From a virus: a stretch of DNA of 43,645 nucleotides. Location of the stretch: IMG/VR virus record IMGVR_UViG_3300017971_000113, positions 1-43,645 of that record. The stretch is one strand, 5' to 3'. Position numbers and translations under genes: made by a program. Under the pieces are notes generated by a model, which saw only the letters and a list, made by a program, of their open reading frames with translations, was not told where the DNA came from and made no database searches. Positions 1 through 43,645 of this stretch are shown here, piece after piece; positions within the stretch are counted from its first letter, which is position 1, and every line of letters begins with the position of its first letter.

Positions 1-123
1 ATAAAAATCGAAACGTCTTCGACTGCGTACACTGCCGCTCAAATGACAGACCAAGGCGCACATGATGTATTTAAAATCACTGACGTTGATGAGTTTTCCG
101 GTGACCCGGATATTGAAGTACAC
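1..123. repeat. Terminal direct repeat, copy 1 (identical to 43523-43645); overlap of a circular or circularly permuted genome
   Basis: Direct comparison shows bases 1-123 equal 43523-43645. The repeat lies inside one continuous ORF. Confidence 0.9.
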
Positions 124-996
124 GCGGATGGAATAGAAAGTGGAATCAATCTGCTTTCACCTTACACAACAAACAATTCTGTACAATGGCCTGCGTTTAC
201 ATGTTATATTTCCGGTGTTCCTGTAAGTGTTTCTGCCGGAAATACAACTGTAACAAGACCTGCTGCTGATGTAGCTAAAGTTTGTTCTATTGTTGTTGAC
301 GGGACGGCCACTGTTGCGGAAGAGGCCGGAACTGACGGAGCAAGCGCAACATTCTCAGAAACAAGGGGCGCTGCTGGCGGCCCGCCGTTTATACAAGTTG
401 CTGATATAGAAATTGGACAAGTTCGGCTTACAAGCTCTGGGGATGCTCTAATCGAGCTATCAGAAATCAAACAAAACCCCGGACAACATGCCGAATTCAC
501 TCATTTCCCGGATATTTTTGAAATCAGTCATGTTGGGAAGGGGGATATTCTTGCTGAAACAGCATCGGAAAAAACAGCTTATGTTAAATTTGCATCGGCA
601 CTTCCTTTGATCCATACAGGTTCGGTCACAAAAGGAGTTTATTGCGATTATGCCGTCCCGACAATGACAGAAATCCCAAGGACACTTGATTATACGCCTT
701 GTGAAAACACCCCAAGTACAAGTTCCACGCAATACTACGGCGGTAGTGACGCATCGTCATCAACAAGTCTCGGAAGTGGAAGTTTTACGGCAAGATTGAA
801 TGATGGTATCAGGGATTTTATTGTTCGAAGAAAAGATAAGCCGACGGTTGTATTTTTCTATCCCGATAGGGATAAGACTCCACATCAGAAGACAATGGCC
901 ACAATCGGATTACAAAGAACATTTCCTGTAGCTGATCAAAATCAGGCGACATGTACGTTAGCGTCGCTTAAAGAAACGGCTGATTTCACATCTTAA
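1..996 (+). CDS. Major tail protein candidate (3' part; the ORF starts at ATG 43499 and wraps across the window junction)
   Basis: Frame 1 is open from base 1, and track ORF 43..996 is only the internal-Met version. The gene follows the neck genes and precedes the G/GT chaperones and tape measure. At about 339 aa it is not sheath sized. Hairpin 1002-1020 follows. Confidence 0.55.
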   Translation: MKIETSSTAYTAAQMTDQGAHDVFKITDVDEFSGDPDIEVHADGIESGINLLSPYTTNNSVQWPAFTCYISGVPVSVSAGNTTVTRPAADVAKVCSIVVDGTATVAEEAGTDGASATFSETRGAAGGPPFIQVADIEIGQVRLTSSGDALIELSEIKQNPGQHAEFTHFPDIFEISHVGKGDILAETASEKTAYVKFASALPLIHTGSVTKGVYCDYAVPTMTEIPRTLDYTPCENTPSTSSTQYYGGSDASSSTSLGSGSFTARLNDGIRDFIVRRKDKPTVVFFYPDRDKTPHQKTMATIGLQRTFPVADQNQATCTLASLKETADFTS

Positions 997-1001
997 AATA
1001 A

Positions 1002-1020
1002 AGGGCGCTTTTAGCGCCCT
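1002..1020 (+). terminator. Stem-loop after the major tail gene (AGGGCGC-ttta-like loop-GCGCCCT)
   Basis: 7-bp GC-rich stem 1002-1008/1014-1020 with a 5-nt loop, 6 nt after the TAA. There is no clear downstream T-run, so it may attenuate or stabilise rather than fully terminate. Confidence 0.45.
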
Positions 1021-1031
1021 GGATAAAAAAG

Positions 1032-1454
1032 ATGATAAATTTTAAAGATGTTTTTGAATTAATAAAAAAACATGAAGGTTTCAGTAAAAAACTTTATAAG
1101 TGTCCCGCTGGAAAATTAACTATAGGATATGGTAGAAATATTGAAGATTGCGGAATTTCTAAAGATGAGGCGGAATATTTTTTAAAAAATGACATATTGA
1201 AATCAATAGATGATTTATATTTCATATTCGGATATGACTTTTTTAATTCGTTAAATGACGAATGGAAAATTGTTTTGATTGATATGATGTATAATCTTGG
1301 AGCCAACGGTTTTAAAAGATTCAAACGAATGATAAAAGCCATAAAGATGAAAGATTTTGAATCTGCTATAAATGAAATGAAAGATTCAAAATGGTATCAT
1401 CAAGTCGGCGATAGATCAAAAAATTTAATATCTATAGTTAAGGATGCGGAATGA
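1032..1454 (+). CDS. Endolysin, T4-type lysozyme (glycoside hydrolase family 24)
   Basis: Aligns by eye along its whole length with T4 lysozyme: KKHEGFSKKLYKCPAGKLTIGYG, ISKDEAEYFLKNDI, LIDMMYNLGANGF, DSKWYHQVGDRSKNLISIV. No TM or signal segment. Confidence 0.9.
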   Translation: MINFKDVFELIKKHEGFSKKLYKCPAGKLTIGYGRNIEDCGISKDEAEYFLKNDILKSIDDLYFIFGYDFFNSLNDEWKIVLIDMMYNLGANGFKRFKRMIKAIKMKDFESAINEMKDSKWYHQVGDRSKNLISIVKDAE

Positions 1455-1948
1455 AAATAAATGAAAGCCGACTTAAATCTCTTGTAAACAGGACTGAAAT
1501 AATAACTGATTTGTCTGATGGATTTTTATCATGCATAAAATTTGATGAAGAAGATGGAATTAAAAGCTTAAAAATAAAAAATTTGTCTTTTGACGAAATA
1601 CAAAAAATGACAGACGAAGTTTCTATTTCCGAGGCGTTAAAGAATAAAAGCCTGGAAGATTTAAAAAGCATTGATAATAAAATCAGTGTTCTGAATGCCG
1701 TCATCTCCATATTTGAAGTATTGAAAGAATCTTATTCTAATCTTTCAGCGGAAACAGTAAGAAGAATAAGCGTATTCAAATATGGAACGTTGGAGCCTGA
1801 AATAAACCATACTTCCGCCGTATTAATATCAAAACATTTTTCTTTAGATTTTAAAAAAATAACTGATCGGATATTAATATTATCTCAAATGGGGGCTATT
1901 CCATTGGGGGAGTTAGAAAAATCTACGAAGGAAGGGGGGGAAGGGTAA
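1451..1948 (+). CDS. Tail assembly chaperone (gpG-like)
   Basis: Sits immediately upstream of the tape measure. Its stop is preceded by a G7 run, with an open -1 frame downstream. ATGA overlap with the lysozyme gene. Confidence 0.6.
   Translation: MKINESRLKSLVNRTEIITDLSDGFLSCIKFDEEDGIKSLKIKNLSFDEIQKMTDEVSISEALKNKSLEDLKSIDNKISVLNAVISIFEVLKESYSNLSAETVRRISVFKYGTLEPEINHTSAVLISKHFSLDFKKITDRILILSQMGAIPLGELEKSTKEGGEG
1934..1940 (+). promoter_or_regulatory. Putative -1 frameshift (slippery) site, run of 7 G
   Basis: GGGGGGG lies 6 nt before TAA 1946-1948. The -1 frame has no stop from 1867 to 2160. Confidence 0.5.
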
Positions 1949-1962
1949 AATCAACTTGCTAT

Positions 1963-2160
1963 TTGCATCAAAATATAGATTTCTCAATGGATGGCAGGAT
2001 TGTGTTTAAGGGCGTGAATAAATCGTTATTTGAGACAATCCCAGATATTTTTCCGTATGGATATACAACGGATTTAGAGCTTGCGATTTGGGCGTATCAC
2101 GCTCAAAAAGTATCCGGGAAAACACATGAAGAAATAGAAAAATTTTACAATGATTATTAA
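1963..2160 (+). CDS. gpT-like extension of the tail chaperone, probably expressed only as a G-T -1 frameshift fusion
   Basis: The ORF is in the -1 frame relative to 1451..1948, has only a TTG start with no RBS, and ends 2 nt before the tape-measure ATG. Confidence 0.5.
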   Translation: MHQNIDFSMDGRIVFKGVNKSLFETIPDIFPYGYTTDLELAIWAYHAQKVSGKTHEEIEKFYNDY

Positions 2161-2162
2161 CC

Positions 2163-5100
2163 ATGGCAGATACCGAAAAAATAATAAAAATAATATTTGA
2201 AGGCGTAAATAACGTTTCCGGCGTTGTCAGTGATATGAGGACCGCATTCGTTGACAATATCCAAAAACCACTTGCCGCCATAAGCGATTCGGTAATAGAT
2301 TTAGATAAAAAGCTCGCGTTATTAGCGGCCGGAGGATTAGCCTATTCTTTTCATGAGGCTGTAAAATTAGAATCCGCCGTAGTTGGGTTAGATAAAGTTT
2401 TATCGGAACAAGAACAAAAATTATTGCCGAATCTTGTAAGCCGCATGGAAGAGTTTGGCGGAGCGTTCGGCCAAACTACCGCCGAGGCGGTTAACTCGGC
2501 CGCTGAATTTAGAAAAGCGAGTTTTGAACTTGAGGCATCAGCACATTTGGCGGAACTTGCGTCAAAACTTGTTATCGGCGCAAGCGAAGCAAATTTCCAA
2601 ATGGGCCGAAGCACTGAAACGCTTATATCAATATTAAAAGGCTTCAGAGTTGCCGAAGAAGATATTGTAAATGAATCGATTCATTTCGCCGATGTTTTTA
2701 ATAAATTTGCTGATGAATATGCTACAACAGTTGGGGAATTGACCAACGGATTAACAATTCTCGCCCCAATATCAGAAAGCCTTGGATTTTCATTCGACGA
2801 GATGGCGGGATTTTTAATTCCTGTTGTTGAAGTTTTTGGTTCAGGTTCGGAATCCGCGAATGGTTTAAAAACATCGCTTTTATCTTTGGCCGATCCTACA
2901 AGCGAGTTGACAAAAACTCTTAGCGCTTATGGGATAGAACTTAAAAAAGCAAACGGCGAGCAAAAAAATGTAAAAGAAATATTGGATGAATTACTCCCGG
3001 TATATAACGGTCTTTCAAAAGCACAACAAGTTCAAATCGCTTCTATGATTGCCGGAAAAGATCAGGCCGCTAAATTTACAGCCTTGCTGAATGGCATGGA
3101 AACAGCTTTAAACGCCACGGCCATAGCCGCAACTGAAGCTGGCGGCTCCCTTGACAAGGAGCTTGCAAGAGGACTCGGGACTGCTGAAGTTCAGATACAA
3201 CGCGCTATTGCGTCATTTAGAGACCTCGCAGCGCAAATAGGGGCACAGTTTAAAGATGCCGGTAAAAACACCATAGAAGGAGCCACAGAAATAAATTTGG
3301 CGTTAAAGAGCCTTGTCCGTGAGGGCGCTTTTGATGACATTTTAAATCTTGTTGAAGATGCCGGAAACGAATTAGGCGATTTATTAAAAGAAATTGCAAA
3401 AAACCTTCCTGATGCTTTCGAGGATGTTGATTTTGGAGGACTTGTAGCGTCACTTGAAGAATTCAAAAGCGTTGTTTTATCAACGTTTGATATCGATATA
3501 TCTACTACGGAGGGATTAGCTGAAGCAATACAATTAGTCGTGAACGCTTTTGAGTCTCTTGTAAACGTTTCAACGGGTATATATGACGCATTCAAGCCCT
3601 ATATTGAAGGTATAATAGAAGCAATTCAAAAATCAGACGAATTATCCGCTCAATCTGAAAGAACGTTCGGAAAGATTGCTGGCATTGCAGGATTAATGGG
3701 AGAAATAGGTGTTGCTTTAGGCGGCGTTGTAACCGCGTTAAACCAAGCCGGGATTTCCATTGAAGGTATTTTTGATATATTGGCAGGATCATCAAAAACA
3801 GTAATAAATTTTATTCAAAGCATTTTTGATGCTTTTTTAAAATCCATTCTCTTAATAGCTGACAAAGTTTTAGGTCTTGCTGAATTGATAGATAAAATCA
3901 ATCCTTTTGAAGGATTAAGTGATAAAATTAAAAATGCAAGGCAATCTTTAGATGAATTATCTGAGGCCAATCTTTACTCGTTTACGCAAAATATAAAAGA
4001 AGCGGCCTCTGGCGCAACGCAAGCATTGGAAGGTTTTGATAAAAAAATTGTTGATACAAGCGATAGAATTAAAAAAGTTCCTGATGAAAAACGAATAAAT
4101 CTTTATTGGAATCAAGATACGTTTGACAAAGCACTTGAAAGCGCTAAAAAAAGTATAAAAGAAGAATTGCCGATAGATTCTACCGCCACATTGGGCGTAA
4201 AAGTTGAAGGGATTGACGATGCAAAAGAATCTGTCATCGAGATAACAGACACCTGGGGATTTTTAAAGAAAACAATATCTGATACAAGCCCGTATGATTC
4301 TCTTGAATTATTTGAAGATAAACTGACCTCAATTGATGGCGAAATAGATTATTTAACAAGTCGAAAAAGACAAATAGAAATAGATTTGTTAACTGGTGAT
4401 GGCGATGAAGGATTATATAAAGAATTATTAGATATTGAAAATAAGATAGAAGCTCTTACAGAAGAAAAGATCCAAGTTCAGATCGATATGGAGCCCGCAA
4501 GAAGAGAAATCGCAGCGGCGACAAACGATTTGAAAACAATGTCGGATATCATTGTAAAAGAAATAGGCGGCGAAACATATATTGAATTTATAGGAGAAGT
4601 AAACAAGGATTCAATAGATAAAATCGAAGAAACGAAAAAAAAGTTATCCGAGGATAAAGAATTTTTATTCAAAATAGAAAGCAAAGAATTAGAAGAAGAC
4701 ACGAAAAGGATAGAAAAACAATTAGATGTTTTTAACGATATCGCAACAACAAAATTAAAATTAGACGCCGAAATAGACGTTGAGAAAATAAAAGCCGAAC
4801 TTAGAAAATTTGATACAATTGTCGAGAACACATCGGATTTAATTCAAGGCTTATCGGATTCAACAAACGATCTATTCGGCCAATTTGAGCAGGATCTTGA
4901 TTTAAGATCATTATGGCTATTGCAAGAGCAGATAAGACAGAATATCAGGATACAAAGAGAAGAATTTGAACTGCAAAAAAAATCAATAGAATTGCAGATA
5001 GAAAAACAAAAATTACAAAACGATTTATTGAGAGATCCTACAAAAAGAGCTATTTCGTGCACAATAGATCAGTCGTTCGGCCCTGCGTTTGAATGGGCGG

Positions 5101-5174
5101 TTAGAGAATTTCTTTCAAAAATACGAATATGGGGCACGGAGTATGATTTTGCTCAGTTAGTCGAGGTCACATAA
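2163..5174 (+). CDS. Tail tape measure protein
   Basis: 1003 aa, Ala/Gly-rich N-terminal helical core (FGQTTAEAVNSAAEFRKASFE...) and a long coiled-coil C-terminal half. Canonical position after the G/GT chaperones. Confidence 0.9.
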   Translation: MADTEKIIKIIFEGVNNVSGVVSDMRTAFVDNIQKPLAAISDSVIDLDKKLALLAAGGLAYSFHEAVKLESAVVGLDKVLSEQEQKLLPNLVSRMEEFGGAFGQTTAEAVNSAAEFRKASFELEASAHLAELASKLVIGASEANFQMGRSTETLISILKGFRVAEEDIVNESIHFADVFNKFADEYATTVGELTNGLTILAPISESLGFSFDEMAGFLIPVVEVFGSGSESANGLKTSLLSLADPTSELTKTLSAYGIELKKANGEQKNVKEILDELLPVYNGLSKAQQVQIASMIAGKDQAAKFTALLNGMETALNATAIAATEAGGSLDKELARGLGTAEVQIQRAIASFRDLAAQIGAQFKDAGKNTIEGATEINLALKSLVREGAFDDILNLVEDAGNELGDLLKEIAKNLPDAFEDVDFGGLVASLEEFKSVVLSTFDIDISTTEGLAEAIQLVVNAFESLVNVSTGIYDAFKPYIEGIIEAIQKSDELSAQSERTFGKIAGIAGLMGEIGVALGGVVTALNQAGISIEGIFDILAGSSKTVINFIQSIFDAFLKSILLIADKVLGLAELIDKINPFEGLSDKIKNARQSLDELSEANLYSFTQNIKEAASGATQALEGFDKKIVDTSDRIKKVPDEKRINLYWNQDTFDKALESAKKSIKEELPIDSTATLGVKVEGIDDAKESVIEITDTWGFLKKTISDTSPYDSLELFEDKLTSIDGEIDYLTSRKRQIEIDLLTGDGDEGLYKELLDIENKIEALTEEKIQVQIDMEPARREIAAATNDLKTMSDIIVKEIGGETYIEFIGEVNKDSIDKIEETKKKLSEDKEFLFKIESKELEEDTKRIEKQLDVFNDIATTKLKLDAEIDVEKIKAELRKFDTIVENTSDLIQGLSDSTNDLFGQFEQDLDLRSLWLLQEQIRQNIRIQREEFELQKKSIELQIEKQKLQNDLLRDPTKRAISCTIDQSFGPAFEWAVREFLSKIRIWGTEYDFAQLVEVT

Positions 5175-5915
5175 ATGCGAATTTCAATTTCAAACGATAC
5201 GGAATTAATACATTTCAAATGTATAATCACGTCTGATATAAGCACAAGAATATTAAGAACGAGCAAAGTAAAGCTTATTTCAGGCGGGGTATATGTACAT
5301 AACGGTGGAATGAATAGAACGGACAATGATTTTGAAATAACCGCACAATTAAATATAAATCAGATTAATTCGATATTAAGCATGGCGGGTTCAGGAGAAG
5401 AAATAACTGTTTTTACTGAAAATGGTGTTTTTCGCGGTTTAATATCATCCGTATCTCCTAATACGTATCCTGTCCCGATAAACATAACGTTAACATCAGA
5501 AATAGTATCGACTGAAGAAATTATATATCCTGATCCCCCAGTTGAAGAATGGGTCAATAAAACATCAGATAGCTTTTGGAATCCCGGGTCATCTCCAACA
5601 TGGAACGGAACTGCATGGAATCCTACAATAACAAGCCCTGAAACATGGTTTGTAACTGGAAGTTGGTATGTGGGTTATAGACCTAAAAAAGTTCGATTTG
5701 GTTGGTCAACTCTTGGATCTGTAGATCAAATAATATTGCGGGATAACAGTTATAATAATCTTGTGAACGTTGTTTCTCCGACAAGTTTACAAGAATTCTC
5801 TCTTGACCCTTGGCCAGGGACAGATGACATAAAAACTCTTTTTATTTTATCGAGCGGCGGGTCATCTCCATTATGGCAGAATTTAATATTAGAGGAAGTA
5901 AGTTTTATTGAATAA
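5175..5915 (+). CDS. Distal tail protein (Dit-like) candidate
   Basis: 246 aa, starts 1 nt after the tape-measure stop. Call is by position only. Confidence 0.4.
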   Translation: MRISISNDTELIHFKCIITSDISTRILRTSKVKLISGGVYVHNGGMNRTDNDFEITAQLNINQINSILSMAGSGEEITVFTENGVFRGLISSVSPNTYPVPINITLTSEIVSTEEIIYPDPPVEEWVNKTSDSFWNPGSSPTWNGTAWNPTITSPETWFVTGSWYVGYRPKKVRFGWSTLGSVDQIILRDNSYNNLVNVVSPTSLQEFSLDPWPGTDDIKTLFILSSGGSSPLWQNLILEEVSFIE

Positions 5916-5931
5916 GGATACCGAGTGATTT

Positions 5932-6264
5932 GTGCGAAATTTAGAAATAATCATATGGATTCAAGAGAAATTGCCATTGATTGTAATAAGCCTGTTCGGC
6001 GTTATCGCTGGAGAGGTAGCACGATCCGATGAGAGTAAAAGAGAATTCAAATTAAAATATGTTTTTATATATATCGCATCAGCGCTTGTCGTAGTTGGCC
6101 TTATCGATGGTAAAAATTTATCGCTCGGCTATCAAGTTGTTGCTGTTGTTTCAGGCGGGTTTATAGGAAAAGAGTTGTTGATATTCTGTTCAAGAATTAT
6201 AAGAAAAAAATTTGGAGTGCCGAAGGAAAAAAAAGATGGAAATGATAGCAAGGATATCGATTAA
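5932..6264 (+). CDS. Small membrane protein, holin-like (3 predicted TM segments, charged C-tail)
   Basis: Hydrophobic stretches LPLIVISLFGVIAG, YVFIYIASALVVVGLI and YQVVAVVSGGFIG, then RKKFGVPKEKKDGNDSKDID. GTG start. Confidence 0.4.
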   Translation: MRNLEIIIWIQEKLPLIVISLFGVIAGEVARSDESKREFKLKYVFIYIASALVVVGLIDGKNLSLGYQVVAVVSGGFIGKELLIFCSRIIRKKFGVPKEKKDGNDSKDID

Positions 6265-6649
6265 TGCAGTCTTGTTATTTGTGTGTTTTGTTCTATTATT
6301 CAAGGCACTCTCCCGATCCATGAAAAAACACAAAATACCCGATAAATGTCAATTTAAAATGATATTTGTTACCAAATGGATGGTCATTTGGTGTTTTATG
6401 TTTCTACTTTTAACATTCGATTGGATAACGCATGGACGTATGTTTATTATGCCTGTTCAATTGGAGCTGTCATGGTCGGCGTTAATGCTGTTAACAATGG
6501 CTATAAATTATGAGACACTTAAAGCCACGGAAGAATGCCCGATACAAAAGCCACTGGGGCAAATACTTGTTGAAAACGGCGTTGTTTCAAACGATGATAT
6601 TGAAAAAGCGCTTAAAATGCAAATTGCAGATAAAAAGTCCATGCATTAA
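6236..6649 (+). CDS. Membrane protein with a C-terminal MshEN/T2SSE_N-like 24-residue motif
   Basis: ATG 6236 with AAGGA 9 nt upstream (the track uses TTG 6212). Three hydrophobic segments. C-terminus PLGQILVENGVVSNDDIEKALKMQ. Confidence 0.5.
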   Translation: MEMIARISINAVLLFVCFVLLFKALSRSMKKHKIPDKCQFKMIFVTKWMVIWCFMFLLLTFDWITHGRMFIMPVQLELSWSALMLLTMAINYETLKATEECPIQKPLGQILVENGVVSNDDIEKALKMQIADKKSMH

Positions 6650-6651
6650 TT

Positions 6652-6840
6652 ATGAATTCAAATCGTATAATTTATAAATGTAGGTATTGTGGAACAGAAT
6701 ATTCTCATCAGTCGTTTAGAGATTGTATTGATAAAAAATGCTATGATCATCCGTTAATTTTAATGCGTCGGTGCAAAATATGCGGTCAAATATATTACAG
6801 CAAAGATTTCGCCGATAATTGTTGTGTTAAAAATGACTAA
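6652..6840 (+). CDS. Small zinc-ribbon protein
   Basis: Two CxxC pairs (CRYCG ... CKICG) plus extra Cys residues; 62 aa. Confidence 0.55.
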   Translation: MNSNRIIYKCRYCGTEYSHQSFRDCIDKKCYDHPLILMRRCKICGQIYYSKDFADNCCVKND

Positions 6841-7861
6841 GATTAATTATATATTTACATTATCTGCTGATGGATATGATACAATTGAACTTGATGTTTC
6901 AAGTTTTTCATATAGAGCTACAAGCGAATCAAAAACAGGATCACTTGTAATAGAGGGGACTGACGATTCTGAATCTATATCTGAAAGAGCGGAAAATGGA
7001 ACGTTAACATTAACAAAGCGTAAAACAGGCGTAGATACTGAAATATTGACGGCAACGATCGATAATATTGATATTGTATATGGAACGACATCAAACACAA
7101 TAAATATGAATTTTACGTTCAATTTTTCTGGTTCGATACTTGGAAGCCCTCTGGTTATTGACAATCTTGTGAGTTATATGGAGTTAAGTGGCGGATCATA
7201 TTCTTTTAGATTGAGCGAAATACAAGACTATATACAGAACGGAATGTCTGTAGAATATGATTCAATTGAACGTTATATTGATGAGATAAATACTCAATAT
7301 AATGCGGATAGTTTTGGATATGTCACATTAAATGAAGGTGATACGGAAACAGAATCAGTCGGAACAACATGCACTTTTGAATTAGAAAATGGTGTTCCGT
7401 ATGAGAGCACTCTTGGATATTATGATTGTTATCAATATATTTGGACTCCTCCATTAATAGCGCCATGTCTTTTTTCAACGATAAAAAATTATGGATTCAC
7501 ATCAATAATAAAATCTCTTGATTTAAGAAGATTCCTTTATATAAAATATTTTAATTTTACGTTAGCCGAAGAATCGAATATTTCAATAAGCGTTTCAAGC
7601 GTCGGTTTTAGCGATATGGTAGATGATTGGTATTCCTGTGATGGCCAAACAGGAAAACTCGGATTTGAAGCTGTTCTTGTTAATGGAGAATATACCGCTT
7701 TTGAAGATTTTAATAATGACGCTTTTTTGAGATTCGGTGTAAATATTGAAAAAAATTTAACATTACCCGCGGGCATATACACGCTTGTTCTTGTAAATAT
7801 TACTTTGGACGATGATCCGGCGGTTTCATTCACAATAGATTATAGCTCCGCTGTAGTGTGA
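6833..7861 (+). CDS. Tail or baseplate structural protein (function unknown)
   Basis: ATG 6833 overlaps the upstream stop (the track uses GTG 6824). Lies in the tail module between the Dit-like gene and the larger tail genes. Confidence 0.4.
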   Translation: MTKINYIFTLSADGYDTIELDVSSFSYRATSESKTGSLVIEGTDDSESISERAENGTLTLTKRKTGVDTEILTATIDNIDIVYGTTSNTINMNFTFNFSGSILGSPLVIDNLVSYMELSGGSYSFRLSEIQDYIQNGMSVEYDSIERYIDEINTQYNADSFGYVTLNEGDTETESVGTTCTFELENGVPYESTLGYYDCYQYIWTPPLIAPCLFSTIKNYGFTSIIKSLDLRRFLYIKYFNFTLAEESNISISVSSVGFSDMVDDWYSCDGQTGKLGFEAVLVNGEYTAFEDFNNDAFLRFGVNIEKNLTLPAGIYTLVLVNITLDDDPAVSFTIDYSSAVV

Positions 7862-9612
7862 AAATGGGAAAAGGGCGAATAAAACAAAAACTATCCCCAG
7901 AGGGATTATATAGAATTATAATAGAATATGATTCTGATATAGATAATCGAATAATAAATTTAGAAAATAAAATTGAATTATGTGATAAAAAAATATCGGA
8001 GGGTGTTGAAAATTCAAACTTATATAAATTACAAAAAGAATCATATAAAAAAGAAATAGACCATTTAGAAAATGTAAAATCAAATTGGAATAACGAAGAT
8101 GAAAAACTCGCTTGGTGCATACATTATGAGCCTATACAAATAGGTAAAAAAGTAGGAACAATAGAAATAGATAGAGAAAACACGGGTGATAATTTGAATA
8201 TACAATCAAATTATAACAATCTTGCTGAATACAATGCCGAACGTGATGGGATAATGAAGCCTATAGCATTAATGCATCCTATAAATCAGTTGTATAATCT
8301 CGCCGTATCGCCAAGTTTACAAAAATATCACCCGATTTATCGCCATGCGGAAATATATAATATTGATTATGAAAATGACACATGTTCTGTAAAAATTGAA
8401 CCGTTATATGCAGGAAAAGGACGATCAGAATATCCGTTATGGATAAATTTACCAGATAATCTTTTTGGAGTGCCGATATATTACCCGCCATGTAATTCTC
8501 AGCCTTTTGTGCAAAATGATCACGTTGTTGTAATGTTTGAAGACAGCTCTGACTCAAAATGGTCTAAACCGAAAGTCATCGGGTTCAAAACTGATCCTAA
8601 ACCTTGTATTGATCACGAATTAGTTTTTGTTTATTTGGGGGAAGTCGGATTTATCTGGGATTTGGAGATTGATTCATATTGGGAAGAATTGCCCGGCATT
8701 AACGATTATGCTGAATGTGTTTCCGCATTGTCTGGAAAAATAGAAACAACCGTTGATCATGATAACGACTCAATCCCTATTGCTGAAAGAGGATTTCCGT
8801 ATGACCCCATGTTAGTTAGATTTTATAATACAATAGATTATTCTGTTTTCCGATCTGATTATGTGTCAAAACCAAAACCAATATTTGATGAAACACAGAG
8901 CTGCGGGGAAATATTAACGGCCGAGGAATTGTCCCGAATAGTAGTTGAAAATGAGGGAGTCAGAACAACAACTACGACATGGTCGCCATATAATTGTATA
9001 TTTGGGGAAATACAGCCCGGGTATACTCAAATAGATGTCGCGGTATTTAACGGGTATTATTATCAATGGCAAAGTTCAACCGGCGGAAAAACATCCATGA
9101 TCGGCATTGTACAAAATAATACGCTATTATATAATATGATTTGCCCTATTGATTTTAGAGAAGAATATTTTAGTACTTGTACGCTTGCGGAATATGGATG
9201 TGACGCTATTAAAATGGCCGATAATTCTATGAGATATTCAGAAAAAACACTTGTTCAGGCATTCATAAATTCGTGGTGTGATTTCAGCAGCGAGGTCATA
9301 GGCGGAACAACTTATGGGAATAGAAATGTTGTATGCCACGGGGGCGTAAATTATTGGCCGTGGGAAGTCGATGATGAGGAAGAAAAAAACCCATTTGAAC
9401 AAGAAAGAAATGATAATTTTTCTGACGCTTTAGTCGATCTTGTCAACGCGATGTACGAAATAAGAGGCGCTGGCCCTACTGCTGCGCCAATACCTGAATA
9501 TACAGTAACGCAAGGGAACAGCGAAGGTTATTGTTTGGATGGTTATTACAGTTATCCGTATTGGTCTTATGTCAGTGATCCGTATTTTGAAATAAAAATA
9601 TATAGGAAATGA
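7858..9612 (+). CDS. Tail tip or spike-associated protein candidate
   Basis: 584 aa with an N-terminal coiled coil. The segment NDHVVVMFEDSSDSKWSKPKVIGF resembles the end of gpV/gp5-type OB-fold spike domains. Call is by position plus a weak motif. Confidence 0.35.
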   Translation: MKMGKGRIKQKLSPEGLYRIIIEYDSDIDNRIINLENKIELCDKKISEGVENSNLYKLQKESYKKEIDHLENVKSNWNNEDEKLAWCIHYEPIQIGKKVGTIEIDRENTGDNLNIQSNYNNLAEYNAERDGIMKPIALMHPINQLYNLAVSPSLQKYHPIYRHAEIYNIDYENDTCSVKIEPLYAGKGRSEYPLWINLPDNLFGVPIYYPPCNSQPFVQNDHVVVMFEDSSDSKWSKPKVIGFKTDPKPCIDHELVFVYLGEVGFIWDLEIDSYWEELPGINDYAECVSALSGKIETTVDHDNDSIPIAERGFPYDPMLVRFYNTIDYSVFRSDYVSKPKPIFDETQSCGEILTAEELSRIVVENEGVRTTTTTWSPYNCIFGEIQPGYTQIDVAVFNGYYYQWQSSTGGKTSMIGIVQNNTLLYNMICPIDFREEYFSTCTLAEYGCDAIKMADNSMRYSEKTLVQAFINSWCDFSSEVIGGTTYGNRNVVCHGGVNYWPWEVDDEEEKNPFEQERNDNFSDALVDLVNAMYEIRGAGPTAAPIPEYTVTQGNSEGYCLDGYYSYPYWSYVSDPYFEIKIYRK

Positions 9613-9622
9613 GGGGATACAT

Positions 9623-11329
9623 ATGAGAAAGATATTTATAATTTTAACATTAAGTCTATTTTGTTTCGGCGTTGTGTCGACCGTGTCAGCACAAATCACT
9701 TTTACTTTAAACCCCTTCACAGGAAAACAAGATGCTATTGGAGTGCCCGGAACATACTCGTTAGATTATGATAAAGTGGGGAGTCTAACGCCGGGATCTG
9801 TTGTTTTCGGAGGTGCGACAGGCGCGCTACATGAAGATAACTCTAATTTCTTTTTTGATGACACAAATGATCTTTTAAAAATACAAAGCGCGACTGGAGA
9901 GCAATTAAAATTATTGTATGATGGATCAAATTACGCCGATTTTGAAACAAGCTCTGCCGGAAATTTGTCTTTAAATGTGACTGGCTCAATATTATCGTCA
10001 AACGCCATTACATATTTATTTGGCCAAGGGGCGACTAATCCTTATATAAATCTTTATTTTGCAAATAGAGCTGATGCAATAACGATGATATATTCCGGCG
10101 ATTCGAATGTAAATAACAGTAGATTTTATTTAGTCGGAAGAACAAGAACTGCGACAAATCCATTTTTTATAGACGGGGGGCAAATGGGTAATGATTCCCA
10201 GGTACATGAATCATACATTGAAGCAAGAGACTCATTCGCAACGGCGAGCACAAATATTATAGGCGGCGATTTAAGAATAAAAGCGGGTGATGGGGCAAGC
10301 AGCTCTGTTGGTGATGCTGATGGGGGCGATATATATCTTATTGCGGGGATTGGGTACGGAACAGGCTCCGACGGAAAAGTAATAATAAATAATAGGTTAG
10401 GGGTAGGAATTGATCCGGCAGAAAAATTAGACGTTAGAGGAAATTTATTAGTAAGTGGCGCAAATTATATATATTTAGATGGAGGCATAAGCCCTGTATA
10501 TAGAACAATTTTCAGAACAACCACGTCAGGATATTTCGATGTAAGACCAGGTTTTGAAGCTTTTCAAATAGGTTTCGACACAGGAAATGATAACTATCTT
10601 AGAATATATAACGCCAGTAATGTTCAAACAATAAGACTTGATACTAACGGCAATAGTTATTTATTGGGGGGCAACTTAGGAATAAGCACGAACTCTCCTC
10701 GCCGCAATATAGACATATTAGACACCATCAACCCGCAGCTTAGGCTAACACATACGGACGAAATCATATATGGCGAAATCCACGTAGATTCTAGCGGAGA
10801 TTTGCATCTCACGAACACTGGGAATCAAATTGATATCGGGGGCGTATTAGTTATCACATCAACGGGCGATATTGTTTTTGGATCTGCTGATTCCGATAAG
10901 ACTTATTGGGGCGCGGGCTCCGATATGTCAATCTATTATGATGGCACGGATGCGAATATAAAAACGAACGAAGTGGCGGCAAGTGATTTAAAAATAACTA
11001 CTGGAGGAATAACGCATATTGACGGCGGGAATATCCGAAATATGACGACTGTCAACGCCGCTACTTATGATCTTGTGGAGACGGATTATATCTTACATGT
11101 GACTTATACATCGACGGGCGCAGTTACAAGTTTAACTTTGCCGACCGCGCAAACAGTTTCTGGGAGAATAATCATTATTAAAGATGCCGGATTAAACGCT
11201 TCAACATATTCTATTACGATTGATACGGAGGGCTCACAAAAAATAGATGGCGTTGACACTTATGTGATGAATACAGACGGCGAATCAATAAGTTTATATA
11301 GTAACGGGACGGACTGGTTTATATTTTAA
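9623..11329 (+). CDS. Tail fibre or receptor-binding protein
   Basis: Gly-rich fibre repeats (GGDLRIKAGDGASSSVGDADGGDIYLIAG; LGVGIDPAEKLDVRGN; LGISTNSPRRNIDILD) typical of phage fibre shafts. The N-terminus looks like a Sec signal peptide. Confidence 0.65.
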   Translation: MRKIFIILTLSLFCFGVVSTVSAQITFTLNPFTGKQDAIGVPGTYSLDYDKVGSLTPGSVVFGGATGALHEDNSNFFFDDTNDLLKIQSATGEQLKLLYDGSNYADFETSSAGNLSLNVTGSILSSNAITYLFGQGATNPYINLYFANRADAITMIYSGDSNVNNSRFYLVGRTRTATNPFFIDGGQMGNDSQVHESYIEARDSFATASTNIIGGDLRIKAGDGASSSVGDADGGDIYLIAGIGYGTGSDGKVIINNRLGVGIDPAEKLDVRGNLLVSGANYIYLDGGISPVYRTIFRTTTSGYFDVRPGFEAFQIGFDTGNDNYLRIYNASNVQTIRLDTNGNSYLLGGNLGISTNSPRRNIDILDTINPQLRLTHTDEIIYGEIHVDSSGDLHLTNTGNQIDIGGVLVITSTGDIVFGSADSDKTYWGAGSDMSIYYDGTDANIKTNEVAASDLKITTGGITHIDGGNIRNMTTVNAATYDLVETDYILHVTYTSTGAVTSLTLPTAQTVSGRIIIIKDAGLNASTYSITIDTEGSQKIDGVDTYVMNTDGESISLYSNGTDWFIF

Positions 11330-11338
11330 GGAGAAAAA

Positions 11339-11797
11339 ATGGCACATTTAGGAAAATTTACAATAGGAAGTGTGTTATTCGCAGATTCAAGCGGATATCC
11401 TGGGGAAAGTGCGGATTTAACTTATTTGTCCGATATTTTAAACGTAGAAAAATTAAAAGCAAATCAAGAAATTATCGATAATTATATAAGCCCGTCTTAT
11501 TTTGCAGCGCATCAAAATGATTGGAACCCGACAGGCCTAAGTTCCGCAAGAATTATAAGGATGGGAACAACAGGAGGAAATTATGAATTAAGAGGAATAG
11601 TCGCTCAAAGTTCAAAAATTATAACACTAATAAATGTTTCAGGCGGAGATATAAAAATTGTAAATGAATCAATTACATCAACAGCGCCCAACAGATTTAT
11701 ATTACAGGGAGATATATCAGTAAAAGTTAATCAATGTTGCACGATTTGGTATGATCCTGTTGCCACAAGATGGAGAGCTTTAAGTTTTAGTATTTAA
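11339..11797 (+). CDS. Tail fibre-associated protein (unknown)
   Basis: 152-aa ORF with an RBS, directly after the fibre gene. Confidence 0.35.
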   Translation: MAHLGKFTIGSVLFADSSGYPGESADLTYLSDILNVEKLKANQEIIDNYISPSYFAAHQNDWNPTGLSSARIIRMGTTGGNYELRGIVAQSSKIITLINVSGGDIKIVNESITSTAPNRFILQGDISVKVNQCCTIWYDPVATRWRALSFSI

Positions 11798-11822
11798 TAA
11801 TATTCAAAGAAAGGAGATAAAA

Positions 11823-12107
11823 ATGGCACTAATCAATGATCAAAAATCGCAATTTCTAACAGATATGAGGGCTCTTGCAGAACTTCTTGATCTTGTGAGA
11901 AAAAAAGCAAAAGAGCTTGATCAAAAATGGAATAGCCTTGCATTTGGATCAGGAGGGGCGAACGAATTTGTAGATGGCGATATGACAGGGACAACTTATG
12001 ACGGACTCGGCGTGACTGCGTTGACTGCGTGCGTTACGTCCGTTCAGGGATTCGAGACATGGTATAATGCTGGCCATGACGACAATATGCAAAAAATTAT
12101 GAATTAA
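11823..12107 (+). CDS. Hypothetical protein, paralogue of 12710..13087
   Basis: AAAGGAG RBS. Shares RALA...SGGA(N/D)E(F/I)V.GD..GT..(D/E)G with the 125-aa protein. Confidence 0.5.
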   Translation: MALINDQKSQFLTDMRALAELLDLVRKKAKELDQKWNSLAFGSGGANEFVDGDMTGTTYDGLGVTALTACVTSVQGFETWYNAGHDDNMQKIMN

Positions 12108-12115
12108 AAAATGAG

Positions 12116-12694
12116 TTGAAAATGTCATACGCGTTTAAAATCGGAATAGATAATAACAATCACATGTATGAAGATTTACAAGTATCGATATCAAATATAA
12201 GAATACCTGTTTCGAACGCTCCGACAGAACGACTTTATGATTGTGGGATACCTGGCGGCGTAACTTTCCCGTTTCTTGGATTTGATGTCAATAATTATAT
12301 ATATTTTGATTTACAAACATCTCATGGGATGAAATTAAATACGATATTAGACTCTCATATTCATTACACTTTGCCGAACACAACAGATATAGGGGACAGA
12401 TTTCAATTTAAAATCGATGTGATTGTAGCGGGAATTAATTCTCAATGGAACGTGCCGTCAGGATCGCCGTTTACGGCTGAATTTCAAGTTGCGGCAAATG
12501 ATAATACATATCATAGATTAGCGGATATAGCTGATATTACAGCGAGTAATACAACAATATCTACAATTTATAAATGTAAATTCACAAGAATAGCAGCAAC
12601 GATTGATGAATACGCAAGTGAGATTTATATATCATTTATAGATTCTCATTATCCAAAAAATTCAATAGGAAGTAGAACAGAATCATCAAAATAG
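12116..12694 (+). CDS. Hypothetical structural protein
   Basis: 192-aa ORF (ATG at 12122) flanked by the two paralogues. No recognisable motif. Confidence 0.4.
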   Translation: MKMSYAFKIGIDNNNHMYEDLQVSISNIRIPVSNAPTERLYDCGIPGGVTFPFLGFDVNNYIYFDLQTSHGMKLNTILDSHIHYTLPNTTDIGDRFQFKIDVIVAGINSQWNVPSGSPFTAEFQVAANDNTYHRLADIADITASNTTISTIYKCKFTRIAATIDEYASEIYISFIDSHYPKNSIGSRTESSK

Positions 12695-12709
12695 AAAGGA
12701 TCAAACAAA

Positions 12710-13087
12710 ATGAAAAAAACAGACAAAAAAATCATCTTTATTATGCTCATCAGTGCAATTATGTTTATCGCATCTTTGGCAATCGCCGATTATCCGACAA
12801 ATCAGAAAATTGATTTTATTACCTCGGTTAGAGCCCTCGCTACAAATTTGCAAGCTCAAAAAGCGAATTCTGATTATCTTTATGAAGTTTATTTTGACAG
12901 AGGATATAACAGCGGCGGCGCGGATGAAATAGTAGCTGGTGATCTTGTTGGCACAGAATTTGAGGGAATGCCGATATCTGTTTTAACAGACGTGATTACG
13001 GCGATCAATCAATATAAAAATTATTTTGATAATAGCGCTGTGACAACAGGGGATTACGGATCGAGTTATCGCAAAATAACGAAATAA
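12710..13087 (+). CDS. Hypothetical protein with an N-terminal signal or TM segment, paralogue of 11823..12107
   Basis: N-terminus MKKTDKKIIFIMLISAIMFIASLAIA, then a region alignable with the 94-aa protein. Confidence 0.5.
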   Translation: MKKTDKKIIFIMLISAIMFIASLAIADYPTNQKIDFITSVRALATNLQAQKANSDYLYEVYFDRGYNSGGADEIVAGDLVGTEFEGMPISVLTDVITAINQYKNYFDNSAVTTGDYGSSYRKITK

Positions 13088-13103
13088 TCTTTATGCGTGA
13101 TTT

Positions 13104-13152
13104 AGGATCGTCACTAATTCTGACGATCCTGTTTCACGTGAAACAATTTTTT
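13104..13152. terminator. Terminator between the convergent tail and replication modules
   Basis: Perfect 10-bp stem AGGATCGTCA/TGACGATCCT (13104-13113/13121-13130). It is followed by the palindrome GTTTCACGTGAAAC (13131-13144) and a T-run. Confidence 0.65.
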
Positions 13153-13171
13153 ATTATTTCTTTGTCAAGAT

Positions 13172-13339
13172 TTAATCATTTGTGATTTTATAAATACATT
13201 TCCCGTTGATCGGCATTTCTCCATAAAGGCAATGGACTAATTTAAATTTATCGCATCCCGAAAGCACTGTTTTTTCAATCTTGCTATAATAATTGCAATC
13301 CAAGCATATGTAATTTTTTAAATTTTTTTTGGTCGCCAT
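13172..13339 (-). CDS. Small Cys-rich ORF (55 aa) downstream of the polymerase gene
   Basis: Hand translation gives MATKKNLKNYICLDCNYYSKIEKTVLSGCDKFKLVHCLYGEMPINGKCIYKITND. Below the track length cutoff, and no clear RBS. Confidence 0.3.
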   Translation of the reverse strand: MATKKNLKNYICLDCNYYSKIEKTVLSGCDKFKLVHCLYGEMPINGKCIYKITND

Positions 13340-13344
13340 GATAT

Positions 13345-15111
13345 TTAAAATTTAATTTGTTTTAATTTTGAAAAAGAATTTATTATTAATTTTGTTTCTT
13401 TAATATAATAATCATAATCTAAATCATTTGGAAAATGTAAATCAAATAATGGGGCAGCGTTTACGGATTTCGGCACTCTGTTTCCATTTTTATATTCAAA
13501 ATTTCTGCCTTTTCCATCATAATACCATCTGCAAATTTTTCCAATCGATTCCCCATTAAAATACGCTCCTCCATTTACAGTCCTAATTGTTACAAATTTT
13601 GTTATATCCTTGCAATTTCTAATTTTTTCTTCAATCGGGGATTTATTTTTAAGATATTCTATTGCCGCTTCTACACAAATTTCATTAGTCGGATTTTTCA
13701 TAAAACCAGGTTTGGAATACAAGCCTTTTAGTTTTGTTTTACCGTCATCCGTGAATGCAATATAATTATTTACGTCTTTTTGATAAAATGCTCTGTAAAT
13801 CGTTTCCTCTGTATTAAATCCGGTATCTTTCTCCCATTGTTGGATGATTAAATTTATTTCTTCGTATCTATCCCTGGATTCATAAATCAAAATGCCATCA
13901 GTGTTGGCGCTTATTACATTTATTCCATTAAATCCCAAACGCTCGATCAACATCAGGAGCGCGAATTGTCCCGTTACTGTGACGTTTATAAATAGCTCTG
14001 GAGCATAAATATTTGAATAGATCGAATTTAATTTTCCAAAACATCCATTTATTGTAATTTTCAAACTATCGGCTGTTGATTTATCGCCTATTCTTTTTGC
14101 GTCAAGCCTTTTTTCAACAAGTCCCCTATATACATCAATAAATTTTTTCCCTAATTGAGGCGGGTATAAATCTCTGTTCAAAATGATCGATGGATAATAG
14201 CTCGCAACATCTCTATCGATCAATATTTTATTTTTATCTGATTTTATAGATCTGCTTTTTTCGATGCTGTGGAGTCCACCAATACCGGTAGAATAATGAT
14301 TTCCAAAAACTTGAACCGTATCGTTATTTTTTTCTTTAAAGAAACCAGGCAATCTAATTTTTCCATTATCGATTTCAAAATCAAATTCTTCAAATTGACA
14401 ACATAATATTTCTAAATCAAAATGTTTAAATTTCATCCATTCGGGCCGAATAAATTTTACTTTTTCAGGATGGTCAATCTTTTTTGATTTTATGCCGATT
14501 TCACTCAAAACAACGTTTTCAGCAATTTGAGCATCGGATTTAGATCGCAAATCAACGCCATATTGTTCAGATAAAGAAACTCTCAAATCAATTGCTTTTT
14601 TAAGTTTATTGAATAATTCATAAGTTATTTTACAATCATTTAAGCAATACTCCTTTAGTACGGAATATTGATTTTTTTCTATTACCGATTCAGGATCTAT
14701 TGGAAGTTCTTGTAATTTTGGATAATGCATTCGAGCAGCATATAATTTAAGTCCTGCGTGCCCGGGAGCCACTTCTTTTAAATCTATATGATTTAGTTCT
14801 AATTGAGGACAATCTTTTAAAATTTGCCAGTGCTTTTTCCCCTTTTTTATTATTTCATCCGATATCTTTTTTAAGTCTTCCAAAGAATTTCCGTGTATGA
14901 AAGCCTGAATGATCGGAATATCGTAATTTAAGCCGTTAAATGAAACAAAAAGCGTTTTTCGCATTTGTTCGTTTTTGAAAAATGCTTTAAGCTCATTCGG
15001 ATTATTTTTATCCTGTACGTATTCGAATATTCTTGTGTTTCTTCCATCATCGGGATCATAAAAAACCGCGAGAAAATAATTTATATAACATTCAATATCG
15101 AATACGTACAT
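13345..15111 (-). CDS. DNA polymerase, family B, with 3'-5' exonuclease domain
   Basis: Exonuclease motifs FDIE, FNGLNYD and YCLNDCKITYE. Polymerase motifs DVASYYPSII (DxxSLYPS), KITINGCFGK (KxxxNSxYG-like) and ANTDGI (DTDS-like). Confidence 0.85.
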   Translation of the reverse strand: MYVFDIECYINYFLAVFYDPDDGRNTRIFEYVQDKNNPNELKAFFKNEQMRKTLFVSFNGLNYDIPIIQAFIHGNSLEDLKKISDEIIKKGKKHWQILKDCPQLELNHIDLKEVAPGHAGLKLYAARMHYPKLQELPIDPESVIEKNQYSVLKEYCLNDCKITYELFNKLKKAIDLRVSLSEQYGVDLRSKSDAQIAENVVLSEIGIKSKKIDHPEKVKFIRPEWMKFKHFDLEILCCQFEEFDFEIDNGKIRLPGFFKEKNNDTVQVFGNHYSTGIGGLHSIEKSRSIKSDKNKILIDRDVASYYPSIILNRDLYPPQLGKKFIDVYRGLVEKRLDAKRIGDKSTADSLKITINGCFGKLNSIYSNIYAPELFINVTVTGQFALLMLIERLGFNGINVISANTDGILIYESRDRYEEINLIIQQWEKDTGFNTEETIYRAFYQKDVNNYIAFTDDGKTKLKGLYSKPGFMKNPTNEICVEAAIEYLKNKSPIEEKIRNCKDITKFVTIRTVNGGAYFNGESIGKICRWYYDGKGRNFEYKNGNRVPKSVNAAPLFDLHFPNDLDYDYYIKETKLIINSFSKLKQIKF

Positions 15112-15127
15112 TTTTTAATCCTTTTTA

Positions 15128-15748
15128 TTAAAATGGAATTTCTCTATCGTTTGATGGGTCATTGTTTGTATCAATATCATCAAAAACATCCTCTGGATTT
15201 GTTCGTTTAATATTTCCTCCAAAAGCATCGCCATCAGATAATTTCTGAAAATGAATAATATCAAACACAACGCCAGGTTTAAATCCGCTATTTCCACCGC
15301 CATAAGCGCGAGCGCGCACTTGCGCCCTTCCGATACACCCACCATAAATTTCTTCCGGATCAATAATAGGATTTCTTTCAGCATCGACAATGCCAACTGG
15401 ATTAATAGAGCTAAATTTCATATAAACTTTCCCTGGATATCCCTCATACGCAACACCATCAATATTTATTTTTTCATCTCCATTTTTAAGTACAAAATTA
15501 AAAAAAGTATCTTTGAATTTTCCATTATCATTACTGAATCTTGACGGGATGTTATCCCCGAATCTTTCAATCCCTACTTCTTTAATAGCCGATATGAATT
15601 TTGAAAAATCAGTATTTCGATCAAAAATAGCATCGAGACTGTATTTTGGTTTTTGATCTTGGAAAGATCTTTTTTCAAAAAGCGCCGGGAATGAAACTAC
15701 AAAAGGCTGGGTAATAAACGGCTTTGTTCCATAAGTGTTTGATTTCAT
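15128..15748 (-). CDS. DUF2815-family phage ssDNA-binding-like protein
   Basis: FVVSFPALFE...KYSLDAIF at the N-terminus and IYGGCIGRAQVRARAYG...HFQKLSDGDAFGG at the C-terminus fit the family pattern. Sits next to the DUF2800 nuclease. Confidence 0.7.
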   Translation of the reverse strand: MKSNTYGTKPFITQPFVVSFPALFEKRSFQDQKPKYSLDAIFDRNTDFSKFISAIKEVGIERFGDNIPSRFSNDNGKFKDTFFNFVLKNGDEKINIDGVAYEGYPGKVYMKFSSINPVGIVDAERNPIIDPEEIYGGCIGRAQVRARAYGGGNSGFKPGVVFDIIHFQKLSDGDAFGGNIKRTNPEDVFDDIDTNNDPSNDREIPF

Positions 15749-15776
15749 ATTTATTCTCCTTTTCTGTTTTTTCTGG

Positions 15777-16913
15777 TCACCTAAAAATTTTTTTCGCTTG
15801 TCTGATTAAACTGATTGCCGGACGTTTATCATTTTCAGGCGCGATAGTCGGCTTTCCATCGGGCGTGAATACAAAATCATTAAAATCTAAATCCGGTTTA
15901 GATTTGAAAAGCTTTTCCAGGTCAGCGATTCCTTTTGGTTTATAATCAAAAGCTTCATCGCCGAAAATTTTTTCAAGATCTGTTTCTTTTTCCGATTTTA
16001 ATTTCCTATTTGTTTTCGACATCACCAACTTATATCCAGGAATATTACCGCCTGATTCCATAAATTCCAAGCATTTTGAACGACAAGTTTTAGCCCATTT
16101 GGAATAGACTGATTCAAAAAGTAGAAATTTAGCCATATCATCTGGACCAAACGTCTCTGGATTCGGCATTGTTATTTGATCATCTTTGAATACTGCGATT
16201 GCTGAATTATAAGCAAGCTCTTTTATTGCAGGGCATATATGAGTGCAATTACAAAAATGATCGCGACAACCTACCCCTGGATTATATATCTCTGTTTCGC
16301 TCTCAACTTTTTCTATTATATCTTTAATTTTATTCGACCACTCGCTATGGAATAATGAAACATCTTCGATTTCCCATATTTTTAATTGATCTCCATATGT
16401 CGCTCTTGGCTGGAATATGATCAATTCAAGCCGTTTGCAGCATTCCAGAGGTGGATTTTCTCCGAGAATCATAATTGCATATGCCGCTAATTGCGGATTT
16501 TCAATCGGATCAACCATAACCCCTTTACCATATTTCAAATCGAAAATAGACCATGTACCCCCATAAATTTTAATCACATGATGGTCAGGAGTTCCGCTAA
16601 ATCCTTTATATATCCAATCGCCATCAACTTTTATTTCCGTATGCGCTTCGAACTGAGATTCATCCCTTGGAGTTCTTTCGTGGATGGCATCGAGATATAA
16701 CTGAACATTTTCAATAATTTCTTCTGGAGTCCGTTTTAATGCCATTTTATCCACTTCCCAAATTCGCGCTTTTAAACATTTCCCGGCGATATGATGCGCA
16801 CGAATCCCCTCAAGCATTCCCGGATTTGGTTGAGATTCCGGAATAAATTTTTCAAGTATCGCCATGCCTGGACAATGCATGTATCCCGCTAATTTTGAAG
16901 GCCGACATATCAT
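15777..16913 (-). CDS. DUF2800-family PD-(D/E)XK nuclease (Cas4-like, Fe-S Cys cluster)
   Basis: N-terminal RPSKLAGYMHCPG, core GTPDHHVI...FDLKYGKG, and C-terminal CRDHFCNCTHIC. Confidence 0.7.
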   Translation of the reverse strand: MICRPSKLAGYMHCPGMAILEKFIPESQPNPGMLEGIRAHHIAGKCLKARIWEVDKMALKRTPEEIIENVQLYLDAIHERTPRDESQFEAHTEIKVDGDWIYKGFSGTPDHHVIKIYGGTWSIFDLKYGKGVMVDPIENPQLAAYAIMILGENPPLECCKRLELIIFQPRATYGDQLKIWEIEDVSLFHSEWSNKIKDIIEKVESETEIYNPGVGCRDHFCNCTHICPAIKELAYNSAIAVFKDDQITMPNPETFGPDDMAKFLLFESVYSKWAKTCRSKCLEFMESGGNIPGYKLVMSKTNRKLKSEKETDLEKIFGDEAFDYKPKGIADLEKLFKSKPDLDFNDFVFTPDGKPTIAPENDKRPAISLIRQAKKIFR

Positions 16914-17236
16914 TTGTTTAATTCCTCTCTAACCGAGTTTATAAGCTCATATAGATCTGAATCTTCAACATCATCTAATTTATTTACGCCGTATTTTTGC
17001 AGGATTCTATCAGTTGCAGATTTGCCATTGGATTTAAAAAGTCGCATCATAATAGAGTGCGCTTTTTCTCGTGAGAATTCATTTGAAGAATCAATTGATT
17101 CCAAAGTTTTTTCTTGTTGCGTTGATTGCGTTGAGGAATCAATTGATTCCAAAGCTTTTTCGGATGGATTCTTGGAATAACCAAGAAACTCAATGAATTT
17201 CACTAATTCGTCTAAATTTTCAAAAATTAACTTCAT
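16910..17236 (-). CDS. Hypothetical acidic protein with an internal 16-aa repeat; first gene of the leftward operon
   Basis: RBS AGGAGAGAAC upstream. Repeat EKALESIDSS / EKTLESIDSS, encoded by an exact 19-bp DNA repeat. Confidence 0.6.
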   Translation of the reverse strand: MKLIFENLDELVKFIEFLGYSKNPSEKALESIDSSTQSTQQEKTLESIDSSNEFSREKAHSIMMRLFKSNGKSATDRILQKYGVNKLDDVEDSDLYELINSVREELNK

Positions 17237-17294
17237 GTTCTCTCCTTTCTGTATTCCCTTCTCTCCACGTTTTCCCCTTTCTGTATTCGATTAA

Positions 17295-17329
17295 CTTGAC
17301 AGTATCAGAATGATGTGCTAAATGTCAAG
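17295..17329. promoter_or_regulatory. Divergent early promoter or operator region
   Basis: Inverted repeat CTTGACA (17295-17301) / TGTCAAG (17323-17329) puts a TTGACA -35-like hexamer on each strand between divergent operons. The -10 elements are weak. Confidence 0.35.
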
Positions 17330-17375
17330 ATAAAAATCACATTTTTTAAAAAAATTGAAAGGAGTTTAATAAAAA

Positions 17376-17546
17376 ATGCTTAAATTAAAAGAGATTAAAG
17401 AAAGATTATCGGATATGAATATTCGAGCCATTTCAAAAAAATCAAACATCCCTCATTGGAAAATATATCAAGCCTTAAAATCAACGGATCCAAAATATTC
17501 AATTGTCGAAAAATTATCAGATTATCTTGAAACTATTGGAGATTGA
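17376..17546 (+). CDS. Small HTH DNA-binding protein (Cro/Xre-like), 56 aa
   Basis: Hand translation gives MLKLKEIKERLSDMNIRAISKKSNIPHWKIYQALKSTDPKYSIVEKLSDYLETIGD. GGAG lies 12 nt upstream. First gene of the rightward operon. Confidence 0.55.
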   Translation: MLKLKEIKERLSDMNIRAISKKSNIPHWKIYQALKSTDPKYSIVEKLSDYLETIGD

Positions 17547-17550
17547 AATA

Positions 17551-17580
17551 TGGATAAACGTTGATAAGCATTGATAAGCA
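17551..17580 (+). repeat. Three tandem 10-mers (TGGATAAACG, TTGATAAGCA, TTGATAAGCA) just upstream of the primase gene
   Basis: Two exact copies and one degenerate copy read directly; they end 12 nt before ATG 17593. Confidence 0.6.
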
Positions 17581-17592
17581 ATAGGTATTGAT

Positions 17593-19368
17593 ATGGCATC
17601 TAATAAATCAAAAGCAATGGAATTTTTGCAAATCACGGGAGCTTATCTTTTTCCATCCATATTCAAAGATGGGGAACATAAGCCGCTTATAAAATGGAAA
17701 CTAAACAGTTCAAATGATTACAGACAAATTGAAAAGTGGGCGGAAAAATGGCCTGATTGCTATTTTTGCGTGAATCTCAAAGCATCAAAAATGTCGGCAA
17801 TTGACATTGACGATAAAAATCAAAAAAACGGGTCATTAAAATTCAAAAATTTTCTATCCGAAAATAAATTAGAATTTCCGGAAACATTAACGATTAAAAC
17901 GCCAAGCGGCGGATATCATCATATTTACTCAGGATCTCACATATCAGGAAAACTGATAAAAGGGGCTGTGGATTTACCCGGAATGATTCCTGTTCCCGGA
18001 TCGATTGTTCCAGGGAAAGGGAAATATTCAATCGTGAACGGGCGGCATGAGCTTGAAAATATCCCGGAATGGTTAAAAGCTTTAGAAAAGCCAAAAATCG
18101 AAAAAAAGGAATATTCCGGCATATTGGATGATCCGGCAAATATCAATACTGCAAAACGTTTTCTTTTAGTATGCTCCCCGGCGATTGAAGGTCAAAACGG
18201 CGATATTACTACTTTTAAAACCGCCTGTAAACTAAAAGATTTGGGCTTATCCGAAGAAAAAACATGCGATTTAATGATTGAAATATTTAATCCTCGATGT
18301 TTACCGCCATGGAATATTCGAGATATTCGACTGAAAGTGAAAAATGCTTTCGAATATGGCGAATTGCCAATTGGAGTATCGGCTATCGGATTCGAAGAAA
18401 TTCAAAATGACTCCCCCCTGGAAAAAGAAAAAAAATCAAAAACCGGTTTTCAACTCATTCGAATAGGAGAACTTTTAGGAAAAATTGAAAAAATTGAATG
18501 GCTGATTGACGGTTTTTTTGAAAAAAAAAGCCTAAATATGATTTATGGGGAAAGTGGCGCGTATAAATCATTTTTAGCCGTTTCAATCGCGTGTAGTATC
18601 GCTTCAGGGACTAAATGGTATGGGCGAGATATAGAGCAAGGCCCGGTTGTTTATATCGCGGGAGAGGGACTTAGAGGCATTCCTAAACGAGTTCAAGCTT
18701 GGGCGGAAGAAAATTCAGTTAACGGAGCTGATATAGATATGTATTTGAGTAGTTCATCGGCTAATTTACTTGATCCTGAAAACGTGATGCAGATAAAAAA
18801 ATCAATTGCTGCTGTTAATCCGGTATTAATCATTTACGATACCCTGGCGCGAAATTTCGGCGGCGGCGATGAAAATAAAACAGCGGATATGGTGAAATTT
18901 ATAAATGAGGTCGATTCAGTCGGCGTTGAATCCGCTTCTTTATTAATACATCATACAGGATTGATGGAAAAAGATAGGGCGAGAGGAAGTAGCGCATTAA
19001 GAGCGGCCCTTGATTCTGAATTTCGCATGTCGTTTAATTCGCAGGCGGATAAAGAAAGCAACAAACCGCTTTTAATTTTGACAAATACGAAAATGAAAGA
19101 CTCGGAAAAAGTCGAAAATATTTATTTTGAAAAGCAGATTAGGATTTTAGATTTTGGAAATATAATAGAATCAGTAGTTTTGAAAAAAATTGACCAGGCA
19201 GATATAGACGATCAATTAAAAAATCTAATCATTGAAAATATGATGAACGGAATTTCGGATAGAAAATTATCCGAAAAATTCAATATGAACCGGCGAAAAA
19301 TCCGTAAAATTCGTGAAGACGCTATAACAAAAGGTTTTATTTCTGAAGATATCCATAAAGCCAAATAA
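17593..19368 (+). CDS. Bifunctional prim-pol primase / RepA-DnaB-like helicase with a C-terminal HTH-like tail
   Basis: Prim-pol motifs AIDIDD and SGGYHHIY, a PriCT-like middle region, Walker A GESGAYKS, Walker B LIIYDT, and C-terminal ISDRKLSEKFNMNRRKIRKI. Confidence 0.85.
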   Translation: MASNKSKAMEFLQITGAYLFPSIFKDGEHKPLIKWKLNSSNDYRQIEKWAEKWPDCYFCVNLKASKMSAIDIDDKNQKNGSLKFKNFLSENKLEFPETLTIKTPSGGYHHIYSGSHISGKLIKGAVDLPGMIPVPGSIVPGKGKYSIVNGRHELENIPEWLKALEKPKIEKKEYSGILDDPANINTAKRFLLVCSPAIEGQNGDITTFKTACKLKDLGLSEEKTCDLMIEIFNPRCLPPWNIRDIRLKVKNAFEYGELPIGVSAIGFEEIQNDSPLEKEKKSKTGFQLIRIGELLGKIEKIEWLIDGFFEKKSLNMIYGESGAYKSFLAVSIACSIASGTKWYGRDIEQGPVVYIAGEGLRGIPKRVQAWAEENSVNGADIDMYLSSSSANLLDPENVMQIKKSIAAVNPVLIIYDTLARNFGGGDENKTADMVKFINEVDSVGVESASLLIHHTGLMEKDRARGSSALRAALDSEFRMSFNSQADKESNKPLLILTNTKMKDSEKVENIYFEKQIRILDFGNIIESVVLKKIDQADIDDQLKNLIIENMMNGISDRKLSEKFNMNRRKIRKIREDAITKGFISEDIHKAK

Positions 19369-19416
19369 ACAAAGTGGTAGCGCGGATGAATCGCTATAAG
19401 ACGTTGCTTTTACAAG

Positions 19417-19657
19417 ATGGCGCAACCGTGGCGCAAAGTGGCGCAAAAGGTGGTGTAAGGCGGTGCAATTTTTTAGGCGATTTCCATAAGTATCTGAAAT
19501 CATTACATCCGAGTGGCGCAAAAAGTGGCGCAGGCAAGCGGCGCAAAAAGTGGCGCAAGGTGGAGCATCTTGTTTTTTTTCGTACCGGAAGTATCCAATA
19601 TAATTAAAAATACAAGTGGCGCAAAAAGTGGCGCAAGGTGGTGCAATCACTGGTGTA
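19417..19657 (+). repeat. Iteron-like array: 14 same-orientation GTGGCGCA-type 8-mers in clusters of 5+5+4 (putative origin or protein-binding array)
   Basis: Copies start at 19417, 19428, 19438, 19450, 19460 / 19513, 19525, 19538, 19550, 19560 / 19616, 19628, 19638, 19650. Seven are exact GTGGCGCA. Spacing is 10-13 bp, and each cluster ends in a T-run. Confidence 0.7.
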
Positions 19658-19662
19658 ATTTT

Positions 19663-19691
19663 GGCGCTGTATATATATAATATACAGCGCC
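19663..19691. other. Perfect hairpin GGCGCTGTATAT-atata-ATATACAGCGCC adjoining the repeat array
   Basis: 12-bp stem with a 5-nt loop and an AT-rich centre. It is a terminator for the primase operon and/or an origin structural element. Confidence 0.6.
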
Positions 19692-19750
19692 TAACACCGC
19701 CGAACCAAAAAAACGATATTTGCTAATCTAAAAAATATTATCGATTTTAT

Positions 19751-19779
19751 TTGACAAATAAAAAACGATTTGTTATATT
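19751..19779 (+). promoter_or_regulatory. Sigma70-type promoter TTGACA-N17-TATATT
   Basis: Exact -35 consensus at 19751-19756, a 17-nt spacer, and -10 TATATT at 19774-19779. Upstream of the GGAGG RBS at 19801. Confidence 0.6.
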
Positions 19780-19810
19780 TTAATTATCATTAATAATATG
19801 GGAGGTGAAT

Positions 19811-19906
19811 ATGGAAATAAACGGATATAAAATAAAAGCGGGCGCAAATTTAATGTATGTTGATTTAAATGACGTTAATCTTAAGAATGCAAAAGGAATA
19901 ATTTAA
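19811..19906 (+). CDS. 31-aa ORF with pentapeptide-repeat-like sequence (possible leader or micro-protein)
   Basis: GGAGGTGA RBS 2 nt before the ATG. Product MEINGYKIKAGANLMYVDLNDVNLKNAKGII. Confidence 0.35.
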   Translation: MEINGYKIKAGANLMYVDLNDVNLKNAKGII

Positions 19907-19925
19907 CCAAAAAACGGAGGCGGGT

Positions 19926-22202
19926 ATGGACACATACAAAGATTTTTTAAGAAATAAAAATAAAAAATTGCCGGATTTCGGATTTGATATAGATCTGAAT
20001 TCACTTAATCCTGCTCTATTCGACTGGCAAAAATACATTGTCAAATGGGCGATTAAAAAGGGAAGATGCGCGTTATTCGAGGATTGCGGGTTAGGTAAAA
20101 CAATACAATCACTTGAATGGGTCACAAAAATAATCGAAAATCCAGGAAGTCATGGATTGATAATAGCCCCCCTTGCTGTAAATCGTCAAACAAAAAAAAT
20201 AGGGGATGAGTTTGGATACGAAGTCAATATTTGCAGATCCGAAGATGATATAAAAAATGGAATAAACATATGCAATTACGAAATAATGCATAAATTCGAT
20301 TTTAAAACAAAAGAGTTTATTGTTCTTGATGAATCAAGCATCATAAAAAATGAGGCGAGTGTATATTTATCATTTTTGCTCGATAATATATCAAATATAA
20401 AATACAGATTGTGTTGCACTGCGACTCCAAGTCCGAATGATTACACAGAACTTGGAAATCATGCTGAAATATTAGGTGTATGTACACGCGGCGAAATGCT
20501 CGGAAATTATTTTTACCACGATTCCGGCAATACATCAAAATGGACTTTGATGGAATGGTCAAAAAAAGATTTCTGGGATTGGCTTGCCGATTGGTCAGTC
20601 ATGATAAAAAAACCATCAGACATAGGTTTTTCTGATGATAATTTTAAACTTCCAAAATTAATTTATCATGAACATATAATAAAAACAGATATTAGAGACT
20701 ATGAATTGTTTAGGGAAGAAGTCAAAAGCCTTTCGGATAGAAGGGATGAAAGAAATAAAACGCTTGAAAAAAGAACAGATTGTGCCAAATCATTGATAAA
20801 AGAAGATGAAAAATGGGTTTTTTGGTGTAATTTTAATCCTGAAAGTGAAATGTTATCTAAAAAAATAGACGGATCAATCGAGCTTAAAGGCCCACAGAAA
20901 GCAGAATATAAAGCGAATGTGATGAATGATTTTGCAAACGGGAAAATAGACGTTTTAATCACAAAGCCGAGAATATCAGGATTTGGGATGAATTTCCAAA
21001 TATGCAATAACACTTGTTTCACAATACCATCGGATTCATATGAAGAATGGTATCAGTCGATACGAAGGTTTTGGAGATTCGGAGCAAAAGAAGATGTCAA
21101 CGTTCATATGATAATAACAGATAGAGAAAATCCCATAATAGAAAATTTAAAAGAAAAAATGAGGAAAAACGAAGAAATGGCTATCGAAATGGTTAAAGCG
21201 ATGTCAGAAAAAACAAAAATAGAATTAGGCATTAGCGGCAAAATTATTGTTAGCGATTATAAAGAAAAAATCGTAAAAGGCGAAAATTGGACAGCGTATT
21301 ATGGGGATTGCGTCGAAATATCTTCAAAACAACCTGACAATAAATATGATTTTTGTATTTATAGCCCCCCGTTTGCTGAAATTTATAGATATAGCGATAG
21401 CGAGAGGGATATGGGCAACTCGAAATCATATCATGAATTTTTCGAACATTACAATTTCTTAGTAAAAGAGCAATTTAGAACTCTGAAGCCTGGAAGACTT
21501 GCGGCGATCCATTGCATGAATATACCCGCAATGAAAGAGCGCGATGGATATATAGGAATAAAAAATTTTAGGGATGATATAATAAGAATACATCAAAAAA
21601 ACGGATTCATATATCATTCAGAGATCGTAATACCAAAAGATCCATTAATCGAAAGCCAAAGAACACGTGCTAAAGGATTGGCTCATAAAAACGTTATAAA
21701 AGATTCGGCTTGCTTGAGACAAGCCCTGCCTGATTATTTATGTGTTTTTTATAAACCTGGTAAAAATGAAATTCCAATATCACATCCAGATGGCTTCACA
21801 AAATATATAGGGATTGAATGCGAAAATCCAGGTGGAAAATATGATGAAGAACATTCAAAAAATAGAAAATCACAATATTTGTTTAGAAGGTATGCCGAAT
21901 CTGTTTGGTGGGATATCAGACAAACAAAAACTTTAAAATGTAAAAACGCTAAAGACGATAAAGATGTCAAGCATCCTTGCCCGCTACAATTGGACGTAAT
22001 CGAAAGAGCGATTTATTTATGGTCAAACAAGGATGATTTGATCGTATCGTGGTTTGGAGGAATAGGCTCTGAGGGTTATGTGGCTATATCAAACGATAGA
22101 CGATGTGAAATAGTGGAATTAAAAGAATCTTATTACAACGAACTCATAAAAAATCTTGAAAGGGCAGAAAAAGCACATAAACAACTTGAATTACCAATGT
22201 GA
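19926..22202 (+). CDS. SNF2-family helicase fused to a beta-class DNA (N6-adenine or N4-cytosine) methyltransferase
   Basis: Helicase motifs DCGLGKT, VLDESS, CCTATPSPN and ISGFGMNFQ. The C-terminal half has IYSPPF (motif IV) then HPCPLQ...WFGGIGSEG (motif I). Confidence 0.8.
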   Translation: MDTYKDFLRNKNKKLPDFGFDIDLNSLNPALFDWQKYIVKWAIKKGRCALFEDCGLGKTIQSLEWVTKIIENPGSHGLIIAPLAVNRQTKKIGDEFGYEVNICRSEDDIKNGINICNYEIMHKFDFKTKEFIVLDESSIIKNEASVYLSFLLDNISNIKYRLCCTATPSPNDYTELGNHAEILGVCTRGEMLGNYFYHDSGNTSKWTLMEWSKKDFWDWLADWSVMIKKPSDIGFSDDNFKLPKLIYHEHIIKTDIRDYELFREEVKSLSDRRDERNKTLEKRTDCAKSLIKEDEKWVFWCNFNPESEMLSKKIDGSIELKGPQKAEYKANVMNDFANGKIDVLITKPRISGFGMNFQICNNTCFTIPSDSYEEWYQSIRRFWRFGAKEDVNVHMIITDRENPIIENLKEKMRKNEEMAIEMVKAMSEKTKIELGISGKIIVSDYKEKIVKGENWTAYYGDCVEISSKQPDNKYDFCIYSPPFAEIYRYSDSERDMGNSKSYHEFFEHYNFLVKEQFRTLKPGRLAAIHCMNIPAMKERDGYIGIKNFRDDIIRIHQKNGFIYHSEIVIPKDPLIESQRTRAKGLAHKNVIKDSACLRQALPDYLCVFYKPGKNEIPISHPDGFTKYIGIECENPGGKYDEEHSKNRKSQYLFRRYAESVWWDIRQTKTLKCKNAKDDKDVKHPCPLQLDVIERAIYLWSNKDDLIVSWFGGIGSEGYVAISNDRRCEIVELKESYYNELIKNLERAEKAHKQLELPM

Positions 22203-22324
22203 AATTTCACCCCTGCCTCCAAGGCGGCGAGTCCGGCGTCGCAGCAAACCAAGGCGATATCGATAAAGGGGGATATCATATGAAATATCGCCAACCGGAT
22301 TTATAAAAAGGAGAAAAATTAATC

Positions 22325-22501
22325 ATGAAAGACAGTACGAAATTAATAAAACAGTTGATAGATGATCTGGAAGGAAGAAGAGGATTTGATGGAATAATAA
22401 CAAATCTTGACGATGATATTAAAAAAGAACTTATATCTCAATGGAGAAAAATAATCGTAAATTGGCAGCATAATATAAAGGATAAGAAGCATTTCTCGTA
22501 A
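22325..22501 (+). CDS. Hypothetical 58-aa protein
   Basis: AAAGGAGAAAAA RBS. Hand-translated ORF below the track cutoff. Confidence 0.45.
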   Translation: MKDSTKLIKQLIDDLEGRRGFDGIITNLDDDIKKELISQWRKIIVNWQHNIKDKKHFS

Positions 22502-22622
22502 AATTCATGGAAGAAAGTTTTCAAGACAAAACTTTCTACAATTACATAAATAACGAACTTGCGGGCGATTATGCTGTGGGATTGGCAATCGCCATAAGGA
22601 TGTTGCTTGTTATGTTAATGAG

Positions 22623-23024
22623 TTGCCGAAATGTCTGAAATGGACAAAGAAGATGGAAACCGATTTGAAAAAAATATCTAAAAAACTAAAAACACAAAAT
22701 AATCGAATGACAAAAGATCCATTATTTTGTGTTTTTGAGAAAGAAATAATATGGGGCGTTGATCCTGAATATCATAGCGATGCTGATTTTAAATGGATTA
22801 ACGATGAAGGAGAAATTATTGAAATAGAAGATGAGAAATCAGATAAAATTTTCTTCATCGAAAAAGAACGATTCGTAAACGCGCACTTTACGGAAACAGC
22901 GGCACAAAAATACATTGATATGAACGCTCATAATTTAAGAAAAGCTCATATATATGCTATCTCAATGTATAGATGCGAAGAAATGATATTGATTAGAAAA
23001 TTTTTAATGTGTATCGACAAGTAA
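22623..23024 (+). CDS. Hypothetical protein
   Basis: Track ORF with a TTG start; the first in-frame ATG is at 22653. Confidence 0.5.
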   Translation: MPKCLKWTKKMETDLKKISKKLKTQNNRMTKDPLFCVFEKEIIWGVDPEYHSDADFKWINDEGEIIEIEDEKSDKIFFIEKERFVNAHFTETAAQKYIDMNAHNLRKAHIYAISMYRCEEMILIRKFLMCIDK

Positions 23025-23044
23025 AAAAAATTAATGGAGGTAAT

Positions 23045-23149
23045 ATGGAATCATACGAAATAAAAAAACTTGTGGGAGAATCTTTAAAAAAAGGAAACTG
23101 GATGATAAGAAGAAGTAATAATCATGCGGCATACGGTGATTTTAAATAA
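23045..23149 (+). CDS. Hypothetical 34-aa ORF
   Basis: GGAGG at 23036-23040, 4 nt before the ATG. Product MESYEIKKLVGESLKKGNWMIRRSNNHAAYGDFK. Confidence 0.35.
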   Translation: MESYEIKKLVGESLKKGNWMIRRSNNHAAYGDFK

Positions 23150-23172
23150 TATTTCAACGAAAGGATAAAAAA

Positions 23173-23526
23173 ATGGGGCGAATAATAGCGATGGATTTTG
23201 ACGGAGTGATTCATTCTTACAAATCGGGATGGCTCGGAGAAGATAAAATTCAGGATCTTCCTGTAAATGGGGCAAAGAAGGCAATAGATTTATACATTAA
23301 GAATGGATTTGAAATTCATATTTTTTCAAGCCGATGTTCTTCAGATAAAGGGCGATTGGCGATTTGTAATTGGCTATATAATAATGGATTCAATCCTGAT
23401 ATTGTTGTAAGTGCAATTAAGCCGCCCGCATATATGTCAATAGACGACAGATCATTTCCGCCGTGGGATGGTGTATTTCCGACAATTGATCAAATTGAAA
23501 ATTTCAAACCGTGGTGGATGAAATAA
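23173..23526 (+). CDS. HAD-superfamily phosphatase-like protein (possible nucleotidase)
   Basis: Motif I MDFDGV, motif II IFSSR, and motifs III/IV K...MSIDDR, in canonical order within 117 aa. Confidence 0.6.
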   Translation: MGRIIAMDFDGVIHSYKSGWLGEDKIQDLPVNGAKKAIDLYIKNGFEIHIFSSRCSSDKGRLAICNWLYNNGFNPDIVVSAIKPPAYMSIDDRSFPPWDGVFPTIDQIENFKPWWMK

Positions 23527-23538
23527 GGGGGTTATAAA

Positions 23539-23676
23539 ATGAAAATGATAAAAGAAATAATAGGTTTAAGTTTAATCGCTTTTTTTATGTGGGGGATAAT
23601 GTTCGGGATCGCAAATTCAAATGAATCTGAAGTTCCGCCATGTCCGGAAAAATATAAAAATGGATTGAAACCTTAA
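23539..23676 (+). CDS. Small single-pass membrane protein (45 aa)
   Basis: GGGGG RBS. Product MKMIKEIIGLSLIAFFMWGIMFGIANSNESEVPPCPEKYKNGLKP. Confidence 0.45.
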   Translation: MKMIKEIIGLSLIAFFMWGIMFGIANSNESEVPPCPEKYKNGLKP

Positions 23677-23701
23677 TTGCGATTATCTATTCCCATAAAA
23701 T

Positions 23702-24127
23702 ATGGATGTTTTATGGGAATATGGAGGTTTAATAAAAATGAAATGTGATCGATGCCATAAAGAAGAAAAACAGTATGTAATAATTAACGTGAATAAATAT
23801 GAAGGCGGTTCGGTTAGTATTAAAGGTAATAGAATAATGATTGATGGCGTTGACGTTACAGATGATCATTCTAATCAAAAATCACAAATTGTTCATATAA
23901 CTATAGATGGCGATACAAAAGCAAACATAGATTCTGATGCATCTATTACTGTGAAAGGGAACGTATTCGGAGATGTGAACGCGGGAGGGAGCGTAAATTG
24001 CGGAAATATTTCAGGAAACGTCAATTTAGGCAGATCTTTGAATTGTAAAAAAATATATGGATCTGTTGGCCTTTGTGATGAAAACAATCGAACAAATAGA
24101 TTAAAATGTGCAAATGTACAGAAATAA
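23702..24127 (+). CDS. Zinc-ribbon N-terminus plus bactofilin-like beta-helical repeats (tentative)
   Basis: The likely start is ATG 23738 (GGAGG at 23723). CDRCH, then VKGNVFGDVNAGGSVNCGNISGNVNLGRSLNCKKIYGSVG. Confidence 0.35.
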   Translation: MDVLWEYGGLIKMKCDRCHKEEKQYVIINVNKYEGGSVSIKGNRIMIDGVDVTDDHSNQKSQIVHITIDGDTKANIDSDASITVKGNVFGDVNAGGSVNCGNISGNVNLGRSLNCKKIYGSVGLCDENNRTNRLKCANVQK

Positions 24128-24309
24128 AAGAAAACTTAGACCAAAATGGCGATTGGCGGCATAGCTGTAAAAAATGGGATGAAATTGTTAAAACGATCGT
24201 TGATAACGGTTTTAGGCATCAAGGTCATGGCTTCACATGTGTATGTCCTTCGTGCGGTAAAATTATTTGCGCCAGATGTGCTAATGTAATAACTCATGCA
24301 AACATTTAG
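24106..24309 (+). CDS. Small Cys-rich (zinc-binding) protein
   Basis: 67 aa with CKC ... C ... CVCPSCGKIICARC. Confidence 0.5.
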   Translation: MCKCTEIKENLDQNGDWRHSCKKWDEIVKTIVDNGFRHQGHGFTCVCPSCGKIICARCANVITHANI

Positions 24310-24318
24310 GATCATATC

Positions 24319-24795
24319 ATGAGAAAAACAGATTGTATTAATTATTATAATTGTCTTGATATGGCGGCAAGAATAAACGGAAACATGTATTGCATAAAAT
24401 GCAAAAGATACATGTGTGATCCGGATATAGATAGATTTAATAGAGATCATCAAGTACGAGATTGCAATTATGAAAAAAATTGCAATGGGATACCTATTGA
24501 AGAAGCTATCGCCGGATACTCGGCAAAAGGTTTAAGGCGACAGAGAAAAGTTGATAGAATGAGGGAATTAAAAAAATCAGGCTATGATTCGTATGAAATA
24601 GCTGAAATGTTTAACATTTCCTTTAGAACAGTTGAGAGTTATATATTTTCTTCAAAATCAAAAAAAAGATTAAAGGCCGATGGCAATGAAATTAGGCGCT
24701 TAAGAAAAGAGGGGCATACGCCTCAAGATATTACGGCTTTGACAGGATGGTGTAGCGCGACAGTTTATAAATATTTGGCGGTAAAAGATGTCTGA
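24319..24795 (+). CDS. DNA-binding protein: Cys-rich N-terminus plus two tandem HTH units (possible transcription regulator)
   Basis: GYDSYEIAEMFNISFRTVESYI and GHTPQDITALTGWCSATVYKYL resemble sigma-r4/resolvase-type HTHs. Confidence 0.5.
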   Translation: MRKTDCINYYNCLDMAARINGNMYCIKCKRYMCDPDIDRFNRDHQVRDCNYEKNCNGIPIEEAIAGYSAKGLRRQRKVDRMRELKKSGYDSYEIAEMFNISFRTVESYIFSSKSKKRLKADGNEIRRLRKEGHTPQDITALTGWCSATVYKYLAVKDV

Positions 24796-24898
24796 TCCAA
24801 GGAAAAATTTTATTTGTGTTAAATGTGGTTATATCATGAACGACATTGAAAGAATTCACGGTAAGGAAACTATAAAAGGGATGGAGCATATCAAATAA
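24788..24898 (+). CDS. 36-aa CxxC micro-protein, translationally coupled on both sides
   Basis: ATGTCTGA overlaps the upstream stop and TAATG overlaps the next start. Product MSDPRKNFICVKCGYIMNDIERIHGKETIKGMEHIK. Confidence 0.45.
   Translation: MSDPRKNFICVKCGYIMNDIERIHGKETIKGMEHIK
24848..24873 (+). repeat. 26-bp exact direct repeat, copy 1 (GAAAGAATTCACGGTAAGGAAACTAT)
   Basis: Identical to 25372-25397; the two copies bracket ORF 24898..25305. Confidence 0.9.
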
Positions 24899-25305
24899 TG
24901 CGATACGCAGTAGGGAACAAACGTAATTTTAAATGGAAAGAATATTTCGATGATATTGATGATGCTTATTCATACGCTCGAATAATGACACATGAAACTG
25001 GAATTAAGCATACCGTTGAAACCCTGAAAAAAATGAAAGTATTCGGCCTTTCAACACCGATCTATGAAAATGACACGGAAAAGCTGAAGCTTATTTCAGA
25101 TAAAGCGAATGAATGGCTTTTAAGTCAATCTCTTTTTGCTTTCAACAGAATTAACGTGCCATTCGACCATAGACAAGAAATCATTGTTGAGACAAGCCTT
25201 GAGACAGAACAATTTTATACGGGCGTTAAGCCGGTAATCAAAACAAGTGTATGGTCACACGGCAAAGCGTATTTATTGGACGAAAAATGGGAAATTCTGA
25301 AATGA
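24898..25305 (+). CDS. Hypothetical protein (135 aa) bracketed by the 26-bp repeats
   Basis: Track ORF coupled by TAATG to the upstream micro-ORF. Confidence 0.55.
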   Translation: MRYAVGNKRNFKWKEYFDDIDDAYSYARIMTHETGIKHTVETLKKMKVFGLSTPIYENDTEKLKLISDKANEWLLSQSLFAFNRINVPFDHRQEIIVETSLETEQFYTGVKPVIKTSVWSHGKAYLLDEKWEILK

Positions 25306-25371
25306 GGCGATCAACATATAATATGCGAAAAAAAAAGCACGGGGGAAACGTATGAGACGAAGAATTAAGCG

Positions 25372-25397
25372 GAAAGAATTCACGGTAAGGAAACTAT
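25372..25397 (+). repeat. 26-bp exact direct repeat, copy 2
   Basis: Identical to 24848-24873. Read in a different frame context, so the conservation is at the DNA level. Confidence 0.9.
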
Positions 25398-25432
25398 TAT
25401 ATGTATTGAAAAGGAGATAAAAAAGGGGGACT

Positions 25433-25912
25433 ATGACGCCGACAGAGAAGAAAATGATTGTGCTCGCTATTGATCCAGGAGCAGTTGAAAGCGCTTTTGT
25501 TGTTTGGGATGGTTTATCAATTTTTGGATTTGGAAAAATCCCTAATCAAAAAATATTTGATAAATTGCTGCATTATAAATATGACGTTTGCGTCATCGAA
25601 CAGATAAGCTCGTATGGGATGAGTGTAGGCGAGTCTGTTTTTGAAACTGTTTTCTGGTCTGGAAGATTCGCTGAAGCTTCGTTTAAGCCATTTGAAAGAA
25701 TCAAAAGAATGGAAGTGAAAATGCGCATATGTCATGATTCAAGAGCAAAAGATTCGAATATAATAACGGCGCTTATAGATAGATTCGCCCCGAATACGCC
25801 AAATAGAGGAAAAGGTACTAAAAAATCACCTGGTTTTTTTTACGGCTTTAAAAAAGACATTTGGCAAGCTTTCGCATTAGCGGTAACTTATTTGGATAAT
25901 CACGGAATATAG
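25433..25912 (+). CDS. RuvC-like Holliday junction resolvase
   Basis: IVLAIDPGA (Asp1), CVIEQISSYG (Glu), and C-terminal DIWQAFALAVTYL (DAxAIA-like), in RuvC order and spacing. Confidence 0.65.
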   Translation: MTPTEKKMIVLAIDPGAVESAFVVWDGLSIFGFGKIPNQKIFDKLLHYKYDVCVIEQISSYGMSVGESVFETVFWSGRFAEASFKPFERIKRMEVKMRICHDSRAKDSNIITALIDRFAPNTPNRGKGTKKSPGFFYGFKKDIWQAFALAVTYLDNHGI

Positions 25913-25949
25913 GATTGACAAATTTAAAAGCTTATGAGATTGTAAGCTT

Positions 25950-26129
25950 ATGATACAAAAAACATATTATACGAGCCTTAAGGAATTCAAACGATTAAAA
26001 GAACATGCCCATAAAGTCGATAAAAACAGATCTGAAATCATAAGAGAGGCGCTGGAAATTTATTTTTTCATAACTCATAAAGCGCCATCTCTCAAAAAAC
26101 GTATTTATCAATCCATGAAAAAAACATAA
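25950..26129 (+). CDS. Ribbon-helix-helix (CopG/Arc-type) DNA-binding protein, 59 aa
   Basis: Hand translation gives ...TSLKEFKRLKEHAHKVDKNRSEIIREALEIYF.... Two AAGCTTATGA direct repeats overlap its start. Confidence 0.55.
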   Translation: MIQKTYYTSLKEFKRLKEHAHKVDKNRSEIIREALEIYFFITHKAPSLKKRIYQSMKKT

Positions 26130-26142
26130 ATTTGGAAACAAT

Positions 26143-26520
26143 ATGAAAAAAATATTGTGGTTTTCAAGACATTCTCTTACAAAAGAGCAACTAAACGATT
26201 TGAACTGTTTGTTTTCGGAAGAATTAAATATCAGACAAATAGATAAAACGATAAATAGCGTTGTTGAAATAAAAGAAGATCTTGATTGGTGCGACGTTGC
26301 GATTGTTGTTATGCCAATTGAGATGCAAAAAGAAACTCTTATGCTGCTTGGCGGGAAAATCATGATGATATCACGCAATCATAGAATATTGCAGTCCGAC
26401 GGATCATATAAATTTGTACATGCCGGTTTTGATAGAATCGAAAGAATTGAAATAGTAAAATATAAATTGACTGATCATCTGGAACCAAAAGGGGCTTTTA
26501 GGGGAGCAAACGATGAATGA
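26143..26520 (+). CDS. Hypothetical protein (125 aa) following the RHH gene
   Basis: Track ORF 13 nt after the RHH stop; overlaps the MazG start. Confidence 0.55.
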   Translation: MKKILWFSRHSLTKEQLNDLNCLFSEELNIRQIDKTINSVVEIKEDLDWCDVAIVVMPIEMQKETLMLLGGKIMMISRNHRILQSDGSYKFVHAGFDRIERIEIVKYKLTDHLEPKGAFRGANDE

Positions 26521-26884
26521 TTTTGAATGGATAGAAAACCAAATTATAAAGTGGGGCAAAGATAAAGATCTTATCGGAGAAAAAGGAAATTCCAAAAGAC
26601 AGGTTGAAAAAACATTTGAAGAATTGAACGAACTCGGCGACGCTCTTTATTTTGAAAATACAGATGACGCCATTGACGCTTATGGGGATATAATTGTAAC
26701 AATCATAATTGGTTACGCTCAATTTTGTTTTGAAAAAAATATCAATCATTCGAGAATTATAGATGCTGTTAATTCGGCGTATGAAGAAATAAAAGATAGA
26801 AGCGGATTTACATTAAACGGAACATTTATAAAGGATTCTTTGCATGCCGCCTATAAAATGACGTTTCCGATCACGTCGGGTTAG
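26513..26884 (+). CDS. MazG-like all-alpha nucleotide pyrophosphohydrolase
   Basis: EKTFEELNELGDA ... DAIDAYGDIIVTIIIG matches the EExxE...D metal-binding helices typical of phage MazG. Confidence 0.65.
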   Translation: MNDFEWIENQIIKWGKDKDLIGEKGNSKRQVEKTFEELNELGDALYFENTDDAIDAYGDIIVTIIIGYAQFCFEKNINHSRIIDAVNSAYEEIKDRSGFTLNGTFIKDSLHAAYKMTFPITSG

Positions 26885-26927
26885 TCTCCCACCTGTCCAA
26901 TAGGCGGCATGTAAAATAACATATTAT

Positions 26928-27263
26928 TTGCAAAGGACTTTTAAGATGAAGTGTAAATATTCGTTGGTGAGTATCGTGGAAAAAGAAAATTCCGAAAGGC
27001 AGGTTGAAAAAATATCTGAAAAATTGAACGAACTCGGCGACGCTCTTTATTTTGAAAGGTTGGATGACGCGCTTGATGCTTATGGGGACATATTAGCCAC
27101 AATAATCATTGGTTGCGTGCAAAGGACTTTTAAGATGAAATGTAAATATTGTAAATATTCGATACCTTCTGATATCCCCGGACACATAAAATGCGTGTAT
27201 AAAGGGAAGAATGAAAAAGATGATTTTTGGTGTATGAGATTTGAAAGAAAAATAAAGAAATAA
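26928..27263 (+). CDS. Chimeric ORF: truncated MazG-core duplicate fused to a Cys-rich C-terminal peptide
   Basis: Residues EKENSERQVEKISEKLNELGDALYFERLDDALDAYGDILATIIIG copy the MazG core. QRTFKMKCKY occurs twice. Internal ATGs with AAAGGA RBSs at 26946 and 27135. Confidence 0.5.
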   Translation: MQRTFKMKCKYSLVSIVEKENSERQVEKISEKLNELGDALYFERLDDALDAYGDILATIIIGCVQRTFKMKCKYCKYSIPSDIPGHIKCVYKGKNEKDDFWCMRFERKIKK

Positions 27264-27264
27264 A

Positions 27265-27642
27265 ATGGAAAAAATAGCAGCTATATTGTGCGGCGCGGCG
27301 ACGGTATTATTCGCTATTATGGGCCTTGATTTTTTCGGCGTTATTGACTTCACAGAGACGGATCAAGTTGCTATAGCTCAAATAGAAGCGCTAAAAGATG
27401 CAAATAAGCGCCTGATGGATCTTGCAATATCGAATATGAATAATTCCGGCGTAAGCGCTAATATGATATTTTTAATTGTTCTGATATGTATTTTAGGCGC
27501 GCTTGTATTTTCTTTTATGCTTTTTAAGCATAAAGAAAAAATAGAATCGATAAAAACTTATAAGGATAAAGGCTTTATAGATATAAGTCAATTGAATCAT
27601 AATGATTATTCGTATCTTATAGATTATAGAGGCGGGGGGTGA
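27265..27642 (+). CDS. Membrane protein (2 TM segments)
   Basis: Hydrophobic AAILCGAATVLFAIMGLDFFGVI and MIFLIVLICILGALVFSFMLF, with a charged tail. Confidence 0.55.
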   Translation: MEKIAAILCGAATVLFAIMGLDFFGVIDFTETDQVAIAQIEALKDANKRLMDLAISNMNNSGVSANMIFLIVLICILGALVFSFMLFKHKEKIESIKTYKDKGFIDISQLNHNDYSYLIDYRGGG

Positions 27643-27645
27643 ATA

Positions 27646-28182
27646 ATGGGAATTGAAACAGGAATATCTATATTGATAATTTGCGCTTTTTTCGCCTGGA
27701 TTCTAAAAGACGATAAACCTAAAAAAATAGAAAAGATTGAAATTAGTCCGGGAAAGCATATAGAATTTTTAGAATACGCCGACTACAGAACAATCATATG
27801 CAATATTCCTGAATTTAAAGATAATATAGTATCAAGCAGGATAAAAATAAGATTGATGGATTTTCCTAATCTGGATATAAACAATCCGACTCATAAATTT
27901 GCGGCTGATATGATATTGAATATTATGTCAAAAACAATCGAAAATGCGAAAGAAATAAGATTACATCAACATTTGAGAGGGGCGGATGGATTTTATCTTT
28001 ACGGGAGAGTTTTTGTAGATGGCGTGGATATATCGTCATATTTGGATGATATCCCGGATATAAAAAAATACAAACAAATTGTTGATCCTGTTGACATGCG
28101 AGTTCCTCGTGAATCAAGAAACAATAATGATAGATATCACCGCGATATGAGAAATAATGACAGGATTATGTTACCACAATGA
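27646..28182 (+). CDS. N-terminally membrane-anchored protein (weak thermonuclease-fold resemblance)
   Basis: TM segment GISILIICAFFAWIL. The pattern IKIRLMDF...EIRLHQHLRGADGFYLYGRVFVDGVDISSYL only loosely recalls SNase, and the catalytic residues are not evident. Confidence 0.35.
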   Translation: MGIETGISILIICAFFAWILKDDKPKKIEKIEISPGKHIEFLEYADYRTIICNIPEFKDNIVSSRIKIRLMDFPNLDINNPTHKFAADMILNIMSKTIENAKEIRLHQHLRGADGFYLYGRVFVDGVDISSYLDDIPDIKKYKQIVDPVDMRVPRESRNNNDRYHRDMRNNDRIMLPQ

Positions 28183-28703
28183 ATCAAATTCAACAAGGTG
28201 TATTAATCGCTGGAGCCGGAATCGGATATGTTTTTATAATGACTGATCTTTTTGGTAAGTTTTTTGTCGGATTGATCATTTTTGCATTGGTATGTTTTTT
28301 TTGTATCGTTTTTTGGAGAAAAAATCAAATAAAATGGAGAAAAGAGGAATTTGAAAACAGTTTTATTGTTCGAGATGGGGCTGTAATCGCATTCGATAAT
28401 AGGATAGCTGATTGTCCATCATATCAACGCCAATCACCAGCGAATCACTTTGAAAACACTGAAAATAATAAATATCAGGACCACGTCACCAGTGATGAAA
28501 AAAATGGTGACGCCCCGTTGATTGAGCATAAAAAATCGAATAGAATAGGGGATGATTTATATCCATATCGGAATGAAACAGAAGAGGAAAAAATAATCAG
28601 ATTGCATATTAGTGGAAAATCAAAATATGAAATATGCAATGAGATATGGGGTTCAAAAAACGGGGAAAGATATAAGAAAATTGAAAACGTTATTAATAAA
28701 TAA
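28179..28703 (+). CDS. Membrane protein with a C-terminal HTH-like segment
   Basis: Two N-terminal hydrophobic segments. C-terminal IIRLHISGKSKYEICNEIWGS. Confidence 0.45.
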   Translation: MNQIQQGVLIAGAGIGYVFIMTDLFGKFFVGLIIFALVCFFCIVFWRKNQIKWRKEEFENSFIVRDGAVIAFDNRIADCPSYQRQSPANHFENTENNKYQDHVTSDEKNGDAPLIEHKKSNRIGDDLYPYRNETEEEKIIRLHISGKSKYEICNEIWGSKNGERYKKIENVINK

Positions 28704-28728
28704 TGAAATTGAAAGAAAATGTTGGTAA

Positions 28729-28923
28729 ATGGGCGATTATGTTAAATGCATAAAAGCAGGATCGACAATAGATTGTTGGTCTTGCTATCATTCAAGAGAT
28801 CATGAAAAAATAAAATATGATTCATTGGATGCGAAGTTTTGCTCTCAATGGCAAGACTGCAATGATGGAATAAATAGCAATGGGAAAGTTAGGTGCATCA
28901 AGACAGCAAAGAAGAAAATATAA
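28729..28923 (+). CDS. Small Cys-rich protein, first gene of the ParB/radical-SAM operon
   Basis: 64 aa with 7 Cys (CIKAGSTIDCWSC ... C ... C ... C). Its stop overlaps the next ATG (TAATG). Confidence 0.5.
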   Translation: MGDYVKCIKAGSTIDCWSCYHSRDHEKIKYDSLDAKFCSQWQDCNDGINSNGKVRCIKTAKKKI

Positions 28924-29639
28924 TGAAGATAAAATGCAAGTACGATAAGCTGGTTAAAATATCGGAATTGACAACACTTAAACATCCTCGAAATTATAAT
29001 CAGCACGGAACAGAACAAATAGAGCTATATGCCGAAATAATAAAAGATCAAGGTATAAGAAGACCAATAAGAATATCTAATTTTTCTGGATTTATTACGG
29101 CCGGTCACGGTCTTTTGAAAGCTGCCGAAAAATTAGACTATAATGAGTTACCGGTTGAATATCAGGATTATGACTCAGAAGAGCAAGAGCTTGCTGATAT
29201 TTTGGCGGATAATAATCTTGCTCGACTCGCTACAGTGAATCGTCAAAAGCGGGATTCAATAATCCATGAACTTGTTGAAAAAGGCGTTGACCCAAAAATA
29301 ACCGGAATTTCAAAAGTAATCATGGACGATATTCTCGGAAACGTTCAAAAAATTGATCTTACAGCTTCTGAATTTTTCAATAACCGAGAAGGCTTTATTG
29401 ACGACGAATCATCCGATCTGGATGAATTTGAATCGCAAGATATGATGGATATGTCATCAGGAAAAATAAGAGAACTCGAAAATAGTAAAAAGCGGCCAAT
29501 TGCAATTGTACTCGATAGAAGCCAGTATGAAAAATGGGAATCGTTAAAAAAGACAAAATTTAAAGTTAAGGGTGATACATTAGCGATTCTTAAAATTATT
29601 GAATATTTTGAAACTTTGTTGGAGGAGGATAAAAAATGA
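28923..29639 (+). CDS. ParB-like nuclease domain protein
   Basis: ATG 28923 (the track uses GTG 28893). N-terminal ParB/Srx-fold pattern ISELTTLKHPRNYNQH..IELYAEIIKDQGIRRPIRIS..GFITAGHGLLKAAEKL, with an acidic middle region. Confidence 0.6.
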   Translation: MKIKCKYDKLVKISELTTLKHPRNYNQHGTEQIELYAEIIKDQGIRRPIRISNFSGFITAGHGLLKAAEKLDYNELPVEYQDYDSEEQELADILADNNLARLATVNRQKRDSIIHELVEKGVDPKITGISKVIMDDILGNVQKIDLTASEFFNNREGFIDDESSDLDEFESQDMMDMSSGKIRELENSKKRPIAIVLDRSQYEKWESLKKTKFKVKGDTLAILKIIEYFETLLEEDKK

Positions 29640-30862
29640 TAGTACCGTTTTGGGGCGAATTGTTATTCCATAAAATTCCGTTAGAATTGAGTTTTAACCC
29701 TTGCTCTCATGGATGCGCTTATTGCTTTAATATTCTGAACGGAATGAATAAACACTGCGATATGGCGCCGTTAACAAAACTGTTGACTGATTTCAACAAC
29801 AGAGAAACGTTTGTTGCCAAATTACTCAAAAAAGGATATCCGGTCTTGATGTCAAACCGATCGGACCCATTCGCAAGGAGTAATTATGAGCAGGCTTTAT
29901 CAATCATTAAATTGATGAGTGAAGTCGGAATTCCAATGGCGTTTCAGACAAAAGGCGGATATGGAATAGATGAAGCGCTTGACATGTTGGATAAGCCAAC
30001 ATGTTGGTATATAACAATTACACATAGCTCTGATCAAACTCGTAAGATTTTTGAACGTAACGCCCCGGATATTGATAGTCGTTTCACATTATGTGAAAAA
30101 TTAAGATCAAAAGGACATCGAGTACAAGTCGGAATAAATCCTATGGTGAGGGAATGGTTGGGTTATAATAAACAGCTTGCATCTTTTATTGAACGATTAA
30201 AGAATTCAGGCGTGGAAGGCATATGGGCCGAAAAGATTCATTTTAATCGAAAACAGATTAAAAATATATCGCCAAAAGTCAAGATTGCTTTTGGAGATAT
30301 CATAAACGAAGGCTTAAAAAACCCGTCCCCAGAATTAACAGAATATATCGATACTCTTCAATCTATGATTAAAGATTCAGGTATTGTTTTCGGATCATCC
30401 TATAATTGGAATACAAAATATTGGGATGTTTTTGACGAAACATACGATACGCTTTTTCCGAATACGATTGATTTTATCAGACATTGTTTTAATTCATTGG
30501 AAGACGATACTGTAATCGCTTACTCATACTTCAAGCGCCATATAGTTGACAAATTCCCCAAAGGGCGATACAATATAAAGAATTATATACTAAATAAGGG
30601 ATTTCGGATGAATAAAAAATACGCTTTAAAATCTCAAATGACCTTTGATGAGATTATGCGTATAATGTGGTTTGATCCGAAAGCGGGTAAAATGGGGATA
30701 GGCGTAAAAGAATGGTTCGCCGTTTATGGTTGCGAGATAACTAAAGATGGATTTCTTAAAAAACCTGTCTGCGAGGATTACGGAATGCCTTATTATATGT
30801 TCAGGCGCTCTGAGTTTAACTCAAGTGTCGTTGATTTATATGGAAAGGAGGTACTATTATGA
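29636..30862 (+). CDS. Radical SAM enzyme, SplB-like (COG1533 'DNA repair photolyase' type)
   Basis: CSHGCAYC is a CxxxCxxC motif in an NP-C-x-HGC-x-YC context. Downstream NRSDPF, FQTKGG, ITITHS and VGINPMV match the SplB-like TIM-barrel strand pattern. Confidence 0.7.
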   Translation: MIVPFWGELLFHKIPLELSFNPCSHGCAYCFNILNGMNKHCDMAPLTKLLTDFNNRETFVAKLLKKGYPVLMSNRSDPFARSNYEQALSIIKLMSEVGIPMAFQTKGGYGIDEALDMLDKPTCWYITITHSSDQTRKIFERNAPDIDSRFTLCEKLRSKGHRVQVGINPMVREWLGYNKQLASFIERLKNSGVEGIWAEKIHFNRKQIKNISPKVKIAFGDIINEGLKNPSPELTEYIDTLQSMIKDSGIVFGSSYNWNTKYWDVFDETYDTLFPNTIDFIRHCFNSLEDDTVIAYSYFKRHIVDKFPKGRYNIKNYILNKGFRMNKKYALKSQMTFDEIMRIMWFDPKAGKMGIGVKEWFAVYGCEITKDGFLKKPVCEDYGMPYYMFRRSEFNSSVVDLYGKEVLL

Positions 30863-31014
30863 TTGATTTTGGAATTAGAATTCAAAAATCGAATCTTACA
30901 AAAGACGCGGTATTTAATACTGTGACGTCGGAATCAGGAAGAAGTACGAAGACGACCGTAACTTATGTTCCTAAAGATGGCGGATTTCCAAGAACTATCA
31001 CAATAAAACGGTAA
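30859..31014 (+). CDS. Hypothetical 51-aa protein coupled to the radical-SAM gene
   Basis: ATGA overlap with the upstream stop. Hand-translated product MIDFGIRIQKSNLTKDAVFNTVTSESGRSTKTTVTYVPKDGGFPRTITIKR. Confidence 0.45.
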   Translation: MIDFGIRIQKSNLTKDAVFNTVTSESGRSTKTTVTYVPKDGGFPRTITIKR

Positions 31015-31076
31015 ATTTAAAATAACGGTGTATCCTTATGGTTACGCCGTTTCTCGGAATAACCTCTTGATAAATA

Positions 31077-31649
31077 ATGAACCCGCAATGTAAAGCAAAA
31101 AGCAAACGCACAGGGAACCGTTGCCAACGCCCCGCCATGAACGGAAAAAAAGTATGCTACTATCATGGCGGCAAGTCTCCAGGCGCTCCAAAAAAAAATA
31201 AAAACGCTTTCAAACATAGTTTTTACTCTCAATTATATGTCGGAGATGATCAAGAAAAAGTTCAAGCTTTGTCGGTAGAACTTGCATCCGGCGATCATTT
31301 GGAGTTATTGAAAAGTCATCTTGTTTCTGCAATATCAAATCACGCGAAAATGATAGTTGCCCAAAGAACTTATTATGAAGAAAGAGAAAAAGTAAAAGCC
31401 AATGGGCTGGATATGGAAACACTTTCTAAGAACGGAGAGGATGCTGACGGGAATAAATATGTGACGCTGCATCGATTGAGAGATTTTTCAAATGAATTGC
31501 ACGCCGCGCAAAATCAAGTGCTTAAAATTGTAAAAGAAATACACGCCATAAAGATGGATTTAGGATTAGATAAAGATACGGAAAAAATAATCTTTGATTT
31601 GAAGTTCAATTTTGACGAAGAAAAAGAAAGCGAGCCCGGGCTGGATTAG
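31077..31649 (+). CDS. HGGxSTG-like Cys/His N-terminal motif protein; possible small terminase or DNA-binding protein
   Basis: CKAKSKRTGNRCQRPAMNGKKVCYYHGGKSPGAPKKNKNAFKHSFYS followed by a helical C-terminus. The TerS role is inferred only from motif recollection and proximity to TerL. Confidence 0.35.
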   Translation: MNPQCKAKSKRTGNRCQRPAMNGKKVCYYHGGKSPGAPKKNKNAFKHSFYSQLYVGDDQEKVQALSVELASGDHLELLKSHLVSAISNHAKMIVAQRTYYEEREKVKANGLDMETLSKNGEDADGNKYVTLHRLRDFSNELHAAQNQVLKIVKEIHAIKMDLGLDKDTEKIIFDLKFNFDEEKESEPGLD

Positions 31650-31664
31650 TTAAAGGCTCGCTTT
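31627..31664. terminator. Bidirectional terminator between convergent genes
   Basis: 10-bp stem AAAGCGAGCC/GGCTCGCTTT (31627-31636/31655-31664), with T-runs on both strands. Confidence 0.55.
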
Positions 31665-31667
31665 TTA

Positions 31668-31853
31668 TCAATTATTTTGTTTGGTCATGTTAAACGTACA
31701 TCTTTTTGGGATTTTCTTTGTTTTATTGCAGTCATCGCATTCAAAGAGATAATGATTTTTTTGCGTCCCTATATATTTTAAACGCTTTCCGCATTCACAA
31801 ATCATTTTTATGTTTTCAATTTCCATTTTTACACCCATACTTCTTACAAACAC
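31668..31853 (-). CDS. Small zinc-ribbon protein
   Basis: CECGKRL...FECDDCNK; the start is probably an internal ATG. Confidence 0.5.
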   Translation of the reverse strand: MFVRSMGVKMEIENIKMICECGKRLKYIGTQKNHYLFECDDCNKTKKIPKRCTFNMTKQNN

Positions 31854-31861
31854 AATTGAGA

Positions 31862-32323
31862 TTAAGGTGTCCAGATAACGCCTCTTTCCGATTTCGATAT
31901 TTCCGATGCAATTCCAGCCAGATTTTCATTACAAAAGATCAGCAACAAAATTCCTTTATGGCCGTCTCTCCGCAACAATGACTTTAAAAAGGACACTCGT
32001 TCCGTCGCTTGCCATTTATCATAAAAATGTTCGGCATTGACAACCACGGTTGTTTTTTGTTCCGCCGACTCGACTATTTCAGTTTGAATTTGCCGCCAGA
32101 CTATGAAATCACTCAATTTGCCCGCATATCTGTTTTCCATATCTATCATTCGGGCGTCCATCAATTCGACAAATTCCATCATATCATTTTCATTATAGGA
32201 TTTTGGATTAGACGGCGCGATAATCAAAACCGGATATCGCTCAGGGCAGCTTCTCCACTTTTCCATCAATTTTTGAGTTTTTAATTCCATTTGTGTCTCG
32301 TATTTTGTATTACTTTTTTTCAT
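31862..32323 (-). CDS. Hypothetical protein (153 aa)
   Basis: Strong RBS GGAGGAGG upstream on the minus strand. Confidence 0.55.
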   Translation of the reverse strand: MKKSNTKYETQMELKTQKLMEKWRSCPERYPVLIIAPSNPKSYNENDMMEFVELMDARMIDMENRYAGKLSDFIVWRQIQTEIVESAEQKTTVVVNAEHFYDKWQATERVSFLKSLLRRDGHKGILLLIFCNENLAGIASEISKSERGVIWTP

Positions 32324-32404
32324 TTATTCCTCCTCCCTCTTCTAACGCCGAATTAAGCGGCAGGGGCGTAATGTTGCCCCCAAGCCTTTCATTTTTGGTT
32401 TTTT

Positions 32405-32608
32405 TTAAAATTCCAACGAGATCATTTGATCTCGTTCGCAATATTCGCATTTTGCTACGAGATCATTTATTTTTACGCCAATTATTTTTTTTGAAATGGC
32501 TTCAATTATATCGCCGATTTCATCATATGCGAGCGGCGAATATTTCCGCCCGCAATGTTCGCATTCGCAATTTATATCTATTTTTATATCTGCTATTTGC
32601 ATTTTCAT
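32405..32608 (-). CDS. Small zinc-ribbon protein (67 aa from the ATG preceded by AGGAGA)
   Basis: MKMQIADIKIDINCECEHCG...AKCEYCERD. The track ORF extends to 32659, but the RBS supports 32608. Confidence 0.55.
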   Translation of the reverse strand: MKMQIADIKIDINCECEHCGRKYSPLAYDEIGDIIEAISKKIIGVKINDLVAKCEYCERDQMISLEF

Positions 32609-32613
32609 ATCTC

Positions 32614-32985
32614 CTATAATTTCATAAATTTCATTAACTGTTCTGGCGAATTTGAACAAAATTCGTCAATATAATATTTTCCGTTTTCCCGTTTTATCTT
32701 AAATCCATGCGCCGCCGCATAAATGCGGCATTTTGAAAGCGTTATTTTTTTTTCAATTTTTAATGCCTTTGCCGCGTTTTTACGTTCACATAGCCGTTTT
32801 TTAGATATTTCAATAAAACGATATCCATATGAATCGATATCGTTTTTTAATAACGAATCGGCTATCAAATTCAAACTAAGCCATTTTTTGAATTTGAAAT
32901 CAAAACGCAAGCCCTCTAATTCATTATCGAATATGTATGAATATTCGATATTTTTTTCGAATATGTTTATTGCTGTTATTTTCAT
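32614..32985 (-). CDS. Hypothetical protein (123 aa)
   Basis: Track ORF abutting 32986..33318. Confidence 0.5.
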   Translation of the reverse strand: MKITAINIFEKNIEYSYIFDNELEGLRFDFKFKKWLSLNLIADSLLKNDIDSYGYRFIEISKKRLCERKNAAKALKIEKKITLSKCRIYAAAHGFKIKRENGKYYIDEFCSNSPEQLMKFMKL

Positions 32986-33318
32986 TTATTTCGATTCTTC
33001 CTCTATATATTCTATCATTTCTTTTAATGAGAGGCCATGGGGCTCTCTAACATCATCCGCCGAGGCCTCAAGCTTATGAGATCTGCCGATTTTCATTTTC
33101 CTATATGATCCGTCTATTCCCATATATGTTTTTTCGAATTTAGAAATTTTGCCATCATATTTTTGTGGCGAAATTTCGCAATTTTTAAAATCCCATATCG
33201 ATTCAATCTCGAAATATTTTGAAGATCTGAATCGATATTCATATCTGTTTTTATCAATTGCCCGATATATCGGGCAATTCCGATGTGAAATATATCTGTC
33301 AATTATTTGTACTATCAC
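32986..33318 (-). CDS. Hypothetical protein (110 aa)
   Basis: GTG start preceded by AAGGAGGG. Confidence 0.5.
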   Translation of the reverse strand: MIVQIIDRYISHRNCPIYRAIDKNRYEYRFRSSKYFEIESIWDFKNCEISPQKYDGKISKFEKTYMGIDGSYRKMKIGRSHKLEASADDVREPHGLSLKEMIEYIEEESK

Positions 33319-33346
33319 GCCGTCCCTCCTTCGCCTACGTTCTAAT

Positions 33347-33484
33347 CTATCCTTCGTTCGTTGTAAATTGATAAAAATCCGATTCGCTTCGAGAATCGGA
33401 TTCTATCCAAGCGATGAGCGTGTTTTTACGCCAATTATTTTTTTCGCATTCGCAATTTATATCTATTTTGATTTCTGCCATCAT
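33347..33484 (-). pseudogene. Chimeric 45-codon remnant: 5' end like gene 32405..32608, 3' end like gene 33489..33686
   Basis: MMAEIKIDINCECE, then a frameshifted copy of AAAAAAATAATTGGCGTAAAAA, then LIAWIESDSRSESDFYQF. The 27-bp (33443-33469 = 32558-32584) and 21-bp (33424-33444 = 32471-32491) matches are adjacent here but 66 nt apart in the intact gene. Confidence 0.4.
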
Positions 33485-33488
33485 TATA

Positions 33489-33686
33489 TTATTCCTCCCT
33501 AAGATATTCGTAAAAATCTGATTCAATTCTTGAATCAGATTCCATCCATTTGATTAATATTTTATCCTCATCGCTCCCAGATGCCGACAATATCAAAATC
33601 ATATCGCCGTTGTCGTTTTCGATATAATAGTCGCCCCCGATAGAGCGACAAACCGAAAGATTTTTGAATTCGTGAATTAATTTCAT
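33489..33686 (-). CDS. Hypothetical protein (65 aa), first gene of the inverted island
   Basis: Track ORF with an RBS AGGGAGGAAGCC-like sequence upstream. Carries an 11-bp-stem hairpin near its 3' end. Confidence 0.5.
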   Translation of the reverse strand: MKLIHEFKNLSVCRSIGGDYYIENDNGDMILILSASGSDEDKILIKWMESDSRIESDFYEYLREE

Positions 33687-34058
33687 GGCTTCCTCCCTTT
33701 TTTTTAAAGTTGCAATTTCCTTTTGATAATTAAAATATAATGCGTCATATTATAAATGTCAAGAAAAAAGATTTATAATAAAAACATATATTTATGTCAA
33801 CCGCGCGCCTGATATATCTCGTTATAAAATATTATATAATGATTTTAGATAGTTATAAAGATAATTATTTTTAATTTTTTTTTGATTTTTTTTTATTTTA
33901 ATGATTTCAGTTAGTTATATCTATAAAATTCCGCTTCTATTATATAAGAAAAAACAGATATGTTTTATATTACAAAAACACGCATAAATATAAAAAGTAA
34001 TATATTTAAAAAGTAATGTATTAATTGTTCCACTGAAACAATTTACAAAAAACAAAAA

Positions 34059-35459
34059 ATGGTTTATATATTAAATATGATTAATAAAATAATCAGATAT
34101 AGGCCGTCAAAAACTATGAGCGAATTTCATAAATGCCGATCACTCGCTAAAGGATTGCGCGGCCCAATAGGATCTGGAAAATCATCCGCTTGTTGCATAG
34201 AATTGTTTTCAAATGCTGTCGAGCAAGAGCCGTTCAACGGAATCCGTAAAACAAAAATGGGAATAATCAGAAATACATACGGGGAACTAAAAACAACTAC
34301 GATCAAAACATGGCTGAATTGGTTTGGTGATTTGACAAGAATTGTTTATTCCTCTCCAATTATAGGCATTATGAATTTTGATTTACCTGACGGAACAAAA
34401 GTTGAATGCGAGCTGGTATTCGTATCGCAAGATCGACCAAAAGATATCGCCCGCCTGTTATCGCTGGAATTGACGGCCGCCTGGATAAATGAAGCGAGAG
34501 AAGTTCCGGAAACGGCGCTTGATGTTACTGGAAGAATAGACAGATATCCGGATTTCAAAAAAGAAGTTGGAGCAACTTATCCTGTTTTGTTGATGGACAC
34601 TAATTCATGCGATGTTTCGTGTTGGTATCACACATATTCTGAAAAATTAAAGCCCGAAGGATATACATTTTTTGATCAACCGGGCGCTTTAATTCGAACA
34701 ACCTACGATAAAGAAATATCTTATGCGCCAAATCCTGAAGCAGAGAACATAGAAAATTTAAAATCAGGATATGATTATTATTTACGTCAAATTCCAGGGA
34801 AATACATGGAATGGGTGGAAGTTTACGTCCTAAATATGTATGGATCAGGATCACCGGGGAACAGAATTTATCATAATTATTCGCCATTAAATCATACCGA
34901 AAAAGAATTTGATCCTGGATTGCCGATTCATTGGACGAATGATTTCAATTTTGCCCCATTATCATCTGCGATAATACAGATTGATAAAGATGAAAATATA
35001 TATTGTGTTGACGAGATTATAATATATCATGCAGATCCGTTGCAATCTGCTATTGAATTTGCGGATAGATATAAAGACAATAAAAATCTATCGATACATA
35101 TTTACGGCGATGCATCAGGCCATGTCGGACAAAAGCACGGCCAAATATCAAATTACATAAAAATAAGAAAATATCTTGAAGAGCAAGGATTTATAATTAA
35201 GATGCATGTTCCGCGTTCTAATCCCGGGATTAGGGACGGCCAGAATGCGGTACGAGCTAAAATATCTGATGCTGCGGGGCGTCGTTCTTTTTTTGTAAAT
35301 CAAAAAAAATGCCCGACTATCGATGAAGGGCTTATGACGTTGCAAACAAAAAAAGGATCGACGTTTTTGGAAGATGAACGGCTTGATAGTCAGCATGTTT
35401 TATCTGCCGTGAGATATTTTGTTTATCAGAAATTTCCGTTAAAATTTAAATTAAAATAA
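34059..35459 (+). CDS. terL: Terminase large subunit
   Basis: Walker A LRGPIGSGKS, Walker B-like LTAAWINEARE, and C-terminal nuclease-type acidic motifs (WTNDFNF, IHIYGDASG). Followed by the portal gene. Confidence 0.85.
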   Translation: MVYILNMINKIIRYRPSKTMSEFHKCRSLAKGLRGPIGSGKSSACCIELFSNAVEQEPFNGIRKTKMGIIRNTYGELKTTTIKTWLNWFGDLTRIVYSSPIIGIMNFDLPDGTKVECELVFVSQDRPKDIARLLSLELTAAWINEAREVPETALDVTGRIDRYPDFKKEVGATYPVLLMDTNSCDVSCWYHTYSEKLKPEGYTFFDQPGALIRTTYDKEISYAPNPEAENIENLKSGYDYYLRQIPGKYMEWVEVYVLNMYGSGSPGNRIYHNYSPLNHTEKEFDPGLPIHWTNDFNFAPLSSAIIQIDKDENIYCVDEIIIYHADPLQSAIEFADRYKDNKNLSIHIYGDASGHVGQKHGQISNYIKIRKYLEEQGFIIKMHVPRSNPGIRDGQNAVRAKISDAAGRRSFFVNQKKCPTIDEGLMTLQTKKGSTFLEDERLDSQHVLSAVRYFVYQKFPLKFKLK

Positions 35460-35473
35460 AAAGGTAAGGAAAA

Positions 35474-36880
35474 ATGACTGAAATGACAATTGAGGAATTA
35501 AAATCAACAGACGATAGATATAAGGCGAATGCGGCAAATTGGAGATTCAATCAAAGCGCGTATAAAGGCTACGAATCTCTTATTAAGGATGAGGGAATAT
35601 TAAGATATGACGCCGATAAAAGAGATAGCGAGGATATAGAATATAGGGAAATGGCGGCATGGGGGGATGATCTTTCAGCGTGGACAGTTGAGCTATTTGC
35701 TGATTTTGTCGGTTCAGTTCCATTTATGGAAGATTTTTCGCCGTTAGTTGATGATTGGGCGTTTGAGCGTTTTATGCGAGATTGTGACATGGATGAAACT
35801 GATTGGGGAGTATTTTGGGATAATGCGAGACGAGCGGCATATACGACCGGCATGCAAGGCATTCTTGTTGATAAAGGAAAATCAACTGGAAATGTAGCAA
35901 TGGATAAGGAAAGAGGCGTTTATCCGTATCTCGTTTCATTTAGTCCTTTGGCGATATTGAAAACAGAGCGCAAAAGAGATGAATACTCTAATAGACCATA
36001 TCTATCATATCTTAAATATGTTGAATCTGACGGAACATATAAGATATGGACTACGGAAGAATGGAAAGCGTATAAAATAATAGATGAGGAAGTCGTTTTA
36101 ATTGATGCTGGAGAAAATCAAATTGGAGAAATTCCGTTTTTTTGGTTTTATAATCTGAAATCATTGGAAGACAAATATTTAGGAAAATCAGAGATTCAGG
36201 GTATATCTGGTATTGATGCATCAATTATTAGTGAAACCGCCGATGTGGCCCAAGTTTTCCGAGCTGCCGGATTTCTTATGCTTGCCAGGCCTTCATCCGC
36301 TATTCGGGAAGATCAGGATTTAGAAGTCGGCCCAAATGTTCAAATCGCTTTTGACGCCGATAATCCCGGCGGAACAAGGCCGTTTTGGTTAACTCCTGAT
36401 GTTCAAGGGCCGGTTAATGCGGCCATGACTATAATAGAAAAGCAGGAAATGGCGGCAATGCGAAAAAAGAATTTATCTTCTGTATTCGCAACAATGGCGA
36501 AAGATGCTCGTTCAGCCGAATCGATATCCCAGGCTTTTAGATTTCTTGAAAGTTCATTGAATAGAAAAGTAAATAACGAGCTTGAAGCGAGGAATAAAGC
36601 GATTTTATACTGGCTAAAATGGCAAAATCAGTCAGATTTATATAACGGTATATCCATAACTCATCCGAGATCATATAATATTCAAAGTCTTATTTTAACT
36701 ATACAAGATGCCATGACTGCAAAAACAGTTGTAAAATCATCGGATCGTTTTCAAAAATATATAGATAAAATGATTGTAAAAAAAGTATCACCAGACATTT
36801 CACAATTGGAGTATAAAGAAATTGCGGATGAAATAGATTCGGCCGAAATAATAAAACCTGATGCCCAAATAGAAACATAG
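35474..36880 (+). CDS. Portal protein
   Basis: 468 aa, immediately downstream of TerL. Call is by size and position. Confidence 0.7.
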   Translation: MTEMTIEELKSTDDRYKANAANWRFNQSAYKGYESLIKDEGILRYDADKRDSEDIEYREMAAWGDDLSAWTVELFADFVGSVPFMEDFSPLVDDWAFERFMRDCDMDETDWGVFWDNARRAAYTTGMQGILVDKGKSTGNVAMDKERGVYPYLVSFSPLAILKTERKRDEYSNRPYLSYLKYVESDGTYKIWTTEEWKAYKIIDEEVVLIDAGENQIGEIPFFWFYNLKSLEDKYLGKSEIQGISGIDASIISETADVAQVFRAAGFLMLARPSSAIREDQDLEVGPNVQIAFDADNPGGTRPFWLTPDVQGPVNAAMTIIEKQEMAAMRKKNLSSVFATMAKDARSAESISQAFRFLESSLNRKVNNELEARNKAILYWLKWQNQSDLYNGISITHPRSYNIQSLILTIQDAMTAKTVVKSSDRFQKYIDKMIVKKVSPDISQLEYKEIADEIDSAEIIKPDAQIET

Positions 36881-36887
36881 AAACATC

Positions 36888-36916
36888 TTGACATTATAAG
36901 TATGGCAAATTATATT
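36888..36916 (+). promoter_or_regulatory. Sigma70-type promoter TTGACA-N17-TATATT driving the moron genes
   Basis: Exact -35 at 36888-36893, a 17-nt spacer, and -10 at 36911-36916. The sequence after the -10 (TATATTATTATTATCA) resembles that of the 19751 promoter (TATATTTTAATTATCA). Confidence 0.6.
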
Positions 36917-36953
36917 ATTATTATCAATAATAATTAGAAACGGGGTATAATTT

Positions 36954-37364
36954 ATGGAATTAGATAAATATCTGACGCCGATAGAAGCTGCGAAAATACT
37001 TGGAGTATCAAGATCCGCCATTTATCGTAGAATTAAAAATACGGATTTGGAGTACATCAAGGTAAGCTGTCGATATTTAATACATGAAGATGAAGTAAAA
37101 AAAGGTTCTCTTTCGAACATTAAGCCGGGCGCGGGTAATTTTGAACGAAAAAAGAAAGAACCGCCTTCATTTCCGCCTGTAACATATAAGGCCGGAAAGA
37201 ATGATGGCATTATAAAGAATGAAGTGTTGGATATGCGTTCAAAAGGACTATCTTATAGAAAAATTGCCGAGAAATTAAATATCATGGGAATCGGCAATAC
37301 TAAAGGCGGCTATTGGTCAGTGTGCTCTTTACATGCGTATTTAAAAAGATATGAGGCGATATAA
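36954..37364 (+). CDS. DNA-binding protein: excisionase/MerR-type HTH plus a recombinase-accessory-like HTH, no catalytic domain
   Basis: LTPIEAAKILGVSRSAIYRRIKN at the N-terminus. C-terminal GLSYRKIAEKLNIMGIGNTKGGYWSVCSLHAYLKR. Confidence 0.55.
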   Translation: MELDKYLTPIEAAKILGVSRSAIYRRIKNTDLEYIKVSCRYLIHEDEVKKGSLSNIKPGAGNFERKKKEPPSFPPVTYKAGKNDGIIKNEVLDMRSKGLSYRKIAEKLNIMGIGNTKGGYWSVCSLHAYLKRYEAI

Positions 37365-37735
37365 TGAAAAAAATAATTGTGTTTTTTGTTTCTATTTGTT
37401 TTTCTGTTAATTGTTATGGGATAGATCTTAACTCAAAAACTGAATCTCAGATCAGAGACGATATAAGGATTGAAATATTTAAGAGATATAAGGATTCATC
37501 GTCAAGCGTGCATGTATATTTAATTGACGGGAACATTAAAAGCTATAAAGAAATATTGAATTATTTAAATAATGGCCCAGTCGGATTAATAGATAATATA
37601 GATGAAAATACGGTCAAACATTCAAAAAAAGAATTGATAAAAATAATTGATCTGCACTATCCTATTTTCAATGTCATGCTATATATGTATAAATCTGAAA
37701 TGAAATCTTTTAAAAAACTACATGAGGATAAATAA
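37364..37735 (+). CDS. Secreted or exported small protein (signal peptide)
   Basis: MKKIIVFFVSICFSVNCYG, then a hydrophilic domain. ATGA-type overlap with the upstream gene. Confidence 0.55.
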   Translation: MKKIIVFFVSICFSVNCYGIDLNSKTESQIRDDIRIEIFKRYKDSSSSVHVYLIDGNIKSYKEILNYLNNGPVGLIDNIDENTVKHSKKELIKIIDLHYPIFNVMLYMYKSEMKSFKKLHEDK

Positions 37736-38024
37736 TGCCAAAGAAACTTGATAGATGAGTACAGAATTTAATCCGCCAAGGGCGGCGGAAAAATAGCGCA
37801 TGGGCTATATGTGTGTCTTCTATAAAAAAATCTAAAAATAAAAAACGCAAAAAAAATTGAAACAGAAAACAATTGAATTGGAACGAATAAAGCTTGCATA
37901 TGAAATAGCGCTTTATGATATTTTTATTTTTGGAGATAAGCTATCATCTGAAAAAGCTTACAACGTGCTTTTAAAAATCGGCGGTGAATCTACATTTGAT
38001 TACCTGGAAAAATTTTTAAAATGA
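37735..38024 (+). other. Interrupted coding-like stretch: ATG-7 codons-TGA-33 codons-TGA, then a -1-frame ORF without an ATG that ends at ATGA overlapping the next gene
   Basis: Read codon by codon. In-frame TGA at 37756-37758, hairpin CCGCC-AAG-GGCGG at 37773-37785, A8 run at 37849-37856, and the -1 frame open from 37842 to 38024. Confidence 0.5.
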
Positions 38025-38956
38025 ATCCAATAGATATATATAACGCATCGGACGATGTGATTGAAAAGATAATCCGAGATGTGGAGAAACAGCTCCATTT
38101 TGGCGTAAAACAAATCGGAAAAGATATTATTAACGCAAGCGCCGAAATTCTAATAATAAAAAAAGGCGTTATCGATTCTGATTTATCTGATGCTCAAAAG
38201 TTGCATGAAACGGCGCTTTTATCGGTTGATAAAAACCTTTCCCCAGTGTCCAAAGCAATTAATAATGGGATGAAAAACGTTGATGCCGAGGCAAAAAAAC
38301 AATTCTCCAAACTTGAAATATTTCAAGACGTTGATGCTGAAAGATCCGATTTGGAATTATTAAAAAATCAGGCGACAGATACATTTTCATTTATAGGCGA
38401 TGAATTCGCGGATAACGCAGGCCGTTTATTTTATGACGCTGTTTTAACAAATATGACTTACGATCAGTTTCTTGAAAAATTTGATCAACTTTTGATCGAA
38501 GGATCAAGCGAATATGGAAAAGCTCTTGATGGTTATGCCGAAACTTATATCCGTGATTCATATATGAAATATTATCAGGATGTTCATAATCTTAAAGCCG
38601 ATATCGCCGGATTAGATGATTTTCTTTATTATGGTAATATTATGGCATCATCCCGCGCATGGTGTATTGTTCGAGTAGGCCAGACTTTCACAAAAAAACA
38701 GATAGACTCATGGGATGGCGATAGTTGGAAAGGTAAAAGTTGCCATCCGATGATTTGTAGGGGCGGTTATAATTGTCGCCATCATTGGCGGCCTGTTCGA
38801 AAGGAATGGATTGAAGGCGGCGTTATTAATGTCAATTCAATATTTGAAGAGAAGCCCGAACAAATGACAGATTCATTGCGGGCTGATATCATTAAAGAAT
38901 CAAAAGTTATTTCTACGTCTATGTATGATAAACTTTTGGATAGAGAGATTATTTGA
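38021..38956 (+). CDS. Head morphogenesis / minor capsid protein (Mu F / SPP1 gp7-like)
   Basis: C-terminal WCIVRVGQ...CHPMICRGGYNCRHHW resembles the Phage_Mu_F signature. Positioned after the portal. Confidence 0.65.
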   Translation: MNPIDIYNASDDVIEKIIRDVEKQLHFGVKQIGKDIINASAEILIIKKGVIDSDLSDAQKLHETALLSVDKNLSPVSKAINNGMKNVDAEAKKQFSKLEIFQDVDAERSDLELLKNQATDTFSFIGDEFADNAGRLFYDAVLTNMTYDQFLEKFDQLLIEGSSEYGKALDGYAETYIRDSYMKYYQDVHNLKADIAGLDDFLYYGNIMASSRAWCIVRVGQTFTKKQIDSWDGDSWKGKSCHPMICRGGYNCRHHWRPVRKEWIEGGVINVNSIFEEKPEQMTDSLRADIIKESKVISTSMYDKLLDREII

Positions 38957-39241
38957 TGCGGAATTTATAGCCTTCCTATCATTCTTGCCTCCAATTTATT
39001 GCACAATATAATTGTATTTGTGCAATTATATGAAAATTGACAAAAAACGACCAAAAATGATCATTGCCAATATCATTTATGGATGAATCGCATTAAAAAT
39101 TCTTATCGTCTTTTATCACCATCGAATATTTTTTTTCAAAAATTGAGATAAAAGTAAACATATGACGGATTATGTTGACATATTACTTTTTTTGTTGTAG
39201 TTATATAATAATATGATAATTTTAATAAATAGGTTGCAAAA

Positions 39242-39505
39242 ATGATATTAAGCTCAGGTAATCTTTTGGTTTCGGCTAAAATCCAGGCAAGTTTAAAAAA
39301 TCTCATCATGAGGTATGAAACTGACGCCGATGGAAATGTTATTTATATTGGTTACGCCGCCCGTGGATCAGAAACGTCATGGCCGGTATGGTCAATTGAA
39401 AAACATGTGAACGGTCATGTTCCGTCAGTCGGCGGTGAATCATACATGCTTCTATCTAAAGAAAATCAGATATGGGATAATAGGGCTACTGTTGAATTCA
39501 AATGA
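39242..39505 (+). CDS. Hypothetical protein (87 aa)
   Basis: Track ORF; an internal Met (MRYETDADGNVIYIGYA) is also possible. Confidence 0.45.
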   Translation: MILSSGNLLVSAKIQASLKNLIMRYETDADGNVIYIGYAARGSETSWPVWSIEKHVNGHVPSVGGESYMLLSKENQIWDNRATVEFK

Positions 39506-39563
39506 TTAATAATAAACATTTTAACAGATTTTATCGGGGATAGCCGATAGGAAAGGGGCGGGA

Positions 39564-40379
39564 ATGCCTTACAAAACTGATGAAAACGGGGTAATCGTTT
39601 CTAAAGATGGATTGCCGGTATTTGTAAATGAAGACGGATCAGAAACGGCGATTAATTTTGAATCGCTCAGATCAGAATTAATGTCAACTCGATCTGAAGC
39701 TAAAAGCAAAAAAGAAAAAATAAGAGAATATGCCGAAAAGCTGAAAACATATGAAGGCCTTGATCCAGAAAAGGCAAAAAAGGCGATTGAGTTAATGTCG
39801 AACATGGATCAAAAAAAACTTATCGAGGCTGGAGATATGGATGCCGCCATAAGGCAGGCGCTTGAAAATGCTGAATCAAAGCACAAAGGTGTTATTGAAG
39901 GTTATGAGAAAAAAACCGCAGAATTAAGCGCAGGATTAACAGAACGTGATCAAGCGATTAATTCACTAATGATTACCAATCAGCTTTCGAATTCTCAATA
40001 TCTAAATCATAATACAAATACTACGCCGGATGTAAGACAGGCTATTCTTGGTAAAAATTTCAAAGTCGAAAGACTCGAAAACGGAACATTTCGCGCTGTC
40101 GCCTATGACGATAATGGCGAGCCGATATATTCACCGAATGAGCCCGGAAGGCTTGCGAATCCGGAAGAAGCAATTCAATTACTTTGGAATCGCTATCCCA
40201 ACAAGGATGTTTACGCAAAAAGTGCGTCGAGCGGATCAGGATCTGTTGGGAATATGGGAGGAAATGGAAAAACAACGTATTCAAAAGCAGAATGGACACA
40301 AATGCTGCAAAACGCAAATCAGGCTCAACGCGCTGAAATGGCGAAAAAAATTATTGATAAATCAGTCACTATAAAATAA
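39564..40379 (+). CDS. Scaffolding protein
   Basis: 271 aa, charged and helical (coiled-coil-like) centre, immediately upstream of the major capsid gene. Confidence 0.6.
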   Translation: MPYKTDENGVIVSKDGLPVFVNEDGSETAINFESLRSELMSTRSEAKSKKEKIREYAEKLKTYEGLDPEKAKKAIELMSNMDQKKLIEAGDMDAAIRQALENAESKHKGVIEGYEKKTAELSAGLTERDQAINSLMITNQLSNSQYLNHNTNTTPDVRQAILGKNFKVERLENGTFRAVAYDDNGEPIYSPNEPGRLANPEEAIQLLWNRYPNKDVYAKSASSGSGSVGNMGGNGKTTYSKAEWTQMLQNANQAQRAEMAKKIIDKSVTIK

Positions 40380-40386
40380 AGCGTAA

Positions 40387-40428
40387 ACATCCTTTTAAAA
40401 AACAAAAAATATTTTTTTGAAAGGATGT
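40387..40428 (+). promoter_or_regulatory. Hairpin whose 3' arm contains the capsid-gene RBS
   Basis: ACATCCTTT (40387-40395) pairs with AAAGGATGT (40420-40428). The A-run and T-run inside can extend the stem. The ATG is at 40434. Confidence 0.4.
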
Positions 40429-40433
40429 AAAAA

Positions 40434-41588
40434 ATGGCAAATGTACTAACCGATCTCTCACAGACTTATATCATGCCCCAAGCGCTTCAAGTTCTGCGTG
40501 AAAATTGCGTAATGCCCGCGCTAATCAATCAAGATTACAAAAACGAAGCGAAGATGAGAAATCAAACAATTCGTGTGCAACTACCACAAGATATGTCCAC
40601 CGCGAATGATTTTAATCCTGCTGCGGGATCAAGTTCAACTGATCTCGATGACCCGTATGTAGATATCACTCTTTCAAATTGGAAATACAAACAATTTGAA
40701 ATGTCGGACAAGGAAATGTTCGATTCCGTTTCCAACGGGGTTCTTCCGTCAGCAATGGATGCCGCGATTAAATCAATTGCAAATGCGATTGATTTGAGCA
40801 TTTTGAATTTATATAAAGAATTTAAATATTGGTATGGGGTTCCAGGAACAACGCCGGATGAATCGGCGGATATTATTGGCGTAAGACAAAAGCTACAAGA
40901 AAATCTTGCTCCACAAGGAGATAGAAGGCTCGTGATGGATACAAACGCCGAAGCAAAGTTTCTTGATCTTTATGAAAAAGCAAATGAGACGGGCACGACG
41001 GAAGCGCTAAGAAATGCTTCACTCGGCCGATTGTTCGGCCTCGACACGTACATCGATCAATTGATCCCTAAACATACGTCAGGCACGCTTACAGCAGCGA
41101 ATGATATTGCAGCTAAAGCTATTTATGCTATCGGAACGACCGCAATTACTCTTGATGATTCAGGAGGAGGGGCTTTAACGGAAACACTTGTTCAAGGTGA
41201 TAAGATTACATTCGCTGGTGATTCCACAATTTATACTGTGACTGCTGACGCTACCGCCGCCGCAAACGAAATTGCGATCACAATTTTTCCGGGACTTGCT
41301 GTCGCAACTGCGGATGGTACAGTTGCCACTGTTTCAGATTCTGGATGGGTGCCGAATCTTTGTTTCCATAGGGATGCCATGTGTCTTGCCATGCGGCCTT
41401 TGCAGGATGCCGATGAAATGACATCTGAAAGCTCAACTATTGTTGTCCAAACTGATCCCGTTTCCGGAATCCCGTTAAGAATGGAAACTTGGAGAAGTCC
41501 GTCTTATTCAACAAGATATTGGAAATTTGATGTGTTGTATGGCGTAAAGTTGCTAAGACCGGAACTTTGCGCGATTCTTTTCGGATAA
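40434..41588 (+). CDS. Major capsid protein
   Basis: 384 aa, after the scaffold gene. The N-terminal region (TYIMPQALQVLRENCVMPALINQDY...IRVQLP) recalls P22-coat-like/HK97-fold capsid proteins. Confidence 0.75.
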   Translation: MANVLTDLSQTYIMPQALQVLRENCVMPALINQDYKNEAKMRNQTIRVQLPQDMSTANDFNPAAGSSSTDLDDPYVDITLSNWKYKQFEMSDKEMFDSVSNGVLPSAMDAAIKSIANAIDLSILNLYKEFKYWYGVPGTTPDESADIIGVRQKLQENLAPQGDRRLVMDTNAEAKFLDLYEKANETGTTEALRNASLGRLFGLDTYIDQLIPKHTSGTLTAANDIAAKAIYAIGTTAITLDDSGGGALTETLVQGDKITFAGDSTIYTVTADATAAANEIAITIFPGLAVATADGTVATVSDSGWVPNLCFHRDAMCLAMRPLQDADEMTSESSTIVVQTDPVSGIPLRMETWRSPSYSTRYWKFDVLYGVKLLRPELCAILFG

Positions 41589-41600
41589 TAGGGGGTATTC

Positions 41601-41777
41601 ATGGAGCTTGAAACCGTAAAACTATACGGAAAAAGCGAAAATGGGGAATTTGTTGTTGTTGTTAATCTTTCGGATAAAAAATCATATATCGAAAAAGGAT
41701 ATTATGAAAAAAATAAAAAGAAAGAAGACGATGACAAAACAAAACGAGGTAGGCCAAGAAAAACAGAGGATGAATAA
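41601..41777 (+). CDS. Small basic protein (58 aa) with a C-terminal AT-hook-like KRGRPRK
   Basis: GGGGG RBS. Its stop overlaps the next ATG (TAATG). Hand translated. Confidence 0.5.
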   Translation: MELETVKLYGKSENGEFVVVVNLSDKKSYIEKGYYEKNKKKEDDDKTKRGRPRKTEDE

Positions 41778-42400
41778 TGCTGTATTCAGATGATGTTTAT
41801 CTTGCCATTATAAGATCGCCAATAATGGAGTATGGCGTAAGCTCGTGGACTTCCCTGCATATAGATGCGGCAAGACGATTTGAACAAGATATTGATAGGC
41901 GATGGTATAGATCAGATTCGTTGAGTCGTGGTATCGATTGGATGAGTACGCCATTTGATTCGTCTAAATTATTGCAGGGATTTAACTATATCGCCGTTGG
42001 AGTGGTAGATGTCGCCAACGGCGATATAGTCGTATGCCCGAGTTCTCATACTTCTGGCGGTACTCCTGGGAATTATTATCAAGCTCAGAGCAATCTTGGA
42101 TCAACTAATCTTACAAATGAAGATTTAACATCATCAGATTGGGCCGATGTGACATCAGATAGGATACAATTCAGAATGCTTGTCACATGTTATGCGTTCT
42201 TTTTGGCTTATAGATATCTCGCAAATAAAGAAAAAGATGATGATTACGCAGATCAAAGGGAATATTGGTTAGGTCAATATTATATGGAGTTTGATCGACA
42301 ATTATCGCTTGGAATAGACTATGATTATGATGGCGATGGCGTTATAGATTCAAGCGAAAAATCAAGCGGTTATCCGAGGATGAGAATCAAACGTGTTTAA
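41777..42400 (+). CDS. Head completion or connector protein candidate
   Basis: Position between the capsid and neck genes; no motif recognised. Confidence 0.3.
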   Translation: MLYSDDVYLAIIRSPIMEYGVSSWTSLHIDAARRFEQDIDRRWYRSDSLSRGIDWMSTPFDSSKLLQGFNYIAVGVVDVANGDIVVCPSSHTSGGTPGNYYQAQSNLGSTNLTNEDLTSSDWADVTSDRIQFRMLVTCYAFFLAYRYLANKEKDDDYADQREYWLGQYYMEFDRQLSLGIDYDYDGDGVIDSSEKSSGYPRMRIKRV

Positions 42401-42839
42401 TATAGAAATTGATACAAGCCAATGGGATGATTTTGTAAAATCATATAATCATAATTTTTCTGAGCCTGAACGCGAAAAAATTTTAAATGAAGCCGCATCT
42501 TATATTGATTTTAAAATTTTAGAGAGAACCGCGGCAGGCGTTGATGTTTATGGAGATGAATTTATTCCATACGCCCCGTTAACTGTAAGATTGAGAAATG
42601 AAAAAGGATTGCCTACGAAAAGAGTTGATTTGTTTTTCACTGGACAAATGCTGAACGCATTAACGCATGATTCTTCTCCTGATGTTGGCCGCGTGTTTTT
42701 CTTGCCTGGCGGATCGCCATCGGCGTCAGAAAAAGCACTAAAAAATAATCAAACTCGATCATTTTTTGGTGTTAGTGATGAGGATGTAGATAACGTCTAT
42801 GACATTGTTGATAAGGCTATCGATAGGATTTTTAGATGA
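42393..42839 (+). CDS. Virion morphogenesis / head-tail joining protein candidate
   Basis: GDEFIPYAPLTVRLRNEKGLPTKRVDLFFTGQMLNAL resembles the gpS/Mu-G-type morphogenesis pattern. Overlaps both neighbours. Confidence 0.4.
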   Translation: MFNIEIDTSQWDDFVKSYNHNFSEPEREKILNEAASYIDFKILERTAAGVDVYGDEFIPYAPLTVRLRNEKGLPTKRVDLFFTGQMLNALTHDSSPDVGRVFFLPGGSPSASEKALKNNQTRSFFGVSDEDVDNVYDIVDKAIDRIFR

Positions 42840-43486
42840 GTAGTAAAAGAGAAGATATTCTTGATGAGATAACAGGAAAGCTTTTGGCGGTTGACGGAAT
42901 AAAAACCGTTAGAAGAAAACCGATTTCTTCTGTAAAAGAATTAAATGAGATATCGAATCAAATGTTTCCTGTCGTTACTATTTCTGGTGGTTTGCCTCGC
43001 CCGTTAAACGGAAACCCCATAGAACTCGGGGAAGAAAGCGATTACAGTAGTATACGATCTGTTCTCGATATATTTATTCGTATTTTTGGATATGAAAAAG
43101 AAAATCCGGATACGGCTATAAGCGAAATCATGAATATTGTATATCCGGCTTTGTATTATGATCCGACTCTAAAAGGATATAATTTCACATCTAAAACAAT
43201 TAATGCGTCAATATCTACAGACGATATAATTTTGTGTGTCGATAATGTTTTAGAAATTTATCAATACAATTTTTATAAATCATTAACAGACTACGGATAT
43301 GTTGCAGATTTGTCAACGCCCCCTTATGGAAATCCAACATTATTTGAAGATGTCACTGATTCTTTAATTGAGAAAATTCAATCTGTATCAGTCAGACCGA
43401 GTGAAATTATGGAATATAGGGATCCTTATTACATATTCACTCTGATAATGACTGTTGAATATATTCATTCAACTATTGAAATATAA
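42836..43486 (+). CDS. Neck or tail-terminator protein candidate
   Basis: Last ORF before the major tail gene; call is by position only. Confidence 0.3.
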   Translation: MSSKREDILDEITGKLLAVDGIKTVRRKPISSVKELNEISNQMFPVVTISGGLPRPLNGNPIELGEESDYSSIRSVLDIFIRIFGYEKENPDTAISEIMNIVYPALYYDPTLKGYNFTSKTINASISTDDIILCVDNVLEIYQYNFYKSLTDYGYVADLSTPPYGNPTLFEDVTDSLIEKIQSVSVRPSEIMEYRDPYYIFTLIMTVEYIHSTIEI

Positions 43487-43498
43487 GGAAAAAAAATA

Positions 43499-43645
43499 AT
43501 GGCTACAAGTTCAAATGCAATGATAAAAATCGAAACGTCTTCGACTGCGTACACTGCCGCTCAAATGACAGACCAAGGCGCACATGATGTATTTAAAATC
43601 ACTGACGTTGATGAGTTTTCCGGTGACCCGGATATTGAAGTACAC
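43499..43645 (+). CDS. 5' end of the major tail protein candidate (continues at base 1)
   Basis: ATG 43499 preceded by AAGGAAAAAAAA. MATSSNAMIKIETSS... runs off the window in the same frame as 1..996. Confidence 0.6.
   Translation, partial: MATSSNAMIKIETSSTAYTAAQMTDQGAHDVFKITDVDEFSGDPDIEVH
43523..43645. repeat. Terminal direct repeat, copy 2
   Basis: Identical to 1-123. Confidence 0.9.

Follow-up and report, generated by a model that had tools for sequence, protein, structure and literature searches.

What is the function of the ordered repeat array that lies directly behind the primase-helicase gene of this phage? The window, that is the whole stretch of 43,645 bp analysed here, holds a complete, circular genome of 43.5 kb with a 123-bp terminal overlap, and the array sits within its replication module, together with genes for a polymerase, an SSB, an exonuclease and an SNF2 helicase (Table 1). 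It is suggested here, with a probability of roughly 0.7, that positions 19417-19800 are the phage's iteron-type replication origin or the initiator-binding part of it, and that this region is read by the product of the gene immediately upstream.

Table 1. Features of the window referred to in the text, in order of position
Feature	Position	Strand	Details
Family-A-type polymerase	13345-15111		
Gp2.5/Enc34-type SSB	15128-15748		
Exonuclease	15777-16913		
Inverted repeat	17291-17333		TTAACTTGACA/TGTCAAGATAA; divergent promoter region of the small HTH gene
56-aa HTH regulator gene	17376-17546	+	phrog_18104 'transcriptional regulator', E 5e-8; Pfam TrmB, weak
591-aa Prim-Pol (AEP primase)-RepA-like helicase gene	17593-19368	+	Pfam, AlphaFold, Foldseek
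C-terminal three-helix domain (CTD), residues 535-591	19195-19365	+	Putative iteron-recognition domain, from the predicted structure
Iteron cluster 1	19417-19467	+	Five sites: ATGGCGCA, GTGGCGCA, GTGGCGCA, GTGGTGTA, GCGGTGCA; then T6, 19469-19474
Iteron cluster 2	19513-19567	+	Five sites: GTGGCGCA, GTGGCGCA, GCGGCGCA, GTGGCGCA, GTGGAGCA; then T8, 19573-19580
Terminator-like stem and T-run	19555-19582	+	GCAAGGTG-GAG-CATCTTGT; consensus scan; weak stem with G-T pairs
Iteron cluster 3	19616-19657	+	Four sites: GTGGCGCA, GTGGCGCA, GTGGTGCA, CTGGTGTA; then T4, 19659-19662
Perfect palindrome	19663-19691		GGCGCTGTATAT/ATATA/ATATACAGCGCC; 12-bp stem, 5-nt loop
AT-rich low-stability stretch	19700-19810		80-90 % AT; candidate DNA-unwinding element
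Sigma-70-type promoter, near-consensus	19751-19779		TTGACA-17-TATATT, extended TG, 11/12 matches; consensus scan
Double-HTH protein, 158 aa	24319-24795		
ParB-like N-terminal domain protein	28893-29639		Best match methyltransferase-type PHROG
Small terminase	31077-31649		
Large terminase	34059-35459		

An earlier note on this DNA had described 14 same-strand copies of an octamer, seven of them exact, arranged in clusters of five, five and four with 10-13 bp between neighbours, 96 and 103 bp between clusters and a T-run after each cluster, and all of this was recovered. The copies match VYGGHGYA and occupy 19417-19657 on the + strand, 49-289 bp past the primase-helicase stop codon. Start-to-start spacings are 11, 10, 12 and 10 bp in the first cluster, 12, 13, 12 and 10 bp in the second and 12, 10 and 12 bp in the third; as these are not multiples of three, the repeat is not a peptide repeat. 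Together with their spacers the clusters, which start at 19417, 19513 and 19616, align as three higher-order repeats of ~100 bp. The description of a GC-rich island in an AT-rich genome was also borne out, the clusters having 53-62 % GC against about 35 % for the genome, and their 40-bp duplex stability (-60 to -63 kcal/mol) falls at or below the genome's 1st percentile.

In a scan of 350-bp windows the array was the densest repeat locus of the whole contig. Exact GTGGCGCA occurs eight times on the two strands of the 43,645 bp, seven of these on the + strand at 19428-19635 and one alone outside the array at 10455, whereas shuffled sequence gave 0.45 on average and never more than 2. The degenerate motif has 37 matches genome-wide against 18.7 expected, 23 of which are scattered outside the array, and the complete genome contains no second motif cluster. 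Three mechanically predicted ORFs cross the array (19374-19607 and 19513-19680 on the + strand, 19267-19650 on the - strand). All have GTG starts, none has a Pfam match and the minus-strand ORF extends antisense into the primase gene, so that it is reasonable to treat them as artefacts, as had been proposed.

The array is followed by the perfect hairpin with a 12-bp stem and ATATA loop that the note had also reported. As single-stranded DNA it has a predicted energy of -13.6 kcal/mol (z = -5.9). Its arms start with the inverted iteron core GGCGC, and these half-sites are the only inverted orientation in the array, all 14 full sites being unidirectional. Within its 19-bp centre, GTATATATATAATATAC, G-C pairs occur only at the two ends. 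No T-run follows the palindrome on either strand and the consensus terminator scan did not list its 12-bp stem; it is proposed here as a site of symmetric assembly, melting or priming. The AT-rich stretch beyond it has 40-bp duplex free energies between -38.5 and -42 kcal/mol, which puts it at the 95th-99th genome percentile or higher, and contains a promoter-like site that faces the downstream SNF2-methylase operon. A second, weaker stem overlaps the final iteron of cluster 2 and, to judge from its sequence, possibly marks the end of the primase transcript.

The product of the upstream gene is the proposed initiator. Pfam assigns Prim-Pol to residues 17-160 (E 2e-14) and AAA_25 to residues 290-456 (E 9.5e-30), and the full-length AlphaFold model has a mean pLDDT of 81.8. 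The best PDB match found with Foldseek is the hexameric helicase RepA of RSF1010 (1nlf/1g8y, target-normalised TM 0.73-0.77, E 1e-11; 0.71-0.77 over the top matches 1nlf, 1olo and 1g8y), and the helicase domain as a whole matches AAA_25/RepA and RecA-fold proteins, not SF3 (D5/P4-type). The earlier note had seen an HTH-like segment at the C-terminus. The full-length model does place three helices there (535-548, 556-563 and 567-579, pLDDT 64-70), but the Pfam matches to HTH_36, HTH_28 and wHTH are weak (E about 0.07), the CTD modelled alone is of low confidence (mean pLDDT 60), and a sigma-70 region-4-like stretch within it, KLSEKFNMNRRKIRKIREDAITK, is not significant. No PDB entry matched the CTD significantly by sequence. 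Alignment of the window CTD to a profile of the relatives' CTDs (hhalign) gave E 0.22 and did not detect homology, and homology between them is therefore not claimed.

Directly upstream of the primase-helicase gene lies a gene for a 56-aa HTH protein, and two relatives (L021 and L024) likewise have a small HTH_3 gene just upstream. This protein probably regulates its own replication operon, and it also competes with the CTD as the candidate iteron binder. The inverted repeat in its divergent promoter region is, on its sequence, plausibly a separate operator.

Comparison with relatives proved the most informative part of the analysis. The survey covered 43 lineages, non-redundant at 80 % identity and including this window, that have a homologous helicase, and an array was scored at the helicase 3' end when the locus-wide maximum of short-repeat density fell within -400 to +200 bp of the stop codon. 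This was so in 27 of the 43 lineages (26 of 42 without this window), where chance would give 4.3; in 200,000 simulations the observed number was never attained. Pattern scanning worked on the sub-alignments A2 and A3 but not on alignment A1, whose 18 sequences were too diverse. The motifs are lineage-specific (TGGCGCA, CGTTACA, GTTCACA, CCGGACA, GGAGACG, CGCAACG, AAGGTCA and others) and occur in both orientations in most relatives, with counts on the two strands of 9+9, 9+7 or 8+4, for example. A perfect stem of at least 10 bp is present in 13 of 25 of the relatives' arrays and in 3 % of control windows, and the palindromes are often TATA-centred and made of inverted motif copies.

Of particular interest is one clade in which the helicase cores are 76-89 % identical. 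In comparisons across this clade the last 80 residues of the protein are 75-100 % identical when the motif is the same and 24-44 % identical when the motifs differ substantially; in a pair with motifs one base apart they are 79 % identical. Between the lineages L079 (motif GGGAACA) and L080 (motif GGAGACA), a 490-bp stretch shows no similarity although the sequences flanking it are 92 % and 97 % identical, and this stretch is exactly the CTD coding region and the array. These alignments show that the CTD and repeat array are exchanged as one cassette within the clade, and the small HTH gene upstream of the helicase is absent there. Their replacement together could be due in part to physical adjacency and not to function.

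The earlier note had named related phages without an array at this position as something that would refute it. Such phages exist: three of the four closest relatives with readable DNA (L119, L120 and L121, about 34-37 % identical) have no array at the helicase 3' end. In L119 and L120 a large intergenic region 2.5-4.7 kb ahead of the primase gene holds repeat arrays instead. That of L120 has the look of an origin, whereas the L119 repeats are palindromes and could equally be operators.

A protein search of 5.8 billion sequences found no homologue above 38 % identity, an exact-protein lookup of the 591-aa primase returned no record, and a search of GenBank phage DNA with 17000-23000 gave no related match and one irrelevant 255-bp match. 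A single-sequence search for related loci in IMG/VR found nothing. Nineteen IMG/VR contigs sharing the 20-mer GTGGCGCAAAAAGTGGCGCA were rejected as relatives, being GC-rich, unrelated and with two copies only, placed beside a tRNA gene, ahead of an integrase-like ORF or within a coding region. A tRNA search of the present sequence was negative. Cumulative GC skew, recommended earlier as a check, has its minimum near 17,000-17,500 at a strand switch; since it tracks gene orientation and does not single out the array, it was not counted as evidence.

We infer the following course of events, from binding through melting to the start of replication. The CTD would bind the 14 sites of the GTGGCGCA type. 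With a spacing of roughly one helical turn these occupy a single face of the helix, grouped into three modules of ~100 bp, and the rise in local protein concentration brought about by binding would nucleate assembly of the hexamer. The duplex could then open at the TA-only centre of the palindrome, between the inverted GGCGC half-sites, and/or in the adjacent stretch of 85-90 % AT, and the helicase would load itself onto the exposed strands without a separate loader. Priming by the Prim-Pol domain may take place on the palindrome hairpin, which is identical on both strands, after which the family-A-type polymerase, the Gp2.5/Enc34-type SSB and the exonuclease would take over. The earlier suggestion of a phased iteron origin beside an initiator gene is favoured by the 3'-end association across lineages, the CTD/motif cassette, the palindromes and the AT stretch.

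It is also conceivable, if unlikely, that the array is an auxiliary cis element that titrates or concentrates the initiator, as an enhancer, a copy-control 'handcuffing' site or an element like P4 crr, and that the strands open elsewhere in the genome. The three same-orientation modules are reminiscent of crr and some relatives have arrays 2-4.7 kb from the helicase gene, but here the exact copy at 10455 is isolated, no second motif cluster accompanies it, and the palindrome and AT-rich stretch needed for opening adjoin the array. A role in transcription is similarly improbable. The sites would then be operators for a phage regulator, such as the 56-aa HTH protein, the double-HTH protein or another, that terminates or insulates the primase operon and controls the promoter downstream. 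The array does lie just upstream of a strong promoter-like site, near-consensus and 60 bp past the palindrome, so that a regulatory role has to be considered, and both the terminator-like stem overlapping cluster 2 and the small HTH genes upstream of the primase gene here, in L021 and in L024 would suit it. Against this, an operator of 14 sites that extend across 240 bp and all precede the -35 box would be unusual, and in the divergent promoter region of the small HTH gene there is a separate inverted repeat of different sequence. Arrays in relatives associate with the helicase 3' end and the CTD whatever gene is downstream, and do so even in the clade without the upstream HTH gene.

The remaining explanations fared less well. 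A parC-like centromere had been raised on account of the repeat layout. It would be a partition site (parC/parS-like) bound by an adaptor protein, with the phage a plasmid prophage, and the phased direct repeats, five plus five (plus four), recall parC of plasmid R1. The phage does encode a protein whose N-terminal domain is ParB-like, but 9 kb away and with a methyltransferase-type PHROG as its best match; the Pfam and PHROG scan of 54 ORFs (nearly all those of 110 aa or more and some of the smaller ones) revealed no ParA or ParM motor, integrase or lysogeny module, and the comparative association is with the helicase gene, which makes a centromere very unlikely. The note had further suggested a protein-sponge RNA, and more generally the GUGGCGCA repeats of the primase transcript could belong to a non-coding RNA or 3'-UTR with such a role or a regulatory one. 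In favour of this, the transcribed strand carries all 14 copies, no clear terminator separates cluster 1 from the primase stop codon, and the region folds better than shuffled sequence (z = -2.8 for the + strand, -4.0 for the - strand). The predicted fold, however, includes on both strands the 12-bp palindrome, a perfect dyad that alone reaches z = -5.9. Rfam 15 had no match in the whole window at gathering thresholds, and around the array a permissive search (E up to 10) gave chance-level matches only (E at least 1.5). The relatives' motifs, lying on both strands, fit recognition of double-stranded DNA and not an RNA motif, and the RNA explanation is highly improbable. Least credible of all is a pac site, at which the small terminase would bind to initiate packaging. 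Such sites may hold arrays of short repeats, but the terminase genes are more than 11 kb from the array, which lies among the replication genes and, in relatives, goes with the helicase gene.

If the origin reading is right, a probable origin has been placed for a phage without close relatives in culture or among annotated genomes. The literature searched gave no description of origins for phages with RepA-like helicases or for this phage lineage. That an iteron origin lies by its initiator gene is a textbook principle and the conceptual surprise is therefore small. The survey suggests a rule in which lineage-specific iterons and a TATA-centred palindrome lie directly 3' of a RepA-like helicase gene. 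More speculatively, phage helicases of the RepA/AAA_25 type, joined to Prim-Pol or Toprim, might form a large class of all-in-one, self-loading SF4-type initiators with an exchangeable CTD reader matched to a lineage-specific iteron cassette around a TATA-centred melting or priming palindrome, and the expansion here to three one-directional modules of ~100 bp might have given a unidirectional or enhancer-like (crr-like) origin; we regard this as a tentative extension. The CTD/iteron cassettes provide testable pairs of protein-DNA specificity and orthogonal origins for phage or plasmid engineering, and could be used to predict when related phages will be incompatible in replication or interfere through their origins.

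Several known systems resemble this locus in part. Phage P4 is the analogy that had been drawn earlier. In its alpha protein, primase and helicase are united with an origin-binding domain at the C-terminus, its iterons are octamers (TGTTCACC), and its crr has two 120-bp direct repeats with several iterons each, downstream of the alpha gene, with ori 4.5 kb away. The long direct repeats of crr resemble the three ~100-bp modules here. The analogy stands in function and is limited to it, because the helicase here is RecA-fold and RepA-like and not SF3; the primase family of alpha likewise differs from the Prim-Pol domain here, and P4 needs two separated cis elements whereas this genome has one cluster only. 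The P4 alpha protein, ori and crr were reportedly described by Flensburg and Calendar in 1987, Ziegelin and co-workers in 1993 and 1995 and Yeo and co-workers in 2002.

In SCCmec, a putative origin directly follows the cch2 gene, and the direct repeats there are bound by the gene's own product, the helicase Cch2 (PMC7581432). Cch2 is a helicase of the self-loading type, as is proposed for the protein here, with repeats 3' of its gene, and inverted repeats lie near the SCCmec site; it differs in that Cch2 belongs to the D5 family, the primase-polymerase pair is separate, and the iterons number just three, each of 5 nt. The archaeal plasmid pRN1 has an orf56/orf904 operon and requires a stem-loop downstream of its Prim-Pol-helicase gene, and its authors noted the same layout in some bacteriophages (PMC4234260). 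The order of a small DNA-binding regulator gene, a Prim-Pol-helicase gene and a structured element just downstream is shared with this phage. The pRN1 element is a stem-loop of ~100 nt without iterons, whereas here a 29-nt hairpin follows 14 iterons, and ORF904, like P4 alpha, has an SF3 (D5/P4-type) helicase, which is not the type found here.

The oriV of RSF1010 (IncQ) is served by the helicase RepA, the AEP-type primase RepB' and the iteron binder RepC (PMC8567376). Its helicase core is the closest solved structural relative of the one here, the primase is of archaeo-eukaryotic type in both, and oriV joins iterons and an AT-rich part with hairpin priming signals, a role that the palindrome may have here. 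The three activities are divided among separate proteins in RSF1010 and here seem to be united in one polypeptide, and where RSF1010 has paired ssiA and ssiB on the two strands, a single perfect palindrome would serve both strands here. The RSF1010 iterons are 3.5 copies of 20 bp, compared with the 8-bp sites of this phage.

The SaPI origins are a further parallel. The C-terminal winged helix of SaPI Rep binds iterons directly downstream of rep (PMC9371898), and Ubeda et al. 2007, as cited in PMC7581432, place the SaPI/PICI ori directly 3' of rep. The SaPI Rep helicase is AAA+, of an MCM-like clade with 3'-5' polarity, whereas that of the phage is RecA-fold and RepA-like. The SaPI iterons, 5-6 bp long and in 6-12 copies, are oppositely oriented on the two sides of a central AT region; here 14 sites of 8 bp run in one direction through three ~100-bp modules, and only the palindrome has inverted half-sites. 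Both orientations are the rule in SaPI origins and in most relatives, and the single direction seen here is a point contrary to an origin. The two systems agree in that an initiator-helicase, putative here and sometimes fused to a primase in SaPI/PICI (Pri-Rep), would have its own origin 3' of the gene, with multiple short iterons and an AT-rich part. In the SaPIs, moreover, it is the C-terminal domain that confers specificity and differs between elements, which matches the CTD/iteron cassette in the relatives of this phage.

The window is a complete phage genome in a circularly closed assembly: the same 123 bp stand at both ends, which leaves ~43.5 kb of unique sequence; integrase and tRNA genes were not found in it. 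The repeat-rich element occupies the 557-bp gap separating the primase-helicase gene from the SNF2-methylase gene, and every detail of it described in the earlier note was confirmed. Fourteen copies of VYGGHGYA, all on the plus strand, are grouped 5 + 5 + 4 in three clusters, with spacings of 10-13 bp within clusters and distances of 96 and 103 bp from cluster to cluster. Seven of the sites are exact GTGGCGCA (one further exact copy elsewhere in the genome; 0.45 expected), each cluster ends with a T-run, and the perfect palindrome GGCGCTGTATAT-ATATA-ATATACAGCGCC follows. With their spacers the three clusters form higher-order repeats of ~100 bp, in each of which the consensus comes first and degenerate copies after it. 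The palindrome arms start with the iteron core GGCGC, inverted, and flank a TA-only centre; directly 3' lies DNA of 80-90 % AT, whose duplex stability is among the lowest in the genome. The element is a real and statistically robust feature. It is also non-coding, since the iteron spacing is no multiple of three and the three ORFs crossing it (two plus, one minus) all begin with GTG and match no family, which agrees with the earlier view that the two long ORFs here look like artefacts.

Positions of genes and sequence features in the phage genome
Feature	Position	Remark
Identical ends	1-123 and 43523-43645
Tail genes	1-13000
Family-A-type DNA polymerase, Gp2.5/Enc34-type SSB, DUF2800 exonuclease	13345-17236	minus strand
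Inverted repeat TTAACTTGACA ... TGTCAAGATAA	17291-17333	divergent promoter region, exonuclease-side operon and small HTH gene
56-aa HTH gene	17376-17546
Tandem TTGATAAGCA repeat	17553-17582	2.8 copies, directly ahead of primase start codon
591-aa primase-helicase	17593-19368
Iteron clusters	19417-19657	plus strand
Palindrome	19663-19691
AT-rich stretch	19700-19800
Near-consensus promoter	19751-19779	within AT-rich stretch
31-aa ORF (MEINGYKIKAGANLMYVDLNDVNLKNAKGII)	19811-19906	strong GGAGGTG ribosome-binding site
SNF2 helicase fused to N6/N4 methyltransferase	19926-22202
158-aa protein with two HTH motifs	24319-24795	HTH_7/HTH_23 and sigma-70 region-4-like matches
ParB-like N-terminal domain protein, then 408-aa radical-SAM protein	28893-30862	4-bp overlap
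Holliday-junction resolvase, small and large terminase, portal, scaffold, P22-type coat		downstream of SNF2-methylase gene

Several neighbouring features may be recorded here. The SNF2-methylase gene is one 758-aa ORF joining an SNF2-type helicase (SNF2-rel_dom, Helicase_C) with the methyltransferase domain; in the relatives L020, L021 and L024 SNF2 has a gene of its own, which is shorter (436-544 aa). The 31-aa ORF, directly 3' of the promoter-like site, has no family match. The inverted repeat ahead of the small HTH gene could serve as an operator or consist of two -35 boxes placed back to back, and both it and the tandem repeat are unlike the GTGGCGCA motif. The 158-aa protein may act as a transcription factor of the phage or be one more candidate for DNA binding. 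The best PHROG of the ParB-like protein is a methyltransferase-associated family, and together with the radical-SAM protein it may serve DNA modification instead of partition.

The best homologues of the primase-helicase are 34-38 % identical, and because no close relative was found, distant homologues were surveyed for shared architecture. The set comprised 95 loci (96 with the window) from exact-protein lookups and IMG/VR pattern scans, and each 350-bp window of a locus was scored by the highest copy number of any single 7-mer on either strand. The locus-wide maximum begins -400 to +200 bp from the helicase stop codon in 58 of the 91 evaluable loci. When these were reduced to lineages at 80 % identity, 27 of 43 had their maximum there against 4.3 expected, a number reached in none of 200,000 simulations, and this favours the iteron origin among the readings first proposed. 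The motif varies in nearly every lineage (CGTTACA, GTTCACA, CCGGACA, GGAGACG, CGCAACG with 12 copies, ACGTGAC with 11, AAGGTCA with 13, GGTTACA with 10, and others). In relatives it is present on both strands, which fits recognition of double-stranded DNA and speaks against a motif in RNA. Thirteen of 25 such arrays contain a perfect palindrome with a stem of at least 10 bp, compared with 3 % of control windows; TATA-centred palindromes (CTATAG, TTATAA) composed of inverted motif copies are common among them. Judged by this enrichment, the window hairpin is part of a recurrent design and no accident. Within the relatives' iteron arrays, palindrome centres of CTATAG, TTATAA or TATA were seen repeatedly, whatever the iteron, in L021 (7050-7095), L023 (4700-4760) and L024 (6035-6085), and 3' of the helicase stop in L029, L030, L035, L039 and L042; they may represent a melting or priming signal conserved across the family. 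The exact 20-mer GTGGCGCAAAAAGTGGCGCA was found in GC-rich viral contigs of IMG/VR (L001-L019), in one group ~100 bp past the 3' side of a tRNA gene, in another just upstream of an integrase-like ORF and in a third within a coding region; for the first two groups an integrase arm-type site is possible. These contigs, GC-rich and unrelated, were rejected as relatives of the window phage.

In the subclade closest to the window, placement of the array is not uniform, and its expected presence at the same position held for some relatives only. L026 (P0004) has a GGGAGACG array and palindrome directly downstream, but L121 (P0002) has no array in the 14 kb available, and in L119 GGTACAA palindromes are found upstream of the primase gene, within 1 kb of intergenic DNA between divergent genes. 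L120 has a 1-kb intergenic region (1230-1900) ~4 kb upstream of the homologous gene, where a 26-bp-arm palindrome separates ~12 direct GCTAACA copies on its left from inverted copies on its right; the arrangement resembles an origin of this design that has been displaced. One further IMG/VR subgroup carries a CCGGACA array ~2 kb downstream. Because of these differences the array is regarded as a mobile module of these replicons, not rigidly bound to one position.

The primase-helicase itself has an archaeo-eukaryotic type Prim-Pol domain (residues 17-160) and an AAA_25 match (290-456). The nearest solved structure to its AlphaFold model (mean pLDDT 81.8) is RepA, the hexameric replicative helicase of plasmid RSF1010. 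Beyond the helicase core the model places two beta-strands and then three short helices (residues 535-579, pLDDT 64-70), in partial agreement with the HTH-like C-terminus of the earlier note; as hints of an HTH in sequence searches are weak and the model of the C-terminal domain (CTD) alone is poor, a DNA-binding HTH here is plausible at most.

Evidence that the CTD could read the iterons comes from the clade L078-L106. Helicase cores in this clade are 76-89 % identical; the last 80 residues are 75-100 % identical where the iteron is shared and 24-44 % where iterons differ substantially (GGGAACA, GGAGACA, GGTTACA, ATCAGAA). For the one-base motif pair GGGAACA and GGTAACA the CTDs are 79 % identical, and there are substitutions in the last of the predicted helices. 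L079 and L080 share 92 % DNA identity up to the core/CTD boundary and 97 % from just past the array, and the intervening ~490 bp (3729-4220 and 3729-4208, respectively), exactly the CTD coding region and the array, have no detectable similarity, the arrays being GGGAACA and GGAGACA. It amounts to a clean specificity-cassette exchange. The C5 methyltransferase gene upstream of the helicase is likewise replaced; the clade has a methyltransferase gene at that place and no small HTH gene. Such co-change is what one would expect of a CTD that reads the iterons, and linkage contributes because the CTD coding region and array are physically adjacent. Homology between the window CTD and the CTDs of this clade was not detectable, so that for the window phage position and analogy suggest the same role. 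The 56-aa HTH protein is a possible alternative, putative binder, although the divergent promoter before its gene has a different inverted repeat.

The best explanation of the element is an origin of phage replication of the iteron type, which the adjacent primase-helicase reads, and we place the probability that it is the origin, or its initiator-binding part, at roughly 0.7. The phased sites would be bound by the CTD, hexamers would form from the bound protein, and the duplex would melt in the AT-rich stretch, the palindrome's TA core or both. The helicase could then load itself and the Prim-Pol domain prime, perhaps on the hairpin (the same on either strand), which would be functionally like ssiA/ssiB of RSF1010 (PMC8567376), before phage polymerase and SSB take over. 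Cumulative GC skew tracks gene orientation and is uninformative on the origin.

The family-wide association with the helicase gene is one of the main points against the other explanations. It is unlikely that the element is a crr-like auxiliary site with strand opening elsewhere, and we are similarly doubtful of an operator or insulator serving the downstream promoter. The centromere-like site that had been suggested is very improbable, with neither a partition motor nor lysogeny genes among the ORFs scanned. A sponge or 3'-UTR RNA, the former also proposed before, is harder still to credit: Rfam gave no match, relatives have motifs on both strands, and the modest fold z-scores (-2.8 and -4.0) stem from predicted structures containing the palindrome. 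Least probable is a pac site, the terminase genes being >11 kb distant.

An iteron origin is of a well-known kind, and some value is added here by the positional rule that spans the family, the exchange of CTD and iterons as one cassette, and the TATA-centred palindrome that recurs; no description of any of these was found in the searchable literature. The same logic is seen in the P4 alpha protein with ori/crr. It is also that of SCCmec Cch2 (PMC7581432) and of pRN1 orf56/orf904 with its downstream stem-loop (PMC4234260). The closest match in function is the Rep-ori of SaPI/PICI, where the initiator-helicase gene is followed directly on its 3' side by the origin, an AT region is flanked by iterons, and Rep specificity is set by a C-terminal winged helix (PMC9371898; PMC7581432). 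By protein ancestry the helicase is kin to RSF1010 RepA, and in RSF1010 origin recognition and priming belong to separate proteins, RepC and RepB' (PMC8567376). Because the window element lacks the full iterons in opposite orientation of the SaPI type, and differs from it in its three-module layout, in the length and number of its sites and in the superfamily of its helicase, we file it as working like these systems and as a member of no single one.

Follow-up and report, generated by a model that had tools for sequence, protein, structure and literature searches.

A ParB-like and radical-SAM gene pair at the phage packaging module: a candidate DNA-directed system

A gene for a protein of the ParB/sulfiredoxin (Srx) fold and a gene for a radical-SAM (rSAM) enzyme are linked on the same strand, usually with overlapping reading frames, over a large and diverse set of phages and prophages, and the cassette that they form recurs inside, or at the edge of, the packaging module. 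We tentatively read this two-gene cassette, at somewhat short of an even chance, as the functional unit of a DNA-directed ParB-like and rSAM system that acts late in infection. The initial annotation of the locus had presented it as a DNA-directed module new to the literature; co-occurrence of the two genes proved strongly positive, no description of the cassette was found in the literature on phage ParB/radical-SAM/terminase genes or on phage COG1533, and the cassette appears to be new.

The conserved gene pair and its packaging neighbourhood

The window, that is, the whole stretch of viral DNA analyzed (43,645 nt; IMG/VR record IMGVR_UViG_3300017971_000113), carries the pair within a run of four overlapping ORFs on the plus strand. 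A Cys-rich ORF of 64 aa with six Cys and one CxxC (28729-28923) is followed by the ParB/Srx-fold protein, the first core subunit (28923-29639; 238 aa from its ATG, or 248 aa from an alternative GTG start at 28893), by the rSAM enzyme, the second and catalytic core subunit (29636-30862; 408 aa), and by a 51-aa ORF that is translationally coupled to the rSAM gene (30859-31014). The overlaps from which chained translation had been proposed, TAATG at 28921-28925 and ATGA at both 29636-29639 and 30859-30862, are all present in the sequence and bear out the coupling; Shine-Dalgarno sites are strong before the rSAM gene (GGAGGAGG) and the 51-aa ORF (AAGGAGGT) and weak before the Cys-rich ORF and the ParB-like gene.

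These overlaps at all three junctions, together with the retention of the 51-aa ORF in one related locus (L002), where a 52-aa ORF at the same position shares 40% identity with it, are the grounds for regarding all four ORFs as one stoichiometric unit, as the initial annotation did. However, only the two middle genes are conserved. The Cys-rich ORF forms a singleton cluster, with no relative in IMG/VR or among the ORFs of 168 related loci and no match in Pfam, PHROG, NCBIfam or PADLOC; the 51-aa ORF has no relative beyond L002 and is missing from 166 of the 168 loci; and no third gene family generally accompanies the pair. Analysis of the neighbourhoods has thus largely refuted the four-protein system, which we consider highly improbable. 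The Cys-rich ORF is a lineage-specific rider outside the conserved cassette and the 51-aa ORF is probably a real gene limited to the closest relatives, both being local additions outside the system. The stem-loop that had been noticed behind the operon is a plus-strand hairpin with a 9-bp stem (31024-31051), located after the cassette and ahead of the small terminase gene. It is stable (dG -19.2 kcal/mol for a 76-nt stretch, z -3.4, with 0 of 200 shuffles as stable), but it has no T-run, was not called in a terminator scan and is therefore not a canonical terminator; Rfam gave no match anywhere in the window.

Related loci in genomes and metagenomes were found with a DNA pattern validated on known loci. 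A ParB/Srx-fold gene lies nearby, on the same strand as the rSAM gene, in about 90% of the evaluable loci (168 loci), a strongly positive outcome for the co-occurrence across phages that had been put forward as a check on the locus. When neighbours were clustered over 49 loci, the ParB family alone proved general (38 loci, same strand, median overlap of 4 nt), and the ParB-like gene lies at most 800 nt upstream of the rSAM gene in 34 of 42 evaluable loci. Among 119 further metagenome loci, 100 of which could be evaluated, it adjoins the rSAM gene in 56 and lies elsewhere in the locus in 35, nearly always on the same strand. Apart from the terminase, neighbour clustering of the 49 and of the 168 loci revealed no third conserved component. 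The order is reversed in L007 and L013 (TerL-rSAM-ParB_N-portal), in the distant ParB/rSAM pair of Dulem virus 36 a methyltransferase-like ORF separates the two genes, and a Dam methyltransferase lies directly upstream of the cassette in L041. The ORFs that are occasionally inserted between the ParB and rSAM genes are mutually unrelated.

The carriers, phages as well as prophage-like elements, have been assigned to Cyanobacteria, Bacteroidota, Chlorobiota, Acidobacteriota, Chloroflexota and Alphaproteobacteria. Filamentous cyanobacteria are among them, with one Leptolyngbyaceae MAG holding eight copies; Bacteroidales are also hosts, and the sources include fermenter, sludge and bioreactor samples. 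Three carriers are cultured, namely Oculatella sp. LEGE 06141, Nodosilinea sp. FACHB-131 and Floridaenema evergladense BLCC-F167. Searches of GenBank phages with the window region (blastn and tblastn) found nothing, and the sole match to the family member P0008 was Dulem virus 36, at 25% identity; the cassette is almost absent from cultured phages.

After ParB, the second commonest neighbour of the cassette over the 168 loci is a TerL-like cluster, and large terminases of the gpA, T4 and Terminase_3 types occur within about 3 kb of it in at least 27 of the 49 loci. The window cassette ends 62 nt upstream of the gene for the small terminase subunit (31077-31649, plus strand), which matches the NCBIfam HGGxSTG domain (37.8 bits against a cut-off of 29), TerS_not_xtmA (E 2.9e-9) and PHROG small-terminase families and is homologous to the ORF that follows the cassette in L002. 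The large subunit is encoded at 34059-35459 on the plus strand (phrog_2, E 8.9e-14), and the portal gene comes directly after it at 35474-36880 (phrog_145, E 2.8e-28). This position beside terminase and portal genes had been overlooked in the initial annotation.

A function in packaging itself, in which the pair would mark or process DNA for the terminase, for example through start-site recognition or through radical-made or protected DNA ends, fits the constant proximity of the TerS, TerL and portal genes, between the last two of which the cassette can even be inserted, and the hairpin that separates the window cassette from TerS. However, the terminases found with the cassette are of at least three unrelated types, with differing packaging strategies, and in some loci the cassette is transcribed divergently from the terminase genes. 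Moreover, nearly all cultured phages do without it, which means that packaging in general does not depend on it, and we regard such a function as very unlikely. The terminase-side position could reflect an accessory-gene hot spot.

Fold and family of the two proteins

The CxxxCxxC cluster motif by which the rSAM enzyme had been recognized (FNPCSHGCAYCF) is present in the protein, and on alignment its Cys triad, C23-x3-C27-x2-C30, is kept and is invariant among 68 family members, as are S73, N74, D77, R149 and P169. Directly after the third cluster Cys comes F31, a position at which the family nearly always has Phe. The same 68-sequence alignment contains no conserved Cys outside the cluster and neither a SPASM/twitch domain nor auxiliary-cluster Cys. 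The family is large (1737 representatives at 50% identity, 300 with E<1e-30) and possesses a specific C-terminal extension of about 150 aa. Two long members, P0064 and P0091, were considered as ParB-rSAM fusions and rejected, as both carry inteins.

The AF2 model of the enzyme (pLDDT 88.9, pTM 0.88) has the radical-SAM fold, and this fold is firmly assigned: Foldseek returned 73 PDB matches at E<=1e-3, and the best 50 of the 73 are all rSAM enzymes. The best query-normalised TM-score among the PDB matches listed (0.44, rmsd 4.3 Å) belongs to entry 4fhc of spore photoproduct lyase (SPL). A PDB sequence search gave no real match for either the single protein or the 68-sequence profile. The HMM searches that had been advised for the locus (PF04055, COG1533 and PF02195) gave a divided result. 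The rSAM protein stays under the PF04055 gathering cut-off (24.9 against 29.5 bits), with a precomputed PF04055 match present in several homologues, and the ParB-like protein of the window has no Pfam match, with PF02195 found in 11 of 28 members of its family. For COG1533, the best NCBIfam matches of the rSAM protein are the COG1533-type models Rv2578c (E 2.7e-8; 33.2 bits against a cut-off of 430) and PA0069 (E 6e-5; 22.2 bits against 360), both scoring far under the cut-off. No SPL-specific NCBIfam model appears at E<=1; PHROG 13321, annotated as 'unknown function', is matched at E 1.2e-13, and the enzyme matches no defence-system model in PADLOC. Profile comparison with hhalign aligned the family with phage M6 gp53 (98.2%, E 5e-14, 191 columns) and with a PA0069-type phage rSAM protein (98.0%), against 3.7% for E. 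coli PflA, a generic rSAM control. By this comparison, the enzyme is a member of the SPL/COG1533 clade, and the SplB/COG1533-like assignment made earlier from its motifs is corroborated.

The ParB-like protein is laid out as a ParB_N-like domain (residues ~1-120), an acidic disordered linker (~121-193) and a conserved C-terminal motif of about 45 aa (~190-232; P-[IL]-A-I-V-L...W...K...G...D). Its AF2 model, based on a 6-sequence alignment, is of moderate quality (pLDDT 62, with 70-89 in the N-domain and low values at the C-terminus). The best 50 Foldseek matches are all ParB, Noc, KorB, PadC, serine kinase (SerK), SbnI, Srx or related hypothetical proteins, and about 92-98 residues align with M. 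xanthus ParB at an rmsd of ~3 Å. Among sequence profiles, the protein matches phrog_498, the N-domain of a DNA methyltransferase family (E 2e-23), phrog_620, which is ParB-like (E 1.4e-19), and the N-terminal region of PADLOC MTase_II (PDLC03229; E 4.3e-11). The ParB fold proposed earlier is thus supported by Foldseek and by the PHROG ParB families. The accompanying label of nuclease found no support. Box II of ParB proteins has a conserved Arg (GxxR/GHxR) on which NTP binding or catalysis depends. Here ParB box II reads GHGLL, with loss of the Arg, in the window and its close relatives, GHGRL in most of the family and GN(K/G)x in another subgroup; since the Arg is lost in the window copy and a large subgroup, a role as NTP-dependent clamp or nuclease cannot be general. 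A profile of 18 C-terminal segments matched no DNA-binding family in the PDB or Pfam, and a ribbon-helix-helix C-terminus, for which this profile gave no match, was rejected.

Comparison with DNA-acting enzymes and the question of substrate

SPL (SplB, 4fhc) shares with the window enzyme the radical-SAM fold and the same CxxxCxYC context, and a DNA substrate, as for SPL, is plausible. The SPL motif CMGHCHYC begins at residue 90 (PMC8989533). SPL Tyr98 is replaced by Phe in the window family, no conserved fourth Cys equivalent to SPL C140 exists among its 68 sequences, and Y98F and C140 mutants of SPL are among the Foldseek matches in the PDB. We take C140 (4fhc numbering) to be the catalytic Cys that returns the hydrogen atom and Y98 to take part in the radical relay. 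With no conserved non-cluster Cys and a Phe at the position of Tyr98, the hydrogen-return relay of SPL is absent from the family, which in comparison with SPL adds its C-terminal region of about 150 aa and a near-obligatory ParB-like partner.

This difference bears on DNA repair, the main alternative, in which the rSAM enzyme would reverse a UV or radical-induced lesion on DNA scanned or held by the ParB-like subunit, to the benefit of phages of light-exposed hosts. The model for such a reaction is SPL, which splits the spore photoproduct, 5-thyminyl-5,6-dihydrothymine. The enzyme is of the same clade as SPL, which has the highest query-normalised TM-score among the PDB matches listed, filamentous cyanobacteria are among the carriers, and repair requires no co-substrate pathway, which fits a stand-alone pair. 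In addition, cellular COG1533 genes are LexA/SOS-regulated (PMC3381160, PMC8565304), which points to repair and against modification. However, UV repair by the SPL mechanism, as contemplated in the initial annotation, is disfavoured by the missing fourth Cys and the Phe in place of Tyr98, and the lack of an SPL-specific model at E<=1 also speaks against it. Furthermore, the cassette lies by the late packaging module, whereas genes that repair an incoming genome should lie among the early ones, and the Bacteroidales hosts and the fermenter, sludge and bioreactor sources count against a benefit in light-exposed hosts. Lesion reversal is therefore rather unlikely in our estimate, and DNA modification is the more likely of the two.

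The PA0069/Rv2578c families, classed under COG1533 as 'DNA repair photolyase', provide the closest NCBIfam models, yet the proteins of the window family are longer and make up a separate group; the cellular PA0069/Rv2578c genes are LexA-regulated and chromosomal, whereas those of the window family are phage packaging-module genes. A PA0069-type phage member has a ParB gene two genes upstream, a resemblance to the partner gene in the window.

Only two rSAM enzymes are known to act on DNA, SPL and phage M6 gp53, and the latter is a glycinyl-thymine isomerase that works on polymeric DNA during hypermodification (PMC8989533). Its action on the DNA follows replication. Like the window enzyme, gp53 is a phage-encoded SPL-like rSAM protein with a homologous core, and the two have the motifs CxxGCA[FY]C, S-x-x-DPF, G[IL]P, PGA and NPxVP in common. 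However, gp53 carries an N-terminal extension of about 115 aa, the C-terminal regions are not alignable, and direct BLASTP between the two proteins is marginal (E 2e-4). The 5-hmdU pathway in which gp53 works also comprises a base kinase, an amino-acid:DNA transferase and a PLP decarboxylase. The window contains none of the three: with M6 gp51, gp52, gp54, gp55 and gp58 as tblastn queries, no window match fell below E 0.38, and PHROG scans of the window ORFs gave no 5-hmdU kinase, amino-acid:DNA transferase, PLP enzyme or TS-like dUMP hydroxymethylase. RefSeq carries M6 gp54 under the label 'terminase small subunit', but the protein is the 5-hmdU DNA kinase and has no relationship to the window TerS. 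Conversely, no ParB-like partner adjoins gp53 among the M6 genes listed.

The closest relatives of the N-domain of the ParB-like subunit are those phage DNA methyltransferases that begin with a ParB_N domain (phrog_498, MTase_II), and both these enzymes and the window pair join a ParB_N domain to a SAM-using enzyme. In the methyltransferases the catalytic domain is fused, whereas in the window it is a separate, translationally coupled rSAM protein, and the window ParB protein, unlike the methyltransferases, ends in its distinct conserved motif of ~45 aa. Phage methyltransferases bearing ParB_N also tend to be encoded near terminase genes. ParB/Srx-fold partners of DNA-modifying enzymes also include DndB, with DndACDE, and IbrB, with the PAPS-reductase-like IbrA. 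The likeness to DndB and IbrB is one of description only, a ParB-superfamily gene beside a DNA-modifying enzyme, and the catalytic enzymes of the Dnd and Ibr systems are PP-loop ATPases unrelated to rSAM. The role of the ParB-superfamily partner is debated, with regulator, NTPase and nuclease all under discussion (PMC10853773).

The rSAM enzyme might instead modify a protein or peptide (of the virion, of the packaging machinery or from the small downstream ORF), a nucleotide or RNA, with the ParB/Srx-fold partner serving as an NTP-using accessory enzyme like sulfiredoxin and serine kinase. Ranked by E-value, the top Foldseek matches comprise, among others, two peptide maturases (SkfB and SuiB), the activase PFL-AE and viperins; serine kinase and sulfiredoxin are among the ParB/Srx-fold matches; and the cassette, to which a 51-aa ORF is coupled in the window, is surrounded by virion and packaging genes. 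However, at profile level the enzyme shows a specific kinship with the DNA-acting clade (98%, compared with 3.7% for PFL-AE), the SPASM/twitch domain and auxiliary-cluster Cys are lacking, the 51-aa ORF is not conserved, and the ParB domain, whose catalytic Arg is dispensable, groups with the N-domains of DNA methyltransferases. A substrate other than DNA thus seems improbable.

Proposed action and significance

For the favoured reading, a DNA-directed system acting late in infection, we propose that the ParB-like and rSAM products would form a complex, in which the ParB-like subunit would bring the rSAM subunit to double-stranded DNA, by analogy with the ParB-methyltransferase fusions. The rSAM subunit is predicted to cleave SAM reductively, and the resulting 5'-deoxyadenosyl radical may abstract hydrogen from a base or sugar of the DNA. 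The reaction would take place late in infection, on replicated phage DNA before packaging. The DNA may thereby acquire, after replication, a covalent modification that shields the genome in the next host, a suggestion to which we give a little less than even weight.

Since the window lacks the partners of the M6 pathway, any modification would need canonical DNA as its substrate, and we know of no precedent for rSAM modification of canonical DNA. A more far-reaching version, doubtful at present, is that the family is a widespread rSAM 'writer', which, targeted by ParB, would place a new base or sugar modification on unmodified phage DNA before packaging and without a precursor pathway, or which alternatively would carry out radical strand or end modification.

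The near-obligatory ParB-like partner and the fixed packaging-side place of the rSAM gene yield a testable hypothesis, that of a new DNA-directed radical enzyme system, and the presence of the cassette in three cultured cyanobacteria makes experiments feasible. If the system repairs DNA, it would show how environmental phages handle damage. If it modifies DNA, it would extend phage anti-restriction chemistry by a new class and might supply a tool enzyme, and a writer on canonical bases would be the first rSAM DNA 'writer' of this kind and a new anti-restriction strategy.

Organization of the cassette in the phage genome

The window represents a complete tailed-phage genome, assembled as a circle (~43.5 kb, 35.4% GC), in which an exact terminal direct repeat of 123 bp occupies positions 1-123 and 43523-43645 and no tRNA genes were found. 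Proteins of this phage are also present in three public sources, i.e., JGI/IMG, Logan, and ENA. The genome encodes a tape measure protein (2163-5174), a primase/helicase (17593-19368), and, on the minus strand, a family A DNA polymerase (13345-15111). At 19926-22202 (plus strand), an SNF2-type helicase is fused to a DNA methyltransferase domain in a single protein of 758 aa (phrog_16/62, phrog_67/498, and several PADLOC MTase_II models); thus, the phage already possesses one conventional DNA methyltransferase.

The initial annotation described an operon at 28729-31014 encoding a Cys-rich protein, a ParB-like nuclease, an SplB-like radical-SAM (rSAM) enzyme, and a 51-aa product. Its coordinates are borne out by four plus-strand ORFs of 64 aa (ORF1, 28729-28923), 238 aa (ORF2, 28923-29639), 408 aa (ORF3, 29636-30862), and 51 aa (ORF4, 30859-31014). 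The sequence also confirms the stop/start overlaps (TAATG at 28921, ATGA at 29636, and ATGA at 30859), and strong Shine-Dalgarno sites precede ORF3 and ORF4. The stem-loop reported behind the operon (31024-31051) shows significant folding stability (dG -19.2 kcal/mol, z -3.4), but it has no T-run and received no call in the terminator scan. Two adjoining plus-strand MazG-like ORFs, one a clear match to nucleotide pyrophosphatases (26513-26884, E 9.6e-22) and the other a weak match (26928-27263, E 6.5e-4), lie ~1.5 kb upstream of the ParB–rSAM cassette; MazG-like enzymes are able to reshape dNTP pools.

The cassette lies at the packaging module. The small terminase is encoded at 31077-31649, the large terminase at 34059-35459, the portal at 35474-36880, and the major head protein at 40434-41588. 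The two terminase genes are parted by 2.4 kb, in which a block of small minus-strand ORFs (31668-33318) is located, including CxxC-rich, zinc-finger-like ORFs at 31668-31853 and 32405-32659; the four ORFs of this block that were scanned, a set without the ORF at 31668-31853, gave no PHROG matches.

Folds and clade of the two proteins

The rSAM protein falls slightly under the Pfam rSAM threshold (24.9 versus 29.5 bits), and its top curated NCBIfam matches, both of the COG1533 type, score far under the family cut-offs (Rv2578c, E 2.7e-8; PA0069, E 6e-5), while the top PHROG match is a family of unknown function (phrog_13321, E 1.2e-13). When 1.84 billion representatives were searched with a profile, 1737 proved to be relatives (300 at E<1e-30), almost all of ~400 aa and aligned over their full length. 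The three cluster cysteines, S73, N74, D77, R149, and P169 are invariant in 68 diverse members, and this alignment contains no further conserved Cys. Sequence searches of the PDB with the single protein and with the family profile detected no matching chain; the AlphaFold2 model is confident (pLDDT 88.9, pTM 0.88), and its 50 best Foldseek matches in the PDB are all radical-SAM enzymes, headed by SkfB, PFL-AE, and spore photoproduct lyase (SPL), of which SPL has the top query-normalised TM-score among PDB hits (0.44).

To separate SplB-like from merely generic rSAM similarity, the family profile was set against the rSAM enzyme of Pseudomonas phage M6 (gp53), the PA0069-type rSAM of Dulem virus 36, and, as a negative control chosen because it was a structural top hit, E. 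coli PflA. The profile matched M6 gp53 (98.2% probability, E 5e-14, 191 columns) and the PA0069-type protein (98.0%, E 3e-13), and the PflA control scored 3.7% (E 0.012). Because of this pattern, the family is, as judged from sequence, specifically a member of the SPL/M6 gp53 clade, in keeping with the original SplB-like (COG1533) assignment. To our knowledge, no rSAM enzymes other than SPL and M6 gp53 have been found to act on DNA; a non-DNA substrate for the present enzyme is considered improbable.

Neither close relative can be equated with this enzyme. SPL has its own catalytic Cys and a relay Tyr, whereas the family lacks that Cys and carries Phe in place of the Tyr after the third cluster Cys, which rules out an SPL orthologue. 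M6 gp53 is an SPL-like enzyme that isomerises N-alpha-glycinylthymine in DNA (PMC8989533); membership in an M6-type pathway is ruled out by the absence of its partners, since a homology search of the window and PHROG scans revealed no homologue of the M6 5-hmdU kinase, amino-acid:DNA transferase, PLP decarboxylase, or hydroxymethylase. The RefSeq label "terminase small subunit" for M6 gp054 (NC_007809; locus L050, 16686-17249) is erroneous and liable to confuse comparisons of gene neighbourhoods, as this protein was shown experimentally to be the 5-hmdU DNA kinase (PMC8989533).

Two family members, P0064 (759 aa) and P0091 (708 aa), each harbor an intein of ~340 aa whose middle part resembles a homing endonuclease. 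The P0064 intein interrupts CxxxCxxC directly before the third Cys (CSHSCAF/C...HN/CFANIN, slashes marking the junctions); P0091 lacks the N-terminal rSAM part, and its only readable junction, the C-terminal one (SSN/CFANLN), lies at the same site. Actinobacterial COG1533 genes are known intein hosts (PMC4760082).

The window ParB-like protein has no Pfam match, and PF02195 was matched independently by 11 of 28 relatives. It clearly matches two PHROG families, ParB-like phrog_620 (E 1.4e-19) and, with its N-terminal region, the DNA methyltransferase family phrog_498 (E 2e-23); in PADLOC, it matches the N-terminal region of a type II methyltransferase model (E 4.3e-11). AF2 gave a model of moderate confidence (N-domain pLDDT 70-89; residues 121-193 disordered), and its top Foldseek hits are all ParB, Noc, KorB, PadC, serine kinase, or sulfiredoxin. 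In this family, a ParB_N domain is followed by an acidic linker and then by a conserved C-terminal motif of ~45 aa, P-[LI]-A-I-V-L...W...K...G...D, for which a suspected ribbon-helix-helix fold found no support in PDB or Pfam. Most members carry GHGRL at box II; the window and its close relatives have GHGLL there, and a further subgroup has GN(K/G)x. Since box II varies in this way, NTPase or nuclease chemistry cannot, on the alignment, be the conserved role; the ParB fold originally proposed is upheld by PHROG and Foldseek, but the term nuclease is unjustified.

Recurrence and distribution of the pair

The neighbourhood was compared across 168 rSAM-bearing loci, some on contigs duplicated across collections: the window, 3 contigs with homologous proteins, 27 from IMG/VR, and 18 species-representative and 119 metagenome contigs found by a back-translated two-motif DNA pattern, of which all 119 metagenome matches are true family members. 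When every ORF within 4 kb was clustered without bias for the first 49 loci, the ParB-like family emerged as the sole general partner (38/49); it is always encoded on the same strand, and the median overlap is 4 nt. By our own count, it lies ≤800 nt upstream in 34 of 42 evaluable loci. Among 100 evaluable metagenome loci, the ParB-like gene is adjacent in 56, elsewhere in 35 (mostly 200-800 nt upstream, same strand), and missing from 9. The pairing singled out for a co-occurrence check therefore recurs, although not as a four-gene unit: clustering of 49 and 168 loci found no third family beside the pair, ORF1 has no relatives in the related loci and IMG/VR, and ORF4 occurs again, among searched loci, solely in L002 (40% identity).

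A large terminase, the second recurrent neighbour, lies within ~3 kb in at least 27 of the 49 loci; the combined TerL-type clusters cover ~58 of 168 loci, whose contigs are mostly short. Three unrelated types (gpA, T4-type, and Terminase_3) are represented, and the order in L007 and L013 is TerL-rSAM-ParB_N-portal. A direct packaging role of the pair is very improbable. L017 and L027 have no detected small ParB gene beside the rSAM gene; ~4 kb upstream of the latter (13-2007), they encode a protein of 664 aa whose N-terminal domain is ParB-like. The IMG/VR locus L004 carries an ADP-ribosyltransferase directly 3' of the rSAM gene (7204-7857; PF03496, E 1.4e-14, and PF01129), and its ParB and following ORF are 100% identical to those of L039 (Oculatella sp. 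LEGE 06141).

Dulem virus 36 (GenBank PP511521.1; L051, 1804-3744) contains a shorter sister version of the cassette, comprising ParB, a 190-aa ORF with methyltransferase-like motifs by our sequence reading (VLDCFHGKG, DLDAFGSP), and the 261-aa PA0069-type rSAM; thus, the theme reaches past the rSAM family. The family itself is almost missing from cultured phages and rare in species-representative genomes (19 pattern matches in 185,579), chiefly MAG contigs and filamentous cyanobacteria. The Leptolyngbyaceae MAG CBDHHL01 has eight pairs on eight contigs (L031, L034, L036, L038, L040, L045, L046, and L048), which suggests that numerous prophage-like or GTA-like elements reside in this genome; the copies examined (L031, L036, L038, L045, and L046) lie beside terminase genes that are transcribed divergently from them and belong to at least two types.

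Proposed function

Post-replicative DNA modification is our favored, if tentative, reading and falls a little short of probable. It is preferred because the closest phage relative with a characterised activity works in DNA hypermodification, because the ParB domain is of a type that phage DNA methyltransferases carry as a fusion, because Dulem virus 36 and L041 have methyltransferase genes within or next to the cassette, and because late expression fits modification before packaging. The folds of both proteins, the clade of the rSAM enzyme, the tight linkage of the two genes, and their place at the packaging module are established. On this basis, the two proteins would associate, the ParB-like one directing the complex to DNA and the rSAM one abstracting hydrogen from it late in infection. 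Against modification, the window has no precursor-supplying gene, and we know of no rSAM that modifies canonical DNA. Repair of DNA by the pair, with SPL itself as precedent, would agree with the cyanobacterial hosts and with the SOS regulation of cellular COG1533 genes (PMC3381160, PMC8565304); however, the SPL relay residues are missing and the cassette lies in a late module, which makes this explanation rather unlikely.

No description of the ParB–rSAM cassette was found in the literature searched. It joins known elements, a rSAM of the DNA-acting SPL clade and a ParB-type partner, and there is a real chance that it performs new chemistry.

Follow-up and report, generated by a model that had tools for sequence, protein, structure and literature searches.

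In the phage DNA considered here, IMG/VR record IMGVR_UViG_3300017971_000113 (the window, i.e., the whole stretch of 43,645 nucleotides that was analysed), a small gene of 41 codons plus stop, at 37735–37860 on the + strand, has an in-frame TGA as its eighth codon, and comparison with its relatives makes it probable that this is one intact gene, with selenocysteine (Sec) the most likely meaning of the UGA. That the residue inserted at codon 8 is Sec, and with it that the host of this phage has the machinery for Sec insertion, is what we infer. The genome itself is that of a complete tailed phage of ~43.5 kb and 35.4% G+C.

The ATG at 37735 overlaps the preceding TAA (TAATG), and 7 nt 5′ of it there is, as read from the sequence, a Shine-Dalgarno motif, GAGG (37724–37727, + strand), which is also present at the start of the neighbouring gene at 37364. 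After the TGA at 37756–37758 the same frame is open for 33 codons to the TGA at 37858–37860, and the product is a basic one of 41 residues, MPKKLDR-[UGA]-VQNLIRQGRRKNSAWAICVSSIKKSKNKKRKKN. The original prediction had drawn attention to the TAATG start, the MPKKLDR heptapeptide, the TGA at 37756 and the 33 open codons, and also to the hairpin, the run of eight As and the TTG at 37857 considered below, and all of them are where it placed them.

Can the letters be trusted at this point? A region of 316 nt recurs without a single difference in four other assemblies (ENA ERZ27256783, ENA ERZ27256798, JGI 3300028840 and JGI 3300017963), from four samples and two pipelines, with the A8 run of the same length in all of them, and so neither the TGA nor the A8 is a read or assembly error. 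The suggestion that a base-call or homopolymer error was involved, the true sequence being TGT/TGC or A9, has nothing in its favour except the prior plausibility of such errors in homopolymers; with those identical assemblies against it, it has next to no chance of being right. All five assemblies are of one genotype (99.9–100% identical) and, with just that genotype for the window lineage, selection downstream of the TGA was measured in the clades of relatives instead.

What do relatives have where the window has TGA? Profile searching assigns the gene to a family of at least 559 protein clusters with two invariant cysteines (C-x17-C). In the family alignment the TGA, identical in the five assemblies, falls at the first of them, and the second, invariant in the family, is the TGT of codon 26 (37810–37812, + strand). 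The homologues include a 44-aa protein of a Thermocrinis virus, P0001 and P0002, each with Cys at the TGA position, and Cys is at the codon 8 position in 120/120 of the best members ranked by sequence, as it is in all 98 of the aligned short members. The original prediction had left it to homologues to tell which residue corresponds to the TGA, and their answer is an invariant Cys. The family is recognizable by an N-terminal MPxKLDRCV, G16, (S/N)A(W/Y/F)AIC, a basic tail and a length of 37–60 residues, and the window product fits every one of these elements save that its Cys8 is a TGA. When each of the 2,909 stop-to-stop segments in the window was compared with the family HMM, the two pieces flanking the TGA ranked first and second, and their matches are colinear, positions 9–40 after the TGA (E 5.6e-11) and 1–7 before it (E 0.018), so that exactly the Cys position remains for the TGA. 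The match of the TGA-interrupted ORF to the family is more than chance.

The family is one of widespread, uncharacterised tiny phage proteins. It has no match in PHROGs, Pfam, NCBIfam or PDB sequence searches, and its members are found in unrelated gene neighbourhoods, so no function can be read from context. An AlphaFold2 model has helices at 3–14 and 19–37, and the predicted fold is a helix-turn-helix hairpin with one invariant Cys per helix and a Lys/Arg-rich tail; the antiparallel register of the model would have codon 8 facing Cys26 across the helical hairpin. With this model Foldseek returned helical-hairpin matches only, none of them significant (E above 0.7), and alpha-hairpinin-like proteins were among these weak matches. 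Such disulfide-stapled helical hairpins (Ole e 6, vicilin-derived peptides, conotoxin Mu8.1) resemble the predicted two-helix hairpin with its facing Cys residues, but they are secreted eukaryotic peptides with at least two disulfides, whereas in the window family there is just one pair of Cys, the tail is polybasic and a signal peptide is lacking.

A G+C-rich hairpin of 18 nt 3′ of the TGA, UCCGCC-AAGGGC-GGCGGA (37772–37789, + strand), is a candidate bacterial SECIS. It can be drawn in an alternative register, CCGCC-AAG-GGCGG (37773–37785), 14 nt after the TGA, but RNAfold favours the 3-nt-shifted UCCGCC/GGCGGA with its 6-nt loop. In that form it has a 6-bp stem and an energy of −10.4 kcal/mol, and the loop begins 19 nt after the UGA. 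The published model of the bacterial element (PMC13188914) specifies a loop of 3–9 nt, an upper stem of 4–16 bp, a UGA-to-loop distance of 16–37 nt, an MFE of ≤−7.5 kcal/mol and a G in loop positions 1–2. By this model the SECIS-like character ascribed to the hairpin from the outset stands for its geometry and energy and does not for its loop, as both of the first two nucleotides of AAGGGC (or AAG) are A and not G, and so one of four consensus constraints is failed. A subset of bona fide bacterial SECIS elements also fails the model (PMC13188914). The loop G is present in 10 of the 11 TGA sites scored, the window being the sole exception; the loops of the TGA forms elsewhere are GUC (L005, L006, L058 and L062), GGG (L060), GUUCA (L068) and AGGG (L074–L077).

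Even so, the window hairpin is non-random. While folding of 60 nt gives a z-score of just −1.64 when compared with dinucleotide shuffles, a 16-mer within the hairpin is 14/16 G+C, and there are only 5 such loci in the genome. The codons from which it is built are CGC (7.1% of Arg), CGG twice (3.7%, the rarest for Arg) and GGG (16.7% of Gly); AGA, which accounts for 50% of Arg codons in the genome, is used at codon 7. Homologues with Cys have Lys-rich, AT-rich sequence at the position of the hairpin. The strict bacterial SECIS model is passed by 7/11 TGA sites versus 1/71 Cys sites, and over the 51 nt downstream the folding z-score is −2.5 for TGA forms versus −0.44 for Cys forms (Mann–Whitney p = 5e-4), the hairpin of the L006 clade being a weak one (−6.2 kcal/mol). 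Rfam gave no family at its gathering threshold, with local matches at chance level only. The hairpin is not an intrinsic terminator; neither strand has a U-tract there.

TGA recurs at one or other of the Cys codons in other lineages. TGA is at codon 8 in six more distinct, diverged members (L005, L006, L058, L060, L062 and L068) and at codon 26, the second Cys, in three contigs of Aquificae viruses from hot springs, one of them GenBank BK013345.1, in which the TGA-containing gene falls in an unannotated gap; these relatives were found with a pattern fixing several residues, and so the counts are lower bounds and the N-terminal conservation among them is partly due to ascertainment. In each of them the ORF runs on to a stop at 38–60 codons, a length also covered by the Cys forms. 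Ten other family members in all have TGA at one of the Cys positions, each with a downstream hairpin, the loop being 19–29 nt from the TGA across the TGA forms. The 3′ arm of the stem arises, in the Aquificae clade, from replacement of Lys by Pro (GKGG to GPGG). In this clade pN/pS is 0.03–0.19 downstream of the TGA versus 0.10–0.14 upstream, and in the L006 clade it is 0.10–0.46 downstream. Such substitution patterns support translation past the TGA in both the Aquificae and the L006 clades. A comparison of nonsense codons in IMG/VR gave 0 matches each for TAA/TAG at codon 8, TAA/TGA at the W/Y23 codon and TAA/TAG at K4, and for TGA 2 matches at Cys8 and 4 at Cys26. When genome contigs were scanned for TGA/TGY forms, all that came up apart from one chance match were Cys forms in MAGs. 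With the TGA aligned to an invariant Cys, and ten more TGA members having hairpins, the alternative of UGA being read as selenocysteine with the help of a downstream SECIS-like hairpin, one of those initially put forward, is the one that gained support.

Which bacteria might be involved? The hosts of the codon 26 forms are Aquificae (PMC7689252), a phylum that appears in the list of those with selenoproteins (PMC1794560 Table 2); among sequenced bacteria, Sec decoding is confined to roughly one in five (PMC1794560). As to the window phage, DNA similarity searching of 36900–39000 against 50,697 phage records gave no match, the nearest cultured capsids are those of Vibrio siphophages (34% identity), and the closest relatives by capsid (64–73% identity) are all phage-sized metagenome contigs. 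A paper search on the sample identifiers showed that the source samples contain Hydrogenedentes and Deltaproteobacteria MAGs.

TGA is a genuine stop elsewhere in the window, as the original prediction had it: the long ORFs of the genome stop at TAA (26), TGA (15) or TAG (5), and so 15 of 46 end in TGA. With that number, and no other TGA-interrupted genes, an alternative genetic code in which TGA is Trp or Gly was rejected; the other TGA-bearing contigs have long standard-code ORFs as well. Re-initiation after the UGA was likewise rejected, the next codon being GTA, GTT or GTC in all TGA forms except one. Could the TGA instead be a recent nonsense mutation, TGY to TGA, in a dispensable accessory gene, now a pseudogene whose downstream sequence is so far undecayed? 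The gene does lie in a variable block between the portal and head-morphogenesis genes, where a related phage (capsid 73% identical) has other genes, and the available copies are all of one genotype, while the chance expectation of a 33-codon open frame is 7% and the hairpin loop is non-consensus. However, a newly dead gene would hardly account for a G+C-rich hairpin at the canonical distance, made with the genome's rarest codons, when only 3/34 Cys forms have a comparable one at that site, nor for the same arrangement of TGA and hairpin in at least five other lineages. Downstream purifying selection is seen in both clades where it was measurable, and nonsense codons are absent from the three control positions, even though two of these are one mutation from a stop. 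A pseudogene is unlikely, if still to be reckoned with.

A subtler alternative is that the UGA is passed without Sec, through hairpin-assisted read-through by a standard tRNA (a near-cognate for Trp or Cys, or a host suppressor), or that UGA and hairpin are mainly an attenuator for coupled downstream genes. That two related clades give support for reading past the TGA suits this too, as the residue put in there is a deduced one; moreover the window loop is without the SelB-type G, and the downstream ORFs are joined by TTGA and ATGA overlaps and are without good Shine-Dalgarno sites. On the other hand, the in-frame stops are without exception TGA, occupy one or other of the invariant Cys codons and are accompanied by a hairpin with its loop at that 19–29 nt distance, which is the signature of Sec and not of generic read-through. 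No tRNA(Sec), suppressor or other tRNA gene is present in the window phage, nor were tRNA or suppressor genes found in those parts of ten other TGA-bearing contigs that were retrieved. Read-through or attenuation of this type is considered distinctly unlikely.

With selenocysteine as the preferred meaning, the UGA at 37756 would be decoded by a SelB–tRNA(Sec) complex of the host, recruited by the hairpin whose loop is 19 nt 3′ of it. The product would carry a Sec8/Cys26 pair instead of Cys8/Cys26, and this pair would most plausibly be a selenenylsulfide staple, or a redox or metal centre, across the two helices. Translation of the small gene would stop at UGA 37858, and ribosomes would restart, presumably through coupling, at the overlapping UUG of the ORF that follows.

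That ORF is a separate orphan of 55 codons (37857–38024, + strand) with a TTG start, known from the ORF list and predicted as a gene in two JGI assemblies. Its TTG overlaps the stop of the small gene (TTGA) and its own stop, TGA 38022–38024, overlaps the ATG at 38021 (ATGA). It is without a Shine-Dalgarno sequence and so its initiation is probably dependent on translational coupling. An open frame of 60 codons has a probability of 0.008 by chance. In an exhaustive HMMER search the 55-residue product matched nothing but itself and low-complexity parts of eukaryotic proteins; the latter matches were set aside as spurious. The original estimate that ~260 nt would go untranslated under conventional decoding was too pessimistic as 168 nt of it are this ORF, and what had been seen as a change of frame at the A8 run is an ordinary stop/start overlap, TTGA, of two genes.

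The A8 run itself (37849–37856, + strand) provides Lys and Asn codons of the basic C-terminal tail and, from the family tails and the assemblies, is not a recoding site. Slippage on the run was among the original alternatives; if slips of −1 by the ribosome or the transcribing polymerase were programmed there, the small ORF would be joined to the 55-codon one in a product of 96 residues. In the zero frame A_AAA_AAT could serve as a slippery heptamer, the TTG frame into which a −1 shift leads stays open as far as 38024, and some family members are of 61–129 residues. Yet 98 of the 120 top members are of 60 residues or fewer and end in the same Lys-rich tail, none of the extended members resembles the 55-residue ORF, and 3′ of the run there is no structure (MFE −5.9 kcal/mol, z +0.28). 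Lys-rich tails with A-runs terminate nearly all family members, such runs follow automatically from Lys codons at 35% G+C, and the TTGA overlap is that of a normal gene junction. With homologues of 37–60 residues having the same Lys/Arg-rich tail, the ORF has its natural end at 37860, and slippage is very improbable.

Downstream is an ORF of 311 residues (38021–38956, + strand), probably for a head-morphogenesis protein of the Mu F / SPP1 gp7 type from its position between the portal (35474–36880) and the scaffold/coat genes, and from its C-terminal motif, CRGGYNCRHHW, which we take to be of that type. It has no Pfam or PHROG match and no relatives in IMG/VR, and it would be translationally coupled to what precedes it. 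This raises the issue of whether the UGA/SECIS pair may also be a translational gate in the head module, dependent on selenium or SelB. The small gene, the 55-codon ORF lacking a Shine-Dalgarno sequence and the head-morphogenesis gene would then be a chain of coupled ORFs, with the downstream genes reached efficiently only if codon 8 were decoded as Sec. Late-gene expression would thereby be tied to the selenium status or the Sec-decoding capacity of the host, and Sec at either Cys would mean that phages had recruited host Sec decoding repeatedly and independently. Such a gate is offered as a speculation with the odds well against it.

How does the candidate compare with known selenoprotein genes? 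With bacterial ones, e.g., E. coli fdhF, it shares a UGA where homologues have Cys, a stem-loop within the coding sequence whose apical loop, 19 nt after the UGA, is inside the 16–37 of the model, as are its stem, loop size and energy inside the consensus (PMC13188914), and homologues with TGA in other genomes. But those genes are cellular, and a phage-borne one would borrow SelA, SelB, SelD and tRNA(Sec) from its host; in addition, the window family is new to selenoprotein lists and without an NCBIfam, Pfam or PHROG model, its loop in the window is without the consensus G, and Sec would be at either of two partner Cys positions depending on lineage. Viruses of eukaryotes do have selenoproteins, the glutathione peroxidase homologues of molluscum contagiosum virus and fowlpox virus. 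Those are like the present case in being products of viral genes reliant on host machinery for Sec insertion, but they are captured host enzymes with a SECIS in the 3′-UTR, whereas the window has a bacterial-type hairpin within the coding sequence of a phage-specific peptide of 41 residues. ‘Viral selenoproteins’ have been mentioned (PMC6769590), and Basilisk-like Bacillus phages, with a predicted tRNA(SeC) gene (PMC6145125), share a link between phage and Sec system. They have that tRNA gene only and no selenoprotein gene, whereas the window phage has a candidate selenoprotein gene and no tRNA genes.

Selenocysteine insertion is documented in cellular genomes and a few animal viruses. No report of a bacteriophage selenoprotein gene was found in the searchable literature, the only phage link there being the tRNA(SeC) gene predicted in Basilisk-like phages (PMC6145125), and a 2026 review of prokaryotic selenoproteomes never mentions viruses (PMC13188914). 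If the reading of the UGA as selenocysteine is right, gene callers systematically overlook such genes, as exemplified by the unannotated gap of GenBank BK013345.1, and with 41 codons and an 18-nt hairpin the window gene would be a very small natural system for the requirements of bacterial SECIS elements. It would also be a concrete marker for predicting Sec decoding by the host of a phage. More generally, phages would then be using the Sec machinery of their hosts for proteins of their own, and the family of at least 559 clusters would have a functionally critical Cys pair that has been upgraded to Sec/Cys in several lineages.

What does a 41-codon gene (37735-37860) with an in-frame TGA as its eighth codon specify? 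On re-check, the original prediction's description of 37735-38024 was base-exact. On the + strand a Shine-Dalgarno GAGG (37724-37727) lies ahead of ATG 37735, a start codon that shares bases with the stop of a 123-codon upstream gene; seven codons, MPKKLDR, precede TGA 37756-37758, and 33 more follow in the same open frame before TGA 37858-37860. A G+C-rich hairpin begins 14 nt past the first TGA, an A8 run (37849-37856) is ahead of the second, and a 55-codon ORF runs from TTG 37857 to 38024, its end overlapping ATG 38021. A tblastn search with the conceptual product identified an annotated protein, 44 residues long, from Thermocrinis Great Boiling Spring virus (MPAKLDRCVRKVMRKGYDKQSAYAICSTSTGWKRAKGGKWVKRK), protein searches yielded the family proteins P0001 (MPKKLDRCVKKLKKKGKKESSAWAICTDSIMNKKKSKNKKKKK) and P0002, and a profile search gave 559 clusters at E ≤ 1e-3, all annotated ‘hypothetical’. 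Precomputed Pfam assignments are empty for the best 120 of these 559, and PHROG, NCBIfam and PDB searches gave no relative. Among the best 120, 98 have ≤60 residues; all show Cys at 8 and 26, fixed C-x17-C spacing and a Lys/Arg-rich end tail. Which residue homologues align with the TGA had been posed as a check, and all three kinds of search place the first invariant Cys there. By this standard 37735-37860 is a full-length member whose sole anomaly is TGA replacing the first Cys codon. When the window was divided into its 2,909 stop-to-stop segments and all were searched with the family HMM, the best score went to the stretch after the TGA (HMM 9-40, E 5.6e-11), followed by the stretch before it (HMM 1-7, E 0.018).

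The AlphaFold2 model, built on an alignment of 98 sequences, is a hairpin of two predicted helices, 3-14 and 19-37 (block-mean pLDDT 88-93 for residues 1-30), from whose antiparallel register we infer that residues 8 and 26 would be opposite one another; Foldseek found no significant match to the model. In a subfamily (IMG/VR loci L007, L016, L035 and L046, and protein P0119) a longer acidic helix is accompanied by another Cys motif close to the C-terminus (RGCGCQKKK, DCGCHKKK, KCGCKNKR), which hints at metal binding or extra cross-links.

Is the TGA peculiar to one phage? Public collections were scanned for family members with a degenerate DNA pattern in which the codon of interest was fixed. 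Codon 8 in IMG/VR is TGY at 51 loci and TGA at 2, and metagenomes gave four further true members with TGA there. Including the window there are seven distinct such genes (the others being L005, L006, L058, L060, L062 and L068), and among their hairpins the stem occurs in four different sequences, suggestive of several lineages. Each is open to a stop 38-60 codons past its start, inside the range of members with Cys codons at both positions. A recurrent chance match, MPHKLDK-TGA-..., in L069 (Ruminococcus bromii), L059, L061 and L066 is not of the family and indicates how often the pattern scans give false positives. The scan for TGA at the second Cys, meant as a control, found it in three hot-spring virus contigs (L074/L077, L075, L076), as MPEKLDRCVRKVMRKGYTKQEAYAI-TGA-AKSTGWVRGPGGRWINKKAKKRKKK. 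Among them is Aquificae Conch Spring virus (GenBank BK013345.1), where the gene is in an unannotated gap between a CDS ending at 1137 and a CDS starting at 1303 (L078, 1151-1303; L074, 7059-7188). That record has two copies, one near each end, with three synonymous differences, and either a terminal repeat or the collapse of population variants may account for them; the paper on Aquificae viruses does not mention the family gene (PMC7689252). Pattern scans of IMG/VR for TAA/TAG at codon 8, for TAA/TGA at the Trp/Tyr-23 codon, which a single mutation can turn into a stop, and for TAA/TAG at Lys-4 each gave 0 matches, and so in-frame stops in the family are always TGA and are confined to the two invariant Cys codons. 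In both clades with several diverged TGA members, changes 3′ of the TGA are mostly synonymous (pN/pS past the TGA is 0.03-0.19 versus 0.10-0.14 upstream in the Aquificae clade, and 0.10-0.46 in the L006/L058/L062 clade), which argues that the region is translated in these two clades.

In all TGA forms a clean hairpin follows, with its loop starting 19-29 nt past the UGA: UCCGCC-AAGGGC-GGCGGA in the window, GGCCA-GUC-UGGCC in L006, L058 and L062, AGGCCAA-GGG-UUGGCCU in L060, UCGCACC-GUUCA-GGUGCGA in L068, AAGUCGAA-GUC-UUCGGCUU plus an outer stem in L005, and CUGGGUC-AGGG-GACCUGG in the Aquificae forms. Strict application of the bacterial SECIS model (loop 3-9 nt, stem ≥4 bp, G in the first two loop positions, spacing 16-37 nt, MFE ≤ -7.5 kcal/mol; PMC13188914) passes 7/11 TGA sites and 1/71 Cys-codon sites. 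The SECIS layout originally proposed for the window stands as to geometry and energy, its one departure being the absent loop G; that of the L006 clade is energy (-6.2 kcal/mol). The 51 nt downstream have a folding z-score of -2.5 in TGA forms versus -0.44 in Cys forms (p = 5e-4, with relatedness among some of the TGA forms making the samples non-independent). The window stem uses the codons CGC, GGG, CGG and CGG, where CGG is the window's rarest Arg codon (3.7%; AGA, 50%), and its 16-mer is one of five loci in the genome with ≥14/16 G+C. In the Aquificae clade GKGG of Cys relatives contrasts with GPGG of TGA forms, the Pro codon giving the 3′ stem arm. The hairpin was rejected as a terminator, and it matched no Rfam family.

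Could the interruption be a base-call or homopolymer error, or the A8 run a site of slippage, as was also envisaged? The same phage, 99.9-100% identical, is in four other assemblies (ENA ERZ27256783, ENA ERZ27256798, JGI 3300028840, JGI 3300017963), and error is out, as 316 nt including the TGA and A8 are identical in all four. As the family ends at A8, no frameshift is needed; the A-runs are Lys codons of the tail, and TTGA is an ordinary overlap of a stop with a start. Two JGI gene calls include the 55-codon ORF, which is unlikely to have stayed open by chance (P = 0.008). Its TTG start is without a Shine-Dalgarno, and it is an orphan with no real homologue among 1.84 billion representatives, its only matches being low-complexity repeats in large eukaryotic proteins. 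Fusion to it at A8 was rejected, as the extensions of longer family members are unlike it, and there is no stimulatory structure 3′ of the run.

With identical ends (1-123 = 43523-43645) and circularly permuted counterparts in the other assemblies, the window is a complete, circularly permuted ~43.5-kb genome, its 123-nt terminal duplicate being assembly overlap. It has 35.4% G+C, the standard genetic code (long-ORF stops: TAA 26, TGA 15, TAG 5) and no tRNA genes; no integrase is among the ORFs scanned, and so no sign of lysogeny was seen. The gene is in a tailed-phage head module: large terminase (34059-35459), portal (35474-36880), an HTH protein and, directly before the gene, a 123-residue protein whose N-terminus is hydrophobic and signal-like; after the gene come a 311-residue probable head-morphogenesis protein (ATG 38021), scaffold and P22-type coat. 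The portal-to-head-morphogenesis block is variable: in the window (36954-38024) it holds the HTH and signal-like proteins, the small gene and the 55-codon ORF, whereas two ORFs, unrelated and 97 and 90 residues long, take its place in L084 (1664-2409), a relative from the same samples with a 73% identical capsid. Regions 29636-30862, 19926-22202, 13345-16913 and 17593-19368 jointly encode a radical-SAM-like protein (under the Pfam cut-off), a 758-residue fused SNF2-helicase/DNA-methylase, and PolB-exonuclease-like, DUF2800 nuclease-like and primase-polymerase/AAA_25 proteins. Family neighbourhoods vary among phages and so yield no function. In another phage (L079, 3400-5001) a Cys-form gene is directly 3′ of genes matching zf-CDGSH (iron-sulfur) and TatA_B_E, unusual surroundings that may be relevant to a possible function in redox or metal chemistry.

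Three computational criteria in use for new selenoproteins are Cys/Sec pairs, a SECIS-like element and TGA-bearing homologues elsewhere (PMC13188914), and at the level of sequence the family displays all of them. Selenocysteine decoding is highly probable for the family as a whole and fairly likely for the window's own gene, the more guarded estimate reflecting the single genotype, the atypical loop and a modest local folding z-score (-1.64). Hosts of the codon-26 forms are Aquificae, by CRISPR matches (PMC7689252), a phylum with selenoproteins (PMC1794560). Full-text literature searches gave no report of a phage-encoded selenoprotein; a 2026 selenoproteome review does not mention viruses (PMC13188914), and apart from a tRNA(SeC) predicted in Basilisk-like Bacillus phages (PMC6145125) no link to phages was found. 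The proposed mechanism is known bacterial Sec insertion; what appears to be new is that a phage carries it, the protein family concerned, and that either Cys position is used.

Selenocysteine at either member of the Cys pair is expected of a redox-active or cross-linking pair, and it would most plausibly form a selenenylsulfide staple, or a redox or metal site, between the two helices; the polybasic tail may bind nucleic acid. As TAATG, TTGA and ATGA overlaps link the small gene, the 55-codon ORF and the 311-codon gene into a chain in which both downstream starts have no or weak Shine-Dalgarno, decoding of UGA-8 might conceivably also set the number of ribosomes arriving at the downstream head gene.
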